Part shown: positions 1-64,000 of the stretch, piece after piece
How the letters are laid out: every line of letters begins with the position of its first letter
Position numbering within the stretch: the first letter of the stretch is position 1
Source: Escherichia coli
Lineage (GTDB): Bacteria > Pseudomonadota > Gammaproteobacteria > Enterobacterales > Enterobacteriaceae
DNA length: 64,000 nt
Assembly (NCBI RefSeq): GCF_044324785.1
Contig: NZ_CP172127.1
Reading direction: 5' to 3' (one strand)
Position numbers and translations under genes: made by a program
The notes under the pieces: model-generated
Database searches by the model: none
The model's input: the letters and a program-made list of their open reading frames with translations, nothing else
What the model was told of the DNA's origin: nothing

Positions 1-2301
1 ATGGCCGTTAAAGCCTCCGGGCGTTTTGTCCCTCCGTCAGCATTTGCCGCAGGCACCGGTAAGGCGTTTACCGGTGCTTATGCATGGAACGCGCCACGCG
101 AGGCTGTCGGGCGCGAAAGACCCCTTACACGTGACGAGATGCGTCAGGTGCAAGGTGTTTTATCCACGATTAACCGCCTGCCTTACTTTTTGCGCTCGCT
201 GTTTACTTCACGCTATGACTACATCCGGCGCAATAAAAGCCCGGTGCACGGGTTTTATTTCCTCACATCCACTTTTCAGCGTCGTTTATGGCCGCGCATT
301 GAGCGTGTGAATCAGCGCCATGAAATGAACACCGACGCGTCGTTGCTGTTTCTGGCAGAGCGTGACCACTATGCGCGCCTGCCGGGAATGAATGACAAGG
401 AGCTGAAAAAGTTTGCTGCCCGTATCTCATCGCAGCTTTTCATGATGTATGAGGAACTCTGCGATGCCTGGGTGGATGCGCATGGCGAAAAAGAATCGCT
501 GTTTACGGATGAGGCGCAGGCACATCTGTATGGTCATGTTGCTGGCGCTGCACGTGCTTTCAATATTTCCCCGCTTTACTGGAAAAAATACCGTAAAGGG
601 CAGATGACCACGAGGCAGGCATATTCTGCCATTGCCCGCCTGTTTAACGATGAGTGGTGGACTCATCAGCTTAAAGGCCAGCGTATGCGCTGGCATGAGG
701 CGTTACTGATTGCTGTCGGGGAGGTCAATAAAGACCGTTCTCCTTATGCCAGTAAACATGCCATTCGTGATGTGCGTGCGCGCCGCCAGGCAAATCTGGA
801 ATTTCTTAAATCGTGTGACCTTGAAAACAAGGAAACCGGCGAGCGCATCGACCTTATCAGTAAGGTGATGGGCAGTATTTCTAATCCAGAAATTCGCCGG
901 ATGGAGCTGATGAACACCATCGCCGGTATTGAGCGTTACGCCGCCGCAGAGGGTGATGTAGGGATGTTTATCACGCTGACCGCGCCGTCAAAGTATCACC
1001 CGACACGTCAGGTCAGAAAAGGCGAAAGTAAAACCGTCCAGCTAAATCACGGCTGGAACGATGAGGCATTTAATCCAAAGGATGCGCAGCGTTATCTCTG
1101 CCGTATCTGGAGCCTGATGCGCACGGCATTCAAGGATAATGATTTACAGGCCTACGGTTTGCGTGTTGTTGAACCACACCACGACGGAACGCCGCACTGG
1201 CATATGATGCTTTTTTGTAATCCACGCCAGCGTAACCAGATTATTGAAATCATGCGTCGCTACGCGCTCAAAGAGGATGGCGACGAAAGAGGAGCTGCGC
1301 GAAACCGTTTTCAGGCAAAACACCTTAACCGGGGCGGTGCTGCGGGATATATCGCGAAATACATCTCAAAAAACATCGACGGCTATGCACTGGATGGTCA
1401 GCTCGATAATGATACCGGTAGACCGCTGAAAGACACAGCTGCGGCTGTTACCGCATGGGCGTCAACGTGGCGCATTCCGCAATTTAAAACGGTTGGTCTG
1501 CCGACAATGGGGGCTTACCGTGAACTACGCAAATTGCCTCGCGGCGTCAGCATTGCTGATGAGTTTGACGAGCGCGTCGAGGCTGCACGCGCCGCTGCAG
1601 ACAGTGGTGATTTTGCGTTGTATATCAGCGCGCAGGGCGGGGCAAATGTCCCGCGCGATTGCCAGACTGTCAGGGTCGCCCGTAGCCCGTCGGATGACGT
1701 TAACGAGTACGAGGAAGAAGTCGAGAGAGTGGTCGGCATTTACGCGCCGCATCTCGGCGCGCGTCATATTCATATCACCAGAACGACGGACTGGCGCATT
1801 GTTCCGAAAGTGCCGGTCGTTGAGCCTTTGACTTTAAAAAGCGGCATCGCCGCGCCTCGGAGTCCTGTCAATAACTGTGGAAAGCTCACCGGTGGTGATA
1901 CTTCGTTACCGGCTCCCACACCTTCTGAGCACGCCGCAGCAGTGCTTAATCTGGTTGATGACGGTGTTATTGAATGGAATGAACCGGAGGTCGTGAGGGC
2001 GCTCAGGGGCGCATTAAAACACGGCCTGAGAAGACCAAACCGTCAGCAAAGAAACGGAAGCCCGTTAAAACCGCATGAAATAGCGCCATCGGCCAGACTG
2101 ACCCGGTCGGAACGAATGCAAATTACCCGTATCCGCGTTGACCTTGCTCAGAACGGTATCAGGCCACAGCGATGGGAGCTTGAGGCGCTGGCGCGTGGTG
2201 CGATGGTGATATTCGATGATAAAAAATATAAGTATGTGGCAAGTAATGTCGATGAGTGGCAGGGTTTTAGTAATGAGTACTTCAGCAAAGAGCTCAAGTA
2301 A
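1..2301 (+). CDS. A: P2 gpA rolling-circle replication initiator (HUH endonuclease)
   Basis: 766-aa ORF starting MAVKASGRFVPPSAFAAGTGK, near identical to remembered P2 A. It has the HUH-like HHDGTPHWHMM and the tyrosine motif GYIAKYISKN. The last ~30 aa diverge and are AT-rich. Confidence 0.95.
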   Translation: MAVKASGRFVPPSAFAAGTGKAFTGAYAWNAPREAVGRERPLTRDEMRQVQGVLSTINRLPYFLRSLFTSRYDYIRRNKSPVHGFYFLTSTFQRRLWPRIERVNQRHEMNTDASLLFLAERDHYARLPGMNDKELKKFAARISSQLFMMYEELCDAWVDAHGEKESLFTDEAQAHLYGHVAGAARAFNISPLYWKKYRKGQMTTRQAYSAIARLFNDEWWTHQLKGQRMRWHEALLIAVGEVNKDRSPYASKHAIRDVRARRQANLEFLKSCDLENKETGERIDLISKVMGSISNPEIRRMELMNTIAGIERYAAAEGDVGMFITLTAPSKYHPTRQVRKGESKTVQLNHGWNDEAFNPKDAQRYLCRIWSLMRTAFKDNDLQAYGLRVVEPHHDGTPHWHMMLFCNPRQRNQIIEIMRRYALKEDGDERGAARNRFQAKHLNRGGAAGYIAKYISKNIDGYALDGQLDNDTGRPLKDTAAAVTAWASTWRIPQFKTVGLPTMGAYRELRKLPRGVSIADEFDERVEAARAAADSGDFALYISAQGGANVPRDCQTVRVARSPSDDVNEYEEEVERVVGIYAPHLGARHIHITRTTDWRIVPKVPVVEPLTLKSGIAAPRSPVNNCGKLTGGDTSLPAPTPSEHAAAVLNLVDDGVIEWNEPEVVRALRGALKHGLRRPNRQQRNGSPLKPHEIAPSARLTRSERMQITRIRVDLAQNGIRPQRWELEALARGAMVIFDDKKYKYVASNVDEWQGFSNEYFSKELK

Positions 2302-2351
2302 TGGTAGAATTAAATATTGTTGTCTAAATATACATATATGGTTAACTGAAC

Positions 2352-3503
2352 ATGAATGTGGTTGATTTATACTCAGGGGTAGGTGGTTTAAGCTTGGGAG
2401 CATCACGGGCAGGCTTTAACTTGGTTGGTGCCGTTGAGTTGGATAAGCATGCAATATTTTCCCATGCTCTTAATTTCCCAAATTCAACACATTTACATAA
2501 AGATGTTAGCAAACTTTCTGCTCATGATATTCTAACAGCTTGTAATGTTAGTAATATTGATTGTGTCATCGGTGGACCACCTTGTCAGGGATTTAGTACA
2601 ATTGGTAAAGGGATGGCTAATGACGTCAGAAATGAATTGTATATTCATTTTTTTAGGTTGGTGAGCGAGTTATCACCTGTTTGTTTCTTGGCAGAGAATG
2701 TTCCTGGGATAATGAATGAAAAATATGATGCAGTTAGAGAAAAAGCATTCTCATTAGTAAAAGACCGATATGTAATATTGAGCCCAATAAAAGTGAATGC
2801 GTCTAATTATGGAGCTCCTACAACTAGAACTAGGATTTTTTTTATCGGATTCAAAAAGGAATTAGCTAATTGTTTAAAAGAATCTGATTTCTTTCCTGTG
2901 CAAGATATTGAGCAAACCTTAGTTAAAGATGCTTTATACGGTATTCCTCGTGTTATAAGAAAAGAATGGCAGCAAGAGGAACAAGGCTGGCGTGAAGTTA
3001 AGATGGATAGGCAAGGATATTTTTTTGATAGACTTTGGAGTAATGTTCCGAATAATGTTGGTGATCCGGAATCTTTAGAAAAATTAAAAAAAGGGTTGGT
3101 CTCCGGTTTCTTGGGAACAATACATACAGATGAGGTTATTAATAGATATAAAAAACTCTCTTTTGGCGAAACTGATAAAATTTCACGATCTCAGAGGTTA
3201 AATCCAAATGGTTTCTGTCCGACGCTAAGGGCTGGAACTGGCAGCGATAAGGGCAGTTATCAAGCAGTTAGGCCGATCCATCCAACGCAGGCTAGAGTTA
3301 TTACTCCACGTGAGGCTGCTCGATTACAAGGTTTTCCTGATTGGTTTAGGTTTCACCCTACTAAGTGGCATAGTTTCAGGCAAATCGGTAATAGCGTTAG
3401 CCCATTAGTAGCTGAAGCTATGCTATTACCGTTATATAAATTATGTCAGTTTTCTAAAGAAGAACTTTCGAATACCACGGAATTACTTTGTAATACTCAA
3501 TAA
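2352..3503 (+). CDS. DNA (cytosine-5)-methyltransferase (Dcm-like)
   Basis: Motif I DLYSGVGG, motif IV GGPPCQGFS, motif VI ENV, motif VIII TRTRIFFIG, motif IX/X RVITPREAARLQGFP and GNSVSPLVAEAM. AT-rich cargo DNA. Confidence 0.9.
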   Translation: MNVVDLYSGVGGLSLGASRAGFNLVGAVELDKHAIFSHALNFPNSTHLHKDVSKLSAHDILTACNVSNIDCVIGGPPCQGFSTIGKGMANDVRNELYIHFFRLVSELSPVCFLAENVPGIMNEKYDAVREKAFSLVKDRYVILSPIKVNASNYGAPTTRTRIFFIGFKKELANCLKESDFFPVQDIEQTLVKDALYGIPRVIRKEWQQEEQGWREVKMDRQGYFFDRLWSNVPNNVGDPESLEKLKKGLVSGFLGTIHTDEVINRYKKLSFGETDKISRSQRLNPNGFCPTLRAGTGSDKGSYQAVRPIHPTQARVITPREAARLQGFPDWFRFHPTKWHSFRQIGNSVSPLVAEAMLLPLYKLCQFSKEELSNTTELLCNTQ

Positions 3504-3915
3504 AGTTTTTAAGGTTACTATTAGCCTCGGCTTCATCATCTCCAATGTAAAAGCCGAGGTCGTTGGTAATTTCTTCATGGTCTTTTGTAGGAAGTCGTTC
3601 CTCAATAAAGATTCTCTCACGTAAAGACATCGTGGGAACACTAATGTTTTTGACGGTGCCCCAGTCTCCAGAATAAAAGGGCCAAAAATTAATTCGAGAA
3701 TTTTGAAGGAAGCTATCTAATTGCATATCACTGTTTTCGAGAACAATGGCAGTAAAGGTAAGCATTTGCTGACCATCTTTGTAAATAAAATTACATAAAG
3801 GATGGATCATTATATCTGGTCTACCTGTTAATCCAATACTTATGGCACGTTGAGCTGCTTTTATTAAAAGGTGTGGGTACCTTTTAAAAGTGACATCATC
3901 AACAGTTAGATTCAC
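3454..3915 (-). CDS. Hypothetical protein (153 aa), probably the C-terminal part of a frameshift fusion with the upstream ORF
   Basis: GTG start with no Shine-Dalgarno. Its frame is open back to just upstream of the A7 tract at 3948-3954. There is a GTGA overlap with the upstream ORF. The 3' end overlaps the methyltransferase gene by 50 nt. Confidence 0.55.
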   Translation of the reverse strand: MNLTVDDVTFKRYPHLLIKAAQRAISIGLTGRPDIMIHPLCNFIYKDGQQMLTFTAIVLENSDMQLDSFLQNSRINFWPFYSGDWGTVKNISVPTMSLRERIFIEERLPTKDHEEITNDLGFYIGDDEAEANSNLKNFIEYYKVIPWYSKVLL

Positions 3916-4445
3916 TGGGCAATAATCTTGAGTAAGTAAAGATTGTATTTTTTTAATCGAAAACGCCTAGGGTCTCTTTCTTGAAAATCTCTTCCTAAAG
4001 TTTCAGGAGTTGCATTTAAAGTTATTTTAAATATATCTTTTGGCTTTAACTTACTTACCAATTGAGCAATGTCATTCATTTGCTCATATATTTGGCTTGG
4101 TATGGCATAGTCAAGCCAAATTAGAGAAGGTGCAGCGAAGTCGCTTTGAGTAATAAATTCACTGCTACTTAAAGGTTCTTCTCCTAAATCAATACATGAT
4201 ATAGGTTTGTTAAATTTTTGTCGTTTATGAACGTTAGCATCTACCTCTAGAGAGATCATGTTATTGATTTTTAAAGCATTATGCAGTTGTTTGAAGTCTT
4301 CTAGAAAAGGGCCACCAAACCCGATATAAACATAATCGGATATGTTTACATAGTTGTTGAGTTTTCTGAGCAACTCAATGAATAGATTTCTTTCGACAGC
4401 TTTGTGTTGTCGAAGATGATAAGGAATACTTCCCCCAGTACTCAT
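3912..4445 (-). CDS. Hypothetical protein (177 aa) with a Rossmann/class-I-methyltransferase-like N-terminal pattern
   Basis: ATG preceded by GAGAGGG and an ATGA overlap with the GHKL ATPase stop. The pattern YVYIGFGGPF ... MISLEVD ... SLIWLDY resembles beta1-Gly loop / beta2-acidic / beta4-Asp of class I MTase folds (weak inference). Confidence 0.6.
   Translation of the reverse strand: MSTGGSIPYHLRQHKAVERNLFIELLRKLNNYVNISDYVYIGFGGPFLEDFKQLHNALKINNMISLEVDANVHKRQKFNKPISCIDLGEEPLSSSEFITQSDFAAPSLIWLDYAIPSQIYEQMNDIAQLVSKLKPKDIFKITLNATPETLGRDFQERDPRRFRLKKYNLYLLKIIAQ
3948..3954 (-). other. A_AAA_AAA slippery heptamer (candidate -1 frameshift site or homopolymer indel) joining the 177-aa and 153-aa ORFs
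   Basis: The minus strand reads cga tta aaa aaa tac in the 177-aa frame, so the seven A residues sit in exact X_XXY_YYZ register. The -1 frame is open from 5 codons upstream and runs into the 153-aa ORF. A weak hairpin AATCTT-N9-AAGATT (3924-3944) starts 3 nt downstream. Confidence 0.5.
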
Positions 4446-5908
4446 TTTTTTGCCCTCTCTAAAAAATCTTCAAAGCAATAATTACCAATTTCTGTCGGAG
4501 GAACAGAATCATCATCGAAAATGAAAGTGGCAACAGTTTTTATCTCACTCAATCTTCTACTAAATTTTATTTGCTTTAAAGGGTCTGTTTCTTTAGGTAT
4601 TGGCAATGTTGGTTTGAAACTATTCCCACCAATGGATCTATGCACCCGAGACCATTTATCTTCAGGTACTATGCTATCTAGTTTGTCGTTTGTAAGAGGA
4701 ATTGTTTTAGATGTGGAACTAAACATTTGCTGGCGTTCTGGAGAGTTACTTTTCCATCTGTTAGTAAAATCTGTAAATATTTTCAAGCCTTCACGCATGA
4801 AATCTTTAGTAGCCAAATAGATATCAGAATTACCATCAATGCCTCTCTTGGTAGTAGTAATAGGTAATTTTTCAGCTTCATTAGATGTAAAAATAGCTAC
4901 GCCTGCAATTCCAACAAATTGTGTGTGATATTGTGGAACTCCTGCTTCACCCCATCCGGTAAGACGTGTCTTGTCCGCATGAACAACAACACGATCATTG
5001 CAGATAATAGTCCATCCGGCTTTCTCGGAAGTGTTACGTCCAGTAAGGAATGAATTTTCCTCATCTTCTGTCACAAAATCTCTATAGAATCCAACTGCGA
5101 TCTTTATTGAAACTCCATTAGTTTCACCTCTGTAAAAATAAGGCGTGATACCACCTTTTTTCGCTGACACAAGAGCTTCGGTATCGATAATTAATGATGT
5201 CAGATTTGGCTTGACTTCTATATCATTAATATAGACCTTGAAACCTTTATTAAGAATTAGGCTATAATGGTTTGAAACAGAATTGATTAATTTTTGTTGA
5301 AAATCACGATCAACTTTGAAATGGTTTTTTACATCGTCTCTGAGATCGTTAACTATAATTTTTACGCCCGTTGTTTTTAAATCGACATTACCACGTTCGA
5401 GATCTAGTTTCCAGTTTTTATCATTGGATAACCATTCTGGAGAAATTGTAACTTTAAATTCCTCGTCTTTTGTTTTACTTAATACTTGCGATGAAGTGCC
5501 CAACTTAAAAATAGCTCGCTTCATACCTATCCCATAAACACCAATGGTTGGGATATTATCTATGTCTCTTTCATTTGGTCTTCCCATTCGGAAAGCATAG
5601 CTTGTTGCTAAGCTTCCCGAAATTCCGCCACAATTATCTTCAATTGTAAAACCATCTTCATTAAAATTTATTTTTGAGTAAAAACCGTGGTATTTATTTT
5701 CTTCGTTTATTTCTTCATTCGATGATGAAATGGAACGAAGAGCGCCATCAAGACAGTTGTCTAATAAGTCAAGAATAGCATCTTGGAGTTCGATATCCCT
5801 GGTTAACATTTCTACAAAGAAACGTTTTGCAGGAAAAGCTTCGATGATATCGTTTGCCATAGTTATTTTAGTTCCATCTGTGTGATTACTTATAGATATG
5901 TTTACCAT
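4442..5908 (-). CDS. GHKL (Bergerat-fold, HATPase_c_3 / MutL-MORC-like) ATPase, 488 aa
   Basis: N box AILDLLDNCLDGA, G1 box EDNCGGIS, G2 box IGVYGIGMKRA. A long C-terminal region is compatible with a transducer domain. No nuclease motif recognised. Confidence 0.8.
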   Translation of the reverse strand: MVNISISNHTDGTKITMANDIIEAFPAKRFFVEMLTRDIELQDAILDLLDNCLDGALRSISSSNEEINEENKYHGFYSKINFNEDGFTIEDNCGGISGSLATSYAFRMGRPNERDIDNIPTIGVYGIGMKRAIFKLGTSSQVLSKTKDEEFKVTISPEWLSNDKNWKLDLERGNVDLKTTGVKIIVNDLRDDVKNHFKVDRDFQQKLINSVSNHYSLILNKGFKVYINDIEVKPNLTSLIIDTEALVSAKKGGITPYFYRGETNGVSIKIAVGFYRDFVTEDEENSFLTGRNTSEKAGWTIICNDRVVVHADKTRLTGWGEAGVPQYHTQFVGIAGVAIFTSNEAEKLPITTTKRGIDGNSDIYLATKDFMREGLKIFTDFTNRWKSNSPERQQMFSSTSKTIPLTNDKLDSIVPEDKWSRVHRSIGGNSFKPTLPIPKETDPLKQIKFSRRLSEIKTVATFIFDDDSVPPTEIGNYCFEDFLERAKK

Positions 5909-6136
5909 AAAACAAGGTACAGATCATCGATGTTTAGCACAACATCTTGAGAGTTTCTTGGTAGCATGAGGGGGATTATGCCGCTTATTTTATGATTTTC
6001 AGCTTTGTGCTAATGCATCTAACTGGTGCATGAGTTTGCATTCGCTTTTATTTCAAAGCATGTGGGGGCGTGCTAGTGTTGGTAGAGCTCTGATTTCCTG
6101 ATGCAACTGCATTAAAACCGCCCCATGAAGCGGGCG

Positions 6137-6155
6137 GGCGAGGCGGGGAAAGCAC
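6137..6155 (+). other. cos: P2 cos site (19-nt cohesive end sequence)
   Basis: GGCGAGGCGGGGAAAGCAC matches the remembered P2 cohesive end. It sits between the cargo and gene Q, as in P2. Confidence 0.8.
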
Positions 6156-6297
6156 TGCGCGCTGGCGGTGGTGCTGATTTTATTTTTTCAGCGTCTCAGC
6201 GCGTCGTGACGGCGCTTAGTCTGCCCGTTGAGGCGTTGGTGTGTCTGCGGGGTGTTTTGTGCGGTGGTGAGCGTGTGAGGGCGTGATGACGGGGTGT

Positions 6298-6319
6298 AAA
6301 AAAGCCGCCCGCAGGCGGC
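6298..6319 (-). terminator. Intrinsic terminator downstream of Q
   Basis: Minus strand GCCGCC-tgcg-GGCGGC followed by T6, immediately after the Q stop. Confidence 0.7.
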
Positions 6320-6324
6320 GATGT

Positions 6325-7359
6325 TCAGCCGTTGTCAGTGTCCAGTGAGTAGTTTTTAAATCGGATGACCTCCTGACCGAGCCAGCCGTTTATCTCGCGG
6401 ATCCTGTCCTGTAACGGGATAAGCTCATTGCGGACAAAGACCTTTGCCACTTTCTCAATATCACCCAGCGACCCGACGTTCTCCGGCTTGCCGCCCATCA
6501 ACTGAAAGGGGATGCGGTGCGCGTCCAGCAGGTCTGCGGCGCTGGCTTTTTTGATATTAAAAAAATCGTCTTTCGTCGCCACTTCACTGAGCGGGATAAT
6601 TTTAATGCCGTCGGCTTTTCCCTGCGGGGCGTAGAGAAACAGATTTTTAAAGTTGTTGCGGCCTTTCGACTTCACCATGTTTTCGCGGAGCATTTCGATA
6701 TCGTTGCGATCCTGCACGGCGTCGGTGACGTACATGATGTATCCGGCATGTGCGCCGTTTTCGTAATACTTGCGGCGGAACAGCGTGGCCGACTCATTCA
6801 GCCAGGCAGAGTTAAGGGCGCTGAGATATTCCGGCAGGCCGTACAGCTCCTGATTGATATCCGGCTCCAGCAGGTGAAATACGGAGCCGGGCGCGAAGGC
6901 TGTCGGTTCGTTGAAGGACGGCACCCACCAGTAAACATCCTCTTCCACCCCACGGCGGGTATATTTTGCCGGTGAGGTTTCCAGTCTGATGACCTTACCG
7001 GTGGTGCTGTAACGCTTTTCCAGAAACGCATTGCCGAACACCAGAAAATCCAGCACAAAGCGGCTGAAATCCTGCTGGGAAAGCCACGGATGCGGGATAA
7101 ATGTCGAGGCCAGAATATTGCGTTTGACGTAAATCGGTGAGCTGTGATGCACGGCAGCACGCAGACTTTTTGCCAGCCCGGTAAAGCTGACCGGCGGCTC
7201 ATACCATCTGCCGTTACTGATGCATTCGACGTAATCCAGAATGTCACGGCGGTCGAGTACCGGCACCGGCTCGCCAAAGGTGAATGCCTCCATTTTCGGG
7301 GCGCTGGCAGTCATTTTTTTTGCCGCAGGTTGCGGTGTTTTCCCTTTTTTCTTGCTCAT
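6325..7359 (-). CDS. Q: Portal protein gpQ
   Basis: 344 aa, MSKKKGKTPQPAAKKM..., matches remembered P2 Q in position and orientation. Confidence 0.93.
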   Translation of the reverse strand: MSKKKGKTPQPAAKKMTASAPKMEAFTFGEPVPVLDRRDILDYVECISNGRWYEPPVSFTGLAKSLRAAVHHSSPIYVKRNILASTFIPHPWLSQQDFSRFVLDFLVFGNAFLEKRYSTTGKVIRLETSPAKYTRRGVEEDVYWWVPSFNEPTAFAPGSVFHLLEPDINQELYGLPEYLSALNSAWLNESATLFRRKYYENGAHAGYIMYVTDAVQDRNDIEMLRENMVKSKGRNNFKNLFLYAPQGKADGIKIIPLSEVATKDDFFNIKKASAADLLDAHRIPFQLMGGKPENVGSLGDIEKVAKVFVRNELIPLQDRIREINGWLGQEVIRFKNYSLDTDNG

Positions 7360-9131
7360 CAGTAAAACTCCAGAATGGTGGATGTCAGCGGGGTGCTGAT
7401 ACCGGCGGTGAGTGGCTCATTTAACAGGGCGTGCATGGTCGCCCAGGCGAGGTCGGCGTGGCTGGCTTCCTCGCTGCGGCTGGCTTCATAGGTGGCGCTG
7501 CGTCCGCTGCTGGTCATGGTCTTGCGGATAGCCATAAACGAGCTGGTGATGTCGGTGGCGCTGACGTCATATTCCAGACAGCCACGGCGGATAACGTCTT
7601 TTGCCTTGAGCACCATTGCGGTTTTCATTTCCGGCGTGTAGCGGATATCACGCGCGGCGGGATAGAACGAGCGCACGAGCTGGAACACGCCGACACCGAG
7701 GCCGGTGGCATCAATACCGATGTATTCGACGTTGTATTTTTCGGTGAGTTTGCGGATGGATTCAGCTTGGGTGGCAAAGTCCATGCCTTTCCACTGGTGA
7801 CGCTCAAGTATTCTGAATTTGCCACCGGCCACCACCGGCGGTGCCAGTACCACGCATCCGGCGCTGTCGCCACGGTGTGACGGGTCGTAACCAATCCATA
7901 CCGGGCGGGAGCCGAACGGATTGGCGGCAAACGGCGCATAGTCTTCCCATTCTTCCAGCGTGTCGACCATGCAGCGTTGCAGCTCCTCGAACGGGAACAC
8001 CGATGCCTTGTCGTCAACAAATTCACACATGAACAGGTTTTTAAAATCGTCGGCGCTGTTTTCGCGTTTGAGCTGCTCAATGTCGAACAGCGTGCAGCCG
8101 CCTTTCAGGGCATCCTCAATGGTGACAATCTGCCGCCACTGGCCGTCCGCACAGAGAAGCCCACCGGCAAGGGCGTTATGACTGACGTCGATTTCCACAC
8201 GTTCGGCGGCGCTGGCGCGTCCCCGGTTGAACAGTTCACCTGACCAGAACGGGTAGGCGTCGTGCGCCAGCGTGGACGGGGTGGAGAAATAGGTCGAGCG
8301 CAGGTGACTCTGTGAGGCCATACCTGATGCCACCTTACGCAGTACCTGAAAATTCGGGATCCAGAAAATCTCATCGACGTACAGGTCGCCGTTATGGCTC
8401 TGCGCGGTGTTGGAGTTTGTGCCGAGAAAAATCAGTTTTGCGCCGTTATTGCCCAGGACAATCGGGTCACCGGTCAGGTCAACGTCAACCAGACGGGCAA
8501 AGGCGATGATGTATTCACGGAATACATACGCCTGCGTTTTACTGGCCGACAGAAAAATCTGGTTATGGCCGGTTTTCAGGGCGCGCAGCAGCGCCTCGCG
8601 GGAAAAATAAAACGTTGCGCCAATCTGGCGGGATTTCAGGATATCGCGGATGCGGTGCTCAAGCCCGGCGCGATACCAGTGCAACTGATAGTCGAAAGAC
8701 TGCTCAAAGAAAATCTGCTCCAGCTTTTCGATGGCCTCGTCACTGAAAAAATTCTTTTTCGGTTTGCGACGCCCGCCTTTGTTGCGGTTAGCGACGTTCG
8801 GATTAAGGTCTGCCTCGTTGCCGGTCTGACTGTAGCGGTTTATCCGTGCCAGTCGTTCAATCTGGCGTCCGAGCAGGTCAATTTCCTTGAAGTCACCACC
8901 GGTTTTCTGCGGTTTGATGATGAGCTGGGTCAGTCGCGCTTCCAGACTCATTTCGACACGGCTGATGGGGGCAACGCTGTCCCAGCCGTCGCGCTGTTTC
9001 CAGCTCTGCACCGTCGGGCGTTTCATCTGCAACATGGCGGCAATCTGCGGCACGGAAAACCCCTGCCAGTACAGCAGCGCCGCCTGACGACGCGGGTCGT
9101 GTAAAAGAGTGGTGTCTGTGGTGATGGTCAT
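7359..9131 (-). CDS. P: Terminase large subunit gpP
   Basis: The ORF was trimmed to MTITTDTTLLHDPRRQAALLYWQGFSV (P2 P N-terminus). The track ORF extends 10 codons upstream. Confidence 0.92.
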   Translation of the reverse strand: MTITTDTTLLHDPRRQAALLYWQGFSVPQIAAMLQMKRPTVQSWKQRDGWDSVAPISRVEMSLEARLTQLIIKPQKTGGDFKEIDLLGRQIERLARINRYSQTGNEADLNPNVANRNKGGRRKPKKNFFSDEAIEKLEQIFFEQSFDYQLHWYRAGLEHRIRDILKSRQIGATFYFSREALLRALKTGHNQIFLSASKTQAYVFREYIIAFARLVDVDLTGDPIVLGNNGAKLIFLGTNSNTAQSHNGDLYVDEIFWIPNFQVLRKVASGMASQSHLRSTYFSTPSTLAHDAYPFWSGELFNRGRASAAERVEIDVSHNALAGGLLCADGQWRQIVTIEDALKGGCTLFDIEQLKRENSADDFKNLFMCEFVDDKASVFPFEELQRCMVDTLEEWEDYAPFAANPFGSRPVWIGYDPSHRGDSAGCVVLAPPVVAGGKFRILERHQWKGMDFATQAESIRKLTEKYNVEYIGIDATGLGVGVFQLVRSFYPAARDIRYTPEMKTAMVLKAKDVIRRGCLEYDVSATDITSSFMAIRKTMTSSGRSATYEASRSEEASHADLAWATMHALLNEPLTAGISTPLTSTILEFY

Positions 9132-9304
9132 GAATACCTCGCCGTGATGAATACACGGCAAGGCTACTGAGTCGCGCCCTGCGATTCGCTAAGGTGCTGT
9201 TGTGTCAGTGATAAGCCATCCGGGACTGATGGCGGAGGATGCGCATCGTCGGGAAACTGATGCCGACATGTGACTCCTCTAATCACTATTCAGGACTCCT
9301 GACA

Positions 9305-10159
9305 ATGGCAAAAAAAGTCTCAAAATTCTTTCGTATCGGCGTTGAGGGTGACACCTGTGACGGGCGTGTCATCAGTGCGCAGGATATTCAGGAAATGGCC
9401 GAAACCTTTGACCCGCGTGTCTATGGTTGCCGCATTAACCTGGAACATCTGCGCGGCATCCTGCCTGACGGCATTTTTAAACGTTATGGCGATGTGGCCG
9501 AACTGAAGGCCGAAAAGATTGACGATGATTCGGCGCTGAAAGGCAAATGGGCGCTGTTTGCGAAAATCACCCCGACCGATGACCTTATCGCGATGAACAA
9601 GGCCGCGCAGAAGGTCTACACCTCAATGGAAATTCAGCCGAACTTTGCCAACACCGGCAAATGTTATCTGGTGGGGCTGGCCGTCACCGATGACCCGGCA
9701 AGCCTCGGCACGGAATACCTGGAATTCTGCCGCACGGCAAAACACAACCCTCTGAACCGCTTCAAATTAAGCCCTGAAAACCTGATTTCAGTGGCAACGC
9801 CTGTTGAGCTGGAATTTGAAGACCTGCCTGAAACCGTGTTCACCGCCCTGACCGAAAAGGTGAAGTCCATTTTTGGCCGCAAACAGGCCAGCGATGATGC
9901 CCGTCTGAATGACGTGCATGAAGCGGTGACCGCTGTTGCTGAACATGTGCAGGAAAAACTGAGCGCCACTGAGCAGCGCCTCGCGGAGATGGAAACCGCC
10001 TTTTCCGCACTTAAGCAGGAGGTGACTGACAGGGCGGATGAAACCAGCCAGGCATTCACCCGCCTGAAAAACAGTCTCGACCACACCGAAAGTCTGACCC
10101 AGCAGCGCCGCAGCAAGGCCACCGGCGGTGGCGGTGACGCCCTGATGACGAACTGCTGA
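9305..10159 (+). CDS. O: Capsid scaffold protein gpO
   Basis: Starts MAKKVSKFFRIGVEGDTCDGRVISAQDIQEMAETF, the P2 O N-terminus. Divergent from P, as in P2. Confidence 0.92.
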   Translation: MAKKVSKFFRIGVEGDTCDGRVISAQDIQEMAETFDPRVYGCRINLEHLRGILPDGIFKRYGDVAELKAEKIDDDSALKGKWALFAKITPTDDLIAMNKAAQKVYTSMEIQPNFANTGKCYLVGLAVTDDPASLGTEYLEFCRTAKHNPLNRFKLSPENLISVATPVELEFEDLPETVFTALTEKVKSIFGRKQASDDARLNDVHEAVTAVAEHVQEKLSATEQRLAEMETAFSALKQEVTDRADETSQAFTRLKNSLDHTESLTQQRRSKATGGGGDALMTNC

Positions 10160-10216
10160 CCGGCATCAGTCATCCGGGAAAACCTTCACGATTAACCCTT
10201 AATTTCAGGAAAAACT

Positions 10217-11290
10217 ATGCGCCAGGAAACCCGCTTTAAATTTAATGCCTACCTGTCCCGTGTTGCCGAACTGAACGGCATCGACGCCGGTGATGTGTCG
10301 AAAAAATTCACCGTTGAACCGTCGGTCACCCAGACCCTGATGAACACCATGCAGGAGTCCTCTGACTTTCTGACCCGCATCAACATTGTGCCGGTCAGCG
10401 AAATGAAAGGGGAAAAAATTGGCATCGGTGTCACCGGCTCCATCGCCAGCACCACCGACACCGCCGGTGGCACCGAGCGTCAGCCGAAGGACTTCTCGAA
10501 GCTGGCGTCAAACAAGTACGAATGCGACCAGATTAACTTCGATTTTTATATCCGCTACAAAACGCTTGACCTGTGGGCGCGTTATCAGGATTTCCAGCTC
10601 CGTGTCCGTAACGCCATTATCAAACGCCAGTCCCTTGATTTCATCATGGCCGGTTTTAACGGCGTGAAGCGTGCCGAAACCTCTGACCGCAGCAGCAATC
10701 CGATGTTGCAGGATGTGGCGGTCGGCTGGCTGCAGAAATACCGCAATGAAGCACCGGCGCGCGTGATGAGCAAGGTCACTGACGAGGAAGGTCACACGAC
10801 CTCTGAGGTCATCCGCGTGGGTAAGGGCGGTGATTATGCCAGCCTTGATGCACTGGTGATGGATGCGACCAACAACCTGATCGAACCGTGGTATCAGGAA
10901 GACCCTGACCTTGTGGTGATAGTGGGACGTCAGTTACTGGCGGACAAGTATTTCCCCATCGTTAACAAGGAGCAGGACAACAGCGAAATGCTGGCCGCTG
11001 ACGTCATCATCAGCCAGAAACGCATCGGCAACCTGCCAGCGGTACGCGTCCCGTACTTCCCGGCGGATGCGATGCTCATCACGAAGCTGGAAAACCTGTC
11101 CATCTACTACATGGATGACAGCCATCGCCGCGTGATTGAGGAAAACCCGAAACTCGACCGCGTGGAGAACTACGAGTCAATGAACATTGATTACGTGGTG
11201 GAGGACTACGCCGCCGGTTGTCTGGTGGAAAAAATTAAGGTCGGTGATTTCTCCACACCGGCTAAAGCGACCGCAGAGCCGGGAGCGTAA
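10217..11290 (+). CDS. N: Major capsid protein gpN
   Basis: 357 aa, MRQETRFKFNAYLSRVAELNG..., in the P2 N position. Confidence 0.93.
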   Translation: MRQETRFKFNAYLSRVAELNGIDAGDVSKKFTVEPSVTQTLMNTMQESSDFLTRINIVPVSEMKGEKIGIGVTGSIASTTDTAGGTERQPKDFSKLASNKYECDQINFDFYIRYKTLDLWARYQDFQLRVRNAIIKRQSLDFIMAGFNGVKRAETSDRSSNPMLQDVAVGWLQKYRNEAPARVMSKVTDEEGHTTSEVIRVGKGGDYASLDALVMDATNNLIEPWYQEDPDLVVIVGRQLLADKYFPIVNKEQDNSEMLAADVIISQKRIGNLPAVRVPYFPADAMLITKLENLSIYYMDDSHRRVIEENPKLDRVENYESMNIDYVVEDYAAGCLVEKIKVGDFSTPAKATAEPGA

Positions 11291-11293
11291 CCG

Positions 11294-12037
11294 ATGACGA
11301 GTCCCGCACAGCGCCACATGATGCGGGTCTCGGCAGCGATGACCGCGCAGCGGGAAGCCGCCCCGCTGCGACATGCAACTGTCTATGAGCAGATGCTGGT
11401 CAAGCTGGCCGCAGACCAGCGCACACTGAAAGCGATTTATTCAAAAGAGCTGAAGGCCGCGAAAAAACGCGAACTGCTGCCGTTCTGGTTGCCGTGGGTG
11501 AACGGCGTGCTGGAGCAGGGCAAAGGTGCACAGGATGACATTCTGATGACGGTCATGCTGTGGCGTCTGGATACCGGCGATATTGCCGGTGCGCTGGAGA
11601 TTGCCCGTTATGCCCTGAAGTACGGTCTGACCATGCCGGGTAAACACCGCCGCACCCCGCCGTACATGTTCACCGAGGAGGTGGCGCTTGCGGCCATGCG
11701 CGCTCACGCTGCCGGTGAGTCTGTGGATACCCGCCTGCTGACGGACACCCTTGAACTGACCGCCACGGCTGACATGCCTGATGAAGTGCGCGCAAAGCTG
11801 CACAAAATCACCGGTCTGTTTCTGCGTGACGCTGGTGATGCCGCAGGGGCGCTGGCGCACCTGCAACGTGCGACACAGCTCGACTGTCAGGCAGGCGTCA
11901 AAAAAGAGATTGAACGACTGGAGCGGGAACTGAAACCGAAGCCGGAGCCACAGCCAAAAGCGGCCACCCGCGCCCCGCGTAAGACCCGGAGTGCGACACC
12001 GGCAAAACGTGGACGCCCGAAAAAGAAAGCCAGTTAA
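11294..12037 (+). CDS. M: Terminase small subunit gpM
   Basis: 247 aa with a basic C-terminal tail, in the P2 M position. Confidence 0.9.
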   Translation: MTSPAQRHMMRVSAAMTAQREAAPLRHATVYEQMLVKLAADQRTLKAIYSKELKAAKKRELLPFWLPWVNGVLEQGKGAQDDILMTVMLWRLDTGDIAGALEIARYALKYGLTMPGKHRRTPPYMFTEEVALAAMRAHAAGESVDTRLLTDTLELTATADMPDEVRAKLHKITGLFLRDAGDAAGALAHLQRATQLDCQAGVKKEIERLERELKPKPEPQPKAATRAPRKTRSATPAKRGRPKKKAS

Positions 12038-12136
12038 CAACCGAATGCGCCCCGCGCCAGGGCGGCACGCCGGTCAGTGAGGGTGAATCACCTGACACTG
12101 CACCGGCGTCCACCGCCCGACTTTTCAGAGGTAGTC

Positions 12137-12646
12137 ATGATGACGCTGATTATTCCGCGAAAGGAGGCTCCCGTGTCCGGTGAGGGTACGGTGGTCATCC
12201 CGCAACCGGCAGGCGACGAGCCGGTGATTAAAAACACGTTCTTTTTTCCCGATATCGACCCGAAGCGCGTCCGGGAACGTATGCGCCTTGAGCAGACCGT
12301 CGCCCCCGCCCGTCTGCGAGAGGCCATCAAGTCAGGCATGGCTGAAACGAATGCGGAGCTGTACGAGTACCGCGAACAGAAAATTGCTGCCGGTTTTACG
12401 CGTCTGGTGGACGTCCCGGCGGACGACATCGACGGTGAAAGCATCAAAGTTTTTTATTACGAGCGCGCCGTGTGTGCGATGGCGACCGCGTCGCTTTATG
12501 AACGTTATCGCGGTGTGGATGCCAGTGCGAAAGGCGACAAGAAGGCCGACAGCATTGACAGCACCATTGATGAACTGTGGCGGGATATGCGCTGGGCGGT
12601 GGCGCGTATCCAGGACAAGCCACGCTGCATCGTGAGTCAAATCTGA
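12137..12646 (+). CDS. L: Head completion protein gpL
   Basis: Trimmed to MMTLIIPRKEAPVSGEGTVV, the P2 L N-terminus. Confidence 0.9.
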   Translation: MMTLIIPRKEAPVSGEGTVVIPQPAGDEPVIKNTFFFPDIDPKRVRERMRLEQTVAPARLREAIKSGMAETNAELYEYREQKIAAGFTRLVDVPADDIDGESIKVFYYERAVCAMATASLYERYRGVDASAKGDKKADSIDSTIDELWRDMRWAVARIQDKPRCIVSQI

Positions 12647-12849
12647 TGAAGACCTTTGCGCTACAGGGCGACACGCTCGACGCCATTTGTGTCCGGTATT
12701 ACGGGCGCACTGAGGGCGTGGTCGAGGCCGTGCTCGCCGCAAATCCGGGACTGGCTGAACTGGGTGCGGTGCTGCCGCACGGCACCGCCGTCGAACTGCC
12801 CGACGTTCAGACCGCGCCCGTGGCTGAAACTGTCAATCTGTGGGAGTAA
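12646..12849 (+). CDS. X: Tail protein gpX (LysM-like)
   Basis: MKTFALQGDTLDAICVRYYGRTEGVVE..., 67 aa as in P2 X. Confidence 0.88.
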   Translation: MKTFALQGDTLDAICVRYYGRTEGVVEAVLAANPGLAELGAVLPHGTAVELPDVQTAPVAETVNLWE

Positions 12850-12852
12850 CAC

Positions 12853-13134
12853 ATGACAGCAGAAGAAAAAAGCGTCCTGTCGCTTTTCATGATTGGGGTG
12901 CTGATTGTTGTCGGCAAGGTGCTTGCCGGTGGTGAACCCATTACCCCGCGTCTGTTTATCGGGCGCATGTTGCTCGGTGGTTTTGTCTCGATGGTTGCCG
13001 GTGTTGTTCTGGTGCAGTTCCCTGACCTGTCACTGCCTGCGGTGTGCGGCATCGGCTCCATGCTGGGTATCGCCGGTTATCAGGTGATTGAGATTGCCAT
13101 TCAGCGCCGCTTTAAGGGCAGGGGGAAACAGTAA
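12853..13134 (+). CDS. Y: Holin gpY
   Basis: 93 aa with multiple TM segments, directly upstream of the endolysin. Confidence 0.88.
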   Translation: MTAEEKSVLSLFMIGVLIVVGKVLAGGEPITPRLFIGRMLLGGFVSMVAGVVLVQFPDLSLPAVCGIGSMLGIAGYQVIEIAIQRRFKGRGKQ

Positions 13135-13631
13135 TGCAGGTAATTAACACGCATCAGAATATCGCCGCCTTTCTCGACATGCTGGCCGTGTCCGAAGGGA
13201 CGGCGAATCATCCGCTGACGAAAAACCGGGGCTATGACGTGATAGTCACCGGACTGGACGGAAAGCCGGAAATTTTCACCGACTACAGTGACCACCCGTT
13301 CGCACATGGCCGACCGGCGAAGGTGTTTAACCGTCGCGGTGAAAAATCAACGGCCTCCGGTCGCTATCAGCAGCTTTACCTGTTCTGGCCGCATTACCGC
13401 AAACAGCTTGCCCTGCCGGATTTCAGTCCGTTGTCACAGGACAGACTCGCCATTCAGTTGATCCGCGAACGCGGTGCACTGGATGACATCCGGGCGGGAC
13501 GTATTGAGCGCGCCATTTCACGCTGTCGCAATATCTGGGCGTCCCTGCCGGGTGCCGGTTACGGTCAGCGTGAGCATTCACTGGAAAAACTGGTCACCGT
13601 CTGGCGTACCGCTGGCGGCGTACCGGCTTAA
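13134..13631 (+). CDS. K: Endolysin gpK
   Basis: 165 aa, MQVINTHQNIAAFLDMLAVSEGT (phage lysozyme/transglycosylase-like), in the P2 K position. Confidence 0.9.
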   Translation: MQVINTHQNIAAFLDMLAVSEGTANHPLTKNRGYDVIVTGLDGKPEIFTDYSDHPFAHGRPAKVFNRRGEKSTASGRYQQLYLFWPHYRKQLALPDFSPLSQDRLAIQLIRERGALDDIRAGRIERAISRCRNIWASLPGAGYGQREHSLEKLVTVWRTAGGVPA

Positions 13632-13645
13632 ACGGAGTAAACACC

Positions 13646-14071
13646 ATGAAGAAATTATCCCTTTCACTGATGCTGAACGTGTCGCTGGCGCTGATGCTGG
13701 CACTGTCCCTGATTTACCCGCAGAGCGTGGCCGTCAGTTTTGTCGCTGCCTGGGCGATTCTGGCGACGGTTATCTGTGTGGTTGCCGGTGGTGTCGGCGT
13801 TTATGCCACTGAGTATGTGCTGGAACGCTACGGGCGGGAGCTGCCGCCGGAGTCGCTGGCCGTGAAGATTGTCATGTCGCTGTTTTTGCAGCCAGTGCCG
13901 TGGTGCAGACGGGCGGCGGCTCTGGTGGTGATGGTGGCGACATTTATCTCGCTGGTCGCTGCCGGGTGGATTTTTACCGCGCTGATTTATCTCGTGGCGT
14001 CGGTGTTCTTCCGGCTGATACGTACGGCCTGCCGTCAACGTCTTGAGGGGCGGGAACCATGTCAAAGCTGA
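13646..14071 (+). CDS. lysA: Lysis timing membrane protein LysA
   Basis: 141-aa polytopic membrane protein following K, as in P2. Confidence 0.85.
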   Translation: MKKLSLSLMLNVSLALMLALSLIYPQSVAVSFVAAWAILATVICVVAGGVGVYATEYVLERYGRELPPESLAVKIVMSLFLQPVPWCRRAAALVVMVATFISLVAAGWIFTALIYLVASVFFRLIRTACRQRLEGREPCQS

Positions 14072-14484
14072 TGATTGTGATGGTTGTGTTGTTATCGCTG
14101 GCGGTGGCGGGGCTGTTTCTGGCGAAGCATGAAAACGCCAGCCTGCGCGCCTCGCTGGACAGGGTGAACAACGTCGCCAGTGAACAGCAGACGACCATCA
14201 CCATGCTGAAAAATCAGCTTCATGTTGCCCTCACCAGGGCAGACAAAAACGAGCTGGCGCAGGTGGCACTGCGTCAGGAACTGGAGAACGCCGCGAAGCG
14301 TGAAGCACAGCGCGAGAAAACCATCACGAGGTTACTTAATGAAAACGAAGATTTTCGCCGCTGGTACGGCGCTGACCTGCCTGATGCTGTGCGCCGGTTG
14401 CACCAGCGCCCCGCCTGCACCGACGCCAGTGATTGTCCACAACGCCTGCCCGAAAGTGAGCCTTTGCCCGATGCCGGGCAGTGA
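14059..14484 (+). CDS. lysB: i-spanin LysB (Rz-like)
   Basis: 141 aa with an N-terminal TM segment and a coiled-coil region, in the P2 lysB position. Confidence 0.85.
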   Translation: MSKLMIVMVVLLSLAVAGLFLAKHENASLRASLDRVNNVASEQQTTITMLKNQLHVALTRADKNELAQVALRQELENAAKREAQREKTITRLLNENEDFRRWYGADLPDAVRRLHQRPACTDASDCPQRLPESEPLPDAGQ

Positions 14485-14629
14485 CCCGCAGACGAACGGT
14501 GATTTAAGTGCCGATATCCGGCAGCTTGAGAACGCGCTGGCACGCTGTGCCAGCCAGGTAAAAATGATTAAACACTGTCAGGACGAAAACGATGCTCAAA
14601 CCCGACAGCCTGCGCAGGGCGCTGACTGA
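14339..14629 (+). CDS. lysC: o-spanin LysC (Rz1-like lipoprotein), overlapping the 3' part of lysB in another frame and extending past its stop
   Basis: MKTKIFAAGTALTCLMLCAGC contains a lipobox (LCAGC). The gene overlaps the lysB 3' part in the +1 frame. Confidence 0.8.
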   Translation: MKTKIFAAGTALTCLMLCAGCTSAPPAPTPVIVHNACPKVSLCPMPGSDPQTNGDLSADIRQLENALARCASQVKMIKHCQDENDAQTRQPAQGAD

Positions 14630-15059
14630 TGCCGTCACGGTGCTGAAAACCAGTCCCGAGATGTTGCGGATATTCGTGGATAACGGGAGTATTGCCTCCA
14701 CGCTGGCGACGTCGTTGTCATTCGAAAAGCGTTACACGCTCAATGTGATTGTGACCGACTTTACCGGTGATTTTGACCTGCTCATCGTGCCGGTGCTGGC
14801 GTGGCTGCGGGAAAATCAGCCCGACATCATGACCACCGACGAAGGTCAGAAAAAAGGTTTCACGTTTTATGCAGACATCAACAATGACAGCAGCTTTGAT
14901 ATCAGCATCAGCCTGATGCTGACCGAGCGCACGCTGGTCAGTGAGGTGGACGGCGCGCTGCATGTGAAGAATATCCCGGAACCCACGCCGCCGGAGCCGG
15001 CCACCCGCCCGATGGAGCTTTATATCAATGGCGAACTGGTGAGCAAGTGGGATGAATGA
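14592..15059 (+). CDS. R: Tail completion protein gpR
   Basis: 155 aa, in the P2 R position and with matching sequence. Confidence 0.88.
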   Translation: MLKPDSLRRALTDAVTVLKTSPEMLRIFVDNGSIASTLATSLSFEKRYTLNVIVTDFTGDFDLLIVPVLAWLRENQPDIMTTDEGQKKGFTFYADINNDSSFDISISLMLTERTLVSEVDGALHVKNIPEPTPPEPATRPMELYINGELVSKWDE

Positions 15060-15504
15060 GTTTAAGCGTTTTGAAGACCGGCTGACCGGACTGACTGAGT
15101 CGCTGTCACCGTCAGGGCGTCGGCGACTGAGCGCCGAACTGGCGAAACGTCTGCGGCAGAGTCAGCAGCGTCGGGTGATGGCACAGAAAGCCCCGGATGG
15201 CACACCCTATGCGCCACGCCAGCAGCAGAGCGCCAGAAAAAAGACCGGTCGTGTTAAGCGAAAAATGTTTGCGAAACTTATCACCAGTCGTTTTTTGCAT
15301 ATCCGCGCCAGCCCGGAACAGGCATCAATGGAATTTTACGGCGGGAAGTCGCCGAAAATCGCCAGTGTGCATCAGTTCGGTCTGTCGGAAGAAACCCGGA
15401 AAGACGGTAAGAAAATTGATTATCCGGCGCGTCCTCTGCTCGGCTTTACCGGTGAGGATGTGCAGATGATTGAAGAGATTATCCTGGCTCACCTTGAGCG
15501 TTAG
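15052..15504 (+). CDS. S: Tail completion protein gpS
   Basis: 150 aa, in the P2 S position and with matching sequence. Confidence 0.88.
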   Translation: MNEFKRFEDRLTGLTESLSPSGRRRLSAELAKRLRQSQQRRVMAQKAPDGTPYAPRQQQSARKKTGRVKRKMFAKLITSRFLHIRASPEQASMEFYGGKSPKIASVHQFGLSEETRKDGKKIDYPARPLLGFTGEDVQMIEEIILAHLER

Positions 15505-15534
15505 TTTTATCCAGGCAGAGGCTGATGCGCAATT

Positions 15535-15569
15535 AAACATTGAGCGGCCATGCTGGTCGCTCAATGTTT
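15535..15569. terminator. Bidirectional hairpin between convergent S and the cargo membrane gene
   Basis: 12-bp perfect stem AAACATTGAGCG / CGCTCAATGTTT with an 11-nt loop, between the S stop (15504) and the minus-strand stop (15576). Confidence 0.55.
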
Positions 15570-16131
15570 AGAGGTTTATGAGTGATTTTTATTTGATGCT
15601 TTGTATTCTAAAACCTTCTTATTGGCGTAAAAGAATTTTGTATATGACAGGAATATAACCAGACCTGAAGTGAAATAGACGAGGGATAGTATTAATAATG
15701 CTTTTTTGTGACTGTTATTATCTTTAATCTCCTGGCTTAACCATTCGGAGTCCTCCTCGTTTAGCTGTAAGAGCTTATTGCAGGCGATCTCAGGAAGTGT
15801 GTCTTTTATAAATACGTTTTGCAGTCTCTTGCAATCGGCAAGGCTATAAGTTTTATTAAATTCAACTGCTTTATTTTTGAAGGATAAAAGAACTTTGTCA
15901 CTATAAACATAGTACATCATGTTTTTATATGGTATGCCTATGGCATCCCTTACTATAACGGATTGTACGTTGTGTATGTAACATGCGAGGAGAATGTAAA
16001 AAATACTGGCCAGAATTACAATTATTGTTTTAATTATGTGTAGACTGGCCCCCTGAATCTCCAGACAACCAATATCACTTAAATAAGTGATAGTCTTAAT
16101 ACTAGTTTTTAGACTAGTCATTGGAGAGCAG

Positions 16132-16497
16132 ATGATTGATGTCTTAGGACCGGAGAAACGCAGACGGCGTACTACACAGGAAAAGATCGCTATTGTTCAG
16201 CAGAGTTTTGAACCGGGAATGACGGTCTCCCTTGTTGCCCGGCAACACGGTGTGGCAGCCAGCCAGTTATTTCTCTGGCGCAAGCAATACCAGGAGGGAA
16301 GTCTTACTGCTGTGGCCGCAGGAGAGCAGGTCGTTCCTGCCTCTGAACTTGCTGCTGCCATGAAGCAGATTAAAGAACTCCAGCGCCTGCTCGGCAAAAA
16401 AACGATGGAAAATGAACTCCTTAAAGAAGCCGTTGAATACGGGCGTGCAAAAAAGTGGATAGCGCACGCGCCCTTATTGCCCGGGGATGGGGAGTAA
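16132..16497 (+). CDS. insC: IS2 transposase OrfA (InsC)
   Basis: [29 protein letters not shown]... The A_AAA_AAG frameshift heptamer lies at 16449-16455 in the zero frame. Confidence 0.9.
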
Positions 16498-17360
16498 GCT
16501 TAGTCAGCCGTTGTCTCCGGGTGTCGCGTGCGCAGTTGCACGTAATTCTCAGACGAACCGATGACTGGAAAGATGGTCGCCGCAGCCGTCACTCAGATGA
16601 TACGGATGTGCTTCTCCGTATACACCATGTTATCGGAGAGCTGCCCACGTATGGTTATCGTCGGGTATGGGCGCTGCTTCGCAGACAGGCCGAACTTGAT
16701 GGTATGCCTGCGATCAATGCCAAACGTGTTTACCGGATCATGCGCCAGAATGCGCTGTTGCTTGAGCGAAAAACCGCTGTACCGCCATCGAAACGGGCAC
16801 ATACTGGCAAAGTGGCCGTGAAAGAAAGCAATCAACGATGGTGCTCTGACGGGTTCGAGTTCCGCTGTGATAACGGAGAAAAACTGCGAGTCACGTTCGC
16901 GCTGGACTGCTGTGACCGTGAGGCACTGCACTGGGCAGTCACTACGGGCGGCTTCGACAGTGAAACAGTACAGGACGTAATGCTGGGAGCGGTGGAACGC
17001 CGCTTCGGCAACGAGCTTCCGGCGTCTCCAGTAGAGTGGCTGACGGATAATGGTTCATGCTACCGGGCTAATGAAACACGGCAGTTTGCCCGGATGTTGG
17101 GGCTTGAACCGAAGAACACGGCGGTGCGGAGTCCGGAGAGTAACGGCATAGCAGAGAGCTTCGTGAAAACGATAAAGCGTGACTACATCAGTATCATGCC
17201 TAAACCAGACGGGTTAACGGCAGCAAAGAACCTTGCAGAGGCGTTCGAGCATTATAACGAATGGCATCCGCATAGTGCACTGGGTTATCGCTCGCCACGG
17301 GAATATCTGCGGCAGCAGGCCAGTAATGGGTTAAGTGATAACAGGTGTCTGGAAATATAG
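16455..17360 (+). CDS. insD: IS2 transposase OrfB (InsD, DDE integrase domain), expressed as an OrfAB fusion by -1 frameshift
   Basis: 301-aa ORF in the -1 frame relative to insC, with a typical IS3-family rve domain sequence. Confidence 0.9.
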
Positions 17361-17780
17361 GGGCAAATCCAATGTGTGGTGGTTTTGTTATGTCACCCCA
17401 GATGCGAGTAAGAAAAAAATACGATGTTTTTAGTTTTCCATCAATCAGTCCCTGCTGTATCATTCTCACATTTTCAATGCCTGATACATTGATTCCGTTA
17501 ATTATTTTAAATAGTTGAATGTCGCGCCACTCGCGGTCAAGTCTTTTTAATTTTTTGTCTGAATATCCAAAATTGAAATAATGTGCAATAAGCCTCATAA
17601 GGTTACTTTTACCAAAGCTAAAAAATGCTAATACTGCAAAGCTACAAAGGAAAAAAACGATTAGCCCCCACACATTAGTCACATTATAGCTGACCATTAC
17701 GCTCTCCTTGAATGTTGTCTGGTAGTTCTACAAATGAATCCAGATAGCATAACTTTTATATATTGTGCAATCTCACATGC

Positions 17781-18416
17781 ATGAACACTCTCGCAAATAT
17801 TCAGGAACTCGCGCGTGCACTGCGCAACATGATCCGCACCGGTATTATCGTCGAAACCGACCTTAACGCCGGTCGCTGCCGTGTGCAGACCGGCGGCATG
17901 TGCACCGACTGGCTTCAGTGGCTGACCCATCGCGCCGGACGTTCGCGCACATGGTGGGCACCTTCCGTGGGGGAACAGGTGCTGATTCTGGCCGTGGGCG
18001 GTGAACTCGACACGGCGTTCGTTCTGCCGGGGATTTATTCCGGCGATAACCCCGCGCCGTCTGCGTCGGCGGATGCCCTGCATATCCGTTTCCCTGACGG
18101 GGCGGTGATTGAGTATGAACCTGAAACCAGTGCGCTCACGGTAAGCGGAGTTAAAACGGCCAGCGTGATGGCTTCTGATTCTGTTACTGCCACGGTGCCG
18201 GTGGTTATGGTGAAAGCATCAACCCGCATCACCCTGGACACACCGGAAGTGGTCTGCACCAACAAACTGACTACCGGCACGCTGGAAGTGCAGAAGGGCG
18301 GGACGATGCGCGGCAACATTGAACACACCGGCGGTGAACTCTCATCAAACGGTAAGGTACTGCATACCCATAAACACCCCGGCGACAGCGGCGGCACAAC
18401 CGGGAGTCCTTTATGA
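17781..18416 (+). CDS. V: Baseplate spike gpV
   Basis: Trimmed to MNTLANIQELARALRNMIRTGIIVETDL, the P2 V N-terminus. Confidence 0.92.
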   Translation: MNTLANIQELARALRNMIRTGIIVETDLNAGRCRVQTGGMCTDWLQWLTHRAGRSRTWWAPSVGEQVLILAVGGELDTAFVLPGIYSGDNPAPSASADALHIRFPDGAVIEYEPETSALTVSGVKTASVMASDSVTATVPVVMVKASTRITLDTPEVVCTNKLTTGTLEVQKGGTMRGNIEHTGGELSSNGKVLHTHKHPGDSGGTTGSPL

Positions 18417-18760
18417 CAGCGCGTTATCTCGGAATGAATCGCAGTGATGGCCTGACTGTCACTGACCTTGAGCATATCAGCCAGAGTATCGGCGATATCC
18501 TGCGCACACCGGTCGGCTCACGGGTGATGCGTCGTGATTACGGCTCGTTGCTGGCATCAATGATTGACCAGCCGCAGACCCCGGCGCTTGAGTTGCAGAT
18601 TAAGGTCGCCTGTTACATGGCGGTGCTGAAATGGGAACCCCGCGTCACCCTGTCATCCGTCACCACTGAGCGCAGTTTTGACGGGCGAATGACGGTCACG
18701 TTAACCGGCCAGCACAACGACACCGGCCAGCCACTTTCATTAACCATCCCTGTGAGTTGA
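18413..18760 (+). CDS. W: Baseplate wedge protein gpW (gp25-like)
   Basis: 115 aa, in the P2 W position and with matching sequence. Confidence 0.9.
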   Translation: MTARYLGMNRSDGLTVTDLEHISQSIGDILRTPVGSRVMRRDYGSLLASMIDQPQTPALELQIKVACYMAVLKWEPRVTLSSVTTERSFDGRMTVTLTGQHNDTGQPLSLTIPVS

Positions 18761-18764
18761 AACC

Positions 18765-19673
18765 ATGCCGATTATCGACCTGAACCAGCTACCCGCACCG
18801 GATGTGGTCGAGGAGCTGGACTTTGAAAGCATTCTCGCTGAACGCAAGGCGACACTGATTTCCCTTTACCCGGAAGATCAGCAGGAGGCGGTCGCCCGTA
18901 CCCTGACACTGGAATCTGAGCCTCTCGTCAAACTGCTGGAAGAAAATGCTTATCGTGAGCTTATCTGGCGTCAGCGTGTGAATGAGGCCGCACGGGCGGT
19001 GATGCTGGCCTGTGCCGCCGGTAATGACCTTGATGTGATTGGTGCCAATTACAACACCACGCGCCTGACTATCACCCCGGCAGATGATTCGACCATTCCG
19101 CCGACACCGGCAGTGATGGAATCTGACACCGATTATCGGCTGCGTATTCAGCAGGCGTTTGAAGGTTTAAGCGTCGCCGGGTCGGTGGGTGCCTATCAGT
19201 ATCATGGCCGCAGTGCCGACGGGCGTGTCGCGGATATCTCTGTCACCAGTCCGTCTCCGGCCTGCGTCACTATCTCTGTGCTGTCACGTGAAAATAACGG
19301 CGTCGCATCCGAAGACCTGCTGGCTGTGGTGCGTAACGCCCTTAATGGCGAGGACGTCAGGCCGGTGGCCGACCGCGTGACCGTGCAGTCTGCCGCCATC
19401 GTTGAATACCAGATAAACGCCACGCTTTACCTTTACCCTGGTCCCGAAAGCGAACCCATCCGCGCTGCCGCTGTGAAAAAGCTGGAAGCGTATATCACGG
19501 CACAGCACAGGCTGGGGCGCGACATCCGTCTGTCTGCCATTTATGCCGCTTTGCATGTGGAAGGTGTGCAGCGTGTCGAACTGGCTGCACCACTGGCCGA
19601 CATCGTGCTCAACAGTACGCAGGCGTCTTTCTGTACCGAATACCGCGTCGTGACCGGAGGCTCGGATGAGTGA
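18765..19673 (+). CDS. J: Baseplate protein gpJ
   Basis: 302 aa, in the P2 J position and with matching sequence. Confidence 0.9.
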   Translation: MPIIDLNQLPAPDVVEELDFESILAERKATLISLYPEDQQEAVARTLTLESEPLVKLLEENAYRELIWRQRVNEAARAVMLACAAGNDLDVIGANYNTTRLTITPADDSTIPPTPAVMESDTDYRLRIQQAFEGLSVAGSVGAYQYHGRSADGRVADISVTSPSPACVTISVLSRENNGVASEDLLAVVRNALNGEDVRPVADRVTVQSAAIVEYQINATLYLYPGPESEPIRAAAVKKLEAYITAQHRLGRDIRLSAIYAALHVEGVQRVELAAPLADIVLNSTQASFCTEYRVVTGGSDE

Positions 19674-20196
19674 TTCGCGACTGCTGCCGACCGGCTCATC
19701 ACCGCTTGAGGTCGCCGCCGCAAAAGCCTGTGCGGAAATTGAAAAAACGCCGGTCAGTATTCGTGAGCTGTGGAACCCGGACACCTGTCCGGCAAATCTG
19801 CTGCCGTGGCTGGCGTGGGCGTTTTCGGTCGACAGGTGGGATGAAAAGTGGCCGGAAGCGACAAAACGCGCCGTTATCCGCGATGCGTATTTCATCCACT
19901 GTCATAAAGGCACAATAGGTGCAATCCGGCGTGTGGTGGAGCCGCTCGGCTATCTCATCAACGTGACGGAGTGGTGGGAAAACAGTGACCCGCCCGGCAC
20001 CTTCCGGCTTGATATTGGTGTACTGGAAAGCGGCATCACAGAGGCAATGTATCAGGAAATGGAACGGCTGATTGCTGATGCCAAACCTGCAAGCCGCCAC
20101 CTTATTGGCCTGAACATTACCCGGGACATTCCCGGCTACCTGTTCGCCGGTGGTGTGGCTTACGACGGCGATGTAATTACGGTTTACCCCGGATAA
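19666..20196 (+). CDS. I: Baseplate/tail protein gpI
   Basis: 176 aa, in the P2 I position and with matching sequence. Confidence 0.9.
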   Translation: MSDSRLLPTGSSPLEVAAAKACAEIEKTPVSIRELWNPDTCPANLLPWLAWAFSVDRWDEKWPEATKRAVIRDAYFIHCHKGTIGAIRRVVEPLGYLINVTEWWENSDPPGTFRLDIGVLESGITEAMYQEMERLIADAKPASRHLIGLNITRDIPGYLFAGGVAYDGDVITVYPG

Positions 20197-20206
20197 GTGA
20201 GGAATA

Positions 20207-22525
20207 ATGAGCACAAAATTCAGAACCGTTATCACCACTGCCGGTGCAGCAAAGCTGGCAGCGGCAACCGCACCGGGAGGGCGGAAGGTCAACATTACCA
20301 CGATGGCCGTCGGGGATGGCGGTGGTAAATTGCCTGTCCCGGATGCCGGACAGACCGGGCTTATCCACGAAGTCTGGCGACATGCGCTGAACAAAATCAG
20401 CCAGGACAAACGAAACAGTAATTATATTATCGCAGAGCTGGTTATTCCGCCGGAGGTGGGCGGTTTCTGGATGCGTGAGCTTGGCCTGTACGATGATGCG
20501 GGAACGTTAATTGCTGTGGCGAACATGGCCGAAAGTTATAAGCCAGCTCTCGCCGAAGGCTCAGGGCGTTCGCAGACCTGTCGCATGGTCATCATCGTCA
20601 GCAGTGTGGCCTCAGTGGAGCTGACCATTGACACCACAACAGTGATGGCGACGCAGGATTACGTTGATGACAAAATTGCAGAGCACGAACAGTCACGACG
20701 TCACCCGGACGCCTCGCTGACCGCCAAAGGTTTTACTCAGTTAAGCAGTGCGACCAACAGCACGTCTGAAACACTGGCCGCAACGCCGAAAGCGGTAAAG
20801 GCCGCGTATGACCTTGCTAACGGGAAATATACTGCGCAGGATGCCACCACAGCGCGAAAAGGTCTTGTCCAGCTCAGTAGTGCCACCAACAGCACGTCTG
20901 AAACGCTCGCTGCAACACCAAAAGCGGTAAAAGCAGCATATGACCTGGCTAACGGGAAATATACCGCACAGGACGCCACCACCGCGCGAAAAGGCCTTGT
21001 CCAGCTAAGTAGCGTCACCAACAGCGATTCTGAAACGCTTGCGGCAACGCCAAAGGCGGTTAAGACAGCGTATGACCTTGCTAACGGGAAATACACTGCA
21101 CAGGATGCCACCACAGCGCGAAAAGGGCTTGTCCAGCTCAGTAGCGCCACCAACAGTGATTCTGAAACCCTCGCGGCAACGCCAAAAGCAGTGAAGTCTG
21201 CCTATGACAATGCTGAAAAACGTCTTCAGAAAGATCAGAACGGTGCGGATATTCCGGGAAAGGATACCTTCACGAAAAATATCGGTGCCTGTCGTGCTTA
21301 TAGCGGCGCTTTGAGCACTGAAGCCGGAAACTGGACAACCGCTCAGTTTATTGAATGGCTGGATTCCCGTGGTGCATTTAATCATCCGTACTGGATGTGC
21401 AAAGGCTCCTGGTCATATGCAAATAACAAAATCATTACGGATACCGGATGTGGTGATATCCACCTGGCTGGTTGTGTCGTCGAGGTCATGGGAACTAAAT
21501 CTGCAATCACTATCCGAGTGACCACGCCGACAACATCAAGCGGTGGCGGTACAACCAGCGCGCAATTCACTTACATTAATCATGGGGACGGCTACTCCCC
21601 CGGCTGGCGTCGTGACTGGAATCGTCAGGGCGACGCAATGACCGGAACGATTAATCAGGATGGCGGAAGCCAGAATGCCTATATGTCTACGGCCTTATGT
21701 TCAGGCACCAGAGGCGGCAAAAAATATCTCAGAAAGTTTCGTGGTGGAGAAGGAGACACTATCTGGCATGAAACAGTACAGGGCGGGGTAGTTCGCTGGG
21801 CGACTGGTAATACTGATGCTCAGGAAGAATTATCACTCAGCTCCGCTTATGGTCTCCGTTCAAGAGGTGAGATTACATCAAGCAGTGCTAATGGTCTGCG
21901 CATTGCTTATGGCAATTATGGATTCTTTATCAGGAATGATGGCAGCAGCACTTATTTTATGTTGACTAAATCAGGTGACAGATTAGGCACTTATAATAAT
22001 TTAAGACCACTGATTATAAATGATGCCACGGGTGCTGTATCAATGGGGCATGGCCTGAGTGTTACTGGTGATATTGCCTCAAGTACCAAAGTACGTGCCG
22101 GTAGCGGGAAAAAATTCACGGTCAGCAGCAGTAATACATCCACGAAGGAAGCCGCATTCAATTTGTGGGGAAACTCAAGTCGTCCGGTGGTGGCTGAATT
22201 AGGTGATGATGCAGGCTGGCATTTTTACAGTCAGAGAAATACAGATAACAGCATCACTTTTGCTGTTAACGGGCAGGTATCACCATCTAACTATAGTAAT
22301 TTTGATTCACGCTATGTCCGGGATATCCGGCTTGGTGGTGCTGCCACATACAAACCTGCGAACAATGGCATGACATGGACACATCAGGCACCGTCCGGGT
22401 GTGTATATTCCGGCATTATTGTTCAGGATACCGGCTCAAACTCTGCCGATAACATTGGTGGCGTATATTACAGACCGGTGCAGAAATACATTAACGGGAC
22501 ATGGTATAACGTGGCACAGGTATAA
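20207..22525 (+). CDS. H: Tail fibre protein gpH (772 aa) with an expanded internal repeat and a partly divergent distal part
   Basis: The N-terminal ~180 aa and the C-terminal end (KYINGTWYNVAQV) match remembered P2 H. The middle differs. Confidence 0.9.
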   Translation: MSTKFRTVITTAGAAKLAAATAPGGRKVNITTMAVGDGGGKLPVPDAGQTGLIHEVWRHALNKISQDKRNSNYIIAELVIPPEVGGFWMRELGLYDDAGTLIAVANMAESYKPALAEGSGRSQTCRMVIIVSSVASVELTIDTTTVMATQDYVDDKIAEHEQSRRHPDASLTAKGFTQLSSATNSTSETLAATPKAVKAAYDLANGKYTAQDATTARKGLVQLSSATNSTSETLAATPKAVKAAYDLANGKYTAQDATTARKGLVQLSSVTNSDSETLAATPKAVKTAYDLANGKYTAQDATTARKGLVQLSSATNSDSETLAATPKAVKSAYDNAEKRLQKDQNGADIPGKDTFTKNIGACRAYSGALSTEAGNWTTAQFIEWLDSRGAFNHPYWMCKGSWSYANNKIITDTGCGDIHLAGCVVEVMGTKSAITIRVTTPTTSSGGGTTSAQFTYINHGDGYSPGWRRDWNRQGDAMTGTINQDGGSQNAYMSTALCSGTRGGKKYLRKFRGGEGDTIWHETVQGGVVRWATGNTDAQEELSLSSAYGLRSRGEITSSSANGLRIAYGNYGFFIRNDGSSTYFMLTKSGDRLGTYNNLRPLIINDATGAVSMGHGLSVTGDIASSTKVRAGSGKKFTVSSSNTSTKEAAFNLWGNSSRPVVAELGDDAGWHFYSQRNTDNSITFAVNGQVSPSNYSNFDSRYVRDIRLGGAATYKPANNGMTWTHQAPSGCVYSGIIVQDTGSNSADNIGGVYYRPVQKYINGTWYNVAQV
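20738..21210 (+). repeat. In-frame tandem coding repeat (about 132 bp / 44 aa, 3 full copies plus 1 partial) inside H
   Basis: QLSSATNSTSETLAATPKAVKAAYDLANGKYTAQDATTARKGLV recurs with a few substitutions. The nucleotide copies are diverged at synonymous sites. Confidence 0.85.
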
Positions 22526-22528
22526 TTT

Positions 22529-23056
22529 ATGCAGCATTTGATAAATATAACCGCGGGTAATCCAAAAACGGTTGAACAATATCAATTGACAAAGGACTTT
22601 GATGTTGTCTGGTTTTTTACAGAAGATGGTAAGAACTGGTACGAAGAACAAAAGTATTTTGCTGATGACACGATAAAAATAGCGTACGACAAGGATAATA
22701 TTATCCGCTATGTGGAAAAAGATGTGACAGCTATCAGACCAGATGGATTAAGTGTGGTTGAAGTGGCGGATATTACTGCTAACCGACGGGCGGACATTTC
22801 AGGGAACTGGATGTTTAAGGACGGCAAAGTGATTAAACGCATTTATACGGCAGAGGAATTGCAGCAGCAGGCAGAAAACCGGAAAGCCAGACTTCTTGCA
22901 GATGCTGAATCCGTGATTTTGCCACTGGAGCGCGCTGTCAGGCTGAACATGGCAACAGATGAGGAGCGTAGCCGACTGGAAGCATGGGAACGCTACAGTG
23001 TTCTGGTCAGCCGTGTGGATCCTGCAAATCCTGAATGGCCGGAAATGCCGCAATAA
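22529..23056 (+). CDS. G: Tail fibre assembly chaperone gpG
   Basis: 175 aa directly after H, with the conserved C-terminal [28 protein letters not shown] typical of P2-type Tfa proteins. Confidence 0.85.
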
Positions 23057-23381
23057 GTGATATGATCTCTTGTGTTAGTTAACATAGCTATAGTACAGAG
23101 TAAGGCCTAATCTGACAGTCCGCTCTGTGCTAGGAGCGGACATTATCAACATCATGCTATGTTAATGTATAAAGTGAAGATAAATTGATATAATAAGGCC
23201 ACCATGAATATTTCAGAACCTTGTCAAAAGGTTTGCACATACTCTAGTCTTGCAATGTGTAGTTGATAGTTCCACTGAGGAGGTTCTTCGACATTCTTTA
23301 TAAAAATGTACATTTTCATCAATAATAAGAGGTAAAAGGGCTTTAATGGTTTTTTGTGGATGTTATTTCTACTCATAAATT

Positions 23382-23410
23382 TTGAGATAAGTATTGAGTT
23401 GAGATAAAAT
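23382..23410 (+). promoter_or_regulatory. Putative sigma70 promoter of the Z/fun-locus cargo gene
   Basis: -35 TTGAGA (23382-23387), a 17-bp spacer, then -10 TAAAAT (23405-23410), about 36 nt upstream of the ATG. An AGGA RBS lies 7 nt before the ATG. Confidence 0.55.
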
Positions 23411-23445
23411 TAAACTCGTTAAATTCACCTTTAAAAGGATAAAGC

Positions 23446-23973
23446 ATGGACTGGAAAGATCTTGCATCAACCGCTGTGTATACAGGTATGACTGATGAAA
23501 ATGAAAGCATATGGGAACGTGTTGATGGGGTTGACGTTGCCTTCATAGGTGCCTTTCTTACTGCGCACTTGAGCCTTGAAAAGTATATTACTGATTATCT
23601 TGGATTAAGATATCCTTCGTTAGCTTGGGGTGATGCAAAACTCACATTTTCACAAAAAATAGCTTTAATACAACATGAGCCTGCAACCCCCCCTTATGAT
23701 GAAATATATTTAAGAATAAAAGACTTTAACAGCATAAGAAATAAAATCAGTCATCAATTGAATTATCAGATTACGGATAAAGAAAAAAGTAAGTTTGTGG
23801 ACTTCTACATGAAGATTACTAAAGCCAGTAAAACTAAACCAAATATTGATATTGATAACATGGCAGATTTGTTGGATTTTTTCGTATCGATGACAAAATC
23901 CTATTTTGCTAGTGCTATTTCTTGTTATCACTATAATAAAAAGGTTGCAGGTAAAAGTAATAAAATTGATTAA
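23446..23973 (+). CDS. Hypothetical 175-aa protein with a HEPN-like RNxxxH motif (candidate RNase/abortive-infection effector)
   Basis: SIRNKISHQLNY (R98-H103) fits the Rx4-6H HEPN signature with the typical Asn after Arg. It is AT-rich single-gene cargo between G and FI. Confidence 0.6.
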   Translation: MDWKDLASTAVYTGMTDENESIWERVDGVDVAFIGAFLTAHLSLEKYITDYLGLRYPSLAWGDAKLTFSQKIALIQHEPATPPYDEIYLRIKDFNSIRNKISHQLNYQITDKEKSKFVDFYMKITKASKTKPNIDIDNMADLLDFFVSMTKSYFASAISCYHYNKKVAGKSNKID

Positions 23974-24148
23974 TAAAACTGGACTTAGGGATAATTAATA
24001 TATAGACGTTCTATCATTTTTAGAGTGTGCGGCAGCTCCATACATTCATGCGGATGTCAGCACCTCGCTCAAAGCAGACAGTCAGATTTGATAGCGTTTG
24101 GACTATGTAAATAGTCAGTTGGAAAATGAGTGAGTACAAATCAGGACA

Positions 24149-24175
24149 GGCGGGCGAATTGCCCGCCTTTTCTTT
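24149..24175 (+). terminator. Intrinsic terminator upstream of the FI late promoter region
   Basis: GGCGGGC-gaatt-GCCCGCC followed by TTTTCTTT. Confidence 0.75.
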
Positions 24176-24271
24176 ATCTGTTGTTTCATCCACTGACCAG
24201 CCAGGTCAAATAGCGTCTCATGCTCTGCCCAACAGAAAATAGTTGCACCCATTAACCACGGAGTTAAACGG

Positions 24272-25462
24272 ATGAGTGACTATCATCACGGCGTGCAGGT
24301 GCTGGAGATTAACGACGGCACCCGCGTCATTTCCACCGTATCCACGGCCATTGTCGGCATGGTCTGCACGGCCAGCGATGCGGATGCGGAAACCTTCCCC
24401 CTCAATAAACCGGTGCTGATTACCAATGTGCAGAGCGCAATTGCAAAGGCTGGTAAAAAAGGCACGCTGGCGGCATCGTTGCAGGCCATCGCCGACCAGT
24501 CAAAACCGGTCACCGTTGTCGTGCGTGTGGAAGACGGCACCGGCGACGACGAGGAAACGAAACTCGCGCAGACCGTTTCCAATATCATCGGCACCACCGA
24601 CGAAAACGGTCAGTACACCGGACTGAAAGCCCTGCTGGCGGCGGAGTCGGTAACCGGTGTTAAACCGCGTATTCTCGGCGTGCCGGGACTGGACACCAAA
24701 GAGGTGGCTGTTGCACTGGCATCAGTCTGTCAGAAGCTGCGCGCTTTCGGGTATATCAGCGCATGGGGCTGTAAAACTATTTCCGAGGTGAAAGCCTACC
24801 GCCAGAATTTCAGCCAGCGTGAGTTGATGGTCATCTGGCCGGATTTCCTCGCATGGGATACGGTCACCAGTACCACCGCCACCGCGTATGCCACCGCCCG
24901 TGCGCTGGGTCTGCGCGCTAAAATCGACCAGGAGCAGGGCTGGCATAAAACACTGTCCAACGTTGGGGTGAACGGTGTTACCGGCATCAGCGCCTCTGTA
25001 TTCTGGGATTTGCAGGAGTCCGGCACCGATGCTGACCTGCTTAATGAGTCAGGCGTCACTACGCTGATTCGCCGCGACGGTTTCCGCTTCTGGGGTAACC
25101 GTACCTGCTCTGATGATCCGCTGTTCCTCTTTGAAAACTACACCCGCACCGCGCAGGTGCTGGCCGACACGATGGCTGAGGCGCACATGTGGGCGGTGGA
25201 CAAGCCCATCACCGCAACGCTGATTCGCGACATCGTTGACGGCATCAATGCCAAATTCCGTGAGCTGAAAACAAACGGCTATATCGTGGATGCGACCTGC
25301 TGGTTCAGCGAAGAATCCAACGATGCGGAAACCCTCAAGGCCGGAAAACTGTATATCGACTACGACTATACACCGGTGCCTCCTCTCGAAAACCTGACCC
25401 TGCGCCAGCGTATTACCGATAAATACCTGGCAAATCTGGTCACCTCGGTTAACAGCAATTAA
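24272..25462 (+). CDS. FI: Tail sheath protein gpFI
   Basis: 396 aa, MSDYHHGVQVLEINDGTRVISTVSTAIVGMV, matches P2 FI. Confidence 0.93.
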   Translation: MSDYHHGVQVLEINDGTRVISTVSTAIVGMVCTASDADAETFPLNKPVLITNVQSAIAKAGKKGTLAASLQAIADQSKPVTVVVRVEDGTGDDEETKLAQTVSNIIGTTDENGQYTGLKALLAAESVTGVKPRILGVPGLDTKEVAVALASVCQKLRAFGYISAWGCKTISEVKAYRQNFSQRELMVIWPDFLAWDTVTSTTATAYATARALGLRAKIDQEQGWHKTLSNVGVNGVTGISASVFWDLQESGTDADLLNESGVTTLIRRDGFRFWGNRTCSDDPLFLFENYTRTAQVLADTMAEAHMWAVDKPITATLIRDIVDGINAKFRELKTNGYIVDATCWFSEESNDAETLKAGKLYIDYDYTPVPPLENLTLRQRITDKYLANLVTSVNSN

Positions 25463-25474
25463 GGAGCCTGACCG

Positions 25475-25993
25475 ATGGCAATGCCGCGCAAACTCAAGTT
25501 AATGAACGTCTTTCTGAACGGCTACAGCTATCAGGGCGTTGCAAAGTCCGTCACGCTGCCAAAACTGACCCGTAAGCTCGAAAACTATCGCGGTGCGGGG
25601 ATGAACGGCAGCGCACCGGTAGACCTCGGCCTTGATGACGATGCGCTGTCAATGGAGTGGTCGCTCGGTGGTTTCCCGGATTCGGTTATCTGGGAGCTTT
25701 ACGCAGCAACCGGTGTGGATGCCGTGCCGATTCGTTTTGCAGGCTCTTACCAGCGCGACGATACCGGCGAAACGGTGGCCGTCGAGGTAGTCATGCGTGG
25801 ACGTCAGAAAGAAATCGACACCGGAGAGGGTAAACAGGGAGAAGACACCGAGTCGAAAATCTCCGTGGTCTGCACCTATTTCCGGCTGACGATGGACGGT
25901 AAGGAGCTGGTCGAAATCGACACCATCAACATGATTGAGAAGGTGAACGGCGTCGACCGGCTGGAGCAACACCGCCGCAATATCGGCCTGTGA
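25475..25993 (+). CDS. FII: Tail tube protein gpFII
   Basis: 172 aa, MAMPRKLKLMNVFLNGYSYQG, matches P2 FII. Confidence 0.93.
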   Translation: MAMPRKLKLMNVFLNGYSYQGVAKSVTLPKLTRKLENYRGAGMNGSAPVDLGLDDDALSMEWSLGGFPDSVIWELYAATGVDAVPIRFAGSYQRDDTGETVAVEVVMRGRQKEIDTGEGKQGEDTESKISVVCTYFRLTMDGKELVEIDTINMIEKVNGVDRLEQHRRNIGL

Positions 25994-26049
25994 TTTTCAT
26001 CCGGTCAGCCAGGCTGACCGGTTAACCCTGATTCAGAAGTGAGAAAACC

Positions 26050-26325
26050 ATGAACAAAGAAAATGTGATTACCCTGGACAATCCGGTCAAGCGTGGTGAG
26101 CAGGTTATCGAACAGGTCACGCTGATGAAACCCAATGCCGGGACGCTGCGCGGTGTCAGTCTGGCTGCGGTCGCGAACTCCGAAGTCGATGCACTGATTA
26201 AAGTGCTGCCGCGCATGACGGCACCGATGCTGACCGAACAGGAGGTCGCCGCGCTGGAACTGCCTGACCTTGTGGCGCTGGCCGGTAAGGTGGTCGGTTT
26301 TTTGTCGCCGAACTCGGTGCAGTGA
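26050..26325 (+). CDS. E: Tail assembly chaperone gpE
   Basis: 91 aa, upstream of the tape measure gene. Confidence 0.9.
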   Translation: MNKENVITLDNPVKRGEQVIEQVTLMKPNAGTLRGVSLAAVANSEVDALIKVLPRMTAPMLTEQEVAALELPDLVALAGKVVGFLSPNSVQ

Positions 26326-26477
26326 CGTTTCCGAAAAATCTCTCGGTCGATGACCTGATGGCGGATGTGGCAGTGATATTTCACTGGCCGCCATCAGAAC
26401 TGTATCCCATGAGCCTGACCGAACTCATCACATGGCGCGAAAAGGCGCTCCGGCGAAGCGGAAACACGAATGAGTAA
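26050..26477 (+). CDS. E': Tail assembly chaperone E+E' produced by a programmed -1 frameshift
   Basis: The slippery T_TTT_TTG at 26298-26304 is in register with E (GGT TTT TTG = G F L). The -1 frame stays open to the TAA at 26475-26477, overlapping the T start. Confidence 0.85.
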
Positions 26478-28917
26478 CAATGTAAAATTACAGGTATTGC
26501 TCAGGGCTGTTGACCAGGCATCCCGCCCGTTTAAATCCATCCGCACAGCGAGCAAATCGCTGTCGGGGGATATCCGGGAAACACAAAAATCACTGCGCGA
26601 GCTGAACGGTCACGCATCCCGTATTGAGGGATTCCGCAAGACCAGTGCACAGCTCGCCGTGACTGGTCAGGAACTGAAAAAAGCCAGACAGGAAGCCGCA
26701 GCTCTGGCTGTCCAGTTTAAAAATACTGAACGACCGACAAATGCACAGGCAAAGGCAATGGAAGCCGCGCGTAAAAATGCGTCTGAGTTACAGGTGAAAT
26801 ATAACAGCCTGAGATTGTCGGTACAGCGCCAGCGTCAGGAATTGAGTCAGGCGGGTATTAATACCCGTAATCTGGCGCATGATGAACGAGGACTGAAAAA
26901 CCGTATCAGTGAAACCACCGCACAGCTTAACCGGCAGCGTGACGCGCTGGCGCGTGTCAGTGCACAACAGGCAAAACTTAACGCAGTAAAACAGCGTTAT
27001 CAGGCCGGAAAGGAACTGGCCGGAAATATGGCCTCGGTGGGCGCTGCCGGTGTGGGGATTGCGGCGGCGGGAACGATGGCCGGAGTTAAGCTGCTGATGC
27101 CCGGTTATGAGTTTGCGCAGAAAAACTCAGAATTGCAGGCCGTGCTCGGTGTGGCAAAAGACTCCACCGAAATGGCTGCACTACGCAAGCAGGCGCGTCA
27201 GCTCGGCGACAATACCGCAGCCTCGGCAGATGATGCAGCTGGTGCGCAGATTATTATTGCGAAAGCCGGTGGGGATGTTGATGCCATTCAGGCGGCAACG
27301 CCGGTCACGCTGAATATGGCGCTGGCGAACCGTCGCACAATGGAAGAAAACGCCGCCCTGCTGATGGGGATGAAATCCGCCTTTCAGCTTTCAAACGATA
27401 AGGTCGCTCATATCGGGGATGTTCTCTCCATGACGATGAACAAAACCGCCGCTGATTTTGACGGCATGAGCGATGCGCTGACCTATACCGCACCAGTGGC
27501 AAAAAATGCCGGTGTCAGCATTGAAGAAACCGCCGCAATGGTCGGGGCGCTGCATGATGCAAAAATCACAGGCTCAATGGCGGGGACGGGAAGCCGTGCC
27601 GTGTTAAGCCGCCTGCAGGCACCGACGGGAAAAGCATGGGATGCACTCAAAGAGCTTGGTGTGAAAACCTCAGACAGCAAGGGAAACACCCGACCAGTAT
27701 TTACCATTCTGAAAGAAATGCAGGCCAGTTTTGAGAAAAACCGGCTCGGTACTGCCCAGCAGGCTGAATACATGAAAACCATTTTCGGGGAGGAGGCCAG
27801 TTCAGCCGCCGCCGTGCTGATGACTGCCGCCTCAACCGGAAAGCTGGACAAACTGACCGCTGCGTTTAAAGCCTCAGACGGAAAGACCGCAGAGCTGGTA
27901 AATATCATGCAGGACAACCTCGGCGGTGAATTTAAGGAGTTTCAGTCCGCTTATGAGGCGGTGGGGACTGACCTGTTTGACCAGCAGGAAGGCGCACTGC
28001 GTAAGCTCACGCAGACGGCCACAAAGTATGTGTTAAAACTCGACGGCTGGATCCAGAAAAACAAATCACTGGCGTCAACCATCGGCCTCATTGTCGGTGG
28101 CGCGCTGGCGCTTATTGGCATCATCGGTGCCATTGGTCTGGTAGCCTGGCCGGTTATCACCGGCATCAATGCCATCATCGCGGCAGCAGGCGCAATGGGG
28201 GCAATCTTCACGACGGTTGGCAGTGCTGTTATGACCGCCATCGGGGCGATTAGCTGGCCGGTTGTGGCCGTGGTGGCCGCAATTGTCGCCGGGGCGTTGC
28301 TTATCCGTAAATACTGGGAGCCTGTCAGCGCATTCTTTGGCGGTGTGGTTGAAGGGCTGAAAGTGGCATTTGCGCCGGTGGGGGAACTGTTCACGCCACT
28401 TAAGCCGGTGTTTGACTGGCTGGGTGAAAAGTTACAGGCCGCGTGGCAGTGGTTTAAAAACCTGATTGCCCCGGTCAAAGCCACTCAGGACACCCTGAAC
28501 AGTTGCCGTGACACGGGGGTCATGTTCGGGCAGGCACTGGCTGACGCGCTGATGCTGCCGCTTAATGTGTTCAACAAACTGCGCAGCGGTATTGACTGGG
28601 TACTGGAAAAACTCGGCGTCATCAACAAAGAGTCTGACGCACTTGACCAGACTGCCGCCAGAACTCATGCCGCCACGTATGGCACAGGTGATTATATTCC
28701 GGCGACCGGCTCTTATGCGGGGTATCAGGCTTACCAGCCGGTCACGGCACCGGCTGGCCGCTCTTATGTGGACCAGAGTAAAAACGAATATCACATCAAT
28801 CTGACGGGCGGTACTGCGCCGGGGACACAGCTCGACCGCCATTTACAGGATGCGCTCGAAAAATACGAGCGGGATAAACGTGCGCGCGCCCGTGCCAGCA
28901 TGATGCATGACGGTTAA
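26470..28917 (+). CDS. T: Tail tape measure protein gpT
   Basis: 815 aa, coiled-coil rich with a hydrophobic Gly/Ala segment, in the P2 T position. Confidence 0.93.
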   Translation: MSNNVKLQVLLRAVDQASRPFKSIRTASKSLSGDIRETQKSLRELNGHASRIEGFRKTSAQLAVTGQELKKARQEAAALAVQFKNTERPTNAQAKAMEAARKNASELQVKYNSLRLSVQRQRQELSQAGINTRNLAHDERGLKNRISETTAQLNRQRDALARVSAQQAKLNAVKQRYQAGKELAGNMASVGAAGVGIAAAGTMAGVKLLMPGYEFAQKNSELQAVLGVAKDSTEMAALRKQARQLGDNTAASADDAAGAQIIIAKAGGDVDAIQAATPVTLNMALANRRTMEENAALLMGMKSAFQLSNDKVAHIGDVLSMTMNKTAADFDGMSDALTYTAPVAKNAGVSIEETAAMVGALHDAKITGSMAGTGSRAVLSRLQAPTGKAWDALKELGVKTSDSKGNTRPVFTILKEMQASFEKNRLGTAQQAEYMKTIFGEEASSAAAVLMTAASTGKLDKLTAAFKASDGKTAELVNIMQDNLGGEFKEFQSAYEAVGTDLFDQQEGALRKLTQTATKYVLKLDGWIQKNKSLASTIGLIVGGALALIGIIGAIGLVAWPVITGINAIIAAAGAMGAIFTTVGSAVMTAIGAISWPVVAVVAAIVAGALLIRKYWEPVSAFFGGVVEGLKVAFAPVGELFTPLKPVFDWLGEKLQAAWQWFKNLIAPVKATQDTLNSCRDTGVMFGQALADALMLPLNVFNKLRSGIDWVLEKLGVINKESDALDQTAARTHAATYGTGDYIPATGSYAGYQAYQPVTAPAGRSYVDQSKNEYHINLTGGTAPGTQLDRHLQDALEKYERDKRARARASMMHDG

Positions 28918-28931
28918 GGAGGTGACGAAAA

Positions 28932-29411
28932 ATGATGCTCGCGTTAGGTATGTTTGTTTTTATGCGCCAGACGCTGCCACACCAGACCATGCAGCGTGAA
29001 TCAGATTATCGCTGGCCGTCAAATTCCCGTATCGGTAAACGGGACGCCTACCAGTTTCTCGGTGTGGGTGAGGAAAACATCACGCTTGCCGGTGTGCTTT
29101 ATCCAGAACTGACCGGCGGCAAGCTGACGATGACCACGCTCAGGCTGATGGCAGAGGAAGGCCGGGCGTGGCCGTTGCTGGATGGCACCGGCATGATTTA
29201 CGGCATGTATGTCATCAGCAGGGTGAGTGAAACAGGGAGTATTTTCTTTGCAGACGGCACACCCCGGAAAATTGATTTTACGTTGTCGCTCACCCGCGTT
29301 GATGAATCACTGGCCGCGCTTTATGGCGATATCGGTAAACAGGCGGAATCGCTCATCGGTAAGGCTGGCAGTATGGCGACTAAATTCACGGGTATGACGG
29401 GGGCGGGATAA
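28932..29411 (+). CDS. U: Tail protein gpU
   Basis: 159 aa, MMLALGMFVFMRQTLPHQTMQRESDYRW, matches P2 U. Confidence 0.9.
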   Translation: MMLALGMFVFMRQTLPHQTMQRESDYRWPSNSRIGKRDAYQFLGVGEENITLAGVLYPELTGGKLTMTTLRLMAEEGRAWPLLDGTGMIYGMYVISRVSETGSIFFADGTPRKIDFTLSLTRVDESLAALYGDIGKQAESLIGKAGSMATKFTGMTGAG

Positions 29412-30574
29412 TGCTGGACGCGCTGACATTTGATGCAGGCAGTACGCTGACGCCGGATTACATGCTGATGCTCGACAGCAGGGATATTACCGGCAATATC
29501 AGCGACCGTCTGATGAGCATGACCCTGACGGATAACCGGGGCTTTGAGGCTGACCAGCTTGATATTGAACTGAACGATGCCGACGGGCAGGTCGGGCTGC
29601 CGGTTCGTGGCGCTGTCCTGACGGTGTATATCGGCTGGAAAGGTTTTGCCCTGGTATGCAAAGGGAAATTTACCGTTGATGAGGTTGAACACCGGGGCGC
29701 ACCGGATGTGGTCACCATCCGCGCCCGGAGTGCAGATTTCCGCGGGACGCTCAATTCCCGCCGTGAAGGCTCCTGGCATGACACCACGCTCGGTGCGATT
29801 GTTGAGGCGATAGCCTCCCGTAACAGACTGGAAGCCAGTGTCGCTCCGTCACTGGCCGGAATTAAAATCCCGCACATCGACCAGTCGCAGGAGTCTGATG
29901 CGAAATTCCTGACCCGTCTTGCAGAACGCAACGGCGGTGAGGTGTCGGTAAAAATGGGAAAACTGCTGTTTCTCAAAGCGGGGCAGGGGGTGACTGCCAG
30001 CGGTAAAAAAATCCCGCAGATTACCATCACCCGCAGCGACGGTGACCGTCATCATTTTGCGATTGCTGACCGTGGCGCCTATACCGGCGTAACGGCAAAG
30101 TGGTTACACACCAAAGACCCGAAGCCACAAAAGCAGAAGGTAAAACTGAAACGCAAAAAGAAAGAGAAACACCTGCGCGCACTGGAGCACCCGAAAGCGA
30201 AACCAGTCACGCAGAAGAAAGCGCCAAAAGTACCGGAAGCACGCGAAGGTGAATACATGGCTGGTGAGGCTGACAACGTTTTTGCCCTGACCACGGTATA
30301 TGCCACGAAAGCGCAGGCCATGCGCGCCGCTCAGGCGAAGTGGGATAAGCTGCAACGGGGCGTTGCGGAGTTCTCCATCAGTCTGGCTACTGGTCGGGCA
30401 GATATTTACACGGAAACGCCGGTCAAAGTGTCAGGCTTTAAGCGCGTCATAGACGAGCAGGACTGGACAATCACTAAGGTGACACATTTTCTGAATAATA
30501 GCGGCTTCACGACGTCCTTAGAGCTTGAGGTCAGGCTTTCTGATGTGGAGTACGAAACAGAAGATGATGAGTGA
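29411..30574 (+). CDS. D: Tail/late control protein gpD
   Basis: 387 aa, in the P2 D position and with matching sequence. Confidence 0.9.
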   Translation: MLDALTFDAGSTLTPDYMLMLDSRDITGNISDRLMSMTLTDNRGFEADQLDIELNDADGQVGLPVRGAVLTVYIGWKGFALVCKGKFTVDEVEHRGAPDVVTIRARSADFRGTLNSRREGSWHDTTLGAIVEAIASRNRLEASVAPSLAGIKIPHIDQSQESDAKFLTRLAERNGGEVSVKMGKLLFLKAGQGVTASGKKIPQITITRSDGDRHHFAIADRGAYTGVTAKWLHTKDPKPQKQKVKLKRKKKEKHLRALEHPKAKPVTQKKAPKVPEAREGEYMAGEADNVFALTTVYATKAQAMRAAQAKWDKLQRGVAEFSISLATGRADIYTETPVKVSGFKRVIDEQDWTITKVTHFLNNSGFTTSLELEVRLSDVEYETEDDE

Positions 30575-30655
30575 TGTCTTTATTTTATCTGTTTGTTTTA
30601 TAAGGATAAATTAACTAAAATGGCACCATCAACAAAACCGGAAGAGGTGCTCGCG

Positions 30656-30874
30656 ATGTTTCATTGTCCTTTATGCCAGCATGCCGCACATGCGCGTACA
30701 AGCCGCTATATCACTGACACGACAAAAGAGCGTTATCACCAGTGTCAGAACGTGAATTGCAGCGCCACGTTCATCACTTATGAGTCGTTACAGCGATACA
30801 TCGTGAAGCCGGGAGAAGTCCACGCCGTAAGACCGCACCCGTTGCCGTCAGGGCAGCAAATTATGTGGATGTAA
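30656..30874 (+). CDS. ogr: Late gene activator Ogr (zinc finger)
   Basis: MFHCPLCQHAAHARTSRYITDTTKERYHQCQNVNCSATF, 72 aa. The track ORF starts 21 codons upstream. Confidence 0.93.
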   Translation: MFHCPLCQHAAHARTSRYITDTTKERYHQCQNVNCSATFITYESLQRYIVKPGEVHAVRPHPLPSGQQIMWM

Positions 30875-30885
30875 TTACAAACAGG

Positions 30886-30911
30886 AAGCCCCTCAGTCGA
30901 GGGGCTTTTTT
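30886..30911 (+). terminator. Intrinsic terminator after ogr
   Basis: AAGCCCCTC-agtc-GAGGGGCTT followed by a T-run. Confidence 0.8.
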
Positions 30912-30975
30912 GTCGATGTGGTCAATGTGTGGACGTGACCAGAAATAAATCCTTTTATTTCATTGTATTACGCGT

Positions 30976-31002
30976 AAAAAATAAGCCCGTGTAAGGGAGA
31001 TT
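30976..31002. other. attR: P2 attachment core (attR) at the prophage/chromosome junction
   Basis: AAAAAATAAGCCCGTGTAAGGGAGATT matches the remembered 27-bp P2 att core. It coincides with the cyaR terminator. Confidence 0.75.
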
Positions 31003-31062
31003 ACACAGGCTAAGGAGGTGGTTCCTGGTACAGCTAGCATTTTATGGGTTATGTTTTTCAGC
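30976..31062 (-). ncRNA. cyaR: CyaR (RyeE) Hfq-dependent sRNA
   Basis: The minus strand reads GCTGAAAAACATAACCCATAAAATGCTAGCTGTACCAGGAACCACCTCCTTAGCCTGTGTAATCTCCCTTACACGGGCTTATTTTTT, the remembered 87-nt CyaR. It lies 84 nt downstream of the yegQ stop, as in K-12. Confidence 0.85.
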
Positions 31063-31096
31063 GAAACGGATGATAACCTTAATAAATGCAGCTGTA

Positions 31097-31112
31097 TGTG
31101 ATCGGTTTCTAA
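31097..31112. promoter_or_regulatory. Putative CRP site of the cyaR promoter (class II position)
   Basis: TGTGA-N6-TCTAA is centred about 42 nt upstream of the inferred cyaR 5' end. cyaR is known to be CRP-dependent. Confidence 0.5.
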
Positions 31113-31146
31113 GAATTTTCCATCCGGGAAAAATAATCGAAATTAA

Positions 31147-32508
31147 TCACTTACCGTGGGGGTTACGCGTGGTTTCCCCGGAGAAATTACGCATCAGCAG
31201 CGCGTAATTTAGCTCAAGATCCTGCGGCACCGGGATCCACACAGTATAACCATCGCCCGGTGCGACCGGCATTGCTTCGCCTTTGGCGTTTTCCATGTGC
31301 TCAAGGGTAAAGTTAATGTTCCCTTGCGGCGTCATCAGCTCAAGGCTGTCGCCAACGGAGAATTTATTTTTCACCGCTACCGCCGCGAGGTCGCCCTTGC
31401 GCTCACCGGTAAACTCACCAACAAACTGCTGGCGGTCAGAAACTGAATAACCGTATTCGTAGTTCTGATAATCGTCGTGAGTATGACGACGCAGGAAACC
31501 TTCGGTATAGCCACGATGCGCCAGACCTTCCAGAGTTTCCAGCAGGCTGGTATCGAACGGTTTGCCCGCAGCGGCGTCATCGATAGCTTTACGGTAAACC
31601 TGTGCGGTGCGTGCGCAATAGTAGAAAGATTTAGTACGGCCTTCGATTTTCAGCGAATGCACGCCCATTTTGGTCAGGCGTTCAACGTGGGCGATAGCGC
31701 GCAGATCTTTCGAGTTCATGATGTAAGTGCCGTGCTCATCTTCAAACGCGGTCATATACTCGCCCGGACGCTGGGCTTCTTCGATCATAAACACTTTGTC
31801 GGTTGGCGCGCCGATACCCAGCGTCGGCTCAACATTTTGCACCGGAATCGGCTCGTACTTGTGCACGATGTTGCCAACGTCATCTTCTTTCCCTTCCTGG
31901 ACGTTGTACTCCCAGCGGCAGGCGTTGGTGCAGGTGCCCTGGTTCGGGTCGCGCTTGTTGATATAGCCAGAGAGCAGGCAGCGACCGGAGTAGGCCATGC
32001 ACAGCGCGCCGTGAACGAAGATTTCGATCTCCATATCTGGCACCTGATTGCGGATCTCTTCAATCTCTTCCAGCGACAGCTCGCGAGAGAGGATCACGCG
32101 GGTCAGGCCCATTTGCTGCCAGAATTTCACCGTCGCCCAGTTCACGGCGTTAGCCTGTACCGAGAGATGGATCGGCATTTCAGGGAAGTGCTCACGCACC
32201 AGCATAATCAGCCCAGGATCGGACATTATCAGCGCATCCGGCCCCATTTCCACCACCGGTTTCAGGTCACGGATAAAGGTTTTCAGCTTGGCGTTGTGCG
32301 GTGCAATGTTGACCACGACATAAAACTTTTTCCCCAGCGCATGGGCTTCATTAATGCCGAGCTGAAGATTTTCGTGGTTGAATTCGTTGTTGCGCACACG
32401 CAGGGAGTAACGCGGCTGGCCCGCATAAACAGCATCTGCGCCATAAGCGAAAGCGTAACGCATATTTTTCAGCGTTCCCGCCGGGGAAAGGAGTTCCGGT
32501 TTAAACAT
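31147..32508 (-). CDS. yegQ: Peptidase U32 family protein YegQ (tRNA hydroxylation-related)
   Basis: 453 aa, MFKPELLSPAGTLKNMRYAFAYGADAVYAGQPRYSLR, matches K-12 YegQ. Confidence 0.93.
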   Translation of the reverse strand: MFKPELLSPAGTLKNMRYAFAYGADAVYAGQPRYSLRVRNNEFNHENLQLGINEAHALGKKFYVVVNIAPHNAKLKTFIRDLKPVVEMGPDALIMSDPGLIMLVREHFPEMPIHLSVQANAVNWATVKFWQQMGLTRVILSRELSLEEIEEIRNQVPDMEIEIFVHGALCMAYSGRCLLSGYINKRDPNQGTCTNACRWEYNVQEGKEDDVGNIVHKYEPIPVQNVEPTLGIGAPTDKVFMIEEAQRPGEYMTAFEDEHGTYIMNSKDLRAIAHVERLTKMGVHSLKIEGRTKSFYYCARTAQVYRKAIDDAAAGKPFDTSLLETLEGLAHRGYTEGFLRRHTHDDYQNYEYGYSVSDRQQFVGEFTGERKGDLAAVAVKNKFSVGDSLELMTPQGNINFTLEHMENAKGEAMPVAPGDGYTVWIPVPQDLELNYALLMRNFSGETTRNPHGK

Positions 32509-32709
32509 AATTCTCTCGTTCTGATGACAGGTCAGATCCGCTTCACCTGATGAAGCGGCCAGGGGAGTGCCCCCACTTTAAGGGCGGGCATTGTAGCGCA
32601 ATCGTTGGGGTTGGCTCCAGTGTAATTGTGATGAGCTTTTCGATGCCTGGCGTACAATTGACATCAGAATTGAGTATATTTACGACCGTGAATGCTAAGG
32701 AGTTAAAAC

Positions 32710-33315
32710 ATGTGGATGTTAAAGAAGGGAATCACGCTGGCTCTGTTGGTTCTGTTTTCTCTGCCCGCTACTGCCGGTCTTTCGCTGGAGGAGACTGCTC
32801 GTAAGGTGATTATCGGCTTTCAGCAAAAAGATGCTCAATTAATCAACTCGTTAATTGATAAAAAAACGGGGTTGTATGTTCTCTTCCAGCGTGGCGCTTC
32901 GATGGATGTCGAAAATTTTAAGTCAATTGATTTTAAAACGCCTGTTCCCGAGTATTTGCTGTGGCCTTCGGCAGGGGAACATATTCCGCGAGATGAAGAG
33001 TTTGATAAGAAAACTATCCCGGAATTTGACTGTGAACGTGGTTGGAATAAGCACGGATATTTTATTAGCAGCAGCGATACACACCATAAAGTCAGCCGTA
33101 ATTTGGTCTTCACGCAGATGTTTGGTTCACCGCGAAACACTATTTCTGATGCGCAGATTGCCGCAGCGCGTCGAATGGAGTACGGGGCCGTGCGTGTGGT
33201 CGCTGCGCCAGAAGGGGGTAGCGATGGACTGGTATTTTATTTAAGTCAACTTTACGGTTATGACCGTGACTGGTATCTGACGGTGGTGGATCAGATTGGT
33301 GATTGTGGGGCGTGA
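32710..33315 (+). CDS. Hypothetical secreted protein (201 aa)
   Basis: N-terminal signal peptide MWMLKKGITLALLVLFSLPATA|GL. I recall no such gene at this position in K-12. GC is lower than the flanks. Confidence 0.65.
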   Translation: MWMLKKGITLALLVLFSLPATAGLSLEETARKVIIGFQQKDAQLINSLIDKKTGLYVLFQRGASMDVENFKSIDFKTPVPEYLLWPSAGEHIPRDEEFDKKTIPEFDCERGWNKHGYFISSSDTHHKVSRNLVFTQMFGSPRNTISDAQIAAARRMEYGAVRVVAAPEGGSDGLVFYLSQLYGYDRDWYLTVVDQIGDCGA

Positions 33316-33345
33316 TAAAGATTTATTCGCCCGCAAGCAGTGATG

Positions 33346-34746
33346 CTATTTAAAAGGTATGTAACCCCTTAATCTGTTGTGAAGTTCCGGATTGCGGGTA
33401 AAAAGCGCCTGAAGTTGCTGACGCTGGGGAGCATTCGGTTGAATGCCCGAAAGATTGAAATTGCGTTGCCATATTGCGAGCTGTTTATCTGCAAATTCTT
33501 CAGTTAGTTTGTGTTGCGATTGCAGAAGAAGAATTAAACCGTCCCATTTGTTCAAGTTATGATACAACCGACAATATGCGCAAGCATGTTTAACTGACGG
33601 TGCGTTTTCCAGCAACTGACGTATTTCCTCGAACGTGAGCGGAACGCGACACCATACACAGATGTTAACCATAAATCGAAGCCCGGAGGCGTCCGGGTTA
33701 GCCAGTGTGGTCAGAATAATCCCTTTGGCACCACCATCAGGATTGGCTTTCGCAAGAATATACATAGCGGCTAATCGCAGTGGGAATACATCCTGTGATA
33801 ATCCCCATTCAGCCAGTTTTAAAATATTGGCATCATGAATGGAGTCCAGCCCGTATAAAGCTGCCCGGCGCTGTGAGGGAGTATATTCAGTCGAGGTGAC
33901 AACATGACGCCAGAATTGCGCAACATCCATGACGTCATTAAGCATGTTTTTAGCGCGTAGACGGATCAACATATTGTTATCCAGCAGTAATGCGCTGTAC
34001 AACGCCGGAGGAATTTCTATAGCTCGGTCAGTAAGGCTAAACAACGTTGCTTGTCGAATACGCGGCCAGCGGTCTTTTAACAGACGAGTTAATACCGCTT
34101 CGCTTAACGGTAATTGTTGACGCAGCCAGTGGGTGACCGCCAGCATTCGTAAACCTTCGTCGGGCTGCTTGAGTATTAAAAGCAGCGAAGATTCATCATT
34201 AAAGTAGCCATATTCAATCAGCGTTTGTAATACTGCGCGGGAGAGTTTTTTATCAGGGCAAGTAAGCCAACACGTTAATTGTGGACGGCTATTTTCTGTC
34301 AATAAAAATCTAAGTATCTCGTCTACAAATGCACGGTGATCGTAACGCTGGCATTGGAGAAGGTTACGTATCATGGGAAGATTAACGGCAAATGCCGCTG
34401 CATTCTTATCCTTCTTTAAATGACGTAACGCTATGGTTGCAGCAAGGCGAACCTCTTTTACCCAGTCATTAGCTGCAAGTAATAATTCTTCTATAGCTGC
34501 AACATCCTCTTTTTGTCCCAGACATTGCACGGCCTTTTCTCGTATATATCCATTGTGGTGATGGGTAAGCTGGCAAAGAACCAGAGTATCGTTGAGATCA
34601 CAATCATGCGCTATATAATTGCCTGGATCGGCTATCATCGCCTGGAGTTGTTGCTGGATAAGAAATAATTCACAGTCAACAGAATTATTCATTTCGACAT
34701 TAAACAAAACCCTGCGTGTAAATAATGTACGCAATCCTTTGAGCAT
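33346..34746 (-). CDS. Hypothetical HEAT/ARM-like repeat protein (466 aa)
   Basis: Repeated helical units such as IREKAVQCLGQ..DVAAIEELLLAANDWVKEVRLAATIAL resemble PBS-lyase HEAT-like repeats. I recall no such gene at this position in K-12. Confidence 0.65.
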   Translation of the reverse strand: MLKGLRTLFTRRVLFNVEMNNSVDCELFLIQQQLQAMIADPGNYIAHDCDLNDTLVLCQLTHHHNGYIREKAVQCLGQKEDVAAIEELLLAANDWVKEVRLAATIALRHLKKDKNAAAFAVNLPMIRNLLQCQRYDHRAFVDEILRFLLTENSRPQLTCWLTCPDKKLSRAVLQTLIEYGYFNDESSLLLILKQPDEGLRMLAVTHWLRQQLPLSEAVLTRLLKDRWPRIRQATLFSLTDRAIEIPPALYSALLLDNNMLIRLRAKNMLNDVMDVAQFWRHVVTSTEYTPSQRRAALYGLDSIHDANILKLAEWGLSQDVFPLRLAAMYILAKANPDGGAKGIILTTLANPDASGLRFMVNICVWCRVPLTFEEIRQLLENAPSVKHACAYCRLYHNLNKWDGLILLLQSQHKLTEEFADKQLAIWQRNFNLSGIQPNAPQRQQLQALFTRNPELHNRLRGYIPFK

Positions 34747-34822
34747 AATTTTCCTTATCAGTTATGAGGAGAAAACTCATTTCATGATTAATAATTTCTT
34801 GAGGGATAGTAACTCTGTGGTG

Positions 34823-34861
34823 AGAGAAAATAAAGCCGGACGCCAACAACCCACGCCCGGC
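34823..34861 (-). terminator. Intrinsic terminator of yegP
   Basis: Minus strand GCCGGGCG-loop-CGTCCGGC followed by TTTATTTTCTC, just after the yegP stop. Confidence 0.65.
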
Positions 34862-34868
34862 ATCGTAA

Positions 34869-35201
34869 TTACGTATTGTCTTTCACCGTCTGGCTTGTGC
34901 CATTGGCTTTAACGGAGGCAATTCCGGTTTCACGAGATTGCGCGGTGGCGTACATCTGGCTGGAGCCGATAATTTGATGATTGGCGGCTTTCAGATTGAA
35001 ATAGAATTTGCCGTTGCTTGCCGTTTTTTTCTCATAGCGTTCTTCTTGCGGGCTGTTGCTACGCACCGACGCGATGCCCTTTTCCGCAGAGGCTTTTGAT
35101 GTATACAGCTCGCTGGTGAGGATAGTCTCACCATTGCCCGCTTTTAGCACAAACCGAAATTGATTATCACTGCTCTTACTGAGTTCAAACCAACCAGCCA
35201 T
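34869..35201 (-). CDS. yegP: DUF1508 protein YegP
   Basis: Trimmed to MAGWFELSKSSDNQFRFVLKAGNGETILTSELY (110 aa), matches K-12 YegP. Confidence 0.92.
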   Translation of the reverse strand: MAGWFELSKSSDNQFRFVLKAGNGETILTSELYTSKASAEKGIASVRSNSPQEERYEKKTASNGKFYFNLKAANHQIIGSSQMYATAQSRETGIASVKANGTSQTVKDNT

Positions 35202-35339
35202 AATGACTCCTTGATTGAAATTGCGTATCGAAAACAGCATCTAAAAGGACTGTTTACCGATTAAAGTATGAGCGATTTTCTGGTGCCTGCCAGGGCGAAG
35301 AGATAATGTCAGTTTGCTGACCATGCGTGGAATAATGTT

Positions 35340-35369
35340 GCCGGATGCGGCGTGAATGCCTTCTCCGGC
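35340..35369. repeat. REP (repetitive extragenic palindromic) element
   Basis: GCCGGATGCGGCGTGAATGCCTTCTCCGGC, the classical REP consensus, lies between yegP and baeR. Confidence 0.75.
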
Positions 35370-35380
35370 AGGTAAAAATG

Positions 35381-36103
35381 TTAAACGATGCGGCAGGCGT
35401 CGGCTTCCCAGCGGTAACCGACGCCGTAAACGGCGCGGATAAATGACTGTTCGGCGTCGAGAGATTCCAGCTTGCGACGCAGGTTTTTAATGTGGCTGTC
35501 GATGGTGCGGTCGGTTACTACGCGGTAGTCGTCATAAAGATGATTGAGCAATTGCTCGCGGGAGAACACTTTTCCTGGTTCATGAGAGAGCGTTTTCAGC
35601 AGACGAAATTCCGCAGGCGTCAGGTCAAGCATTTTACCGCGCCATGAAGCCTGAAAACGACCTTCGTCGATAATCAACGGGCTTTCAGCATCCTGTTGCT
35701 GCAACTCACGCTGCGGTTTGCAACGGCGCAAAATGGTTTTGACGCGCGCTACCACTTCCCGTGGGCTGTACGGTTTGCAGATGTAGTCATCTGCGCCAAT
35801 TTCCAGCCCCAGCAGGCGGTCGATCTCTTCGATTTTTGCTGTCACCATCACGATCGGAATGTCAGAAAAATGACGAATCTCCCGACACAGCGTCAGGCCA
35901 TCGGTACCTGGCAGCATCAGATCGAGCAGGATCAGATCCGGCGGCGACTGGTGAACGTAGGGCAGTACCTGATCGCCGTGGCTGATAAGCGTCGGCGCAT
36001 AGCTCGCAGCACGCAGATAATCAATGAGCAACTGCCCCAGCTTCGGTTCATCTTCCACGATCAAAATACGCGGTGTGTTTTCGTCGATTGGTAACTCGGT
36101 CAT
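35381..36103 (-). CDS. baeR: Envelope stress response regulator BaeR (OmpR family)
   Basis: 240 aa, [30 protein letters not shown], matches K-12 BaeR. Confidence 0.95.
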
Positions 36104-37503
36104 ACTTCTCTCTGTAAATCCCGTTCCAGCGGTAACTCTACTGTAATGCTTACCCCGCCAAAAGGCGAATGGGCAGCAATAATGCGGCCATTATGGGCTT
36201 CAACAATGTTCAGGCAAATCGCCAGCCCCAGCCCGGAACCGCCGCTGGCGCGGTTGCGGGAACCTTCGGTGCGATAAAAACGTTCAAACAATTTTTGTAG
36301 CTGATCGTCACTGACGCCCGGCGCGCTGTCAGCAAAGGTCAGGCGCACCGTTTTGTCGTGCTGCTCGGCAGAGATTTTCAGGCTGCCGCCACTGTCAGTG
36401 TAGCGCAGGCTGTTTTCCAGTAAGTTATTGAATAACTGCATTAAACGGTCGCGATCGCCAAATACGGTAATACTGTCTGGCAGGGAAAATTGCAGTTTCA
36501 GGCCACGGCTGGCGAATCGTTCGCGAAATGCGCCGCCCGCCACTTCCAGCAGTGGGATCAAATCTACCGGTGCTTTTTGATAGGCGAGAGCGCCTTCATC
36601 AGACATCGACAACTGATGGAGATCGTCAACCAGTTTGGTCAGTGTACCGACCTCCGCCTGTAAAGACGCCACCGTCTCCGGCGTGAATTTACGCACGCCA
36701 TCCTGAATGGCTTCCAGTTCACCGCGCAGCACCGCTAATGGCGTACGCAGTTCGTGAGAAATATCGGCCATAAAATCGCGCCGCATTTGCTGGTTTTTCT
36801 CCAGCGTGCTGGCAAGCTGGTTGAAGTCTTGCGCCAGTTTGCCCAGTTCATCTTCACTGGTGGGCGTCACGCGGGTTGTGAAATCGCCCGCCGCCAGTTT
36901 GTGCGTGCCGTCCACCAGCCGTTTGACCGGGGCCAACAGACCACGCGCCAGCAGAAAGGTGGCGAGCGCCGCGAGTAACGTTGCCAGGGCGACAATCAGC
37001 CAGCTGGTTTGCCGCTGTTGTTTATCGAAATTGATATCAGTATTGCGGGTCAGTCGCTCAACAGGGGAGGCAATCACCGCACCCACTTCCGCACCGTTGA
37101 CCAGAATGGGTCGCCGTGTACCGTCAGGTGGAATCGGCGCTCGCGGACCAACCAGCACTTTGTTGTTTTGATCAACCACCCAGAACTGAGTACGCCAGCC
37201 GTGTGGTGGCATACCCGGGCCGGGTTTATCTTCCGAATTATCGTGTTCAAATGAGCGCAGGATCTGAAAGACAAAGCGATCATTGTTGCGCAGGAAGCGC
37301 CAGTTGCCATGCTGCGCATACTGCTCGCCAAGCGCATCACTTAACAGTTGTAATCGCTGTTCATTACCATGCTTGATGTAATCAATAAAGCCACGCTCAA
37401 AACTGATACGCACCGCCCAGTGCATACTGATCAGCAAGACAATGCAGGTGGCGAAAATCGCCAGAAACAGTTTACCGGTAATACCGGGTCGCCAGAACTT
37501 CAT
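36100..37503 (-). CDS. baeS: Sensor histidine kinase BaeS
   Basis: 467 aa with an H-box [11 protein letters not shown] and a HATPase domain, matches K-12 BaeS. Confidence 0.95.
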
Positions 37504-38915
37504 TGCGCGCTCCTTTTTCGCCGCGAAATAGCTACATTTTGATGCGTATCGTTCGGCACTCTGGCAAAGATGAACGCCGGAAGGGCGATGATCAACGCCA
37601 TGCTAAGCCAGGTGTACATAAAGACGGTTTGTGTGGTGCCGCTGTCGATGCTGACATGCTGCGAACCAAAAAGCCCCAGCAACAGCCCGGCGATGGTGAC
37701 GCCGATACTCATCGACAATTGCATAATCATCGACAGCAGACTGTTGCCGCTGCTCGCCAGATTGTCCGGAAGATCTTTCAGCGTCAGGGTGTTCATGGAG
37801 GAGAAACGGGTCGAGTTGACCATCCCTTGTAAAAACAGGACGAACGGCAAAACGTAGTACCAGCCCAGCAGAGCGGTAGTCATAAACAATAGGGTGACCA
37901 GCGACAGACCCAGCGTGGTCGCCACCAGTACCCGACGATAACCAAAGCGATTCACTACCTGTACCACAATTCGCTTCATCCCCATGCTGCCGAGCACCAT
38001 CGGGATCATCATCAGTCCGGCATGAAACGGTGAGAAGCCAAGGCCAATTTGCAGGAAAACCGGCGTCATAAAGGGCAACATGCCGCTACCGATACGTCCG
38101 GCAAAACTCCCCGCCAGGCCCAGCGAAAAGGTACGAGTGCGGAACAGTTTCAGACTGAAAAGAGCGCGGTTGTTATTTCTGGCGTGCAGCAGATAAAGCA
38201 CCAGTGCTACCACGCCAACAGCGACCAGGCCAGTAATCGCCAGCGGCGATAAACCTGTACCTTTACTGCCATCCAGCGCCAGGGTTAATACCGCCATGCC
38301 AACCGCCAGCAATAAAAAGCCGGAAAGATCAAAGCGCCGCGTCTGCATGGTGTAGTTCGGCATCAACATTAGTGTTGCGATCGCACCGATAATCCCCACC
38401 GGAATGTTGATCAAAAAGATCCAGTGCCACGATGCGTACTCCACCAGCAGACCGCCGAGCGCCGGACCCAGCAGCGGACCGACCTGACCGGGCAGTGTGA
38501 CAAAGGTCATCGCCGCCATATATTGCTCGCGCGGTACGATTTTCATCACCGTCAATCTGCCGACCGGCACCATCATCGCACCGCCAACGCCCTGTAACGC
38601 GCGTGCCAGCAACAGTTCGTTTAGCGTGCCGGAAAGCGCGCAAAACAGTGAACCGAGAGTAAACAGTACGATGGCGGTAAAGAAAATATTGCGCACGCCG
38701 ACTTTGTCCGCCAGCCAGCCGCTGGCGGGCAGCATCACCGCCACGGTCAGCACATAAGAGACAATGACCATGTGCATATGCAACGGACTTTCCCCGAGGC
38801 TTTGCGCCATTGAGGGAAGCGCGGTGTTGACGATGGTGGTGTCCAGCGACTGCATAAAGAAGCCGAAAGCCACAATCCACAATTGCCAGCGGGTGCTGTC
38901 GGGAAGATCTGTCAT
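37500..38915 (-). CDS. mdtD: MFS transporter MdtD
   Basis: 471-aa 14-TM MFS protein, matches K-12 MdtD. Confidence 0.95.
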
Positions 38916-41900
38916 TTACTCGGTTACCGTTTGTTTAGGTTTACGCGAAAAACGCAGCCGCAGACGGTCGAAAAAGAGATACACCACCGGCGTGGTATAC
39001 AGCGTCAGAAGCTGGCTCATTACCAGACCGCCGACAATGGTGATCCCCAGGGGTTGGCGCAGCTCCGAACCGTCACCGCCCGACAATACCAGCGGCAGCG
39101 CGCCAAACAGCGCCGCCAGGGTAGTCATCATAATCGGGCGAAAACGCAGCAGACAGGCCTGGAAAATAGCTTCCTGCGGCGTCAGGTTACCGTGCCGTTG
39201 GGCTTCAAGCGCAAAATCGACCATCATAATGGCGTTTTTCTTCACGATGCCGATTAATAGCATGATCCCTATCAGGGCGATTAGGCTGAACGGGGCATTG
39301 AACAGCTCCAGCGCCAACAGCGCTCCAACGCCCGCCGAGGGCAGGGTGGAGAGAATCGTCAGCGGATGTACGTAACTCTCGTAAAGGATACCCAGCACGA
39401 TATACACCGTGGCGATGGCGGCGATAATCAGGATCACCTGCGAGTTCATCGTCTCCTGGAACACCTGCGCTGTTCCGGCAAAACTGCCGCGCACCGTCGA
39501 AGGCACGCCAAGTTGCGTCATTGCGCGATCGATCGCCGCACTGGCGTCCGAGAGCGATTTTCCGGTCGGCAGGTTAAACGAAATGGTCGAGGCTGCCGAT
39601 AACCCCTGATGATTCACCGACAGCGGAGCATTCGCCGGTTGCCATTTAGCGAAATACGACAGCGGGATCGCTTTTCCTTCGTTATTGATAACGAACATTT
39701 TTTCCAGCGCACTGATGTCCTGGGTATAGCGCGGATCCACTTCCATCACCACTTTATACTGGTTCATCGGCTGGTAAATGGTCGAGATTTGTCGCTGACC
39801 GAAGGCGTTATTTAACAGGCTGTTGGCGGCCTGCACGTCGATTCCCAGCCGTGCCATAGTGTCGCGGTCGTAAACCAGATTCATCTCCGCGCCGTTATCC
39901 TGCTGGTCGGAGTTCACGTCCGCCAGTTCCGGCAATGTCGCCAGTTTTTTGCGGATTTTCGGCTCCCATTCGCGCAGTGCCGCCAGGTCGTCGGACAGCA
40001 ACGTGTACTGATAGCTGGCGTTCGACTGACGTCCGCCAACGCGAATATCCTGTACCGCCATCAGGAACAGATTCGCCCCCGGTTCTTTCGCCAGCTTCAC
40101 CCGCAGACGGTCGATAATTTGCTGCGCCGTTTCGCTGCGTTCGCCGCGTGGCTTGAGGGTGATAAACATCATCCCGCTGTTCACCCGCGAACCGCCGGTA
40201 AATCCGGTGACATTATCCACTGCCGGATCGTCACGGATAATTTTCATGAAATCCTGCAACTTACCGCGCATCGCCTGAAACGAAATACTCTGATCCGCCT
40301 GTATCCCGCCCATCAACACGCCGGTGTCCTGCTCCGGGAAGAAGGTTTTCGGGATCGAGATATATAGCCAGATATTCAGCGCAATGGTGCCAAGCAGCAC
40401 CACGCCCACCAGACGGGTATGATTGAGCACCCATTTCAGTGACTTGCCGTAGCTTTGTTGCAGGGCTACCAACATGCGACCAAAACCACGCAGACGCTTT
40501 TGCTCGCGCGGCTTGCTGGCTTTCAGCATCCAGCCGCACATCATCGGCGTTAGCGTCAGGGAAACCAGCAACGAAATCCCAATGGCGACAGAAAGCGTCA
40601 CGGCAAATTCGCGTAACAGGCGGCCCGGCAATCCGCCCATCAACAGTAGCGGCAGGAACACCGCCACCAGTGACAGACTCATTGATAGCACCGTAAAGCC
40701 GACTTCACGGGTGCCTTGCAGCGCGGCCTGTAGCGGTTTCATCCCCGCTTCCAGATGACGGGCAATGTTTTCCAGCACCACGATGGCGTCATCCACCACA
40801 AAGCCAGTGGCGATGGTGAGCGCCATTAACGACAGGTTATTGAGACTGAATCCGCACAGGTACATCGCCGCAAAAGTACCAATCAGCGAAACCGGCACCG
40901 CAACGGCGGGAATAATAGTGGCGCGACCCGAGCGTAGGAATAAAAAGACCACCAGAATCACCAGCGCCACCGAGATAATCAACGTTTGCTCGACTTCCTC
41001 CAGCGAGGCGCGAATGGTGGGGGAGCGATCCTGAGCAATTTGCAGATCAATCGCCGCCGGAATGGTCTCCTGCAACTCCGGTAATTTTGCCCGGATGCTG
41101 TCAACCGTCTGGATAATATTGGCTTCCGGCAGCTTGCGGATCATCAGCAAAATAGCCGGTTTGGCGTTGGTCATCCCGGCGTTGCGCACATCCTGCACTG
41201 AGTCGGTCACCGTCGCCACATCGCCCAGACGAACCGCGCCGCCGTTGTTGTAATGAATAATTAACGGCTGATATTCAGCGGCGGTTTTTAGCTCATCATT
41301 GGTCTGGATCTGCCAGCGGTGAGTGCTATCTTCCAGCGCCCCCTGCGGTTTACGCACGTTGGCATTGCTGATGGCAGTGCGAACATCGTCCAGCGACACG
41401 CCCTGATTAAACAGCGCCTGCGGATTCAGCCCGACGCGCACGGCGGGCAGTGAGCTGCCGCCAACATCGACATCACCGACACCGTCGATTTGCGAAATCG
41501 TCGGAGCCAGCTGCGTCGAGGCGAAATCGTACAGTTCACCCTGCGAATAAGTATCGGATGTCAGCGTGAGGATCATAATTGGCGCATCCGACGGGTTCGC
41601 TTTGCGATAGGTCGGACGGCTGGGCATCCCACTGGGCAGCAAACTTTGTGCAGCGTTGATCGCCGCCTGCACATCACGCGCTGCGCCGTTGATATCCCGG
41701 TCAAAATCAAACTGCAAAATAATGCGCGTGCTGCCGAGCGAACTACTGGAGGTCATTTCACTAACCCCGGCAATGCGCCCAAGTGAGCGTTCCAGCGGTG
41801 TGGCAACGGAAGACGCCATTGTCTCCGGCGATGCACCGGGCAGCGAGGCGCTGACCATAATCACCGGAAAATCGACCTGTGGCAGCGGGGCGACCGGCAG

Positions 41901-41993
41901 CATACGGAAGCCCAGTATGCCGCACAGGGTAATGGCGACCGACAGTAAAATCGTCGCCACCGGGCGGTAAATGAAGAGGGCAAAAAACTTCAC
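38916..41993 (-). CDS. mdtC: RND efflux pump subunit MdtC
   Basis: 1025 aa, [25 protein letters not shown], matches K-12 MdtC. Confidence 0.95.
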
Positions 41994-44900
41994 TTACGCC
42001 TCCTCTTCATGACGAGCAAAGCGGCTTTTGGTCCACAATGCCAGACGGTCGAATAGCAGATAAATCACCGGCGTGGTAAACAGCGTCAGCACCTGGCTGA
42101 CAATCAGACCGCCGACCATGCCGATCCCTAACGGACGACGCAGTTCCGCGCCGACCCCGGTACTCAACATCAGCGGCAGCGCGCCAAGCAGAGCCGCCAG
42201 GGTGGTCATCAGGATCGGACGAAAACGCAACAGACAAGCCTGGTAGATTGCATCGCGTGGCGACATGCCTTGCTCGCGCTCAGCAGCCAGCGCGAAGTCG
42301 ATCATCATGATGGCGTTCTTCTTCACGATACCGATCAGCAAAATAATGCCGATAATCGCAATCACATCCAGCTCGCTACCGGCAATCAGTAGCGCCAGCA
42401 GTGCGCCGACCCCTGCGGTGGGTAGCGTCGAGAGAATGGTGATCGGGTGAATAAAGCTCTCGTACAGAATGCCGAGCACGATATACATCGCCACCACCGC
42501 CGCGACAATCAGCCAGACAGTGCTGCCAAGCGCCGACTGGAAGGCGAGGGTGCTGCCCTGGAACTGCGTGGTGATATCCACTGGCAGATTCAGCGTCTTC
42601 TCGGTGTCCATAATCGCCTGCACCGCATCGCCCAGCGAATAGTTATCCGGCACGTTAAAGGAGATGGTCGTTACCGGGAACTGATCCAGATGGTTGATGG
42701 AAAGCGGCGCAAAACGCTGCTCAATTTTGGCAATTGAGCTTAACGGCACCACGCCACCGTCGCTGCTGGTCAGGCGAATGGTATCCAGCGCCGCGAGGCC
42801 TGGGGTATTTTCGGTGTTGTGTTCCAGCACTACGCGATACTGGTTAGCCTGAGTATAAATAGTGGAAATCAGCCGCTGACCAAACGCGTTGTACAGGGCG
42901 TTATCGACATCCGCCATGCTGATCCCCAGACGGCTGGCGCTGTCGCGATCAACGTTGACATACGCCACCAGCCCTTGGTCCTGCCAGTCGCTGGAGACAT
43001 CAGAAAGCTGTGGCAGTTGCTGGAGTTTTTCCATCAACTGTGGCACCCAGGTACTGAGCGCATCCAGTGACGTGGCCTGTAAGGTAAACTGGTACTGGGT
43101 GCGGCTGACCTGAGTATCAATAGTCAGGTCCTGCGTTGGTTGCAGGAAGAGATCGACGCCCGGCACTTTATCTACTGCCGTTTGCAAACGAGCGATGACT
43201 TTTTGCACCCGATCATCACGTTCATCCAACGGTTTGAGGTTGATCTGTAAACGCGCACTGTTCAGCGACGGGTTAGTGCCATCAACGCCAACAAATGAGG
43301 TCAGGCTTTGCACTGCCGGATCCTGCAAAATCACATCCGCGACCTGGCGTTGCCGCTGGGCCATATTGGCAAAGGAGCTGGATTGCGGTGCCTGCAAAGT
43401 GCCCTGAATAATGCCGTTGTCCTGTACCGGGAAGAAACCTTTCGGAATGAACACCCACAACAGCACGCTAAGCAGCAGCGTGCTGAGCGCCACGCTTAAG
43501 GTCAGCCACGGATGATTCAGCACTTTCGCCAGTCCCTGACCATAGGCGGCGATTATCCTGTCGAACATTTTTTCCGAGGCACGGGAGAAGCGGTTCTGTT
43601 TACGCAGCGACTCCTGGCTGAGCATCCGCGCACACATCATCGGTGTCAGGGTCAGCGACACCACGGCTGAGATCAAAATCGCGACTGCCAGAGTAATAGC
43701 AAATTCGCGGAACAGTCGCCCGACGATATCGCCCATAAATAGCAGTGGGATCAACACTGCAATCAGTGAGAAGGTCAGCGAGATAATGGTAAAGCCGATT
43801 TCACCCGCGCCCTTGAGCGCCGCCGCCAGCGGTTTTTCGCCTTTTTCGATATAGCGGGAAATGTTTTCGATTACCACGATGGCGTCATCGACCACGAATC
43901 CGGTGGCGATAGTTAACGCCATCAGCGTCAGGTTATTGATTGAAAAATCGAGAAACACCATAACCGCAAAGGTGCCAATTAACGACAGCGGCACTGCGAC
44001 GCCAGGAATGATGGTCGCCGGAATATTGCGCAAAAACAGGTAGATAATCATGACTACCAGCGCGATAGCCATCATCAGTTCAAACTGGGTATCGTCGACC
44101 GATGCGCGGATGTTGGTGGTGCGGTCAGAAAGCACCGTCACTTTTACCGATTTCGGCAAACTCTCGGTGAGTTGTGGCAGCATCTGCCGGATGCTGTCGG
44201 CGGTGGAGATAATGTTAGCACCGGGCTGGCGCTGAACATTCATCACAATGGCCTGTTCTTTGTTCGCCCACGCGCCGAGCCAGCTGTTTTCTGCTCCTTG
44301 CTCTACGGTTGCGACATCGCCCAGACGAATCGGCGCGCCGTTCTGGTAGGCGATGATCAGCTGGCGATACTCTTCGGCGGATTGCATCTGGTCGTTCGCG
44401 GAAAGTGTGACCGCACGAGAAGGGCCGTCGAGGCTACCTTTTGCCGAGTTAACGTTAGCGCCGGTAATAGCGGTGCGCACGGTTTCGCTGGTCAGGCCGA
44501 GGGCGGCAATCGCCTGGGCGTTAAGTTTGACGCGAACAGCCGGACGCTGGCCGCCGGAAAGCGTCACCAGGCCGACGCCGGAAATCTGCGAGATTTTCTG
44601 CGCGACGCGGGTTTCCACCATATCTTCCACTTGCGTCATTGGCATGGCGGTTGAGGTGACGGCGAGCGTCATGATTGGTGGATCTGCCGGGTTCACTTTG
44701 CTGTAAACCGGCGGGTTAGGCAGATCGCCCGGCAACAAGTTGGTCGCAGCGTTAATCGCGGCCTGCACCTCCTGCTCGGCGACATCGAGCGGTAATGTTA
44801 GCTGGAACTGCAAAGTGATAACTGACGCACCGCCGGAACTTTGCGACGACATCTGTTTCAGGCCGGACATCTGCCCGAACTGGCGTTCGAGCGGCGCGGT

Positions 44901-45116
44901 AACGGCAGAGGTCATGACATCCGGGCTCGCACCTGGGTAGAGCGTGACCACCTGAATGGTCGGATAGTCCACTTCCGGCAGCGCCGAAACGGGCAGGGCG
45001 CGATAACCGATAATCCCGGCGAGTAAGATCGCCACCATCAGCAGCGTGGTGGCGACAGGACGCATAATAAACAGGCGCGACGGGCCGCCTGTGCTGCTAG
45101 GAGGTAACACCTGCAT
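41994..45116 (-). CDS. mdtB: RND efflux pump subunit MdtB
   Basis: 1040 aa, [27 protein letters not shown], matches K-12 MdtB. Confidence 0.95.
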
Positions 45117-46363
45117 CAGGAGCGTGCTCCTTTTTTCGCGTATTCGCGGCTGGTGGCTTTCTCTTCCGGAGTGGTGGCGCTCTGGGCTTCCACCACTTCC
45201 ACTTTCGCCCCTTCGGTCAGGCGATCAATGCCGTCTGTCACCACGCGGTCGCCCGCAGAAATACCTGCGCGGATCACCACTTTCTGACTGTCCTGAATGC
45301 CCGGCGTCACCAGATGTTTGCTGACCTTGTTTTCGCTATTCAGCACCCAGACAAAATGGCCTTCATTGCCCATTTGCAGGGCGGCGGTGGGGATCACCAC
45401 GGCGTTTTGTTCGGTGTCGACTAACATACGCGCGTTAACAAACTGATTGGGAAACAGCGCATCCTCCTGATTATTAAAGCGTGCTTTCACTTTAATCGTA
45501 CCGGTAGTGGCATCGATTTGGTTATCGAGACTTAACAGCGTGCCTTCACTTAATTTCTTCGAGTTGGTGCGATCCCAGGCTTCAACAACCAGCGGTTTTC
45601 CGGCTTTTTGCGCCTGTACTACGGTAGTGATATCGCTTTCCGGCAGGGTAAAGAGCAAATCGATAGGATGCGTCTGGGTGATCACCACAATCCCGGTGGT
45701 ATCACCACTGGAGATTTGGTTACCAACATCAACCTGCTTGAGACCAACGCGACCATCGACTGGTGCGGTGATGCGGCTCCAGTCGAGTTGCAGCTGCGCG
45801 CTGGCGACGCTTGCTTCATCAGCCTTAATGGTGCCTTCTGTTTCACTGACCAGCGCTTGTTGGGCATCCAGTTCCTGACGAGATACGAGATTGGTTTTTA
45901 CCAGTTGTTGATAACGCGCCAGGTCACGGCGGGCGTTGGCAAGCGTGGCTTTATCTTTTGCCAGTTGGCCCTGGGCTTGTGCTAATGCAACTTTGAACTG
46001 GCTGGGGTCAATTTCTGCCAATAAATCGCCTGCTTTGACCTGCTGGCCTTCCTGGAAATGTAACGCCATCAGTTGACCGTCCACGCGGCTGCGCACCGTA
46101 ACGGTATTAGCGGCGGTAATGGTGCCAAGCCCGGTGAGATAACGTGGCACAGCTTGTTCTACGGCAGTCGCCGCCTGAACCGGGGCTAATGGGCCGGCAC
46201 GCATACCACGGCGACCACCCGCTGGCGATTGCTGCGCTTGTTTGGTCGCCCCTGGGGCTGCACTCTGGGAGTCATTGCGGCCTTGCCAGAACCAGAATGC
46301 GGCGATGGCGGCGATAACCACCACGATTACGATTACCCAACGGGATTTATAACTGCCTTTCAT
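45116..46363 (-). CDS. mdtA: RND membrane fusion protein MdtA
   Basis: Trimmed to [26 protein letters not shown] (415 aa). The track ORF extends 49 codons upstream. Confidence 0.93.
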
Positions 46364-46416
46364 CGTTAAGAGTTTCTCTTCCTGAAACGTTTCGCGGAAT
46401 GATACTAGTGTAGCCA

Positions 46417-46434
46417 GCCAATAAGGGAGAAAAA
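46417..46434 (-). promoter_or_regulatory. BaeR binding box upstream of mdtA
   Basis: Minus strand TTTTTCTCCCTTATTGGC matches the remembered BaeR consensus TTTTTCTCCATDATTGGC at 17 of 18 positions. Confidence 0.7.
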
Positions 46435-46591
46435 TGGAGGAATTATGAAACACTGTCGGGAATCGTCTGAATGACGGGCACATTTGCGAGCACGCATCCA
46501 GTAATAACACATGAAACTATTTTATCTACGCGTTAGCGATAGACTGCTTGCATGGCGAAAGGAGGTAAGCCGACGATTTCAGCGGGACGCT

Positions 46592-46732
46592 GAAACGGGA
46601 AAGCCCCTCCCGAGGAAGGGGCCATAAATAAGGAAAGGGTCATGATGAAGCTACTCATCATCGTGGTGCTCTTAGTGATTAGCTACCCAGCATACTAAGA
46701 CTACCAGGGCGGGGGAAACCCCGCTCTACCCT
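46592..46732 (-). ncRNA. sibB: Sib antisense sRNA, copy 1 (approximate ends)
   Basis: Ends are inferred from the K-12 geometry, in which Sib fully overlaps ibs. The minus-strand terminator is GGCCCCTTCCTCGGGAGGGGCTTTCCCGTTT. Confidence 0.6.
46642..46698 (+). CDS. ibsB: Ibs type I toxin peptide, copy 1 (MMKLLIIVVLLVISYPAY)
   Basis: 18 codons preceded by the AAGGAAAGGG RBS. It differs from remembered K-12 IbsB (…ISFPAY) at one residue. Confidence 0.8.
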   Translation: MMKLLIIVVLLVISYPAY

Positions 46733-46919
46733 CACTCCTGAAAGTATGCCTTCACGATAAGATTGTCAATCTGCAGGCTTTGCAGTCTGCGATCCTGCCA
46801 GCAAATATTCTTTGCGAGACGTTACGCAATAATCACATGTGAAACTATTTTATCCGCAAGTCAGCGATAGACTGCATTCAGGGCGAAAGGAGGTAAGCCG
46901 ATGATTTCAGCGGGACGCT

Positions 46920-47060
46920 GAAACGGGAAAGCCCCTCCCGAGGAAGGGGCCTTAAATAAGGAAAGGGTCATGATGAAGTGGATCATCATCGTGGTGCTCT
47001 TAGTCATAAGCTTCCCGGCTTACTAAGACTACCAGGGCGGGGGAACCCCCGCTCTACCCT
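46920..47060 (-). ncRNA. Sib antisense sRNA, copy 2 (approximate ends)
   Basis: Same conserved terminator and flanks as copy 1. Confidence 0.55.
46970..47026 (+). CDS. Ibs type I toxin peptide, copy 2 (MMKWIIIVVLLVISFPAY)
   Basis: 18 codons with the same RBS context. This is the additional copy relative to the two I recall at this K-12 locus. Confidence 0.75.
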   Translation: MMKWIIIVVLLVISFPAY

Positions 47061-47248
47061 CACTCCTGAAAGTATGCCTTCACGATAAGATTGTCAATCT
47101 GCAGGCTTTGCAGTCTGCGATCCTGCCAGCAAATATTCTTTGCGAGTCGTTACGCAATAATCACAGAGGAAACTATTTTGTTCACGCGTTAGCGATAGAC
47201 TGCATTCAGGGCGAAAGGAGGTAAGCCGACGATTTCAGCGGGACGCTG

Positions 47249-47392
47249 AAACGGGAAACCCTCTCCCGGAGAAGAGGGCTTTTAATAAGGAAAGGGTTAT
47301 GATGAAGCACGTCATCATACTGGTGATACTCTTAGTGATTAGCTTCCAGGCTTACTAAGAACACCAGGGGGAGGGGGAAACCTCTCCCTAAC
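47249..47392 (-). ncRNA. sibA: Sib antisense sRNA, copy 3 (approximate ends)
   Basis: Inferred from K-12 sibA/ibsA geometry. The minus-strand terminator is AGCCCTCTTCTCCGGGAGAGGGTTTCCCGTTT. Confidence 0.6.
47299..47358 (+). CDS. ibsA: Ibs type I toxin peptide, copy 3 (MMKHVIILVILLVISFQAY)
   Basis: 19 codons, identical to remembered K-12 IbsA. Confidence 0.85.
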   Translation: MMKHVIILVILLVISFQAY

Positions 47393-47578
47393 CCTCACTC
47401 CTGAAATTATGTCACTCCGCCCTTAGTGTCAATCGACGGCTCTCCGTTCTTGCGAGGCGAATAGCAAAATTTTCTGCGCCGCCGGGCCTAATTCTGAAAG
47501 TTTCTTCGTTTGCTCTTATTTCATTGTTGCGGTCGGTATGATACCGGGCCTCAATAATTCTCTAAGAAAGGATTTCTT

Positions 47579-48238
47579 ATGAGCGAACAAATCACGTTTG
47601 CCACCAGCGATTTTGCCAGTAACCCGGAACCACGTTGCCCCTGCATTTTGCTGTTGGATGTTTCTGGTTCGATGAGTGGTAGACCTATTAATGAACTTAA
47701 CGCCGGATTGGTTACCTTTCGCGATGAACTGCTTGCCGACCCGCTGGCCTTAAAAAGAGTGGAACTCGGCATTGTGACGTTCGGCCCGGTGCATGTGGAA
47801 CAACCCTTTACCAGCGCCGCTAATTTTTTCCCGCCCATCCTGTTTGCCCAAGGCGATACACCAATAGGCGCTGCCATTACCAAAGCCCTGGATATGGTAG
47901 AGGAGCGCAAACGTGAGTATCGTGCAAATGGTATTTCGTATTATCGCCCGTGGATTTTCCTGATCACCGATGGCGCTCCAACCGATGAGTGGCAGGCTGC
48001 CGCCAACAAAGTGTTTCAGGGGGAAGAAGATAAGAAGTTTGCCTTCTTTTCCATCGGTGTTCAGGGGGCGGATATGAAGACTTTGGCACAAATCAGCGTT
48101 CGTCAGCCTTTTCCACTGCAGGGATTACAATTCCGTGAACTGTTTAGCTGGTTATCCAGTTCACTGCGTTCGGTTTCCCGCTCCACGCCGGGAACGGAAG
48201 TTGTGCTGGAAGCGCCAAAAGGCTGGACGTCAGTGTGA
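47579..48238 (+). CDS. yegL: vWA-domain protein YegL (TerY-like)
   Basis: 219 aa with the MIDAS-like motif [11 protein letters not shown], matches K-12 YegL. Confidence 0.92.
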
Positions 48239-48996
48239 GCTGGCGTCTGGTCTATGCATCAACCGTTGGAACGTCGCACATCAGCGCGGACTTGCCTTGC
48301 CAGGATGCCTGCCAGATGCAGGTTGCCTGGTTAAATGACCAGCAGCCATTATTGTCGGTATTTGTCGCTGATGGCGCAGGCAGTGTCTCGCAGGGTGGCG
48401 AAGGCGCGATGCTCGCCGTCAATGAAGCGATGGCTTATATGTCGCAAAAAGTGCAGGGCGGGGAATTGGGGCTTAATGATGTCCTCGCCACGGATATTGT
48501 GCTGACCGTTCGTCAGCGACTTTTTGCCGAGGCGGAAGCCAAAGAATTAGCTGTTCGCGATTTTGCCTGCACGTTTCTGGGACTGATTTCATCGCCTAAC
48601 GGCACCCTGATTATGCAGATTGGCGATGGCGGCGTGGTGGTAGATTTGGGGCACGGTCTGCAACTGCCGCTCACGCCGATGGTGGGTGAATATGTCAACA
48701 TGACGCACTTCATTACCGATGAAGATGCGGTTTCCAGACTGGAAACTTTCACCAGCACTGAGCGTGCGCACAAAGTTGCAGCATTTACGGATGGTATCCA
48801 GCGGCTGGCGTTAAATATGCTGGATAATTCTCCCCATGTGCCTTTCTTTACCCCGTTTTTCAATGGGCTGGCGTCAGCAACGCAGGAACAACTCGATTTA
48901 TTACCTGAATTGTTAAAGCAGTTTTTGTCCAGCCCGGCGGTAAACGAGCGTACCGATGATGATAAAACGTTGGCACTGGCGCTGTGGACAGAATGA
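48235..48996 (+). CDS. yegK: PP2C-like Ser/Thr phosphatase YegK (PphC)
   Basis: 253 aa with a 4-nt overlap with yegL, matches K-12 YegK. Confidence 0.92.
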
Positions 48997-49005
48997 ACAT
49001 CGCAT

Positions 49006-49033
49006 GGCGGTTGAAGACAACAGTTCAACCGCC
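49006..49033. terminator. Bidirectional hairpin between convergent yegK and yegJ
   Basis: 10-bp stem GGCGGTTGAA / TTCAACCGCC with an 8-nt loop. Confidence 0.55.
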
Positions 49034-49060
49034 AGTTTAAGCAATCAATATAATGGCTGG

Positions 49061-49522
49061 TTAGCGAACTAATTTTGCTCTTAGCTCGTCGGCTTCTTCT
49101 TTTGGATAGGTGACCAATAAAGGATCAATGGTATAACCGCCGTAAATTTTATCCCCGCGTGTATACATCCAGTCTGAAATATCTTCTTTCTTGATTTTCC
49201 ACTCCTGACCATATTCTACGTTTGTAACAATACCAGGGTCATTGCTTATTACGCCAATAAACATGCCGTTAGAATAAGTGACATCCGTGAGCCAGAAATG
49301 CTCGGTTCTTCCGTGATCGGTTATCGGGGCTTTGACTGCGAAAGTATCGGCATCTTTTTTATTCATAACCTCGATGAATTTATCAGTTTCTTTCCGCGCA
49401 TGTTGAATGGCGTCAGACATCGCTTGTTTATCATAACCTCCCGTCACTAACGTATCCGAAACTTCACTAAAGCCCGCGGTAGTAAAAAATAGCAGACTCA
49501 ACATAAGTAATATCTTTTTCAT
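49061..49522 (-). CDS. yegJ: DUF2314 secreted protein YegJ
   Basis: 153 aa with the signal peptide MKKILLMLSLLFFTTAGFS, matches K-12 YegJ. Confidence 0.9.
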   Translation of the reverse strand: MKKILLMLSLLFFTTAGFSEVSDTLVTGGYDKQAMSDAIQHARKETDKFIEVMNKKDADTFAVKAPITDHGRTEHFWLTDVTYSNGMFIGVISNDPGIVTNVEYGQEWKIKKEDISDWMYTRGDKIYGGYTIDPLLVTYPKEEADELRAKLVR

Positions 49523-49722
49523 TTTTTCTCCAGAATCCCTGTGTAGTAAAAGTTAGCAATAAACCTGTGGAAGTGAATCATTATCAGGTTGGAATTGAAT
49601 TGTATCCTGATGAAATTGCATTATCATTTTTATTCTTGAGTGGGACTCTTCCCATATAGAAATAATTATAATAGGCAGTGTTATTATTCATTGAAATATA
49701 ATATGACTGCCCTTGAAACATT

Positions 49723-51669
49723 ATGAAGACAAATATAAAAGTATTTACATCGACAGGTGAATTGACCACTCTCGGGCGTGAACTGGGCAAAGGTGGCGAA
49801 GGCGCGGTTTATGATATCGAGGAGTTAGTCGATAGCGTCGCCAAGATTTATCACACGCCGCCACCCGCCTTAAAACAGGACAAACTTGCCTTTATGGCTG
49901 CGACAGCTGATGCGCAGTTGCTGAATTATGTCGCCTGGCCGCAGGCAACGCTTCACGGTGGACGAGGCGGAAAAGTAATCGGTTTTATGATGCCAAAAGT
50001 TTCTGGTAAAGAACCGATTCATATGATCTATAGCCCGGCACATCGTCGTCAACGTTACCCTCATTGTGCGTGGGATTTTCTACTCTATGTTGCGCGCAAT
50101 ATTGCTTCATCTTTTGCTACGGTTCACGAGCACGGGCATGTCGTGGGTGACGTAAACCAGAACAGCTTTATGGTAGGCCGTGACAGCAAAGTGGTGTTGA
50201 TTGATAGCGACTCCTTTCAGATTAACGCCAATGGCACACTGCATTTATGCGAAGTCGGCGTGTCGCATTTTACGCCGCCAGAGCTGCAAACCTTGCCATC
50301 ATTTGTCGGCTTTGAACGCACCGCGAATCACGATAATTTTGGCCTTGCGTTGCTGATTTTTCACGTCTTGTTTGGTGGTCGGCATCCTTATTCCGGTGTA
50401 CCGCTTATCTCTGATGCGGGTAATGCACTGGAGACGGATATTGCCCATTTCCGTTATGCCTACGCATCAGATAATCAGCGACGTGGTTTAAAACCGCCGC
50501 CACGATCTATTCCGCTGTCGATGTTACCAGGTGATGTTGAAGCCATGTTTCAGCAGGCATTCACGGAAAGTGGCGTGGCAACCGGGCGTCCGACGGCAAA
50601 AGCGTGGGTAGCGGCACTTGATTCTCTACGCCAACAGTTAAAGAAATGTACCGTTTCGGCAATGCATGTTTACCCCGGTCATTTGACTGACTGCCCGTGG
50701 TGTGCGCTGGATAATCAAGGCGTTATCTATTTTATTGATCTCGGCGAAGAGGTCATTACCACCAGCGGTGATTTTGTGCTGGCGAAAGTCTGGGCGATGG
50801 TGATGGCGTCAGTTGCACCACCAGCATTGCAACTGCCATTACCCGATCATTTCCAACCGACTGGCAGGCCGCTTCCTTTAGGCCTGTTACGGCGTGAATA
50901 CATCATTCTGATTGAGATCGGACTGTCAGCGTTATCGCTGTTGCTTTGCGGCCTTCAGGCAGAACCGCGTTATATTATTTTGGTTCCTGTGCTGGCGGCT
51001 ATCTGGATTATTGGCAGCCTGACAAGCAAAGCGTACAAAGCAGAAATCCAGCAACGCCGTGAGGCGTTTAATCGCGCGAAAATGGACTATGACCATTTAG
51101 TCAGCCAGATCCAACGGTTGGGCGGGCTGGAAGGTTTTATCGCCAAACGGACGATGCTCGAAAAAATGAAGGACGAAATTCTTGGGTTACCGGAAGAAGA
51201 GAAACGCGCTCTGGCAGCACTTCAGGACACCGCAAGGGAACGGCAGAAGCAGAAGTTTCTGGAGGGATTTTTTATTGATGTTGCCTCTATTCCCGGCGTT
51301 GGCCCTGCGCGTAAAGCGGCGTTACGGTCCTTTGGTATTGAAACGGCGGCAGACGTTACCCGACGGAGCGTTAAGCAAGTTAGAGGTTTTGGTGATCATC
51401 TGACCCAGGCGGTTATCGACTGGAAAGCAAGTTGCGAACGCCGTTTTGTGTTCAGGCCGAATGAAGCGGTAACGCCAGCAGACAGACAAGCGGTAATGGC
51501 AAAAATGGCCGCCAAACGACATCGGCTGGAATCGACGTTGACTGTCGGCGCGACAGAGTTGCAGCGATTCCGCCTTCATGCTCCAGCACGGACCATGCCG
51601 TTGATGGAACCTTTACGTCAGGCGGCAGAAAAACTGGCTCAGGCGCAGGCTGATTTAAGCCGTTGCTGA
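49723..51669 (+). CDS. yegI: Ser/Thr protein kinase-like protein YegI (kinase domain, TM region, C-terminal coiled coil and HhH-like motif)
   Basis: 648 aa with the Gly loop LGKGGEGAVY and VGDVNQNSF / DSDSFQ catalytic-type motifs. The sequence ASIPGVGPARKAALRSFGIETAADV looks helix-hairpin-helix like. Matches K-12 YegI. Confidence 0.92.
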   Translation: MKTNIKVFTSTGELTTLGRELGKGGEGAVYDIEELVDSVAKIYHTPPPALKQDKLAFMAATADAQLLNYVAWPQATLHGGRGGKVIGFMMPKVSGKEPIHMIYSPAHRRQRYPHCAWDFLLYVARNIASSFATVHEHGHVVGDVNQNSFMVGRDSKVVLIDSDSFQINANGTLHLCEVGVSHFTPPELQTLPSFVGFERTANHDNFGLALLIFHVLFGGRHPYSGVPLISDAGNALETDIAHFRYAYASDNQRRGLKPPPRSIPLSMLPGDVEAMFQQAFTESGVATGRPTAKAWVAALDSLRQQLKKCTVSAMHVYPGHLTDCPWCALDNQGVIYFIDLGEEVITTSGDFVLAKVWAMVMASVAPPALQLPLPDHFQPTGRPLPLGLLRREYIILIEIGLSALSLLLCGLQAEPRYIILVPVLAAIWIIGSLTSKAYKAEIQQRREAFNRAKMDYDHLVSQIQRLGGLEGFIAKRTMLEKMKDEILGLPEEEKRALAALQDTARERQKQKFLEGFFIDVASIPGVGPARKAALRSFGIETAADVTRRSVKQVRGFGDHLTQAVIDWKASCERRFVFRPNEAVTPADRQAVMAKMAAKRHRLESTLTVGATELQRFRLHAPARTMPLMEPLRQAAEKLAQAQADLSRC

Positions 51670-51681
51670 GCAAGTTTTCAA

Positions 51682-53034
51682 TTAACGAAACACCACTTCC
51701 GCCCAGCGTGCCAGCCCGGCGGTGACGGAGCCAAAGTCATCGCCACCTGCAATCGGAATGCCCGGCAACTGTTCTGTCAGCGCTTTTTTAATCAGCGGTG
51801 AACGGGCGCTACCGCCGGTCAGATAGATAACATCCGGTTTTTCCTGGGCGTTATCCAGCGCCAGTTGCACCTGTTCCAGAATCCGCGCCAGCGGCTGGCT
51901 GAGGGCGCTTTCCAGCCCTTGTCGGCTAATCAGCGTTGCCAATTCATCGCTGATAAACGGCAGTGAGGCGCGGGTTTCCGCTACGCTTGAAAGCGCAATT
52001 TTGCTCTCTTCTGCGCTGCGCACCAGGCGATAGCTTAAACGCTGACGCCAGACTTTCTGTAACAGGGCCACTTTCTCCGGTTCGCGGGCATCGCGTACCA
52101 GATCGTTAAGCAGACGACCGTTGGCACTACTGTAGAAATCACTTTGCGCAGGGACGTCGTTGATGGCAACCGCATTCCACCACGGCAGGATCGGCAGGGC
52201 GATGCCTTTTTCGGTTTCGCCACCCATGCCAAGTAACGGCATCAGGTTTTTAAACGCCAGCGCGATATCCAGATCGTTACCACCAATACGGCAACCACTG
52301 TGACCCAGCAGGCTGGCTTCACGATCGAGACGCGAACGCCACTGCGGCCCCATCAGCAGCAATGAACAGTCAGTCGTACCACCGCCGATATCCACCACCA
52401 GCACCCGTTTTTCTTCCTGCAAGGTGGCTTCGTAATCCAGCCCAGCCGCGACCGGCTCGTACTGGAATACCACGTCCCTGAATCCGGCACGCTTCGCCGC
52501 GCGTTCCAGAATCCCTTGCGCCTGGGCGTTTGCTTCATCGCCGCCCAGCCCCTGGAAGTTGATCGGGCGACCAATCACCGCCTGAGTAATCGCTTCTGGC
52601 AGCTGCGCCTGCGCCTGCTGGCGAATGTGCAACATCATTGCGCAGACCAGATCCTCAAACAGCGCTACCTGCTGCGGTTTTAAGCCGCTGGCACCGAGGA
52701 ACGATTTTGGTGATTTCACAAACCACACTTCTTCTGGATCATCAATGTACTGTGCCAGTGAGGAAAGACCGAACTGCACGCTTTTCGCCGTAACATCGAT
52801 ATCTTCTTCGCGGTTATAACGAATCGCCCGACGCAACAGCGCCTGCGTTTCATCGTCGTCTGCCGGAACATCATGATGGCGGTACAGCCATTCGCTTACC
52901 GCTTCACGCGTTGGCGCGCAAAGCATTGAAGGCAGCAGCGTGCTGTCGTTTTCCATTTTTAGCAAGTGCGGTTTACCGTCACGCATGACCGCCACTGAAC
53001 AGTTTGCTGTACCGTAATCAAAACCAATAAACAC
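51682..53034 (-). CDS. yegD: Hsp70/actin-fold ATPase YegD
   Basis: GTG start giving (M)FIGFDYGTANCSVAVM (450 aa), as in K-12. The track ORF extends 21 codons upstream. Confidence 0.9.
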   Translation of the reverse strand: MFIGFDYGTANCSVAVMRDGKPHLLKMENDSTLLPSMLCAPTREAVSEWLYRHHDVPADDDETQALLRRAIRYNREEDIDVTAKSVQFGLSSLAQYIDDPEEVWFVKSPKSFLGASGLKPQQVALFEDLVCAMMLHIRQQAQAQLPEAITQAVIGRPINFQGLGGDEANAQAQGILERAAKRAGFRDVVFQYEPVAAGLDYEATLQEEKRVLVVDIGGGTTDCSLLLMGPQWRSRLDREASLLGHSGCRIGGNDLDIALAFKNLMPLLGMGGETEKGIALPILPWWNAVAINDVPAQSDFYSSANGRLLNDLVRDAREPEKVALLQKVWRQRLSYRLVRSAEESKIALSSVAETRASLPFISDELATLISRQGLESALSQPLARILEQVQLALDNAQEKPDVIYLTGGSARSPLIKKALTEQLPGIPIAGGDDFGSVTAGLARWAEVVFR

Positions 53035-53167
53035 GAAATAATCCCCATGCCGGTGAAGAAGGGGCGTGACTTTAGCGAAATGTTGCCGTCGCGACAACCG
53101 GAATATGAAAGCAAAGCGTAGCGTCTGAATAACGTTTATGCTGAAAGCGGATTAACAAGGAGATGCG

Positions 53168-54025
53168 ATGTATACCCTGAACTGGCAGCCGCCATATGAC
53201 TGGTCGTGGATGTTGGGATTTCTCGCCGCCCGTGCGGTGAGCGGTGTTGAAACGGTTGCGGACGATTATTATGCCCGTAGTCTGGAGGTGGGCGAATATC
53301 GCGGCGTGGTGACTGCTATTCCGGATATAGCCAGCCATACTCTGCACATAAATTTAAGTGCAGGTTTAGAACCTGTTGCCGCTGAGTGTCTGGCGAAAAT
53401 GAGCCGCCAGTTTGATCTGCAATGTCACCCGCAGATTGTTAACGGTGCGTTGGGCAAGTTAGGCGCGGCGCGGCCCGGATTGCGTTTACCCGGCAGTGTT
53501 GATGCTTTTGAGCAGGGCGTGCGGGCGATTTTAGGCCAACTGGTGAGCGTGGCGATGGCGGCAAAATTGACCGCCAGAGTGGCACAGCTTTATGGCGAAC
53601 GGCTGGATGATTTTCCGGACTATGTCTGCTTCCCCACGCCTCAGCGGCTGGCTGCAGCCGACCCGCAGGCATTAAAAGCGTTAGGTATGCCGTTGAAACG
53701 GGCAGAGGCACTGATTCATCTGGCAAATGCGGCGCTGGAGGGCACCTTACCAATGACAATTCCGGGCGACGTAGAACAAGCGATGAAAACGCTGCAAACT
53801 TTTCCGGGTATCGGGCGCTGGACGGCGAATTATTTCGCCTTACGTGGCTGGCAGGCGAAAGATGTTTTCCTGCCGGATGATTATCTGATTAAACAGCGAT
53901 TTCCGGGAATGACACCGGCACAAATCCGCCGTTATGCCGAACGCTGGAAGCCCTGGCGTTCTTATGCGCTGTTGCATATCTGGTATACGGAAGGCTGGCA
54001 ACCAGACGGAACGGACGAATTGTAG
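53168..54025 (+). CDS. alkA: 3-methyladenine DNA glycosylase II AlkA
   Basis: MYTLNWQPPYDWSWMLGFLAARAVSGVETV matches K-12 AlkA. The C-terminal few residues differ. Confidence 0.93.
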   Translation: MYTLNWQPPYDWSWMLGFLAARAVSGVETVADDYYARSLEVGEYRGVVTAIPDIASHTLHINLSAGLEPVAAECLAKMSRQFDLQCHPQIVNGALGKLGAARPGLRLPGSVDAFEQGVRAILGQLVSVAMAAKLTARVAQLYGERLDDFPDYVCFPTPQRLAAADPQALKALGMPLKRAEALIHLANAALEGTLPMTIPGDVEQAMKTLQTFPGIGRWTANYFALRGWQAKDVFLPDDYLIKQRFPGMTPAQIRRYAERWKPWRSYALLHIWYTEGWQPDGTDEL

Positions 54026-54062
54026 GCCTGATACGCCGCATCAGTCGATGGGGAAGCACGCC

Positions 54063-57000
54063 TTAGTTAATCGCGAAATAACTGCTATTCACCAGCAAAT
54101 CCAGCGGTTGGGCATCGGCAATCACATCGCCATAAATCAGATCGACGCCGATGCCAGAAAGCGTATCCATCACCAGGGGTAAAACGACTGGCCCGGCGAT
54201 GGTCTTCATCCCGAGCCGCTGAGCGTGCCCCTGAATGATCGTAATCAGCATCTCATCCATCAAATTTCCCTGCACGTTGGCGCATAACTCACCATCAAGT
54301 AGCAGATAATCTGCCATATTTGCTTTCAGCGAGTTGAAGATTTGCAGATCGCGGCCCACCTGACTGAATACGATCCGACATCCCGCCAGCCGCAGTTTTT
54401 GCACGCTTTCTGCGTGATCTAAAATCGCGTCTGCCGGAATAATCAGATGTAATAACCGTGGTGGTATAGGGCTATTTTCCAGCTGCTCAATTAGTTCATT
54501 CACCAGCGTGGCGCTACTCAAACCGGCAACGGAAAGGGGGAGGGCGATGCTTAAGCCTTTACTGGCAATCGCTTTTGCGGCCTGCTGGAAAAAATCGTGG
54601 AATACCCGTCGGTCAAGAGCATGGCTAAGTGCCGGATCGCTGAAGCTACGACGAAATGTTTGTTCATCAATAATCTCGCCTTCGCAACTCCAGAGCTTAA
54701 GTGAAATCAGCCACAAATTACGTGCTTCCGGGATCCGCGGCGAAGCGACACCGTGGGCGATCATCATCAACTGATTTTCTTTAATCATCCGCCACTGTTC
54801 ATCAAGCGATATCGCCGCCCGTTCGCTATGTGCGGCAGCTTGCTGTGGTTCGTAAACCGTCACGCGGCCCCGTCCACCATTTTTGGAGGCATAACAGGCG
54901 ATATCAGCCTGCGACATCACTTCTGCCGCCTGATGATTGTTGTCATCAATCAAGGTAATCCCGGCACTGGCACCTACCCGATGTACACGTCCTTCCCATA
55001 TAAAGTGATAGTCATTCACGGCACTGATAATGCGTGTAGCGATAAAACGCGCGCTTTCAACATTACAGTCTGGTAGCAGCAGACCAAATTCATCCCCACC
55101 GAGTCGCGCCAGCACGTCGCTGGAGCGCAGCATACTCAGCATCAACGACGCCAGTTCGCGCAGCAAAGCGTCGCCAGCGGCGTGCCCGGCGCTGTCATTC
55201 ACCGCTTTAAAGCGATCAAGATCGATAAACACCAGTGCATGTCGCTGATGTGTACTGTTTACCGTTTGCAGCAGGATGCGTAGTTGTTTCTCAAAACTGG
55301 CGCGGTTGGCGAGATGCGTCAGTGCATCATGGGAGGCGCTGTAGCTCAGCTGGCGCAGCATTTTACGCGATTCGGTGACGTCCTGAATCACCAGAACCGA
55401 ACCAATATTGCTGCCGTCCAGAGTACTTAACGGCGTAATACTGTAATGCACGTCGTAGCTGCCGCCGCTTCGGCAGTGCAACACCACATCTTGTTCAATC
55501 GCGGAACGTGAGGTGTCGGCACTGTAAATGTTCTCCATTAATGGTCCGTTGTCGCCAAAAGTAATATGCAACACCGTCAGGAGTGGAACACCTAACGCTT
55601 CTTCCTGCGTCCAGCCGCTCATCTTCTCCGCCACCGGATTCATAAAGGTAATTTTCATTGCCATATCAATACAGACCACGGCTTCGCCGATGGAATCCAG
55701 CGTTATGTGCAGGCGCTCTTTTTCCTGAAACAATGCCTCGTTAAGCTGTTTCACTTCGGTCATATCCATATTAATGCCGAGCAGGCGTTCGACTTCGCCT
55801 TCTTTATTCAGTACCCGGTTGGCGAGGGCGCGGATATGGCGAATACCGTCTTTCACGGTAATGCGAAATTCCAGTTTAAAGGGAGAGCGTGATTGCAATG
55901 AATCGCGAATCACTTTTTCGGCGTGCTGGCGATCTTCCGGCAGCACGCAGTCGTACCACACCTGCCAGTTCGGTTTGATATGCGGAGGAATTTCATACAG
56001 CTCGAACATCCGCTTATCCCAGCTAAAAATATTCGGCTTAAGCTCCCACTCCCAGATGCCAATCCCGCCCGCTTCGTTAGCCAGCGTGATGCGCTCCATC
56101 AGTTGCTGGTTCACCTGTTCGGTGCGTTTTAGCTCGTTAATGTCTTCAATCTGAGCGATAAAATAGAGCGGCGTGCCATCCGTGTGGCGCACCAGTGAGA
56201 CGGCAAGCAACGCCCAGACAACATCGCCATTGCGGTTGTAGTAGCGTTTTTCCATTGAATAGGTGTTTATTTCACCGCTTATCAGCTTTTCAACCTGTTG
56301 GAGATCTTTATTGAGATCCTCCGGCCAGGTCAGTTGCTGAAAGGTGAGTCCGCGCAGCTCTTCCTGACTGTAACCGAGAAACTGGCAGAGCGCTTTGTTG
56401 GATTGCAGCCATTGCCCCTCGGTGCCCACTAATGCCATGCCGATGGCGGAATATTCCATGGCATTACGAAAACGGGTTTCGCTTTCAGAGATGTGTTTGC
56501 GTTCCGCACGAAAGGCATACATCACCATCGTCATGATGTTGGCGGGCAGCAGGATCAGCAAAAACGGTAGCCACGGCATATGGCTCATCAGGTATGTACG
56601 CGGCGTAGCAAGCAGGGAGGGATCAGCGGCCATCATCAGTGACACCATCATCACCGTGGTAAGGAAGATCAAAAAGGCTTCCATTCGTGGCAGGCGCACG
56701 GCGCTCCACATCAACAGCACAATAATGAAAGTAAAAGGCCACGGCAGATACAGCATCGAAAGCCAGCTTAACGTCAGTGTGATGGCCAACGTGAGCAGCG
56801 ACTCAAAAAGCAACCGTGGGTTGCGATGGCGCAGCAGATAGTGTGGTTTAAATAACAATCCCAGCGGCACCAGTGCCAGTGCGCCGATGGATTCTGAAAG
56901 TACCCATATCAAAAATGCCCTGAGAGGATCGTCTCCGGGCGTCAGCAGGACAACCAGAACACCCCCCAACAGAGGCGGAACAATGGCGCTGCCGAGTGCC

Positions 57001-57380
57001 AGACGCAGCCAGTCAGCCAGATTTTGCAATGGGTTATACCACGGCAGCAATTTACGCAGTAGCACTGCCCCGACCACGGCTTCAACAATATTGATGGTCG
57101 TCCAGGTCATGTTCAGCGAGCTGGTGGAAAAAAGCAGGATGGATGCGGCGATATTTCCCAGTGAGCAGCTCAGCGCAATCCCCGGCCACATGCGCCCGGC
57201 ATGGCGATAAAACGCCACCATCATGATGGACGTCGGGAACCACAGTGGGGCGAGTTGGGTGCCAAACTGCGAAAGCTCAAGCGAGAAAAGGGTAAAGATA
57301 AACGAGACTAAACCTAAACTGACCAGGTGAAGCAGCGGGTGGGGCAGGGCAATTAATACATGCTGTGATTGTTTGCTCAT
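54063..57380 (-). CDS. dgcE: Diguanylate cyclase DgcE (MASE1-PAS-GGDEF-degenerate EAL)
   Basis: 1105 aa with the GGDEF motif RLGGDEFGLL, matches K-12 YegE/DgcE. Confidence 0.93.
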   Translation of the reverse strand: MSKQSQHVLIALPHPLLHLVSLGLVSFIFTLFSLELSQFGTQLAPLWFPTSIMMVAFYRHAGRMWPGIALSCSLGNIAASILLFSTSSLNMTWTTINIVEAVVGAVLLRKLLPWYNPLQNLADWLRLALGSAIVPPLLGGVLVVLLTPGDDPLRAFLIWVLSESIGALALVPLGLLFKPHYLLRHRNPRLLFESLLTLAITLTLSWLSMLYLPWPFTFIIVLLMWSAVRLPRMEAFLIFLTTVMMVSLMMAADPSLLATPRTYLMSHMPWLPFLLILLPANIMTMVMYAFRAERKHISESETRFRNAMEYSAIGMALVGTEGQWLQSNKALCQFLGYSQEELRGLTFQQLTWPEDLNKDLQQVEKLISGEINTYSMEKRYYNRNGDVVWALLAVSLVRHTDGTPLYFIAQIEDINELKRTEQVNQQLMERITLANEAGGIGIWEWELKPNIFSWDKRMFELYEIPPHIKPNWQVWYDCVLPEDRQHAEKVIRDSLQSRSPFKLEFRITVKDGIRHIRALANRVLNKEGEVERLLGINMDMTEVKQLNEALFQEKERLHITLDSIGEAVVCIDMAMKITFMNPVAEKMSGWTQEEALGVPLLTVLHITFGDNGPLMENIYSADTSRSAIEQDVVLHCRSGGSYDVHYSITPLSTLDGSNIGSVLVIQDVTESRKMLRQLSYSASHDALTHLANRASFEKQLRILLQTVNSTHQRHALVFIDLDRFKAVNDSAGHAAGDALLRELASLMLSMLRSSDVLARLGGDEFGLLLPDCNVESARFIATRIISAVNDYHFIWEGRVHRVGASAGITLIDDNNHQAAEVMSQADIACYASKNGGRGRVTVYEPQQAAAHSERAAISLDEQWRMIKENQLMMIAHGVASPRIPEARNLWLISLKLWSCEGEIIDEQTFRRSFSDPALSHALDRRVFHDFFQQAAKAIASKGLSIALPLSVAGLSSATLVNELIEQLENSPIPPRLLHLIIPADAILDHAESVQKLRLAGCRIVFSQVGRDLQIFNSLKANMADYLLLDGELCANVQGNLMDEMLITIIQGHAQRLGMKTIAGPVVLPLVMDTLSGIGVDLIYGDVIADAQPLDLLVNSSYFAIN

Positions 57381-57697
57381 TACCGCTTTATCCGCAAGAC
57401 CAGGTCGCCAGTATTCGTTTCTGTGTTTATGCTAGTACAAAAGTTTTACATTTTATATGCGAATTGCTCATAAAGTGACGTAAAGGCGGATAATTTGCGC
57501 AACTGCGTATAACAATTTTTACCTTGTATAAAACTGATCAACGTAATTTGCCACCGGGAATTCTTCGTCAACAATTAACTCTGAGCGCGCGGCAACGCTA
57601 TTCGACTGGTATCAGGCGGATGAAATCCCTATAATTGCCGCGTTTGGCGCTTCGTCGCCCCCTTCCTAACATCCAGGTTAATCAGGTCGCTAAATAT

Positions 57698-58339
57698 ATG
57701 ACTGATCAGTCTCATCAGTGCGTCATTATCGGTATCGCTGGCGCATCGGCTTCCGGCAAGAGTCTTATTGCCAGTACCCTTTATCGTGAATTACGTGAGC
57801 AAGTCGGTGATGAACACATCGGCGTAATTCCCGAAGACTGCTATTACAAAGATCAAAGCCATCTGTCGATGGAAGAACGCGTTAAGACCAACTACGACCA
57901 TCCCAGCGCGATGGATCACAGCCTGCTGCTTGAGCATTTACAAGCGTTGAAACGCGGCTCGGCAATTGACCTGCCGGTTTACAGCTATGTTGAACATACG
58001 CGTATGAAAGAAACGGTGACGGTTGAGCCGAAGAAAGTCATCATTCTCGAAGGCATTTTGCTGCTGACGGATGCGCGTTTGCGTGACGAACTTAACTTCT
58101 CAATTTTCGTTGATACCCCGCTGGATATCTGCCTGATGCGCCGCATCAAGCGTGACGTTAACGAGCGTGGGCGTTCAATGGATTCAGTGATGGCGCAATA
58201 TCAAAAAACCGTGCGCCCGATGTTCCTGCAATTCATTGAGCCTTCTAAACAATATGCGGACATTATCGTGCCGCGCGGCGGGAAAAACCGCATCGCCATC
58301 GATATATTGAAAGCGAAAATAAGTCAGTTCTTTGAATAA
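57698..58339 (+). CDS. udk: Uridine/cytidine kinase
   Basis: Trimmed to [25 protein letters not shown] (213 aa), matches K-12 Udk. Confidence 0.94.
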
Positions 58340-58430
58340 GCTTGATAAATTGTGTACCGTTCAGTGATAACCTGGTATGCCCTTGACGTAATTGGCGTTA
58401 AGGGAGTGATGCACGAAAGGAGAAAATGCC

Positions 58431-59012
58431 ATGCGTCTGTGTGACCGAGATATTGAAGCCTGGCTTGATGAAGGCCGTTTGTCGATCAACCCACGTCCGC
58501 CAGTGGAGCGTATTAACGGCGCGACGGTGGATGTGCGCCTGGGCAATAAATTTCGTACCTTCCGTGGTCACACGGCAGCGTTTATCGATCTGAGCGGTCC
58601 CAAAGATGAAGTGAGCGCCGCGCTTGACCGCGTGATGAGCGATGAGATCGTACTCGATGAAAGCGAGGCGTTTTATCTTCACCCAGGAGAGCTGGCGCTG
58701 GCGGTGACGCTGGAGTCGGTGACGCTGCCAGCCGATCTGGTGGGATGGCTGGACGGTCGTTCCTCACTGGCGCGTCTGGGGCTGATGGTGCACGTCACCG
58801 CGCACCGTATCGATCCGGGCTGGTCTGGCTGTATTGTGCTGGAGTTCTACAACTCCGGTAAGCTGCCGCTGGCGCTGCGTCCGGGCATGTTAATTGGTGC
58901 GCTGAGCTTTGAGCCGCTTTCCGGCCCGGCGGCGCGACCTTACAACCGCCGTGAAGATGCGAAATATCGCAACCAGCAGGGCGCGGTAGCCAGCCGAATC
59001 GATAAAGACTAA
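58431..59012 (+). CDS. dcd: dCTP deaminase
   Basis: 193 aa, [23 protein letters not shown], matches K-12 Dcd. Confidence 0.95.
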
Positions 59013-59033
59013 TTCAGGCCCATTGAGGATACC

Positions 59034-60887
59034 ATGAGACGATTTCTGACGACGCTGATGATACTCCTGGTCGTGCTGGTGGCCGGGTTATCTGCGTTAG
59101 TGTTGCTGGTGAATCCGAATGATTTCCGCGACTATATGGTCAAGCAAGTTGCTGCACGTAGCGGTTATCAATTGCAGCTCGACGGGCCACTGCGTTGGCA
59201 CGTTTGGCCGCAGCTTAGTATCCTCTCCGGGCGAATGTCTCTCACTGCCCAGGGCGCGAGCCAGCCACTGGTTCGCGCAGACAACATGCGTCTGGACGTG
59301 GCGCTTTTACCACTGCTGAGTCATCAACTGAGCGTTAAGCAGGTGATGCTAAAAGGGGCAGTGATCCAACTGACGCCGCAGACGGAAGCGGTACGCAGTG
59401 AAGATGCCCCGGTTGCACCACGCGACAATACCTTGCCGGATCTGTCAGATGATCGCGGATGGTCGTTTGATATATCCAGTCTTAAGGTGGCGGACAGCGT
59501 GCTGGTGTTCCAGCATGAAGATGACGAGCAGGTGACAATCCGCAATATCCGCCTGCAAATGGAACAAGATCCCCAACATCGTGGCTCATTTGAGTTCTCC
59601 GGGCGGGTTAATCGCGATCAGCGCGATCTCACGATATCCCTTAACGGTACGGTAGATGCTTCTGATTATCCGCATGATTTAACGGCGGCTATTGAACAAA
59701 TTAACTGGCAGTTGCAGGGTGCAGATTTACCAAAACAAGGTATTCAGGGGCAGGGGAGTTTCCAGGCCCAGTGGCAGGAGTCACATAAACGCCTTTCATT
59801 TAACCAAATCAGTTTGACCGCCAATGACAGTACGCTGAGCGGGCAAGCACAGGTCACGCTGACAGAGAAACCGGAATGGCAGCTGAGGCTGCAATTCCCG
59901 CAACTGAATCTTGACAACCTCATCCCGCTTAAAGAAACAGCGAACGGTGAAAACGGTGCCGCGCAGCAGGGGCAGAGCCAATCCACGTTGCCGCGCCCGG
60001 TCATTTCTTCGCGTATTGATGAACCGGCCTATCAGGGATTGCAAGGCTTTACGGCTGATATTTTGTTGCAGGCCAGTAACGTGCGCTGGCGCGGAATGAA
60101 TTTTACAGATGTTGCCACGCAAATGACCAACAAATCGGGTCTGCTGGAAATTACTCAACTGCAGGGCAAACTTAACGGTGGGCAGGTTTCACTGCCGGGC
60201 ACGCTGGACGCGACATCAATAAATCCGCGGATAAACTTCCAGCCACGGCTGGAAAACGTTGAGATTGGTACCATTCTGAAGGCGTTTAACTATCCGATTT
60301 CGTTGACCGGAAAAATGTCACTGGCTGGTGATTTCTCCGGTGCTGACATAGATGCCGACGCATTCCGCCACAACTGGCAAGGACAGGCACATGTCGAAAT
60401 GACCGACACACGCATGGAAGGGATGAACTTCCAGCAGATGATTCAGCAAGCGGTAGAGCGTAATGGTGGTGATGTGAAGGCCGCTGAAAACTTCGATAAC
60501 GTGACGCGTCTTGACCGCTTTACCACCGATTTGACGTTGAAGGATGGCGTCGTGACGTTAAACGACATGCAAGGTCAATCGCCTGTGCTGGCGCTTACAG
60601 GGGAAGGTATGTTGAATCTGGCAGATCAAACCTGCGATACCCAGTTTGATATTCGGGTCGTGGGTGGCTGGAACGGGGAAAGCAAACTGATTGATTTCCT
60701 CAAAGAAACGCCAGTACCGCTGCGGGTTTATGGCAACTGGCAGCAACTTAATTACAGCCTGCAAGTGGATCAGTTACTGCGTAAACACTTACAGGACGAA
60801 GCGAAACGTCGCCTGAATGACTGGGCCGAGCGGAATAAAGATTCCCGCAATGGCAAAGATGTGAAGAAGTTGCTGGAGAAGATGTAA
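59034..60887 (+). CDS. asmA: Outer membrane assembly protein AsmA
   Basis: 617 aa, MRRFLTTLMILLVVLVAGLSALVLLVNPNDF, matches K-12 AsmA. Confidence 0.95.
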   Translation: MRRFLTTLMILLVVLVAGLSALVLLVNPNDFRDYMVKQVAARSGYQLQLDGPLRWHVWPQLSILSGRMSLTAQGASQPLVRADNMRLDVALLPLLSHQLSVKQVMLKGAVIQLTPQTEAVRSEDAPVAPRDNTLPDLSDDRGWSFDISSLKVADSVLVFQHEDDEQVTIRNIRLQMEQDPQHRGSFEFSGRVNRDQRDLTISLNGTVDASDYPHDLTAAIEQINWQLQGADLPKQGIQGQGSFQAQWQESHKRLSFNQISLTANDSTLSGQAQVTLTEKPEWQLRLQFPQLNLDNLIPLKETANGENGAAQQGQSQSTLPRPVISSRIDEPAYQGLQGFTADILLQASNVRWRGMNFTDVATQMTNKSGLLEITQLQGKLNGGQVSLPGTLDATSINPRINFQPRLENVEIGTILKAFNYPISLTGKMSLAGDFSGADIDADAFRHNWQGQAHVEMTDTRMEGMNFQQMIQQAVERNGGDVKAAENFDNVTRLDRFTTDLTLKDGVVTLNDMQGQSPVLALTGEGMLNLADQTCDTQFDIRVVGGWNGESKLIDFLKETPVPLRVYGNWQQLNYSLQVDQLLRKHLQDEAKRRLNDWAERNKDSRNGKDVKKLLEKM

Positions 60888-60898
60888 GACAAGTTATG

Positions 60899-60935
60899 CA
60901 GATGGCGGCGTCAATTTGTCGCCATCTGTATTTAT
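60899..60935 (+). terminator. Intrinsic terminator of asmA
   Basis: CAGATGGCG-N12-CGCCATCTG followed by TATTTAT. Confidence 0.65.
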
Positions 60936-60939
60936 AGTA

Positions 60940-61230
60940 CTAAGCAGCATGTGGATATTGAACTTCAATACGTTGAATATGCAATCCTGCATGAGCCATC
61001 ATGGTGATCAATTTATCGATACTAAAGATCTGGATCTTACCTCTGGCAAGTTCAGATATGCGAGGTTGAGTGACCCCTAAAGCAGACGCTGCCTGAGCCT
61101 GGCTAAACCCTTGTTGTTCAATCCAGTTATTAATGATCGTAACAAGTTCGGCACGGATCCGCATATTTTCCGCTTGTTCAGGGGTGTCACTCACCGCATC
61201 CCACACACTATCAAAGGTTTCAATTTTCAT
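60940..61230 (-). CDS. XRE-family HTH antitoxin (HigA-like)
   Basis: MKIETFDSVWDAV... with the HTH segment SQAQAASALGVTQPRISELARGK. It overlaps the toxin stop by 11 nt. I recall no such gene between asmA and yegH in K-12. Confidence 0.8.
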   Translation of the reverse strand: MKIETFDSVWDAVSDTPEQAENMRIRAELVTIINNWIEQQGFSQAQAASALGVTQPRISELARGKIQIFSIDKLITMMAHAGLHIQRIEVQYPHAA

Positions 61231-61535
61231 TTTTCCGCTCCTGAACAAGTTCTTTATAGCGTCGTTTGGCTAAATCAATATCCGATTGACTGGTAGTCTG
61301 TGTTTTCTTTTGAAAACAATGCAATACGTAAACCGCTTCTTCAAATTTTGCGACATACATGACGCGATAGATCCCATCAGCATCGCGAGTACGAATCTCT
61401 CGCACACCAGGGCCGATAGTTGAAAAAGGTTTCCAGTCGTATGGGTTTAACCCTTGTTGGATCCTGTCGAGACGATTCTGGAAATGCGCGTAAATCGTCA
61501 AGACTGGTATCAAGAAAAGCCAGCTTTTTTCTCAT
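61220..61535 (-). pseudogene. RelE/ParE-superfamily (HigB / phage Gp49-like) toxin gene, apparently frame-disrupted near 61480
   Basis: The conserved C-terminal core GPGVREIRTRDADGIYRVMYVAKFEEAVYVLHCFQKKTQ is in a frame that starts only at a TTG (61513) with no RBS. The ATG at 61535 has a GGAG RBS and a TATAAT box (61550-61555) and encodes the family-typical MRKKLAFLDTSLDDLRAFPE, but in a different frame that stops after 52 codons. Confidence 0.65.
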
Positions 61536-61571
61536 TACTCCATCCTTAGATTATACTAAATTTTGTATAAA

Positions 61572-61602
61572 TCAAATGCGCAGTTTGAACCTGCGCATTT
61601 GA
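61572..61602. terminator. Hairpin terminator downstream of yegH (bidirectional context)
   Basis: 12-bp stem TCAAATGCGCAG / CTGCGCATTTGA with T-rich runs on both sides. Confidence 0.65.
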
Positions 61603-61609
61603 TGTTTTA

Positions 61610-63193
61610 TCACACCTCGTACTCCATCTCGCCATCCTTACGCAGCGGAATAATTTGCACCTTCTGCACGCGATGGCTTTCCACCTGCAACGTTTTAAGC
61701 AAATAATCTCCCACCTGCACTTCTTCGCCAGGTTTTGGAATGCGCTGCAAATATTCCATCAATAGCCCGGCAATGGTGTGATATTCACGTTTCTCGTCCA
61801 GCGGCAGCGGCACATATTGCACCAGATCCTCCAGCGGCATATGACCATTCGCCGTCCAGGAACCGTCCGCATTCTTCTGAATATCATGGCGGGCGTCGAT
61901 CTCTTCCACTTCGTTCGGTAAGTTACCGGCAATGGTTTCTGTGACATCACTTAATGTCACAATCCCTTCCACCGAGCCAAACTCATCCACCACAAAAGCA
62001 AAGTGTGTGCGGGCATTACGGAACTGCTCCAGGGCAGGTAACAACGGCAAGGTTTCCGGGAACACCAGCGGCTGGCGAATCAACACCCGCAGGTTGAGCG
62101 GTTCGCCGCGCAGAGACTGTTGTAGCAGGTCGATAACGTGAACAACACCGAGCAAATCTTCCGCGTCGTCACCGTCGGTAACCACCAGCCGCGTATGCTG
62201 ATTTCGCTCCAGCAACTGGCGGATTTCCTCTTCCGGCGCGTTGAGATCGATATGCTCAATATCGTGGCGCGACGTCATAATGCTGCTGACGGTACGCTGG
62301 TTAAGATTAAGGACCCGCTCAATCATCCGCCGCTCCTGCGGATTAAAGATCTGCTGGTTACCATGATCCACCAGCATGGACGCGGTTTCGGCGTCCAGTT
62401 CCGCATCTTCTTTTTGCCCGCTAAGCAGGCGCATTACCGCTTCGGTAGTCCGCTGGCGCAGCGTCTGGTTAGCGGAAAGAAAACGTCGCCGGTTAAAGAT
62501 AGCCAACTGATTGAGCGCCTCGATCATCACCGAGAAACCAATGGCAGCGTACAGGTAGCCTTTCGGAATGACGAAGCCGAAACCTTCCGCCACCAGGCTA
62601 AAGCCAATCATCAACAGGAAGCTTAAGCAGAGAATAACGATGGTCGGGTGACTGTTAACAAATTGCGTTAACGGCTTGCTGGCCATCAACATCAGGCTAA
62701 TAGCGATAACCACGGCGGCCATCATGACCAGTAAATGGTCGACCATCCCGACGGCGGTAATCACCGAGTCGAGTGAGAAGATGGCGTCCAGTACCACAAT
62801 TTGTGTCACCACCCCCCAGAACTTCGCACCTTTGCGTTGTGTGGGGTTATTGCTGTCTTTCCCCTCCAGCCGTTCGTTCAGCTCCATCGTGGCTTTGAAC
62901 AGCAGGAAGAAACCACCAAACAGCATGATTAAGTCGCGGGCGCTAAAGGTAAACGAGCGGAAGCTGAACAGCGGTTGAGTCAGGGTGACCAGCCAGGAGA
63001 TAGACGCCAGCAGTAACAGGCGCATTAACATCGCCAGCAGCAGCCCGGTAACCCGTGCGCGGTCGCGCTGCTTCGGCGGTAGTTTTTCGGCGAGGATGGC
63101 AATAAAGACCAGGTTATCAATGCCGAGGACCAGTTCGATCACAATCAGCGTGATTAACCCGGCCCAGATAGACGGATCGGCAATCCATTCCAT
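61610..63193 (-). CDS. yegH: TerC/CBS/CorC-domain inner membrane protein YegH
   Basis: Trimmed to [30 protein letters not shown] (527 aa), matches K-12 YegH. Confidence 0.93.
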
Positions 63194-63661
63194 AGTAAGT
63201 ACAAAACCTATTCGTTGTATGACAAATGTCACAATTCGATCATGGATAAATCGGGGCAAAAATGCAATGTTGCAGCACTATTTATCTCATATTATTTGAG
63301 GGTAATAACCTCACATTATCCCTGAATTAAAAGTGGTAATAATAAAACATTATTTAAGAAATATCGCATGTGGAGACACAGTATTAAATATTGTCAACCT
63401 AAAGAAACTCCTAAAAAACATATTGAATGACACTTAATATAATTCTTAAAAATAGCCAATTGCCGAATTGTTACCTTGCCTGCTATTCCGTTAGCTGTAA
63501 CACTTCCTCCTGCATTATTGGAGAGCCAATATTCAATTACCATAATGTCACCTTATATTCGGAAGTTAATTTCCGCAATAACCCTTTCTCATCAACGATT
63601 GTATGCAGAGAGGGTTTGAAAAATTGAGCTAAATCAGTGTATTGGTAGCTAAAAAGCCAGG

Positions 63662-63669
63662 GGCGGTAG
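63662..63669 (+). promoter_or_regulatory. ops: ops element (GGCGGTAG) within the JUMPStart leader of the colanic acid (wza) operon; RfaH recruitment site
   Basis: GGCGGTAGCGTG lies about 190 nt upstream of the wza ATG, the known arrangement for cps/wca operons. Confidence 0.7.
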
Positions 63670-63851
63670 CGTGTCTGGATGCCTGAAAGACCAGTCTGAA
63701 TTATTCTGTCAATAGCCTGCGGATGAAATCAATTTTTTTAGGACTGATGCCAGTTAAATTTTTATTCAATTAACTGCAAGGTAAATGTGCATGGCGACAT
63801 TGCTATTAATAGTGCACAGGATAATTACTCTGCCAAAGTGATAAATAAACA

Positions 63852-64000
63852 ATGATGAAATCCAAAATGAAATTGATGCCATTATTGGTGTCAGTAACCT
63901 TGATAAGCGGTTGCACAGTACTTCCGGGCAGCAATATGTCTACGATGGGTAAAGACGTCATCAAACAGCAGGACGCTGATTTCGATCTCGACAAAATGGT
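63852..64000 (+). CDS. wza: Outer membrane polysaccharide export lipoprotein Wza (5' partial, runs off the window)
   Basis: MMKSKMKLMPLLVSVTLISGCTVLPGSNMSTMGKDVIKQQDADFDLDKMV matches the K-12 Wza N-terminus, including the lipobox LISGC. Confidence 0.9.
   Translation, partial: MMKSKMKLMPLLVSVTLISGCTVLPGSNMSTMGKDVIKQQDADFDLDKM

Follow-up and report, generated by a model that had tools for sequence, protein, structure and literature searches.

Two small open reading frames (ORFs) of 177 and 153 aa meet at a run of seven adenines in an Escherichia coli prophage. The locus raises the question whether this run is a programmed −1 frameshift site or a fresh homopolymer lesion, the two readings offered by the preliminary description. 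We followed it up in the window, the whole 64,000-nt stretch of DNA that was analysed. Given the alleles and orthologues compared here, it is very probable that the locus is a fresh, recurrent A8→A7 frameshift pseudogene in a prophage Methyltransf_35 gene, and not a programmed frameshift.

The A7 run, the two reading frames and their cassette

The minus strand around the run reads CGT TTT CGA TTA AAA AAA TAC, placing the A7 run as an in-register A_AAA_AAA in the frame of the 177-aa ORF. The −1 frame (TAG GCG TTT TCG ATT AAA AAA ATA CAA) is closed by a TAG four codons 5′ of the first AAA and is open thereafter into the 153-aa ORF. The parts of the locus are as follows.

3454..4445, minus strand: whole frameshifted Methyltransf_35 gene (pseudogene); matched end to end by PF20553 and a single CDS in EC77 and EC05
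3912..4445, minus strand: 5′ fragment, the 177-aa ORF; its exact product was found on 7 contigs only
3454..3915, minus strand: mechanical 153-aa ORF, which covers the gene's 3′ portion in the −1 frame, from the ORF list and alignment
3948..3954, minus strand: A7 homopolymer run, A8 in intact alleles by allele comparison; here a single deleted base throws the gene out of frame

A GAGGG-type Shine-Dalgarno sequence precedes the 177-aa ORF, whose start overlaps the GHKL gene as ATGA. Of its product, residues 1–166 belong to the authentic protein; 11 out-of-frame residues (YNLYLLKIIAQ) and a TGA come next. The 153-aa ORF has a GTG without a Shine-Dalgarno sequence, in a GTGA overlap with the stop of the 177-aa ORF. 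This GTG “start” is the internal codon Val178 of the intact protein, a Val/Ile position within the conserved protein in the alignment, and authentic coding in this frame starts inside the A-run at about 3948. Direct reading thus confirmed the heptamer, the frame boundaries and the difference in Shine-Dalgarno sequences as first described. A −1 shift at the A7 run yields ...RRFRLKKIQSLLTQDYCPVNLTVDDV..., in total 330 aa, in agreement with the single protein of about 330 aa predicted from a −1 slip or an extra A; the junction peptide of the restored full-length protein is ...FRLKKIQSLLTQDYCPVNLTVDDVTFK. Restoring the A to 3454..4445 gives 993 nt and a 330-aa protein identical to WP_021517197.1.

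The proposal that the two ORFs form one functional unit was borne out by an end-to-end profile match and by a single-domain structural model spanning the break. The restored protein matches Pfam PF20553 (Methyltransf_35) over residues 3–328 of 330 and profile positions 2–307 of 309, with an E-value of 1.5e-84 and 284.5 bits against a cut-off of 27, above the gathering threshold. Its AlphaFold model (pLDDT 89, pTM 0.87) has a Rossmann-like alpha/beta fold with a C-terminal beta-hairpin, as in class-I SAM-dependent methyltransferases. In this model, the frame break falls inside a helix of the class-I methyltransferase-like domain, with four strands N-terminal and the beta-hairpin (212–237) C-terminal to it. 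Alignment of 32 homologues revealed no variation in the stretch F43-G44-G45-P46-F47-L48-E49-D50, in E67 or in D112, a pattern that would fit SAM binding by a putative methyltransferase. The name “O-methyltransferase” attached to the Methyltransf_35 protein is a database label only. That one gene for a 330-aa class-I methyltransferase-like protein has been split into the 177-aa and 153-aa ORFs is fully supported.

The gene lies between two other genes, in a slot bounded by P2-type phage genes.

4442..5908, minus strand: GHKL (HATPase_c_3, E 1e-09) ATPase gene, intact; its stop overlaps the start of the Methyltransf_35 gene as ATGA
2352..3503, plus strand: C-5 cytosine DNA methyltransferase (Dcm-type) gene, intact and convergent (PF00145, E 8.6e-58; TIGR00675)
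1..2301, plus strand: P2-type replication endonuclease gene (gpA; PF05840 Phage_GPA), one boundary of the cargo slot
6325..7359, minus strand: P2-type portal gene (PF04860 Phage_portal), the other boundary of the cargo slot

The RefSeq (PGAP) product of the GHKL gene is 472 aa from a downstream start, and the 3′ ends of the Dcm and Methyltransf_35 genes overlap by 50 nt. A GHKL homologue is present in all 80 genome loci compared and is the upstream partner of the Methyltransf_35 gene in 78 of them, as in 22/22 phage loci. Dcm is found in 68/80 genome loci, and all three genes in every one of the 22 phage loci. By this neighbourhood, the Methyltransf_35 gene is the obligate partner downstream of a GHKL ATPase gene in a three-gene GHKL/Methyltransf_35/Dcm cargo cassette of a P2-like prophage. 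The cassette shows the linkage expected of a GHKL/paraMORC restriction-modification (RM)-like system, a GHKL ATPase domain and a DNA methyltransferase in a conserved neighbourhood. Pfam found no nuclease domain in the cassette. Neither PADLOC nor NCBIfam matched the GHKL or Methyltransf_35 protein, save for a sub-threshold MzaB hit (E 0.0084), and PDB sequence searches and blastn against deposited phages gave no match by which to name the cassette. No paper on Methyltransf_35 or the GHKL-Methyltransf_35-Dcm combination was found in the literature searched. We infer a putative defence function of the cassette solely from its location in the P2 cargo slot.

A8 and A7 alleles

In EC77 and EC05, the gene is one 993-nt CDS encoding WP_021517197.1. 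Across the ~3.9 kb of window 2301–6190, an extra A is the sole difference common to both; the closest relatives thus carry A8 where the window has A7, as expected of the fresh homopolymer lesion first suggested. The common E. coli allele encodes Leu-Lys-Lys-Ile by TTA AAA AAA ATA, which makes the A8 run. A7 occurs in the window and in contigs L003–L009, and an otherwise identical A8 in L001, L002, L010 and L011. Intact 330-aa alleles were found on 224 + 115 + 56 + 9 + 6 + 2 + 1 contigs (>400), the first figure being the exact restored protein, against 7 contigs with the 177-aa product, so that the OFF (A7) state represents ~1% of occurrences. Only the tract lengths A8 and A7 were seen; four predicted A9 and A6 products were absent from the collection by exact-sequence look-up, which could miss them in other backgrounds. 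One E. coli allele (P0008) has an interrupted run (RLEKIQ), with no sign of cost.

Three A7 lineages are clean, namely window/L005, L004/L007 and L006/L008; the second member of each pair may duplicate the first at the level of reads. The contigs L004/L007 and L006/L008 carry A7 on diverged P2 backbones with flanks ~98.5% identical. In all three lineages, GHKL and Dcm are intact and the Methyltransf_35 gene has no further change, so that the lesions are recent. The window/L005 and L004/L007 haplotypes have otherwise identical A8 counterparts in L001/L002/L010 and L011, respectively. Clean A7 on at least two haplotypes with such counterparts indicates that the deletion arose more than once, with two or more independent events in E. 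coli prophages; a recurrent OFF allele also fits a contingency (phase-variable) tract.

The isolate might truly carry A8 and the run have been under-called in assembly, as long-read assemblies often under-call homopolymers. Two of the A7 records show exactly such under-calling: in L003 (CP164475.1) each of the region's three 8-runs is called as 7, and in L009 (ERR10474457) four additional homopolymer deletions occur. Long-read artefacts thus account for some public A7 records, and we discounted L003 and L009 rather than take all seven A7 contigs as independent support. In the window, however, the neighbouring 8-runs at 2836–2843 and 7314–7321 are intact, and comparison with 23.7 kb of EC77, the nearest prophage, shows no indel other than the A7 run. 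In the chromosomal part, strain N3 differs by 1 nt at seven places, and each time it is N3 that lacks the base; N3 has three annotated frameshifted genes in the same stretch. No other homopolymer indel attributable to the window was found against EC77 and N3. The separately assembled L005 has the identical A7 and is 100% identical to the window across 10.4 kb, but it may share its isolate with the window and so perhaps gives no independent support for the base call. A7 also occurs in clean draft and Logan contigs of other lineages. By these comparisons the A7 lesion in the window looks real, and an assembly error is unlikely.

Orthologues beyond the E. coli allele are single ORFs as well. The best 120 of 355 homologues are nearly all 322–336 aa, with a coverage of 99–100%. 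Among the IMG/VR phage loci, 21/22 are intact and L030 is broken elsewhere; 19 of the 22 were translated, all as single 330-aa ORFs, and two more gave one full-length tblastn match. In genomes across many phyla, 77/80 loci are uninterrupted, and the other three end at contig edges. Lys165-Lys166 varies among the aligned homologues (RLGKL, RLQRI, RYQKI, RAEEA and others), and in the 17 translated orthologous loci other than the E. coli allele, the A-run at this position never exceeds 6. The two-frame arrangement was not found in EC77/EC05, the phage loci or the 80 genome loci. Orthologues thus encode one fused ORF and keep neither the A7 run nor the two-frame layout. The other reading first offered, a programmed −1 frameshift, does not survive this comparison, given that the orthologues checked are uninterrupted, the run is not conserved and the closest relatives differ by A8 only.

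Recoding signals, chance and switching

A programmed event at A_AAA_AAA, whether −1 ribosomal frameshifting or transcriptional slippage, would produce the 177-aa product and the 330-aa fusion by design. The in-register heptamer, the −1 frame open from just 5′ of the run only, a slip product that is exactly the conserved full-length protein and a small downstream hairpin all speak for it, and some IS elements make use of sites of the A_AAA_AAA type (PMC4066793). Two −1 sites cited for comparison are indeed present in the window, a genuine IS2 A_AAA_AAG site at 16449 and a T_TTT_TTG at 26298. As for a stimulator, we required a stable downstream structure at ~5–9 nt or an upstream Shine-Dalgarno-like sequence.

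3924..3944, minus strand: small AT-rich hairpin, 3 nt 3′ of the run, from folding; unchanged in intact A8 alleles

The hairpin (AATCTT-N9-AAGATT; a 6-bp AT-rich stem and a 9-nt loop) exists at 3 nt from the heptamer as first described, but its fold is indistinguishable from that of shuffled sequence. The 61-nt region has an MFE of −4.3 kcal/mol with z = −0.39, and 58/200 shuffles fold at least equally well. It is also the same in A8 alleles, where no shift is needed, and is not credible as a frameshift stimulator. Upstream, nothing Shine-Dalgarno-like was found beyond an AGG triplet 11 nt 5′ of the run. Heptamers without a stimulator in E. coli give 2.1–10 times a background of ~0.055%, i.e., ~0.1–0.5% (PMC4066793). 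Moreover, the two-frame layout occurs on just a few E. coli contigs while A8 with a single ORF occurs on more than 400, phage and genome orthologues are single ORFs, and neither the run nor the Lys-Lys codons are conserved. On these comparative grounds, and with no stimulator found, we rejected programmed frameshifting as exceedingly improbable.

The base composition of the cassette bears on how far such a run can be expected by chance. The cassette has 36% GC against 51.7% for the window and holds 6/17 of the window's homopolymer runs of at least 7. AAA accounts for 19/21 Lys codons in the Methyltransf_35 gene; when its synonymous codons are shuffled, 82% of the shuffles have an A/T run of at least 7 and 42% one of at least 8. 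In-register X_XXY_YYZ heptamers occur 6–7 times in each of the three cassette genes. Owing to this frequency, an in-register heptamer with a two-frame layout is not evidence for programmed frameshifting in AT-rich cargo DNA.

Homopolymer-driven switching is known in other bacteria for phase-variable restriction-modification genes. By analogy, the A8 run could be a contingency tract, kept for reversible slippage between A8 and A7 that would turn the GHKL/Methyltransf_35 module ON or OFF within the population. The recurrence of the same OFF allele on different haplotypes (at least two times) and the location in a prophage cargo slot adjoining a DNA methyltransferase gene are in its favour. Yet the tract is short for a contingency locus, is absent from orthologues, is interrupted in P0008 without sign of cost and has the length expected by chance from AAA-rich codon usage, as seen in the 42% of synonymous shuffles with a run of at least 8. 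The OFF state is confined to ~1% of occurrences, and exact look-up found no A9 or A6 product. A contingency locus is marked by length polymorphism in both directions and a conserved tract; here only A8 and A7 were found. A tract maintained for switching is therefore very unlikely. It is likewise decidedly unlikely that A8 acts as a functional switch, in which A7 would turn GHKL/Methyltransf_35 off while Dcm stays on, incidental −1 or transcriptional slippage on the in-register A7 would leave a trace of authentic protein, much as with a savior indel, and reversion to A8 would restore the module fully. Turning the module off could, for example, escape cost or autoimmunity. If true, an uncharacterised RM-like system carried by an E. 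coli prophage would have ON, OFF and low states set by a homopolymer.

We thus favour a frameshift pseudogene. One A of the A8 run was lost in this strain, most probably by slipped-strand mispairing in replication, and the deletion recurs because the run is a mutational hot spot. As a result of the lost base, the ribosome leaves the authentic frame after Lys166 and terminates 11 codons on. A −1 slip, or an extra A added in transcription, would rebuild exactly the wild-type protein. Since A7 is in register and a slip restores this protein, a trace of full-length product may be made, expected at well under 1% for an unstimulated heptamer from the literature on other constructs. The A7 allele would be at most slightly leaky, and such leakiness would be incidental and not an evolved recoding signal.

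The A7 lesion is a textbook homopolymer frameshift in a gene already annotated as intact by RefSeq in sister strains. Annotation should merge the 177-aa and 153-aa ORFs into a single frameshifted pseudogene, in place of two protein entries or a recoding site. Of greater interest than the run is the GHKL/Methyltransf_35/Dcm cassette, linked across many phyla, carried in a P2 cargo slot and uncharacterised. For its middle gene, the natural A7 mutants could provide ready-made knock-outs.

Comparison with known systems

The cassette resembles the paraMORC/GHKL RM-like operons (Iyer, Abhiman and Aravind 2008, PMC2292703) in the tight linkage of a GHKL ATPase to a cytosine DNA methyltransferase on mobile DNA; it differs in its invariable partner, a Methyltransf_35 protein and not a helicase or an evident nuclease. 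With phase-variable RM or methyltransferase genes, the locus shares a repeat tract in a gene of a methyltransferase cassette and the presence of ON and OFF alleles in the species. In contrast to those, the A8 here is short, unconserved and explained by codon usage, and the OFF state is rare with one length variant.

The A_AAA_AAG sites of the IS2/IS3 family and dnaX are likewise in-register lysine-codon heptamers with overlapping frames and a functional fusion. There, however, layout and heptamer are conserved in all members and accompanied by stimulators (a pseudoknot or stem-loop, or an upstream Shine-Dalgarno-like element), whereas here we see a rare variant of a single-ORF gene with no significant structure. 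The low-level frameshifting on savior indels, reviewed for G-run mutants of herpes simplex thymidine kinase (PMC5009743), is alike in that a homopolymer indel inactivates the gene and slippage on the run could restore a trace of product. For the thymidine kinase, trace activity is demonstrated and selectively important; at A7, a trace product and a benefit from it are hypothetical.

Finally, the locus agrees with homopolymer frameshift pseudogenes in the loss of one base from a mononucleotide run of an otherwise conserved ORF, in the predominance of the intact allele, in recurrence at one run and in the untouched neighbouring genes. Nothing substantive sets it apart from them; the shortened run here happens to be an in-register slippery heptamer.

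An interrupted Methyltransf_35 gene

The two small ORFs lie between the GHKL ATPase and Dcm genes of a cassette bounded by P2-type genes, and they meet at a homopolymer run.

1-2301: P2-type gpA gene, one boundary of the cassette
2352-3503: Dcm, convergent C5 DNA methyltransferase gene, with a 50-nt 3' overlap with the Methyltransf_35 gene
3454-4445: Methyltransf_35 gene, middle member of the cassette
3948-3954, minus strand: A7 homopolymer run, read from the sequence, an in-register A_AAA_AAA in the frame of the 177-aa ORF
4442-5908: GHKL ATPase gene, with an ATGA overlap with the Methyltransf_35 gene
6325-7359: P2-type portal gene, the other boundary of the cassette

Around the run, the minus strand reads ...CGT TTT CGA TTA AAA AAA TAC AAT... 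in the frame of the 177-aa ORF and ...CCC TAG GCG TTT TCG ATT AAA AAA ATA C... in the -1 frame, which is closed by a TAG four codons upstream of the run and thereafter open through the 153-aa ORF (3454-3915). The preliminary description, in which the heptamer joins the two ORFs and a -1 slip or an extra A gives a single product of about 330 aa, agrees with the sequence: one added A or a -1 shift yields a 330-aa protein (...RRFRLKKIQSLLTQDYCPV...) by translation. Sequence inspection also confirmed a good Shine-Dalgarno sequence for the 177-aa ORF, none for the 153-aa ORF, and the described AATCTT-N9-AAGATT hairpin. The A7 gene product consists of 166 authentic N-terminal residues and 11 missense residues. 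The frameshift itself creates the GTGA stop/start overlap of the 177-aa ORF onto the 153-aa ORF (3912-3915).

Residues 3-328 of the fused translation match Pfam family PF20553 (Methyltransf_35; E 1.5e-84), and AlphaFold, run with 32 homologues, models the protein confidently as one domain (pLDDT 89.1, pTM 0.87). In this model, strands 39-43, 62-66, 107-112 and 138-144 are all N-terminal to the break, which is located within helix 160-175; beyond it lie the long beta-hairpin at 212-237 and a helical C-terminal region. Given the end-to-end family match and the single-domain model, the earlier proposal that a fold begun in the first ORF is completed in the second was right. The two ORFs are one gene, and "O-methyltransferase" is a mere database name for its product.

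Comparison of intact and split alleles

A programmed -1 frameshift would fit the in-register heptamer and the 330-aa product of a -1 shift. However, the sole complete RefSeq E. coli genomes that have the locus, EC77 and EC05, each carry one annotated 993-nt CDS (WP_021517197.1), and the only difference from window 2301-6190 common to both is an extra A (A8 against A7). A large protein collection has the exact 330-aa protein on 224 contigs, near-identical 330-aa alleles on 115, 56, 9, 6, 2 and 1 contigs, and the exact 177-aa product on seven. Among homologues (best 120 of 355; identity down to about 45%), nearly all have a length of 322-336 aa and 99%-100% query coverage. Furthermore, the gene is intact in 21 of 22 IMG/VR phage loci (19 translated as single 330-aa ORFs, two more by one full-length match) and uninterrupted in 77 of 80 species-representative genomes covering Proteobacteria, Cyanobacteria, Bacteroidota, Chloroflexota, Acidobacteriota and others; contig ends cut the remaining three. 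Homologues vary at the two lysines encoded by the run (RLGKL, RLQRI, RLEKL, RYQKI, RAEEA and so on), and outside the E. coli allele the A-run at the site is at most six long in the 17 orthologous loci translated. Orthologue alignment, the check proposed in the preliminary description, thus revealed single uninterrupted ORFs and no kept run. This comparative evidence decides the question: the suggested programmed frameshift is not borne out, and its alternative, a fresh homopolymer lesion, is what the A8 run of the closest relatives points to.

The local signal is not special either. The 61-nt hairpin region has a folding energy of -4.3 kcal/mol (z = -0.39), which 58 of 200 shuffled sequences match or better. 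Its stem comprises six AT-rich pairs just 3 nt from the heptamer and is unchanged in A8 alleles, for which no shift is needed; we thus rejected the hairpin as a frameshift stimulator. In-register X_XXY_YYZ heptamers number six or seven in each of the three cassette genes, with additional A_AAA_AAA and T_TTT_TTT sites among them. The GC content is 36% in the cassette against 51.7% in the window, and 6 of the window's 17 runs of at least seven fall within the cassette. In the Methyltransf_35 gene, AAA makes up 19 of 21 Lys codons, and an A/T run of at least eight arises in 42% of synonymous-codon shuffles; the A-run may be present only because of this AAA-rich codon usage. Programmed recoding was rejected on the comparative data, and we regard it as extremely unlikely.

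Sharma et al. 2014 (PMC4066793) reported that stimulator-less heptamers in E. coli shift at 2.1-10 times a background of about 0.055%; they also noted a depletion of AAAAAAA in every frame of E. coli genes and linked it to slippage during transcription and to indel mutation. Efficient RNA-polymerase slippage has been described for runs of nine (PMC5009743). With no special signal and such low published rates, leaky -1 or transcriptional slippage should restore full-length protein from the A7 allele to a trace at most. The GTGA overlap could permit some reinitiation of the 153-aa piece; nothing indicates that the two protein halves reassemble. Devoid of the C-terminal half of the fold, the truncated product would be non-functional.

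Authenticity and recurrence of the deletion

If the isolate were truly A8, the split would be an assembly artefact. This is unlikely, as the A7 run is the sole indel in 23.7 kb aligned to EC77, the two other nearby 8-runs (dcm, 2836-2843; portal gene, 7314-7321) keep their full length in the window, and all seven 1-nt differences between the chromosomal part and strain N3 are bases absent from N3, in which yegL, asmA and yegH are annotated as frameshifted in the compared stretch. Among the seven other A7 contigs compared, L005 matches the window over 10.4 kb with 100% identity, and L004/L007 and L006/L008 are clean A7 contigs whose P2-like backbones differ from the window by about 1.5% and have other genes beside gpA.

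The N3 comparison set window 39001-64000 against L033 (NZ_CP031609.1); several of the seven differences lie in G/C runs. This chromosomal part shows at most 98.3% identity to any complete RefSeq E. coli, and near 61461 the window lacks one 23-nt direct-repeat unit.

Two contigs were left out of the count of A7 support. In L003 (CP164475.1), each of the three 8-runs (matching 2836-2843, 3948-3954 and 7314-7321) has only seven bases, so that dcm, the methyltransferase-like gene and the portal gene all appear "broken", and L009 (ERR10474457) shows four additional homopolymer deletions. In both, under-calling in long reads is the apparent cause; therefore, public records that show these genes as "frameshifted" probably include artefacts.

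The A7 run occurs on three cassette haplotypes. Because two of them each have an otherwise identical A8 counterpart (L001/L002/L010 for window/L005, and L011 for L004/L007), the deletion is, judged from these sequences, the outcome of at least two events. The lesions are recent, since the three clean A7 lineages (window/L005, L004/L007 and L006/L008) retain intact GHKL and Dcm genes and an otherwise unchanged Methyltransf_35 gene. Functional phase variation at the A-run would predict A9 and A6 products, but exact look-ups of the protein collection found neither; we regard it as very improbable. The run is one base shorter within a conserved single-domain gene, a loss that slipped-strand mispairing most likely caused. 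We thus conclude that the split is very probably an ordinary, recurrent homopolymer frameshift producing a pseudogene of an already annotated gene.

There are other independent inactivating lesions of this gene. Phage locus L030 (5309-5320) is frameshifted near residues 103-107, away from the A7 site, and in E. coli assembly HEK73 (P0007/P0009) the gene is broken after residue ~134 and continues on a second contig; foreign residues flank the break on both sides, suggesting an insertion.

The surrounding cassette

The A-run itself is of low interest; the so far uncharacterised cassette is a side observation. In phage P2, this slot between the gpA and portal genes holds tin and old. The conserved cassette (window 2352-5908, also L010-L031 and L034-L113) is present with all three genes in 22 of 22 IMG/VR phage loci; recognisable portal and gpA genes border it in 21. 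Across the 80 genome loci, a GHKL homologue is always detectable and directly upstream in 78, and Dcm lies within 4 kb in 68. The ATGA stop/start overlap (4442-4445) is conserved, suggesting translational coupling of the GHKL and Methyltransf_35 genes, and the 50-nt overlap with dcm (3454-3503) is the same in the 20 phage loci that have this layout, hinting at constrained co-evolution or antisense interplay.

Elsewhere in the prophage, an IS2 copy absent from EC77 (16042-17371; orfA/orfB, A_AAA_AAG at 16449, 5-bp ATGTG target duplication) interrupts a hypothetical 261-aa gene (WP_021517190.1 in EC77) between the virion morphogenesis and baseplate V genes, a second inactivated cargo gene.

The GHKL and Methyltransf_35 proteins matched no PADLOC or NCBIfam model above threshold and had no relative in the PDB by sequence; the cassette matched no deposited phage, and a search of the accessible literature for the Methyltransf_35 family or accessions found no paper. 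The cassette is a candidate RM-like or defence system with no evident nuclease. The closest parallel in print is with the paraMORC/GHKL restriction-modification neighbourhoods described by Iyer et al. 2008 (PMC2292703), to which we liken it at the level of the gene neighbourhood.

What the first reader, a model, noticed from the sequence alone, without database searches (positions are those of the whole stretch)
15576..17697. S/V (orf30) moron locus: 3-TM membrane protein gene knocked out by a recent IS2 insertion
Seen in sequence:
- An AT-rich minus-strand gene with a strong AGGAG RBS occupies the S-V gap.
- It is interrupted by a complete 1331-bp IS2 (16041-17371) flanked by a perfect 5-bp duplication ATGTG.
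- Deleting IS2 and one duplicate restores a 786-nt ORF (261 aa).
- The restored protein has hydrophobic segments near residues 9-28, 110-130 and 225-245, and a soluble middle region.

Inference:
- The intact duplication and the undamaged flanks suggest a recent insertion.
- Small membrane proteins at phage moron loci are often superinfection-exclusion or abortive-infection factors.
- Inactivation may reflect a fitness cost or simple IS traffic.
- I do not recognise the protein.
Basis: partly seen in the sequence, partly recalled or inferred. Interest (0 to 1): 0.5.

Follow-up and report, generated by a model that had tools for sequence, protein, structure and literature searches.

The report
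IS2-disrupted phage P2 orf30 gene
A P2-type prophage carries its well-known but still function-less accessory gene orf30 (a three-pass inner-membrane protein) split by one recent, strain-specific IS2 insertion, which is an ordinary event in a gene that other strains keep intact.

Summary
A 1331-bp IS2 lies at 16041-17371, flanked by the 5-bp duplication ATGTG. It splits an AT-rich minus-strand gene between tail genes S and V. Removing it restores a 786-nt, 261-aa ORF with three transmembrane segments.

It is phage P2 Orf30 itself (99.2% aa identity, same locus), annotated "nonessential", function unknown (PHROG 2407).

The insertion is recent and private:
- The restored gene and 2.2 kb of flanks are 100% identical to an uninterrupted allele in E. 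coli EC77.
- The IS copy is 100% identical to other copies.
- None of 5,426 complete E. coli genomes, GTDB representatives or JGI metagenomes has this junction.

orf30 sits in about 26% of E. coli P2-like prophages, and 461 of 463 genomes carry it uninterrupted. It is under purifying selection (dN/dS 0.25-0.53). Neutral IS traffic is therefore more likely than selected loss.

New context:
- Orf30 belongs to a small Enterobacterales family of 44 clusters.
- Members at 17-31% identity nearly always sit divergently beside gene V of P2-like prophages.
- The family has a conserved cytoplasmic motif and a conserved periplasmic cysteine pair.
- No fold or defence-model match was found.

An exclusion or defence role is plausible but untested. 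Overall the finding is ordinary.

The parts
15052..15504 (+). P2 gene S (tail completion), last gene of the late O operon; left border of the orf30 cassette
   Evidence: 98% aa identity to P2 gpS over its full length. In orf30-less prophages, homology stops at its stop codon.
15533..15571 (.). Bidirectional terminator hairpin between the convergent genes S and orf30
   Evidence: 18-bp stem. Minimum free energy is -26.8 kcal/mol on the + strand and -21.3 on the - strand, with z about -7 against shuffles. It corresponds to the P2 record's 'putative rho-independent terminator for O operon' at 9397-9433.
15576..16040 (-). orf30 3' fragment: codons 108-261 plus stop (TM2, periplasmic domain, TM3, C-tail). 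Includes the left copy of the target duplication.
   Evidence: An in-frame ATG inside the IS at 16121 makes a 181-aa hybrid ORF, 15576-16121.
16036..16040 (.). Left copy of the 5-bp target-site duplication ATGTG
16041..17371 (+). IS2 (IS3 family), complete at 1331 bp. orfA is at 16132-16497 and orfB at 16455-17360, on the + strand, opposite to orf30 and in the same direction as S and V.
   Evidence: It is 100% identical to full-length copies annotated 'IS3 family transposase' in other genomes. It is the only copy in the window.
17372..17376 (.). Right copy of the 5-bp target-site duplication ATGTG
17377..17697 (-). orf30 5' fragment: codons 1-107 (TM1 and the conserved cytoplasmic domain). It reads on into the IS as a 165-aa truncated ORF, 17200-17697.
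17704..17709 (-). Shine-Dalgarno AAGGAG, 6 nt upstream of the orf30 ATG
17712..17739 (+). Ogr activator-binding site of the late promoter PV, placed by homology to P2 10239-10266. It is untouched by the insertion.
   Evidence: P2 annotation with a coordinate offset of +7473 taken from the blastn map.
17781..18416 (+). P2 gene V (baseplate spike); right border of the orf30 cassette, transcribed divergently from orf30
   Evidence: 96% aa identity to P2 gpV over its full length.

Best explanation
The locus is the orf30 cassette of a phage-P2-type prophage, inactivated by one recent, strain-specific IS2 transposition.

Shown:
- The restored gene is P2 orf30.
- The cassette fills the whole gap between the S stop codon and the V start codon. 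It consists of a bidirectional terminator, the gene, its ribosome-binding site, and its own AT-rich version of the PV promoter region.
- IS2 entered after codon 107 and duplicated ATGTG. This separates TM1 and the cytoplasmic domain from TM2, the periplasmic domain and TM3, so no full-length protein can be made.
- The terminator of the O operon, the PV activator site and all 26 P2 morphogenesis, lysis and replication genes in the window are intact. The hit is confined to a nonessential gene.

Inferred, on the insertion: it is neutral IS traffic into an AT-rich dispensable target, not a selected loss.

Inferred, on what Orf30 does when intact: it is an inner-membrane lysogenic-conversion protein.
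- Topology is N-terminus out. An ~80-residue conserved cytoplasmic helical domain carries the motif D-x-Q-L-F-(K/R)-x-x-N-G-I-N-V...D-A. A ~90-residue periplasmic beta-sheet/helix domain is held by a conserved disulfide (C177-C194). The C-terminus is in.
- It is probably made from the prophage while the overlapping late promoter PV is silent.
- It most likely protects the lysogen at the envelope, by blocking entry of competing phages or phage-tail-like agents or by aborting their infection. This would parallel P2's other AT-rich, opposite-strand accessory genes old, tin and fun(Z).

The confidence figure applies to the identification and the insertion history. The exclusion function alone deserves about 0.4.
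For: Identity:
- tblastn gives 99.2% identity over 261 aa to P2 Orf30 at the same position.
- The PHROG 2407 match is full length, E = 4e-148.
- The window is colinear with P2 at 96-98% nt identity, and all P2 late genes are full length.

Recency and privacy:
- 100.0% nt identity of the restored ORF and of 2165 nt of flanks to intact EC77.
- No record among 20,395 covers at least 80% of the interrupted 3.5-kb query.
- The junction 33-mer is absent from GTDB representatives and JGI metagenomes.
- The IS copy is 100% identical to other copies.

The gene is functional elsewhere:
- It occurs in 463 of 5426 genomes and is uninterrupted in 461.
- Eight alleles are all 786 nt without indels. dN/dS is 0.25-0.53, against about 0.1-0.2 for V and S.

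Accessory nature:
- The P2 record says 'nonessential'.
- In a spread sample of 8 E. coli P2-like prophages, 3 had orf30 and 5 had an empty 66-bp S-V spacer.
- 480 orf30 places compare with 1857 V places, about 26%.

Family:
- 44 representatives at 50% identity among 1.84 billion proteins.
- Members at 17-31% identity lie beside V in P2-like prophages of uncultured sources, Sodalis and Serratia: 7 of the 9 distant members whose contexts were read.
- Neighbouring V is 60-84% identical while Orf30 is 21-31%.
- One locus has tandem paralogues.
- A decayed Serratia rubidaea remnant retains the gene.

Topology:
- Three hydrophobic segments, with loop 1 net +7.
- Exactly two Cys in loop 2 in all 29 members.
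- AlphaFold2 model with pLDDT 84.

Architecture parallel: old, tin and fun(Z) are annotated as lysogenic-conversion and exclusion genes on the opposite strand in the P2 record.
Against: For the function:
- No hit to 5027 PADLOC defence models for Orf30 or for any of 29 family members.
- No Pfam hit for Orf30 itself.
- The P2 hotspot and defence papers I could read do not list this locus or gene.
- The classical exclusion phenotypes of P2 lysogens are all assigned to old, tin and fun.
- No sigma-70-like promoter was found upstream of orf30 by the consensus scan, so expression in the lysogen is inferred, not shown.
- Strict co-location with V over deep divergence could instead mean a role in the phage's own cycle.

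For 'neutral' insertion: a single event cannot distinguish drift from selection in this particular host.
Confidence: 0.9

Rival explanations
1. Orf30 serves the P2 life cycle itself rather than lysogen defence. It would be a membrane accessory factor functionally coupled to the spike/baseplate protein V or to DNA exit or entry, dispensable in the laboratory. Its loss here would subtly impair the prophage.
For: - The family sits immediately and divergently next to V in P2-like prophages whose Orf30 proteins are only 17-31% identical: 7 of the 9 distant members whose contexts were read.
- It shares the 83-127-bp regulatory gap with PV.
- The orf30 cassette brings its own version of the PV region.
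Against: - About 74% of E. coli P2-like prophages with 95-97% identical V genes lack it entirely and have a 66-bp spacer instead.
- The P2 record lists it as nonessential.
- It is on the opposite strand from both late operons.
- The Ogr site is too close to its ATG to serve a divergent late promoter. A start 55 bp from the site centre would fall inside the ORF (coordinates).
- One member lies outside any P2 context, beside an integrase remnant.
- A decayed prophage keeps it while S has decayed.
Confidence: 0.15
2. The IS2 insertion was selected. Orf30 is costly or toxic in this particular host background, for example when H-NS silencing is weak, so a knock-out swept.
For: - Membrane proteins from AT-rich horizontally acquired DNA are often toxic when derepressed (general knowledge).
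- A second accessory gene of the same prophage (Methyltransf_35, 3454-4445) appears split into two ORFs. This hints at erosion of cargo genes.
Against: - 461 of 463 E. coli genomes with orf30 keep it uninterrupted, and the alleles show purifying selection without indels.
- No other genome shares the event.
- Zero substitutions have accumulated since the insertion, so there has been no time for a visible sweep.
- IS2 is abundant, with a median of 4 places per genome, so random hits are expected.
Confidence: 0.1
3. Orf30 benefits the host in a way unrelated to phages, for example immunity to a pore-forming bacteriocin or another envelope-stress or colonisation function.
For: - Three-pass inner-membrane topology with a disulfide-bonded periplasmic domain.
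- One family member gave a very weak match to Colicin-K immunity (E = 0.11).
- The gene is retained in decayed prophage remnants.
Against: - The colicin-immunity match is a single sub-threshold hit.
- No toxin gene accompanies it in any of the contexts read.
- At 261 aa it is larger than colicin immunity proteins, as I recall their size.
- Its distribution is tied to P2-like phages rather than to plasmids or bacteriocin loci.
Confidence: 0.1

Closest known systems
Bacteriophage P2 Orf30 (NP_046770, P2p15; PHROG 2407)
   Same: 99.2% amino-acid identity over all 261 residues. Same position between S and V, same orientation, same terminator and the same PV activator site.
   Different: Here it is split after codon 107 by IS2. 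No function has been assigned to the reference gene either; it is listed only as 'nonessential'.
IS2 (IS3 family insertion sequence)
   Same: 1331 bp, imperfect terminal inverted repeats, two overlapping transposase frames and a 5-bp target duplication. It is 100% identical to full-length copies in other E. coli genomes.
   Different: Nothing unusual. Only the insertion site is new.
P2 lysogenic-conversion/exclusion genes old, tin and fun(Z)
   Same: They are AT-rich, nonessential, on the strand opposite the late operons, and located at gaps between operons. They are present in some P2-like phages and absent or replaced in others (for the hotspot literature).
   Different: - There is no sequence or fold relationship.
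- Those proteins have demonstrated targets (lambda, T-even phages, T5), whereas Orf30 has none.
- Their loci are highly diverse hotspots. In E. coli the S-V site looks binary, with orf30 or an empty 66-bp spacer in the 8 prophages sampled.
- The same protein family occupies the S-V site across genera.
HK97 gp15-type prophage membrane superinfection-exclusion morons (also T4 Imm, P22 SieA)
   Same: From my own knowledge: these are small inner-membrane proteins encoded by morons within or beside tail genes, expressed from the prophage, that block DNA entry of incoming phages. The gene position and membrane location here are analogous.
   Different: There is no detectable homology, and Foldseek against predicted viral structures found nothing. 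Orf30 is larger, with 3 TM segments and two soluble domains. No exclusion phenotype is known. This is a resemblance only, not membership.
Pfam DUF6216 (PF19723)
   Same: Ten of 29 Orf30-family members touch this model. The Sodalis member matches over its full length above the gathering score (28.9 against 27.3 bits).
   Different: P2 Orf30 and the window protein do not match it at E <= 1. The family has no known function either.

Membership tests
IS2 (IS3 family) | Element of about 1.3 kb bounded by imperfect terminal inverted repeats | tested here: met
   1331 bp. The ends are TAGACTGGCCCC... and ...GGGGCAAATCCA, and they align as imperfect inverted repeats.
IS2 (IS3 family) | Two consecutive, partly overlapping transposase reading frames (orfA/orfB) | tested here: met
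   ORFs at 16087/16132-16497 and 16455-17360 on the + strand overlap in different frames. The region is annotated 'IS3 family transposase' in identical copies.
IS2 (IS3 family) | Short direct target duplication (5 bp for IS2) | tested here: met
   ATGTG at 16036-16040 and 17372-17376. Removing the IS and one copy restores a sequence 100% identical to an intact allele.
P2 Orf30 family (PHROG 2407) | Full-length sequence similarity to P2 Orf30 | tested here: met
   99.2% identity over 261 aa. phrog_2407 matches at E = 4e-148 over positions 1-261 of 261.
P2 Orf30 family (PHROG 2407) | Location between tail-completion gene S and spike gene V, divergent from V | tested here: met
   The same placement holds in 7 of the 9 distant members whose contexts were read.
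Pfam DUF6216 | Score above the Pfam gathering threshold (27.3 bits) | tested here: not met
   No hit for the restored protein at E <= 1. Only a distant relative (P0029) passes.
Known anti-phage defence systems (PADLOC-DB v2) | Match to a defence-protein model | tested here: not met
   No families for the protein. Only three isolated, mutually unrelated weak hits among 29 members.
Superinfection-exclusion or abortive-infection membrane proteins (functional class) | Expression from the prophage reduces plating or DNA entry of other phages | not testable with these tools
   This needs expression of the restored gene and plaque, adsorption and DNA-entry assays.
Superinfection-exclusion or abortive-infection membrane proteins (functional class) | Inner-membrane location | tested here: met
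   Three predicted TM helices, positive-inside loop 1, and a conserved Cys pair in loop 2. This is prediction only.
Phage moron (accessory cassette) | Self-contained unit between conserved genes, with deviant base composition and presence/absence among close relatives | tested here: met
   34% G+C against 52% for the window, with its own terminator. It is absent, with a 66-bp spacer, in 5 of 8 sampled E. coli P2-like prophages. Its own promoter was not identified.
Holin/antiholin | Small TM protein encoded in the lysis cassette and co-transcribed with the endolysin | tested here: not met
   The protein is 261 aa, on the opposite strand and outside the Y-K-lysA-lysB-lysC cassette at 12853-14629.

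The most novel reading that the evidence does not exclude
The Orf30 family (PHROG 2407, bordering on DUF6216) would be a P2-lineage-specific, H-NS-silenced inner-membrane immunity protein. Its variable periplasmic domain would recognise an incoming phage or tailocin component, and its conserved cytoplasmic D-x-QLF-x-x-NGINV domain would execute exclusion or abortive infection. That would make it a fourth, overlooked defence locus of phage P2 beside old, tin and fun(Z), lost here through IS2. A September 2026 preprint on H-NS silencing of antiviral genes contains the words DUF6216, P2-like and transmembrane, but its text could not be read. It is a lead only.
Probability: 0.3. Interest if true: 0.55.

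Novelty: already known. Interest (0 to 1): 0.27.

Why it matters
As it stands, the finding matters little. It is a routine IS2 hit in a dispensable prophage gene, useful mainly as a strain marker and as a natural knock-out allele.

The wider value is that P2 orf30 has had no assigned function since the P2 genome was annotated, although P2 is a model phage. This work shows four things:
- The gene is maintained under purifying selection.
- It defines a small family fixed at the S-V junction of P2-like prophages in several Enterobacterales genera.
- It has a definable topology with conserved motifs.
- It matches no known defence, lysis or structural family.

That makes it a well-defined single-gene candidate for a phage-exclusion test. 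The pair orf30::IS2 (this strain) and intact orf30 (EC77, 100% identical otherwise) is a ready-made isogenic comparison.

Tried and rejected
- Pfam, NCBIfam and PADLOC scans of the restored protein gave nothing meaningful. The NCBIfam hit (E = 0.018, 15 bits against a cutoff of 120) is a TM-helix artefact.
- A profile search of PDB sequences found only TM-helix noise.
- Foldseek against BFVD and PDB gave no hit below E = 0.08 and no TM-score above 0.21.
- The afdb50 library was unavailable.
- The search for related loci on GTDB representatives failed twice for lack of conserved columns and once found no relatives.
- Two small ORFs upstream of a distant homologue (L004) briefly suggested a toxin-peptide/immunity pair. 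Translation showed they are fragments of a decayed tyrosine-integrase C-terminus, so the idea was rejected.
- The subfamily represented by P0026 is absent from complete E. coli genomes and from isolated phages.
- The consensus promoter scan found no orf30 promoter.
- I considered a shared Ogr-dependent divergent promoter like PP/PO and rejected it. A start 55 bp from the activator-site centre would lie inside the ORF (coordinates).
- Literature searches for orf30, P2p15, its accession numbers and PHROG 2407 found no functional study.
- The Christie & Calendar and Casjens & Grose reviews and the H-NS preprint are not held.
- The host could not be identified. The best flank identity to any complete E. 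coli genome is 98.0-98.7%. It may be a Shigella or a divergent Escherichia lineage.
Full report
**1. The observation**

The window region 15300-18000 was read directly, and the ORFs were listed.
- A 1331-bp element lies at 16041-17371. It starts TAGACTGGCCCC and ends GGGGCAAATCCA.
- It has imperfect terminal inverted repeats and two overlapping + strand reading frames, 16132-16497 and 16455-17360.
- ATGTG lies on both sides, at 16036-16040 and 17372-17376.
- The element is 100% identical over its whole length to copies annotated 'IS3 family transposase' in other E. coli genomes. It is the only copy in the window.
- From my knowledge of its length, ends and 5-bp duplication, it is IS2.

Joining 15576-16040 to 17377-17697 gives a 786-nt minus-strand ORF of 261 codons. 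It has 34% G+C against 52% for the window, and AAGGAG lies 6 nt before the ATG. Kyte-Doolittle windows above 1.6 occur only at about 9-28, 109-130 and 221-241. The insertion lies exactly after codon 107. Every statement in the finding is confirmed.

**2. What the gene is**

tblastn against phage genomes shows the restored protein is 99.2% identical over its whole length to Orf30 of bacteriophage P2 (AF063097/NC_001895, 9439-10224).
- The P2 record annotates Orf30 as 'nonessential', with no function.
- It matches PHROG 2407 ('unknown function') end to end.
- It matches no Pfam, NCBIfam or PADLOC family.

A blastn map places the window on P2:

| Window coordinates | Content |
|---|---|
| 1-2201 | Gene A |
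| 2202-6136 | A-Q cargo hotspot |
| 6137-16040 | cos and genes Q to S |
| 16041-17371 | IS2 |
| 17372-20931 | orf30 5' part and V to H |
| 24064-31002 | FI to ogr and attP |
| beyond 31002 | Host genes yegQ, baeSR and others |

All 26 P2 genes tested are full length at 94-100% identity. The exceptions are the C-terminus of H and gene G. old, tin and fun have no counterpart. This is therefore a P2-type prophage whose only visible lesion in the core region is orf30::IS2.

**3. Anatomy of the cassette**
- A strong hairpin at 15533-15571 folds on both strands (-26.8 and -21.3 kcal/mol, z about -7). It coincides with the annotated terminator of the P2 O operon, so it serves the convergent genes S and orf30.
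- The Ogr activator site of PV maps to 17712-17739, only 15 nt upstream of the orf30 ATG. Any orf30 promoter must therefore overlap the PV core promoter or the start of V.
- The consensus scan found no promoter there.
- A divergent Ogr-dependent start like PP/PO would fall inside the ORF, so late activation from this site is unlikely. This is an inference.
- The IS lies more than 300 bp from PV and more than 460 bp from the terminator, so both late operons should be unaffected.

**4. How old and how common is the insertion?**
- The restored ORF is 100% identical in nucleotides to an intact annotated gene in E. coli EC77, which sits between V and S.
- The 2165 nt of flanks in a 3.5-kb query are also 100.0% identical to EC77.
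- No record among 20,395 (5,426 complete genomes) covers 80% of the interrupted query.
- The junction 33-mer is absent from the GTDB species representatives and from JGI metagenome contigs.

The event is therefore recent and, as far as can be seen, private to this strain. The host flank is at most 98.0-98.7% identical to any complete E. coli genome. The strain itself is not in that collection, and its species (E. coli, Shigella or another Escherichia lineage) remains open.

**5. Is orf30 a real, maintained gene?**
- It occurs in 463 of 5,426 E. coli genomes (480 places), and 461 of them hold it uninterrupted.
- Gene V of this type occurs at 1857 places in 1625 genomes, so about a quarter of such prophages carry orf30.
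- In an evenly spread sample of eight, three had the 786-nt gene. Five had an empty 66-bp S-V spacer whose sequence, including the PV region, is unrelated and GC-rich.
- Within that sample of eight the site is binary rather than a diverse hotspot. The cassette comprises everything between the S stop codon and the V start codon.
- Eight alleles (88-99.5% nt identity) are all 786 nt without indels. dN/dS is 0.25-0.53, against about 0.1-0.2 for V and S.
- The soluble loops are more constrained (0.25-0.39) than TM1 and TM3.

These figures argue that the gene is functional and that its interruption here is chance IS traffic, not a general tendency to lose it.

**6. The family**

A word-indexed search of 5.8 billion proteins found only five clusters, the most distant at 39% identity, from Enterobacter. 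An exhaustive HMMER profile search of 1.84 billion representatives found 44, nearly all 250-270 aa when complete. A second profile search added Serratia members.

In the 29-sequence alignment:
- The most conserved part is the loop between TM1 and TM2, with the motif D-x-Q-L-F-(K/R)-x-x-N-G-I-N-V...D-A and invariant G68 and G87.
- This loop has the lowest column entropy (2.0 bits, against 2.5-2.8 elsewhere).
- Every member has exactly two cysteines in the loop between TM2 and TM3 (C177 at 90%, C194 invariant).
- Loop 1 has a net charge of +7.

Together these give the topology N-out, loop 1 cytoplasmic, loop 2 periplasmic and probably disulfide-bonded, C-terminus in.

The AlphaFold2 model built on this alignment is fairly confident (pLDDT 84, pTM 0.75). 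It shows three long TM helices, a helical cytoplasmic domain, and a four-stranded sheet plus helices in the periplasmic loop.

**7. Genomic context of distant members**

Contexts were read for nine distant members.
- Seven lie immediately and divergently beside gene V in P2-like prophages:
  - P0006 (31% identity) and P0026 (three assemblies).
  - P0032, which has an extra DUF4062 gene between it and S.
  - P0021, which has a second, 26%-identical paralogue in tandem.
  - P0029 from Sodalis and P0050 from Serratia nevei.
  - P0056 from Serratia rubidaea, in a decayed remnant that keeps V, the orf30-like gene and ogr, while S is a 49-aa stub.
- One member lies beside a decayed integrase.
- One member is at a contig end.
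- All are 30-35% G+C in 47-55% G+C surroundings.
- Where V is 60-84% identical to the window's V and W and J are 54-82% identical, Orf30 is only 21-31% identical.

The family is thus an old companion of the P2 lineage. It evolves much faster than its structural neighbours and stays AT-rich.

**8. Comparison with known families**
- Ten of the 29 members touch Pfam DUF6216. Only the Sodalis member passes the threshold, and P2 Orf30 does not match.
- No member matches a PADLOC model convincingly.
- The papers on P2 hotspots that I could read treat the A-Q (old/tin) and Z/fun loci and a few others, but not the S-V gene. Other papers list Orf30 as 'unknown'.
- A September 2026 preprint on H-NS silencing of antiviral genes contains 'DUF6216', 'P2-like' and 'transmembrane'. 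It could not be opened, so it is a lead, not evidence.

**9. Interpretation**

Shown: the locus is P2 orf30, inactivated by a recent, private IS2 insertion that leaves the phage's essential functions intact.

Inferred:
- When intact, Orf30 is an inner-membrane lysogenic-conversion protein.
- Several features resemble P2's proven exclusion genes and, by analogy from my own knowledge, membrane superinfection-exclusion morons such as HK97 gp15:
  - architecture (AT-rich, opposite strand, own terminator, presence/absence polymorphism);
  - fast divergence and occasional tandem duplication;
  - retention in decayed prophages.
- I put about 0.4 on an exclusion or defence role. I put about 0.15 on a role in the phage's own cycle linked to V, about 0.1 on a phage-unrelated host benefit, and the rest on unknown.
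- Selected loss of the gene in this strain is possible but unsupported (about 0.1).

**10. Verdict**

The residual interest lies in the orphan status of Orf30 and in the family-level picture assembled here. That picture makes a simple experimental test worthwhile.

Noticed in passing
window 2352-5908: The P2 A-Q (old/tin) hotspot carries different cargo here. It has a C5 cytosine DNA methyltransferase (2352-3503, +) and a 488-aa HATPase_c_3 protein (4442-5908, -). It also has a Methyltransf_35 (PF20553) gene that appears split into two overlapping ORFs, 3912-4445 matching profile positions 2-158 and 3454-3915 matching 170-307. This may be a second inactivated accessory gene, or a natural split.
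   Followed up: partly
window 23151-24064: The Z/fun slot between G and FI is short (about 0.9 kb against 2.1 kb in P2). It holds only an unannotated 175-aa ORF (23446-23973, +) and no fun homologue.
   Followed up: no
window 20931-22470: Tail-fibre gene H is P2-like only in its first 251 residues and G is only 74% identical, so the receptor-binding module has been exchanged. Short internal repeats lie at 20857-21196.
   Followed up: no
window 46483-47411: Direct repeats of about 330 bp, 84-88% identical, lie in the host chromosome part of the window.
   Followed up: no
L022, L025-L028 positions 2535-2600 (E. coli P2-like prophages without orf30): orf30-less prophages have a 66-bp, GC-rich S-V spacer with no similarity to the P2 PV region and no separate terminator hairpin like the one in P2. 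The orf30 cassette therefore comes with its own AT-rich PV promoter version.
   Followed up: partly
L014 6001-7658: Two tandem Orf30-family paralogues, 26% identical to each other, sit next to V in a decayed P2-like prophage from a Logan assembly.
   Followed up: partly
L031 2486-5021 (Serratia rubidaea): A decayed P2 remnant retains intact V, an intact orf30-like gene and ogr, while S is reduced to 49 aa. This is suggestive of host-level retention.
   Followed up: no
L013 6877-8214: In one P2-like prophage a 445-aa DUF4062 gene is inserted between S and the orf30-like gene. The slot can therefore accumulate further cargo.
   Followed up: no
window 31003-64000: The host flank (yegQ, baeSR... 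dgcE, asmA, udk) is at most 98.0-98.7% identical to any of 5,426 complete E. coli genomes. The source is a lineage not represented there, possibly Shigella or a divergent Escherichia.
   Followed up: partly

Follow-up and report, generated by a model that had tools for sequence, protein, structure and literature searches.

When the variable slot of a P2-like prophage is occupied by one short gene in AT-rich DNA, two questions arise: what the gene encodes, and what keeps its product in check if no second gene accompanies it. The window analysed here, a stretch of 64,000 nucleotides from Escherichia coli (NCBI RefSeq assembly GCF_044324785.1, contig NZ_CP172127.1), contains a P2-like (Peduovirus) prophage, in which gene H for the tail fibre runs to 22525, gene G for tail fibre assembly occupies 22529-23056 and the sheath gene FI starts at 24272. 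The interval of 1215 nt between G and FI is the variable slot of the prophage, and its GC content falls to 0.27-0.40 across 23100-24000, compared to 0.50-0.60 in the flanking phage genes. The original occupant of this slot is P2 Fun(Z), which is responsible for the exclusion of phage T5. The Z/fun slot of P2 has been named as a defence locus (PMC13586616). An earlier note on this DNA had placed a lone 175-aa reading frame in this slot and had proposed that it encodes a stand-alone HEPN RNase. The ORF list and the GC scan bear out the reading frame and its AT-rich surroundings: 23446-23973 is the sole non-overlapping ORF of at least 60 aa within 23057-24271, where the remaining ORFs encode 30-57 aa, apart from one antisense ORF of 73 aa inside the 175-aa gene. 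The same list, together with the ten contexts of relatives described below, agrees with the statement of the note that no partner ORF of at least 60 aa adjoins the gene.

The homology to P2 extends from the stop codon of G to about 23145 and resumes at about 24054, from where it continues through the terminator at 24148-24168 into FI; thus, the foreign segment corresponds approximately to 23146-24053, and the gene was correctly assigned to the Z/fun slot, as a foreign AT-rich cassette between the P2 genes G and FI. The features of the slot are as follows:

23057-23145, no strand assigned: conserved P2 backbone after G, forming the left edge of the slot; aligns with phage P2 to about 23145 and then diverges.
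23118-23141, plus strand: hairpin repeat 'B', the left bracket, GTCCGC-TCTGTGCTAGGA-GCGGAC; nine-pair stem in the fold of 23095-23160 (-19.6 kcal/mol, z = -2.1).
23146-23365, plus strand: cassette-specific AT-rich leader, without recognizable features; no ORF of at least 60 aa, folding not above shuffles.
23382-23410, plus strand: candidate sigma-70-like promoter TTGAGA-17-TAAAAT; 10 of 12 consensus positions, the best site in the scan.
23435-23439, plus strand: ribosome-binding site AAGGA, 6 nt before the ATG, read from the sequence.
23446-23973, plus strand: gene for the 175-aa solo HEPN-fold protein; RefSeq WP_021517187.1, annotated as 'hypothetical protein'.
23737-23754, plus strand: codons of R98-N99-K-I-S-H103, the predicted catalytic Rx4H motif; R in 73, N and H each in 72 of 73 relatives, and aligned with the motif of HepS.
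23974-24053, plus strand: 3' untranslated stretch that travels with the gene; 70-75 % identity to the DNA 3' of the homologous gene in three non-P2 loci (L030, L027 and L004).
24056-24079, plus strand: hairpin repeat 'A', degenerate, the right bracket, GTCAGC-ACCTCGCTCAAA-GCAGAC; homology with all P2-like phages resumes here.
24148-24168, plus strand: intrinsic terminator; stem of nine pairs, seven of them G-C, and a subsequent T run (-20.1 kcal/mol, z = -2.2).

The promoter and the ribosome-binding site reported in the earlier note are both present as sequence elements. The two halves of the promoter candidate (TTGAGA at 23382-23387 and TAAAAT at 23405-23410, 17 nt apart) were recovered by a consensus scan that lends the promoter no statistical support, as the AT-rich stretch contains 6 promoter-like sites, compared to 5.2 +/- 2.2 in shuffled sequences. 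A promoter at this place is nonetheless plausible from its position, as a consensus match in a stretch whose count of such sites is not above chance. Conservation upstream of the gene across the homologous loci is partial and confined to the final ~80 nt, which comprise the promoter and the ribosome-binding site, with the sequence AAAGGAT-AA conserved in five homologous loci. At the other end, the terminator at 24148-24168, upstream of the FI promoter region, is likely to define the 3' end of the cassette transcript.

The 175-aa protein is not named by the curated libraries scanned: Pfam, NCBIfam and PADLOC gave nothing above threshold, and its PHROGs match, phrog_5483, is of unknown function. 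However, the sub-threshold Pfam matches of its relatives are nearly all to HEPN families (HEPN_Cthe2314, Cas_Csm6_HEPN, HEPN_MAE_28990, RiboL-PSP-HEPN, DUF4145 and Abi_2), and the family profile compared with PDB sequences identified HepS (E = 3.9e-7) and the HEPN domain of Csm6 (E = 0.003). The AlphaFold2 model calculated from a 73-sequence alignment (pLDDT 93.5, pTM 0.84), which supersedes a first model from 21 close homologues (pLDDT 53), exhibits an N-terminal beta-hairpin (residues 10-25) followed by the all-alpha, up-and-down helical bundle of the HEPN fold, in which helix 87-103 ends in the motif. The model matches the HEPN-fold structures of MtlR/YggD, HepS, HEPN toxins, AbiF and Cas13b; the top Foldseek matches are chains of HepS, with probabilities of 0.95-0.99 but a weak E = 0.09, and a Foldseek search against viral structures (BFVD) returned nothing informative.

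The signature on which the earlier note had based its prediction, R98-x4-H103 with an Asn after the Arg, is present: the segment SIRNKISHQLNY (residues 96-107 of the 175-aa protein) reads R98-N99-x3-H103, and N99 is confirmed. An R-x4-H pattern alone is a weak signal, and the word-indexed protein search yielded only a shallow family from Enterobacterales, so closely related (at least 58 % identity) that conservation of the motif within this set says little. The exhaustive profile search, on the other hand, revealed 352 relatives at E <= 0.001, of which 73, with 19-61 % identity to the query, were used in the conservation alignment. R98 and E45 are retained in all 73 relatives, N99, H103 and H41 each in 72 of the 73, and the R-x4-H spacing is constant throughout. 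It is this conservation among distant relatives that makes the motif meaningful here; the family conserves Rx4-6H with a small polar residue after the Arg, as expected of HEPN nucleases. The contrary outcome named in the earlier note, a non-HEPN fold with R98 and H103 not conserved, was looked for by structure and profile searches and was not encountered. HEPN membership is supported by the conserved R-N-x3-H, by the AlphaFold2/Foldseek fold and by the profile match to HepS. We conclude that the 175-aa protein belongs to the HEPN superfamily, that its catalytic signature is intact and that it is probably related, distantly, to HepS, and we are highly confident that it adopts the HEPN fold with a functional-looking active site.

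HepS (STM14_3211) of the Salmonella prophage Gifsy-1 (PDB 9oij/9oik; Sargen et al., Nature 2026, PMC13043305) is a solo prophage HEPN protein that is constitutively expressed and non-toxic; in its resting state it forms a tetramer that keeps R100 and H105 apart (PMC13043305). Binding of the siphovirus tail-tip protein J to the terminal regions of HepS opens the active sites, whereupon the activated protein cuts the anticodon loops of specific tRNAs and the infection aborts, with R100 and H105 both required; the Gifsy-1 host prophage is spared because its own J does not trigger HepS (PMC13043305). The published HepS set comprises 393 members (PMC13043305). HepS thus sets a precedent for prophage-borne abortive infection by a solo HEPN RNase. 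For a comparison of profiles by hhalign we recovered the full HepS sequence from a viral contig by a degenerate DNA pattern. The family aligns with HepS at a probability of 95.3 % and E = 2.3e-8 over 86 columns, with 21 % identity across the 86 of 175 residues that are covered. The alignment extends from helix 1, which contains E45, past the RNxxxH helix, and R98-N99-x3-H103 falls on R100-N101-x3-H105. Both proteins have nearly the same NxIRNKxxH sequence with an acidic 'ITDxE/D' turn behind it; they also share a weak DUF4145 signal and are both without a PADLOC 2.0 model.

The organization of the two genes is likewise similar: HepS, of about 200 aa, is a prophage-encoded single-domain HEPN protein without a partner gene, and the protein described here has one domain in 175 aa (that is, no more than 250 aa) and no conserved neighbour in ten contexts. 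Nonetheless, the two proteins differ considerably. Their identity in structure-based alignments is 15-18 %, HepS has 214 aa rather than 175, and it resides in a lambdoid siphovirus and in another kind of slot, as opposed to the P2-type myovirus found here. The N- and C-terminal parts of HepS, which form the trigger-binding sheet, cannot be aligned with the 175-aa protein; because it is these regions that sense the trigger, neither the trigger nor the target of HepS can be transferred to it. We propose, by analogy, that the 175-aa protein may work like HepS, as its remote homologue and a possible member of the HepS family; this logic is suggested by the homology of the catalytic core and by the identical gene organization.

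Comparison of ten genomic contexts of close and distant relatives revealed no recurring neighbour. Among the close relatives, one sits behind the tail fibre gene in another P2-like prophage, in the equivalent slot, and adjoins AbiGi; one lies in an integrase island beside a PDC-S31/DUF2971 gene; one directly follows a complete Gabija system and precedes an Mrr-type nuclease; one is found in a Pectobacterium island that also carries PDC-S31, a reverse transcriptase and, in tandem, a paralogous solo HEPN gene; and one belongs to a Serratia chromosomal cassette array. PDC-S31 thus stands beside relatives in two contexts. Of the distant relatives, one was located in an integrase/IS island, one beside HepT/MNT and a Dcm/Vsr restriction-modification system, one among metabolic genes (L009), and one at a contig end. 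Two upstream ORFs considered as possible partners were rejected: the one in L004 is unrelated, and the one in L029 encodes a paralogous solo HEPN protein. As the neighbours differ from context to context and several of the contexts are defence islands, the data fit, by association, a self-sufficient accessory gene enriched in defence neighbourhoods. The Rx4-6H motif is shared with the HEPN-MNT (HepT/DUF86) systems, which, however, include an adjacent gene for an MNT nucleotidyltransferase. No such gene is present here, so the 175-aa gene is not a HepT/MNT module; moreover, the 175-aa protein lacks a HepT-like Pfam match, is larger than HepT and possesses the N-terminal beta-hairpin.

If no protein antitoxin is present, the toxin could be held by an RNA antitoxin, in the manner of type III or AbiF-like systems, and the earlier note had pointed to the 389-nt region upstream of the gene, a long non-coding leader with inverted repeats, as a candidate for the restraint. 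The nested inverted repeats are real, with the hairpin at 23118-23141 enclosed by a 10-nt repeat (23079-23088 and 23156-23165), but that hairpin is part of the conserved P2 backbone, as is the whole of 23057-23145, i.e. the first ~90 nt of the region. The remaining leader, 23146-23365, occurs in E. coli only together with the cassette (49 genomes) and has no counterpart beside the homologues in other genera or in non-P2 loci, some of which have an upstream spacer as short as ~150 nt. A repeat scan of the leader came up without tandem direct repeats, the folding of the 300 nt that precede the gene does not exceed that of shuffled sequences (z = +0.67), and no Rfam family matches upstream of the gene. 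The proposed restraint by this region is therefore not upheld. AbiF and AbiD (Abi_2) are likewise HEPN-fold Abi effectors on mobile elements; however, AbiF is a protein of about 300 aa whose structure was determined in complex with a non-coding RNA (title of entry 8vz6), while the 175-aa protein has no Abi_2 Pfam match and no upstream repeat RNA locus. An Abi_2/AbiF system was rejected on these grounds, given the missing Abi_2 match, the lack of tandem repeats or excess structure and the unconserved leader. HepS, a solo HEPN protein, needs no antitoxin (PMC13043305), and we regard control by an RNA antitoxin as very improbable.

MtlR is also among the Foldseek matches, and MtlR/YggD, which are regulators and not nucleases, are the best structural matches, which raises the question of whether the 175-aa protein could be a non-catalytic HEPN-fold regulator or adaptor. 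The similarity to MtlR/YggD, proteins annotated as regulators, is one of fold: neither Pfam nor the PDB profile searches indicated any sequence relationship, so that membership in the MtlR family was dismissed, and the genomic context is entirely different, mobile and defence-related rather than a sugar operon. R-N-x3-H and the polar pair H41/E45 are almost invariant in a very divergent family, as expected of an active site, and a non-catalytic role appears improbable to us. Slightly less so, although still unlikely, is an active HEPN RNase with a role outside defence, for example as an addiction or stabilization module of the cassette or as a regulator of host or prophage RNA. Homologues that accompany housekeeping-type accessory genes in chromosomal cassette arrays (L027) or lie beside metabolic genes (L009) would agree with such a role; the association with defence genes, however, recurs, the same variable slot is used in two different P2-like prophages, and the cognate antitoxin that an addiction module would require is lacking. 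Finally, the gene could be a decaying, non-functional moron devoid of activity. A frameshift indeed splits it in 1 of the 48 E. coli copies, but the frame is intact and 98-100 % conserved in the others, and the family is conserved across Enterobacterales (58-88 % identity, 59 invariant columns); given this conservation, decay is extremely unlikely.

We therefore favour, with moderate confidence and largely by analogy with HepS, the interpretation of the gene as a foreign Z/fun cassette encoding a stand-alone HEPN RNase that would be self-inhibited and activated by a trigger, as an abortive-infection defence. In the lysogen, the gene would be transcribed from its own promoter, with the transcript ending at 24148-24168. 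The protein would form an oligomer, in which R98-N99-x3-H103 of two protomers could build a composite active site, and its own resting conformation, rather than an antitoxin, would keep the RNase off. A product of the infecting phage would then activate the enzyme, which would cleave cellular RNA and thus abort the infection, while P2 itself would presumably be without the trigger. That the cleavage target would be specifically the tRNA anticodon loops is a tentative guess by analogy with HepS, and one that we consider doubtful.

If this scenario is correct, the 175-aa protein would add a second, very divergent one-protein HEPN defence. It is directly amenable to experimental tests, given the alignment, the confident model and R98, H103 and E45 as clear candidates for catalytic residues, and a comparison with HepS in terms of trigger and target would reveal the reach of the logic of the self-inhibited solo HEPN protein. 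Since no curated Pfam, NCBIfam or PADLOC model exists, a family of several hundred members is missed by current tools. To a specialist, a divergent solo-HEPN family that lacks annotation and occupies a known defence hotspot would plausibly be expected rather than surprising.

In E. coli, the cassette is present in 48 of 5426 complete genomes, chromosomally in every case, and one sequenced phage, vB_EcoM-569R9, carries an identical cassette. Some part of the 1215-nt query, mostly its conserved right-hand end, is matched by 968 complete E. coli genomes; thus, the HEPN gene occupies the Z/fun slot in 48 of the 968 genomes with a match to the conserved slot-adjacent DNA.

The manner in which the cassette is bracketed suggests how it may have been acquired. 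The edges of the slot form a 35-nt inverted repeat (23109-23143 and 24054-24088), of which 0 pairs are expected by chance, and each arm holds a 24-nt hairpin. P2 Fun(Z) resides in the same G-FI slot and is bracketed by the same two hairpin elements, but the P2 slot contains two genes on the opposite strand, and Fun(Z), considered as a possible relative of the 175-aa protein, proved unrelated (hhalign 0.7 %). These data suggest the hairpins as the route of cassette exchange in the P2 slot, either by a recombinase or by recombination of short homologies, and the hairpin brackets may explain the swapping of cargo in P2 hotspots. It is tempting to combine this route with a further possibility, namely that the protein founds a solo-HEPN abortive-infection family separate from HepS, with a phage trigger and an RNA target of its own and with sensing via the conserved N-terminal beta-hairpin, and that the cassette arrived via hairpin half-sites of a palindromic repeat family that delimits cassette arrays across Enterobacterales and whose 'autonomous' copy encloses a recombinase (see below). 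We give this combined proposal a small chance; if true, an integron-like or REPIN-like exchange of cassettes would feed phage defence hotspots. To judge by the title of an article by Nilsson, Karlsson and Haggard-Ljungquist from 2004 (Mol Biol Evol 21:1), the route of exchange for this slot may already be described. Our literature search found nothing on WP_021517187.1, on WP_001305361.1 or on an integron-like system in P2.

Several observations concern the hairpins themselves. Their general forms are GTCCGC-TnnGTGCCAnnA-GCGGAC for 'B' (left) and GTCCGC-TYYTCGCTCAnA-GCGGAC for 'A' (right), and both are also found in P2. The order B-gene-A also holds for the homologous HEPN genes in non-P2 loci. 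By an exact-pattern scan, A was identified in at least 120 loci, and all the named ones are from Enterobacterales. In 56 of 65 neighbour pairs, B comes 9-19 nt after A, while the distance from B to the next A is at least 104 nt, mostly 0.2-3 kb. The resulting arrays can be written as [A-spacer-B] cassette [A-spacer-B], with AAY and RTT flanks, and their cargo includes GNAT acetyltransferases, LysE exporters, phosphatases and methyltransferases. The possibility that a doublet forms one long attC-like hairpin was rejected, as folding of the single strand favours two separate hairpins; the doublets have no match in Rfam. In E. coli, the A/B units are of low copy number (1-5 places per genome) and are located in accessory islands. 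A tyrosine recombinase of 200 residues (PF00589; WP_001305361.1), absent from the window, lies within a degenerate unit of the order A-int-B in at least four loci. Its versions in E. coli, Trabulsiella and Erwinia share 93-97 % identity. Of 5426 E. coli genomes, 770 carry most of the A-int-B module, with homology that stops at the hairpins.

Both edges of the Z/fun slot, the variable region between the P2 genes G and FI, are occupied by the arms of a 35-nt inverted repeat, the cores of which are two related 24-nt hairpins, termed here B (left) and A (right):

23109-23143, left arm, with hairpin B
24054-24088, right arm, with hairpin A

The order B-gene-A is not confined to P2, as it also surrounds homologues of the solo HEPN gene of the window in Serratia, in Pectobacterium and in a Gabija island (bracketing hairpins at L003, positions 905 and 2503, and at L027, L029 and L030).

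In many Enterobacterales the hairpins are paired as A-(9-19 nt)-B doublets with flanks AAY/RTT (loci L032-L151, from an exact-pattern scan for hairpin A; examples of doublets are found at L094, L134, L047, L125 and L027). The doublets set apart gene cassettes of 0.4-3 kb, arrayed in one orientation, whose cargo includes GNAT, LysE and His_Phos_1 proteins, methyltransferases, LysR+MFS and unknowns. With respect to layout, these arrays resemble integrons or REPINs. No Rfam family matches the doublets, and our literature search found no publication on such arrays.

A degenerate version of the hairpin unit, in the order A-int-B, encloses a 200-aa tyrosine recombinase (PF00589; WP_001305361.1 / WP_023147793.1), an arrangement found at L152, L154 and the following positions:

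L153, 6987-7694
L111, 3332-4039
L063, 5634-6341
L112, 3287-3991

This recombinase is 93-97 % identical between genera and is carried by 770 of the 5426 complete E. coli genomes, with some copies plasmid-borne; none is present within the 64,000-nt window. Its neighbours encode dynamin-family, DUF6602 and HNH proteins, which are likely defence genes.

The surroundings of the HEPN homologues contain further genes:

L029 (Pectobacterium), 4284-4781 (+), second solo HEPN paralogue, immediately 5' of the homologue
L004 (Citrobacter), 5181-5690 (+), 170-aa ORF 5' of the homologue
L004, 6829-7611 (-), and L029, 7726-8643 (+), DUF2971 / PADLOC PDC-S31 gene

The Pectobacterium paralogue matches the family of the window's solo HEPN protein (hhalign 97.4 %) and has the motif MRNKFAH. 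The Citrobacter ORF likewise has a motif, KRNWLAH, but shows no detectable relationship. The recurrence of PDC-S31 in these two unrelated islands could reflect either defence-island coincidence or a loose association.

At the 3' end of the HEPN gene of the window, Rfam gives matches below threshold to two Hfq-binding sRNAs of Salmonella, STnc150 (22 bits vs the gathering score of 60) and isrF. They fall at 23929-24178 (+), spanning the end of the gene, hairpin A and the terminator (24148-24168). The conserved P2 backbone at this point may give rise to an RNA derived from the 3' UTR. The backbone also contains a 45-aa ORF (24115-24252, -) that crosses the terminator. In phage vB_EcoM-569R9 this ORF bears the annotation 'hypothetical protein'; it is unlikely to be a real gene.

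In E. coli ST2350 (NZ_CP031321.1; L002, 3390-3918), the HEPN gene copy is annotated as two overlapping CDS and is therefore frameshifted. Elsewhere in the prophage, tail fibre protein H (20207-22525, +) contains four tandem copies of a ~42-aa motif, GLVQLSSATNS-SETLAATPKAVKAAYDLANGKYTAQDATTARK.
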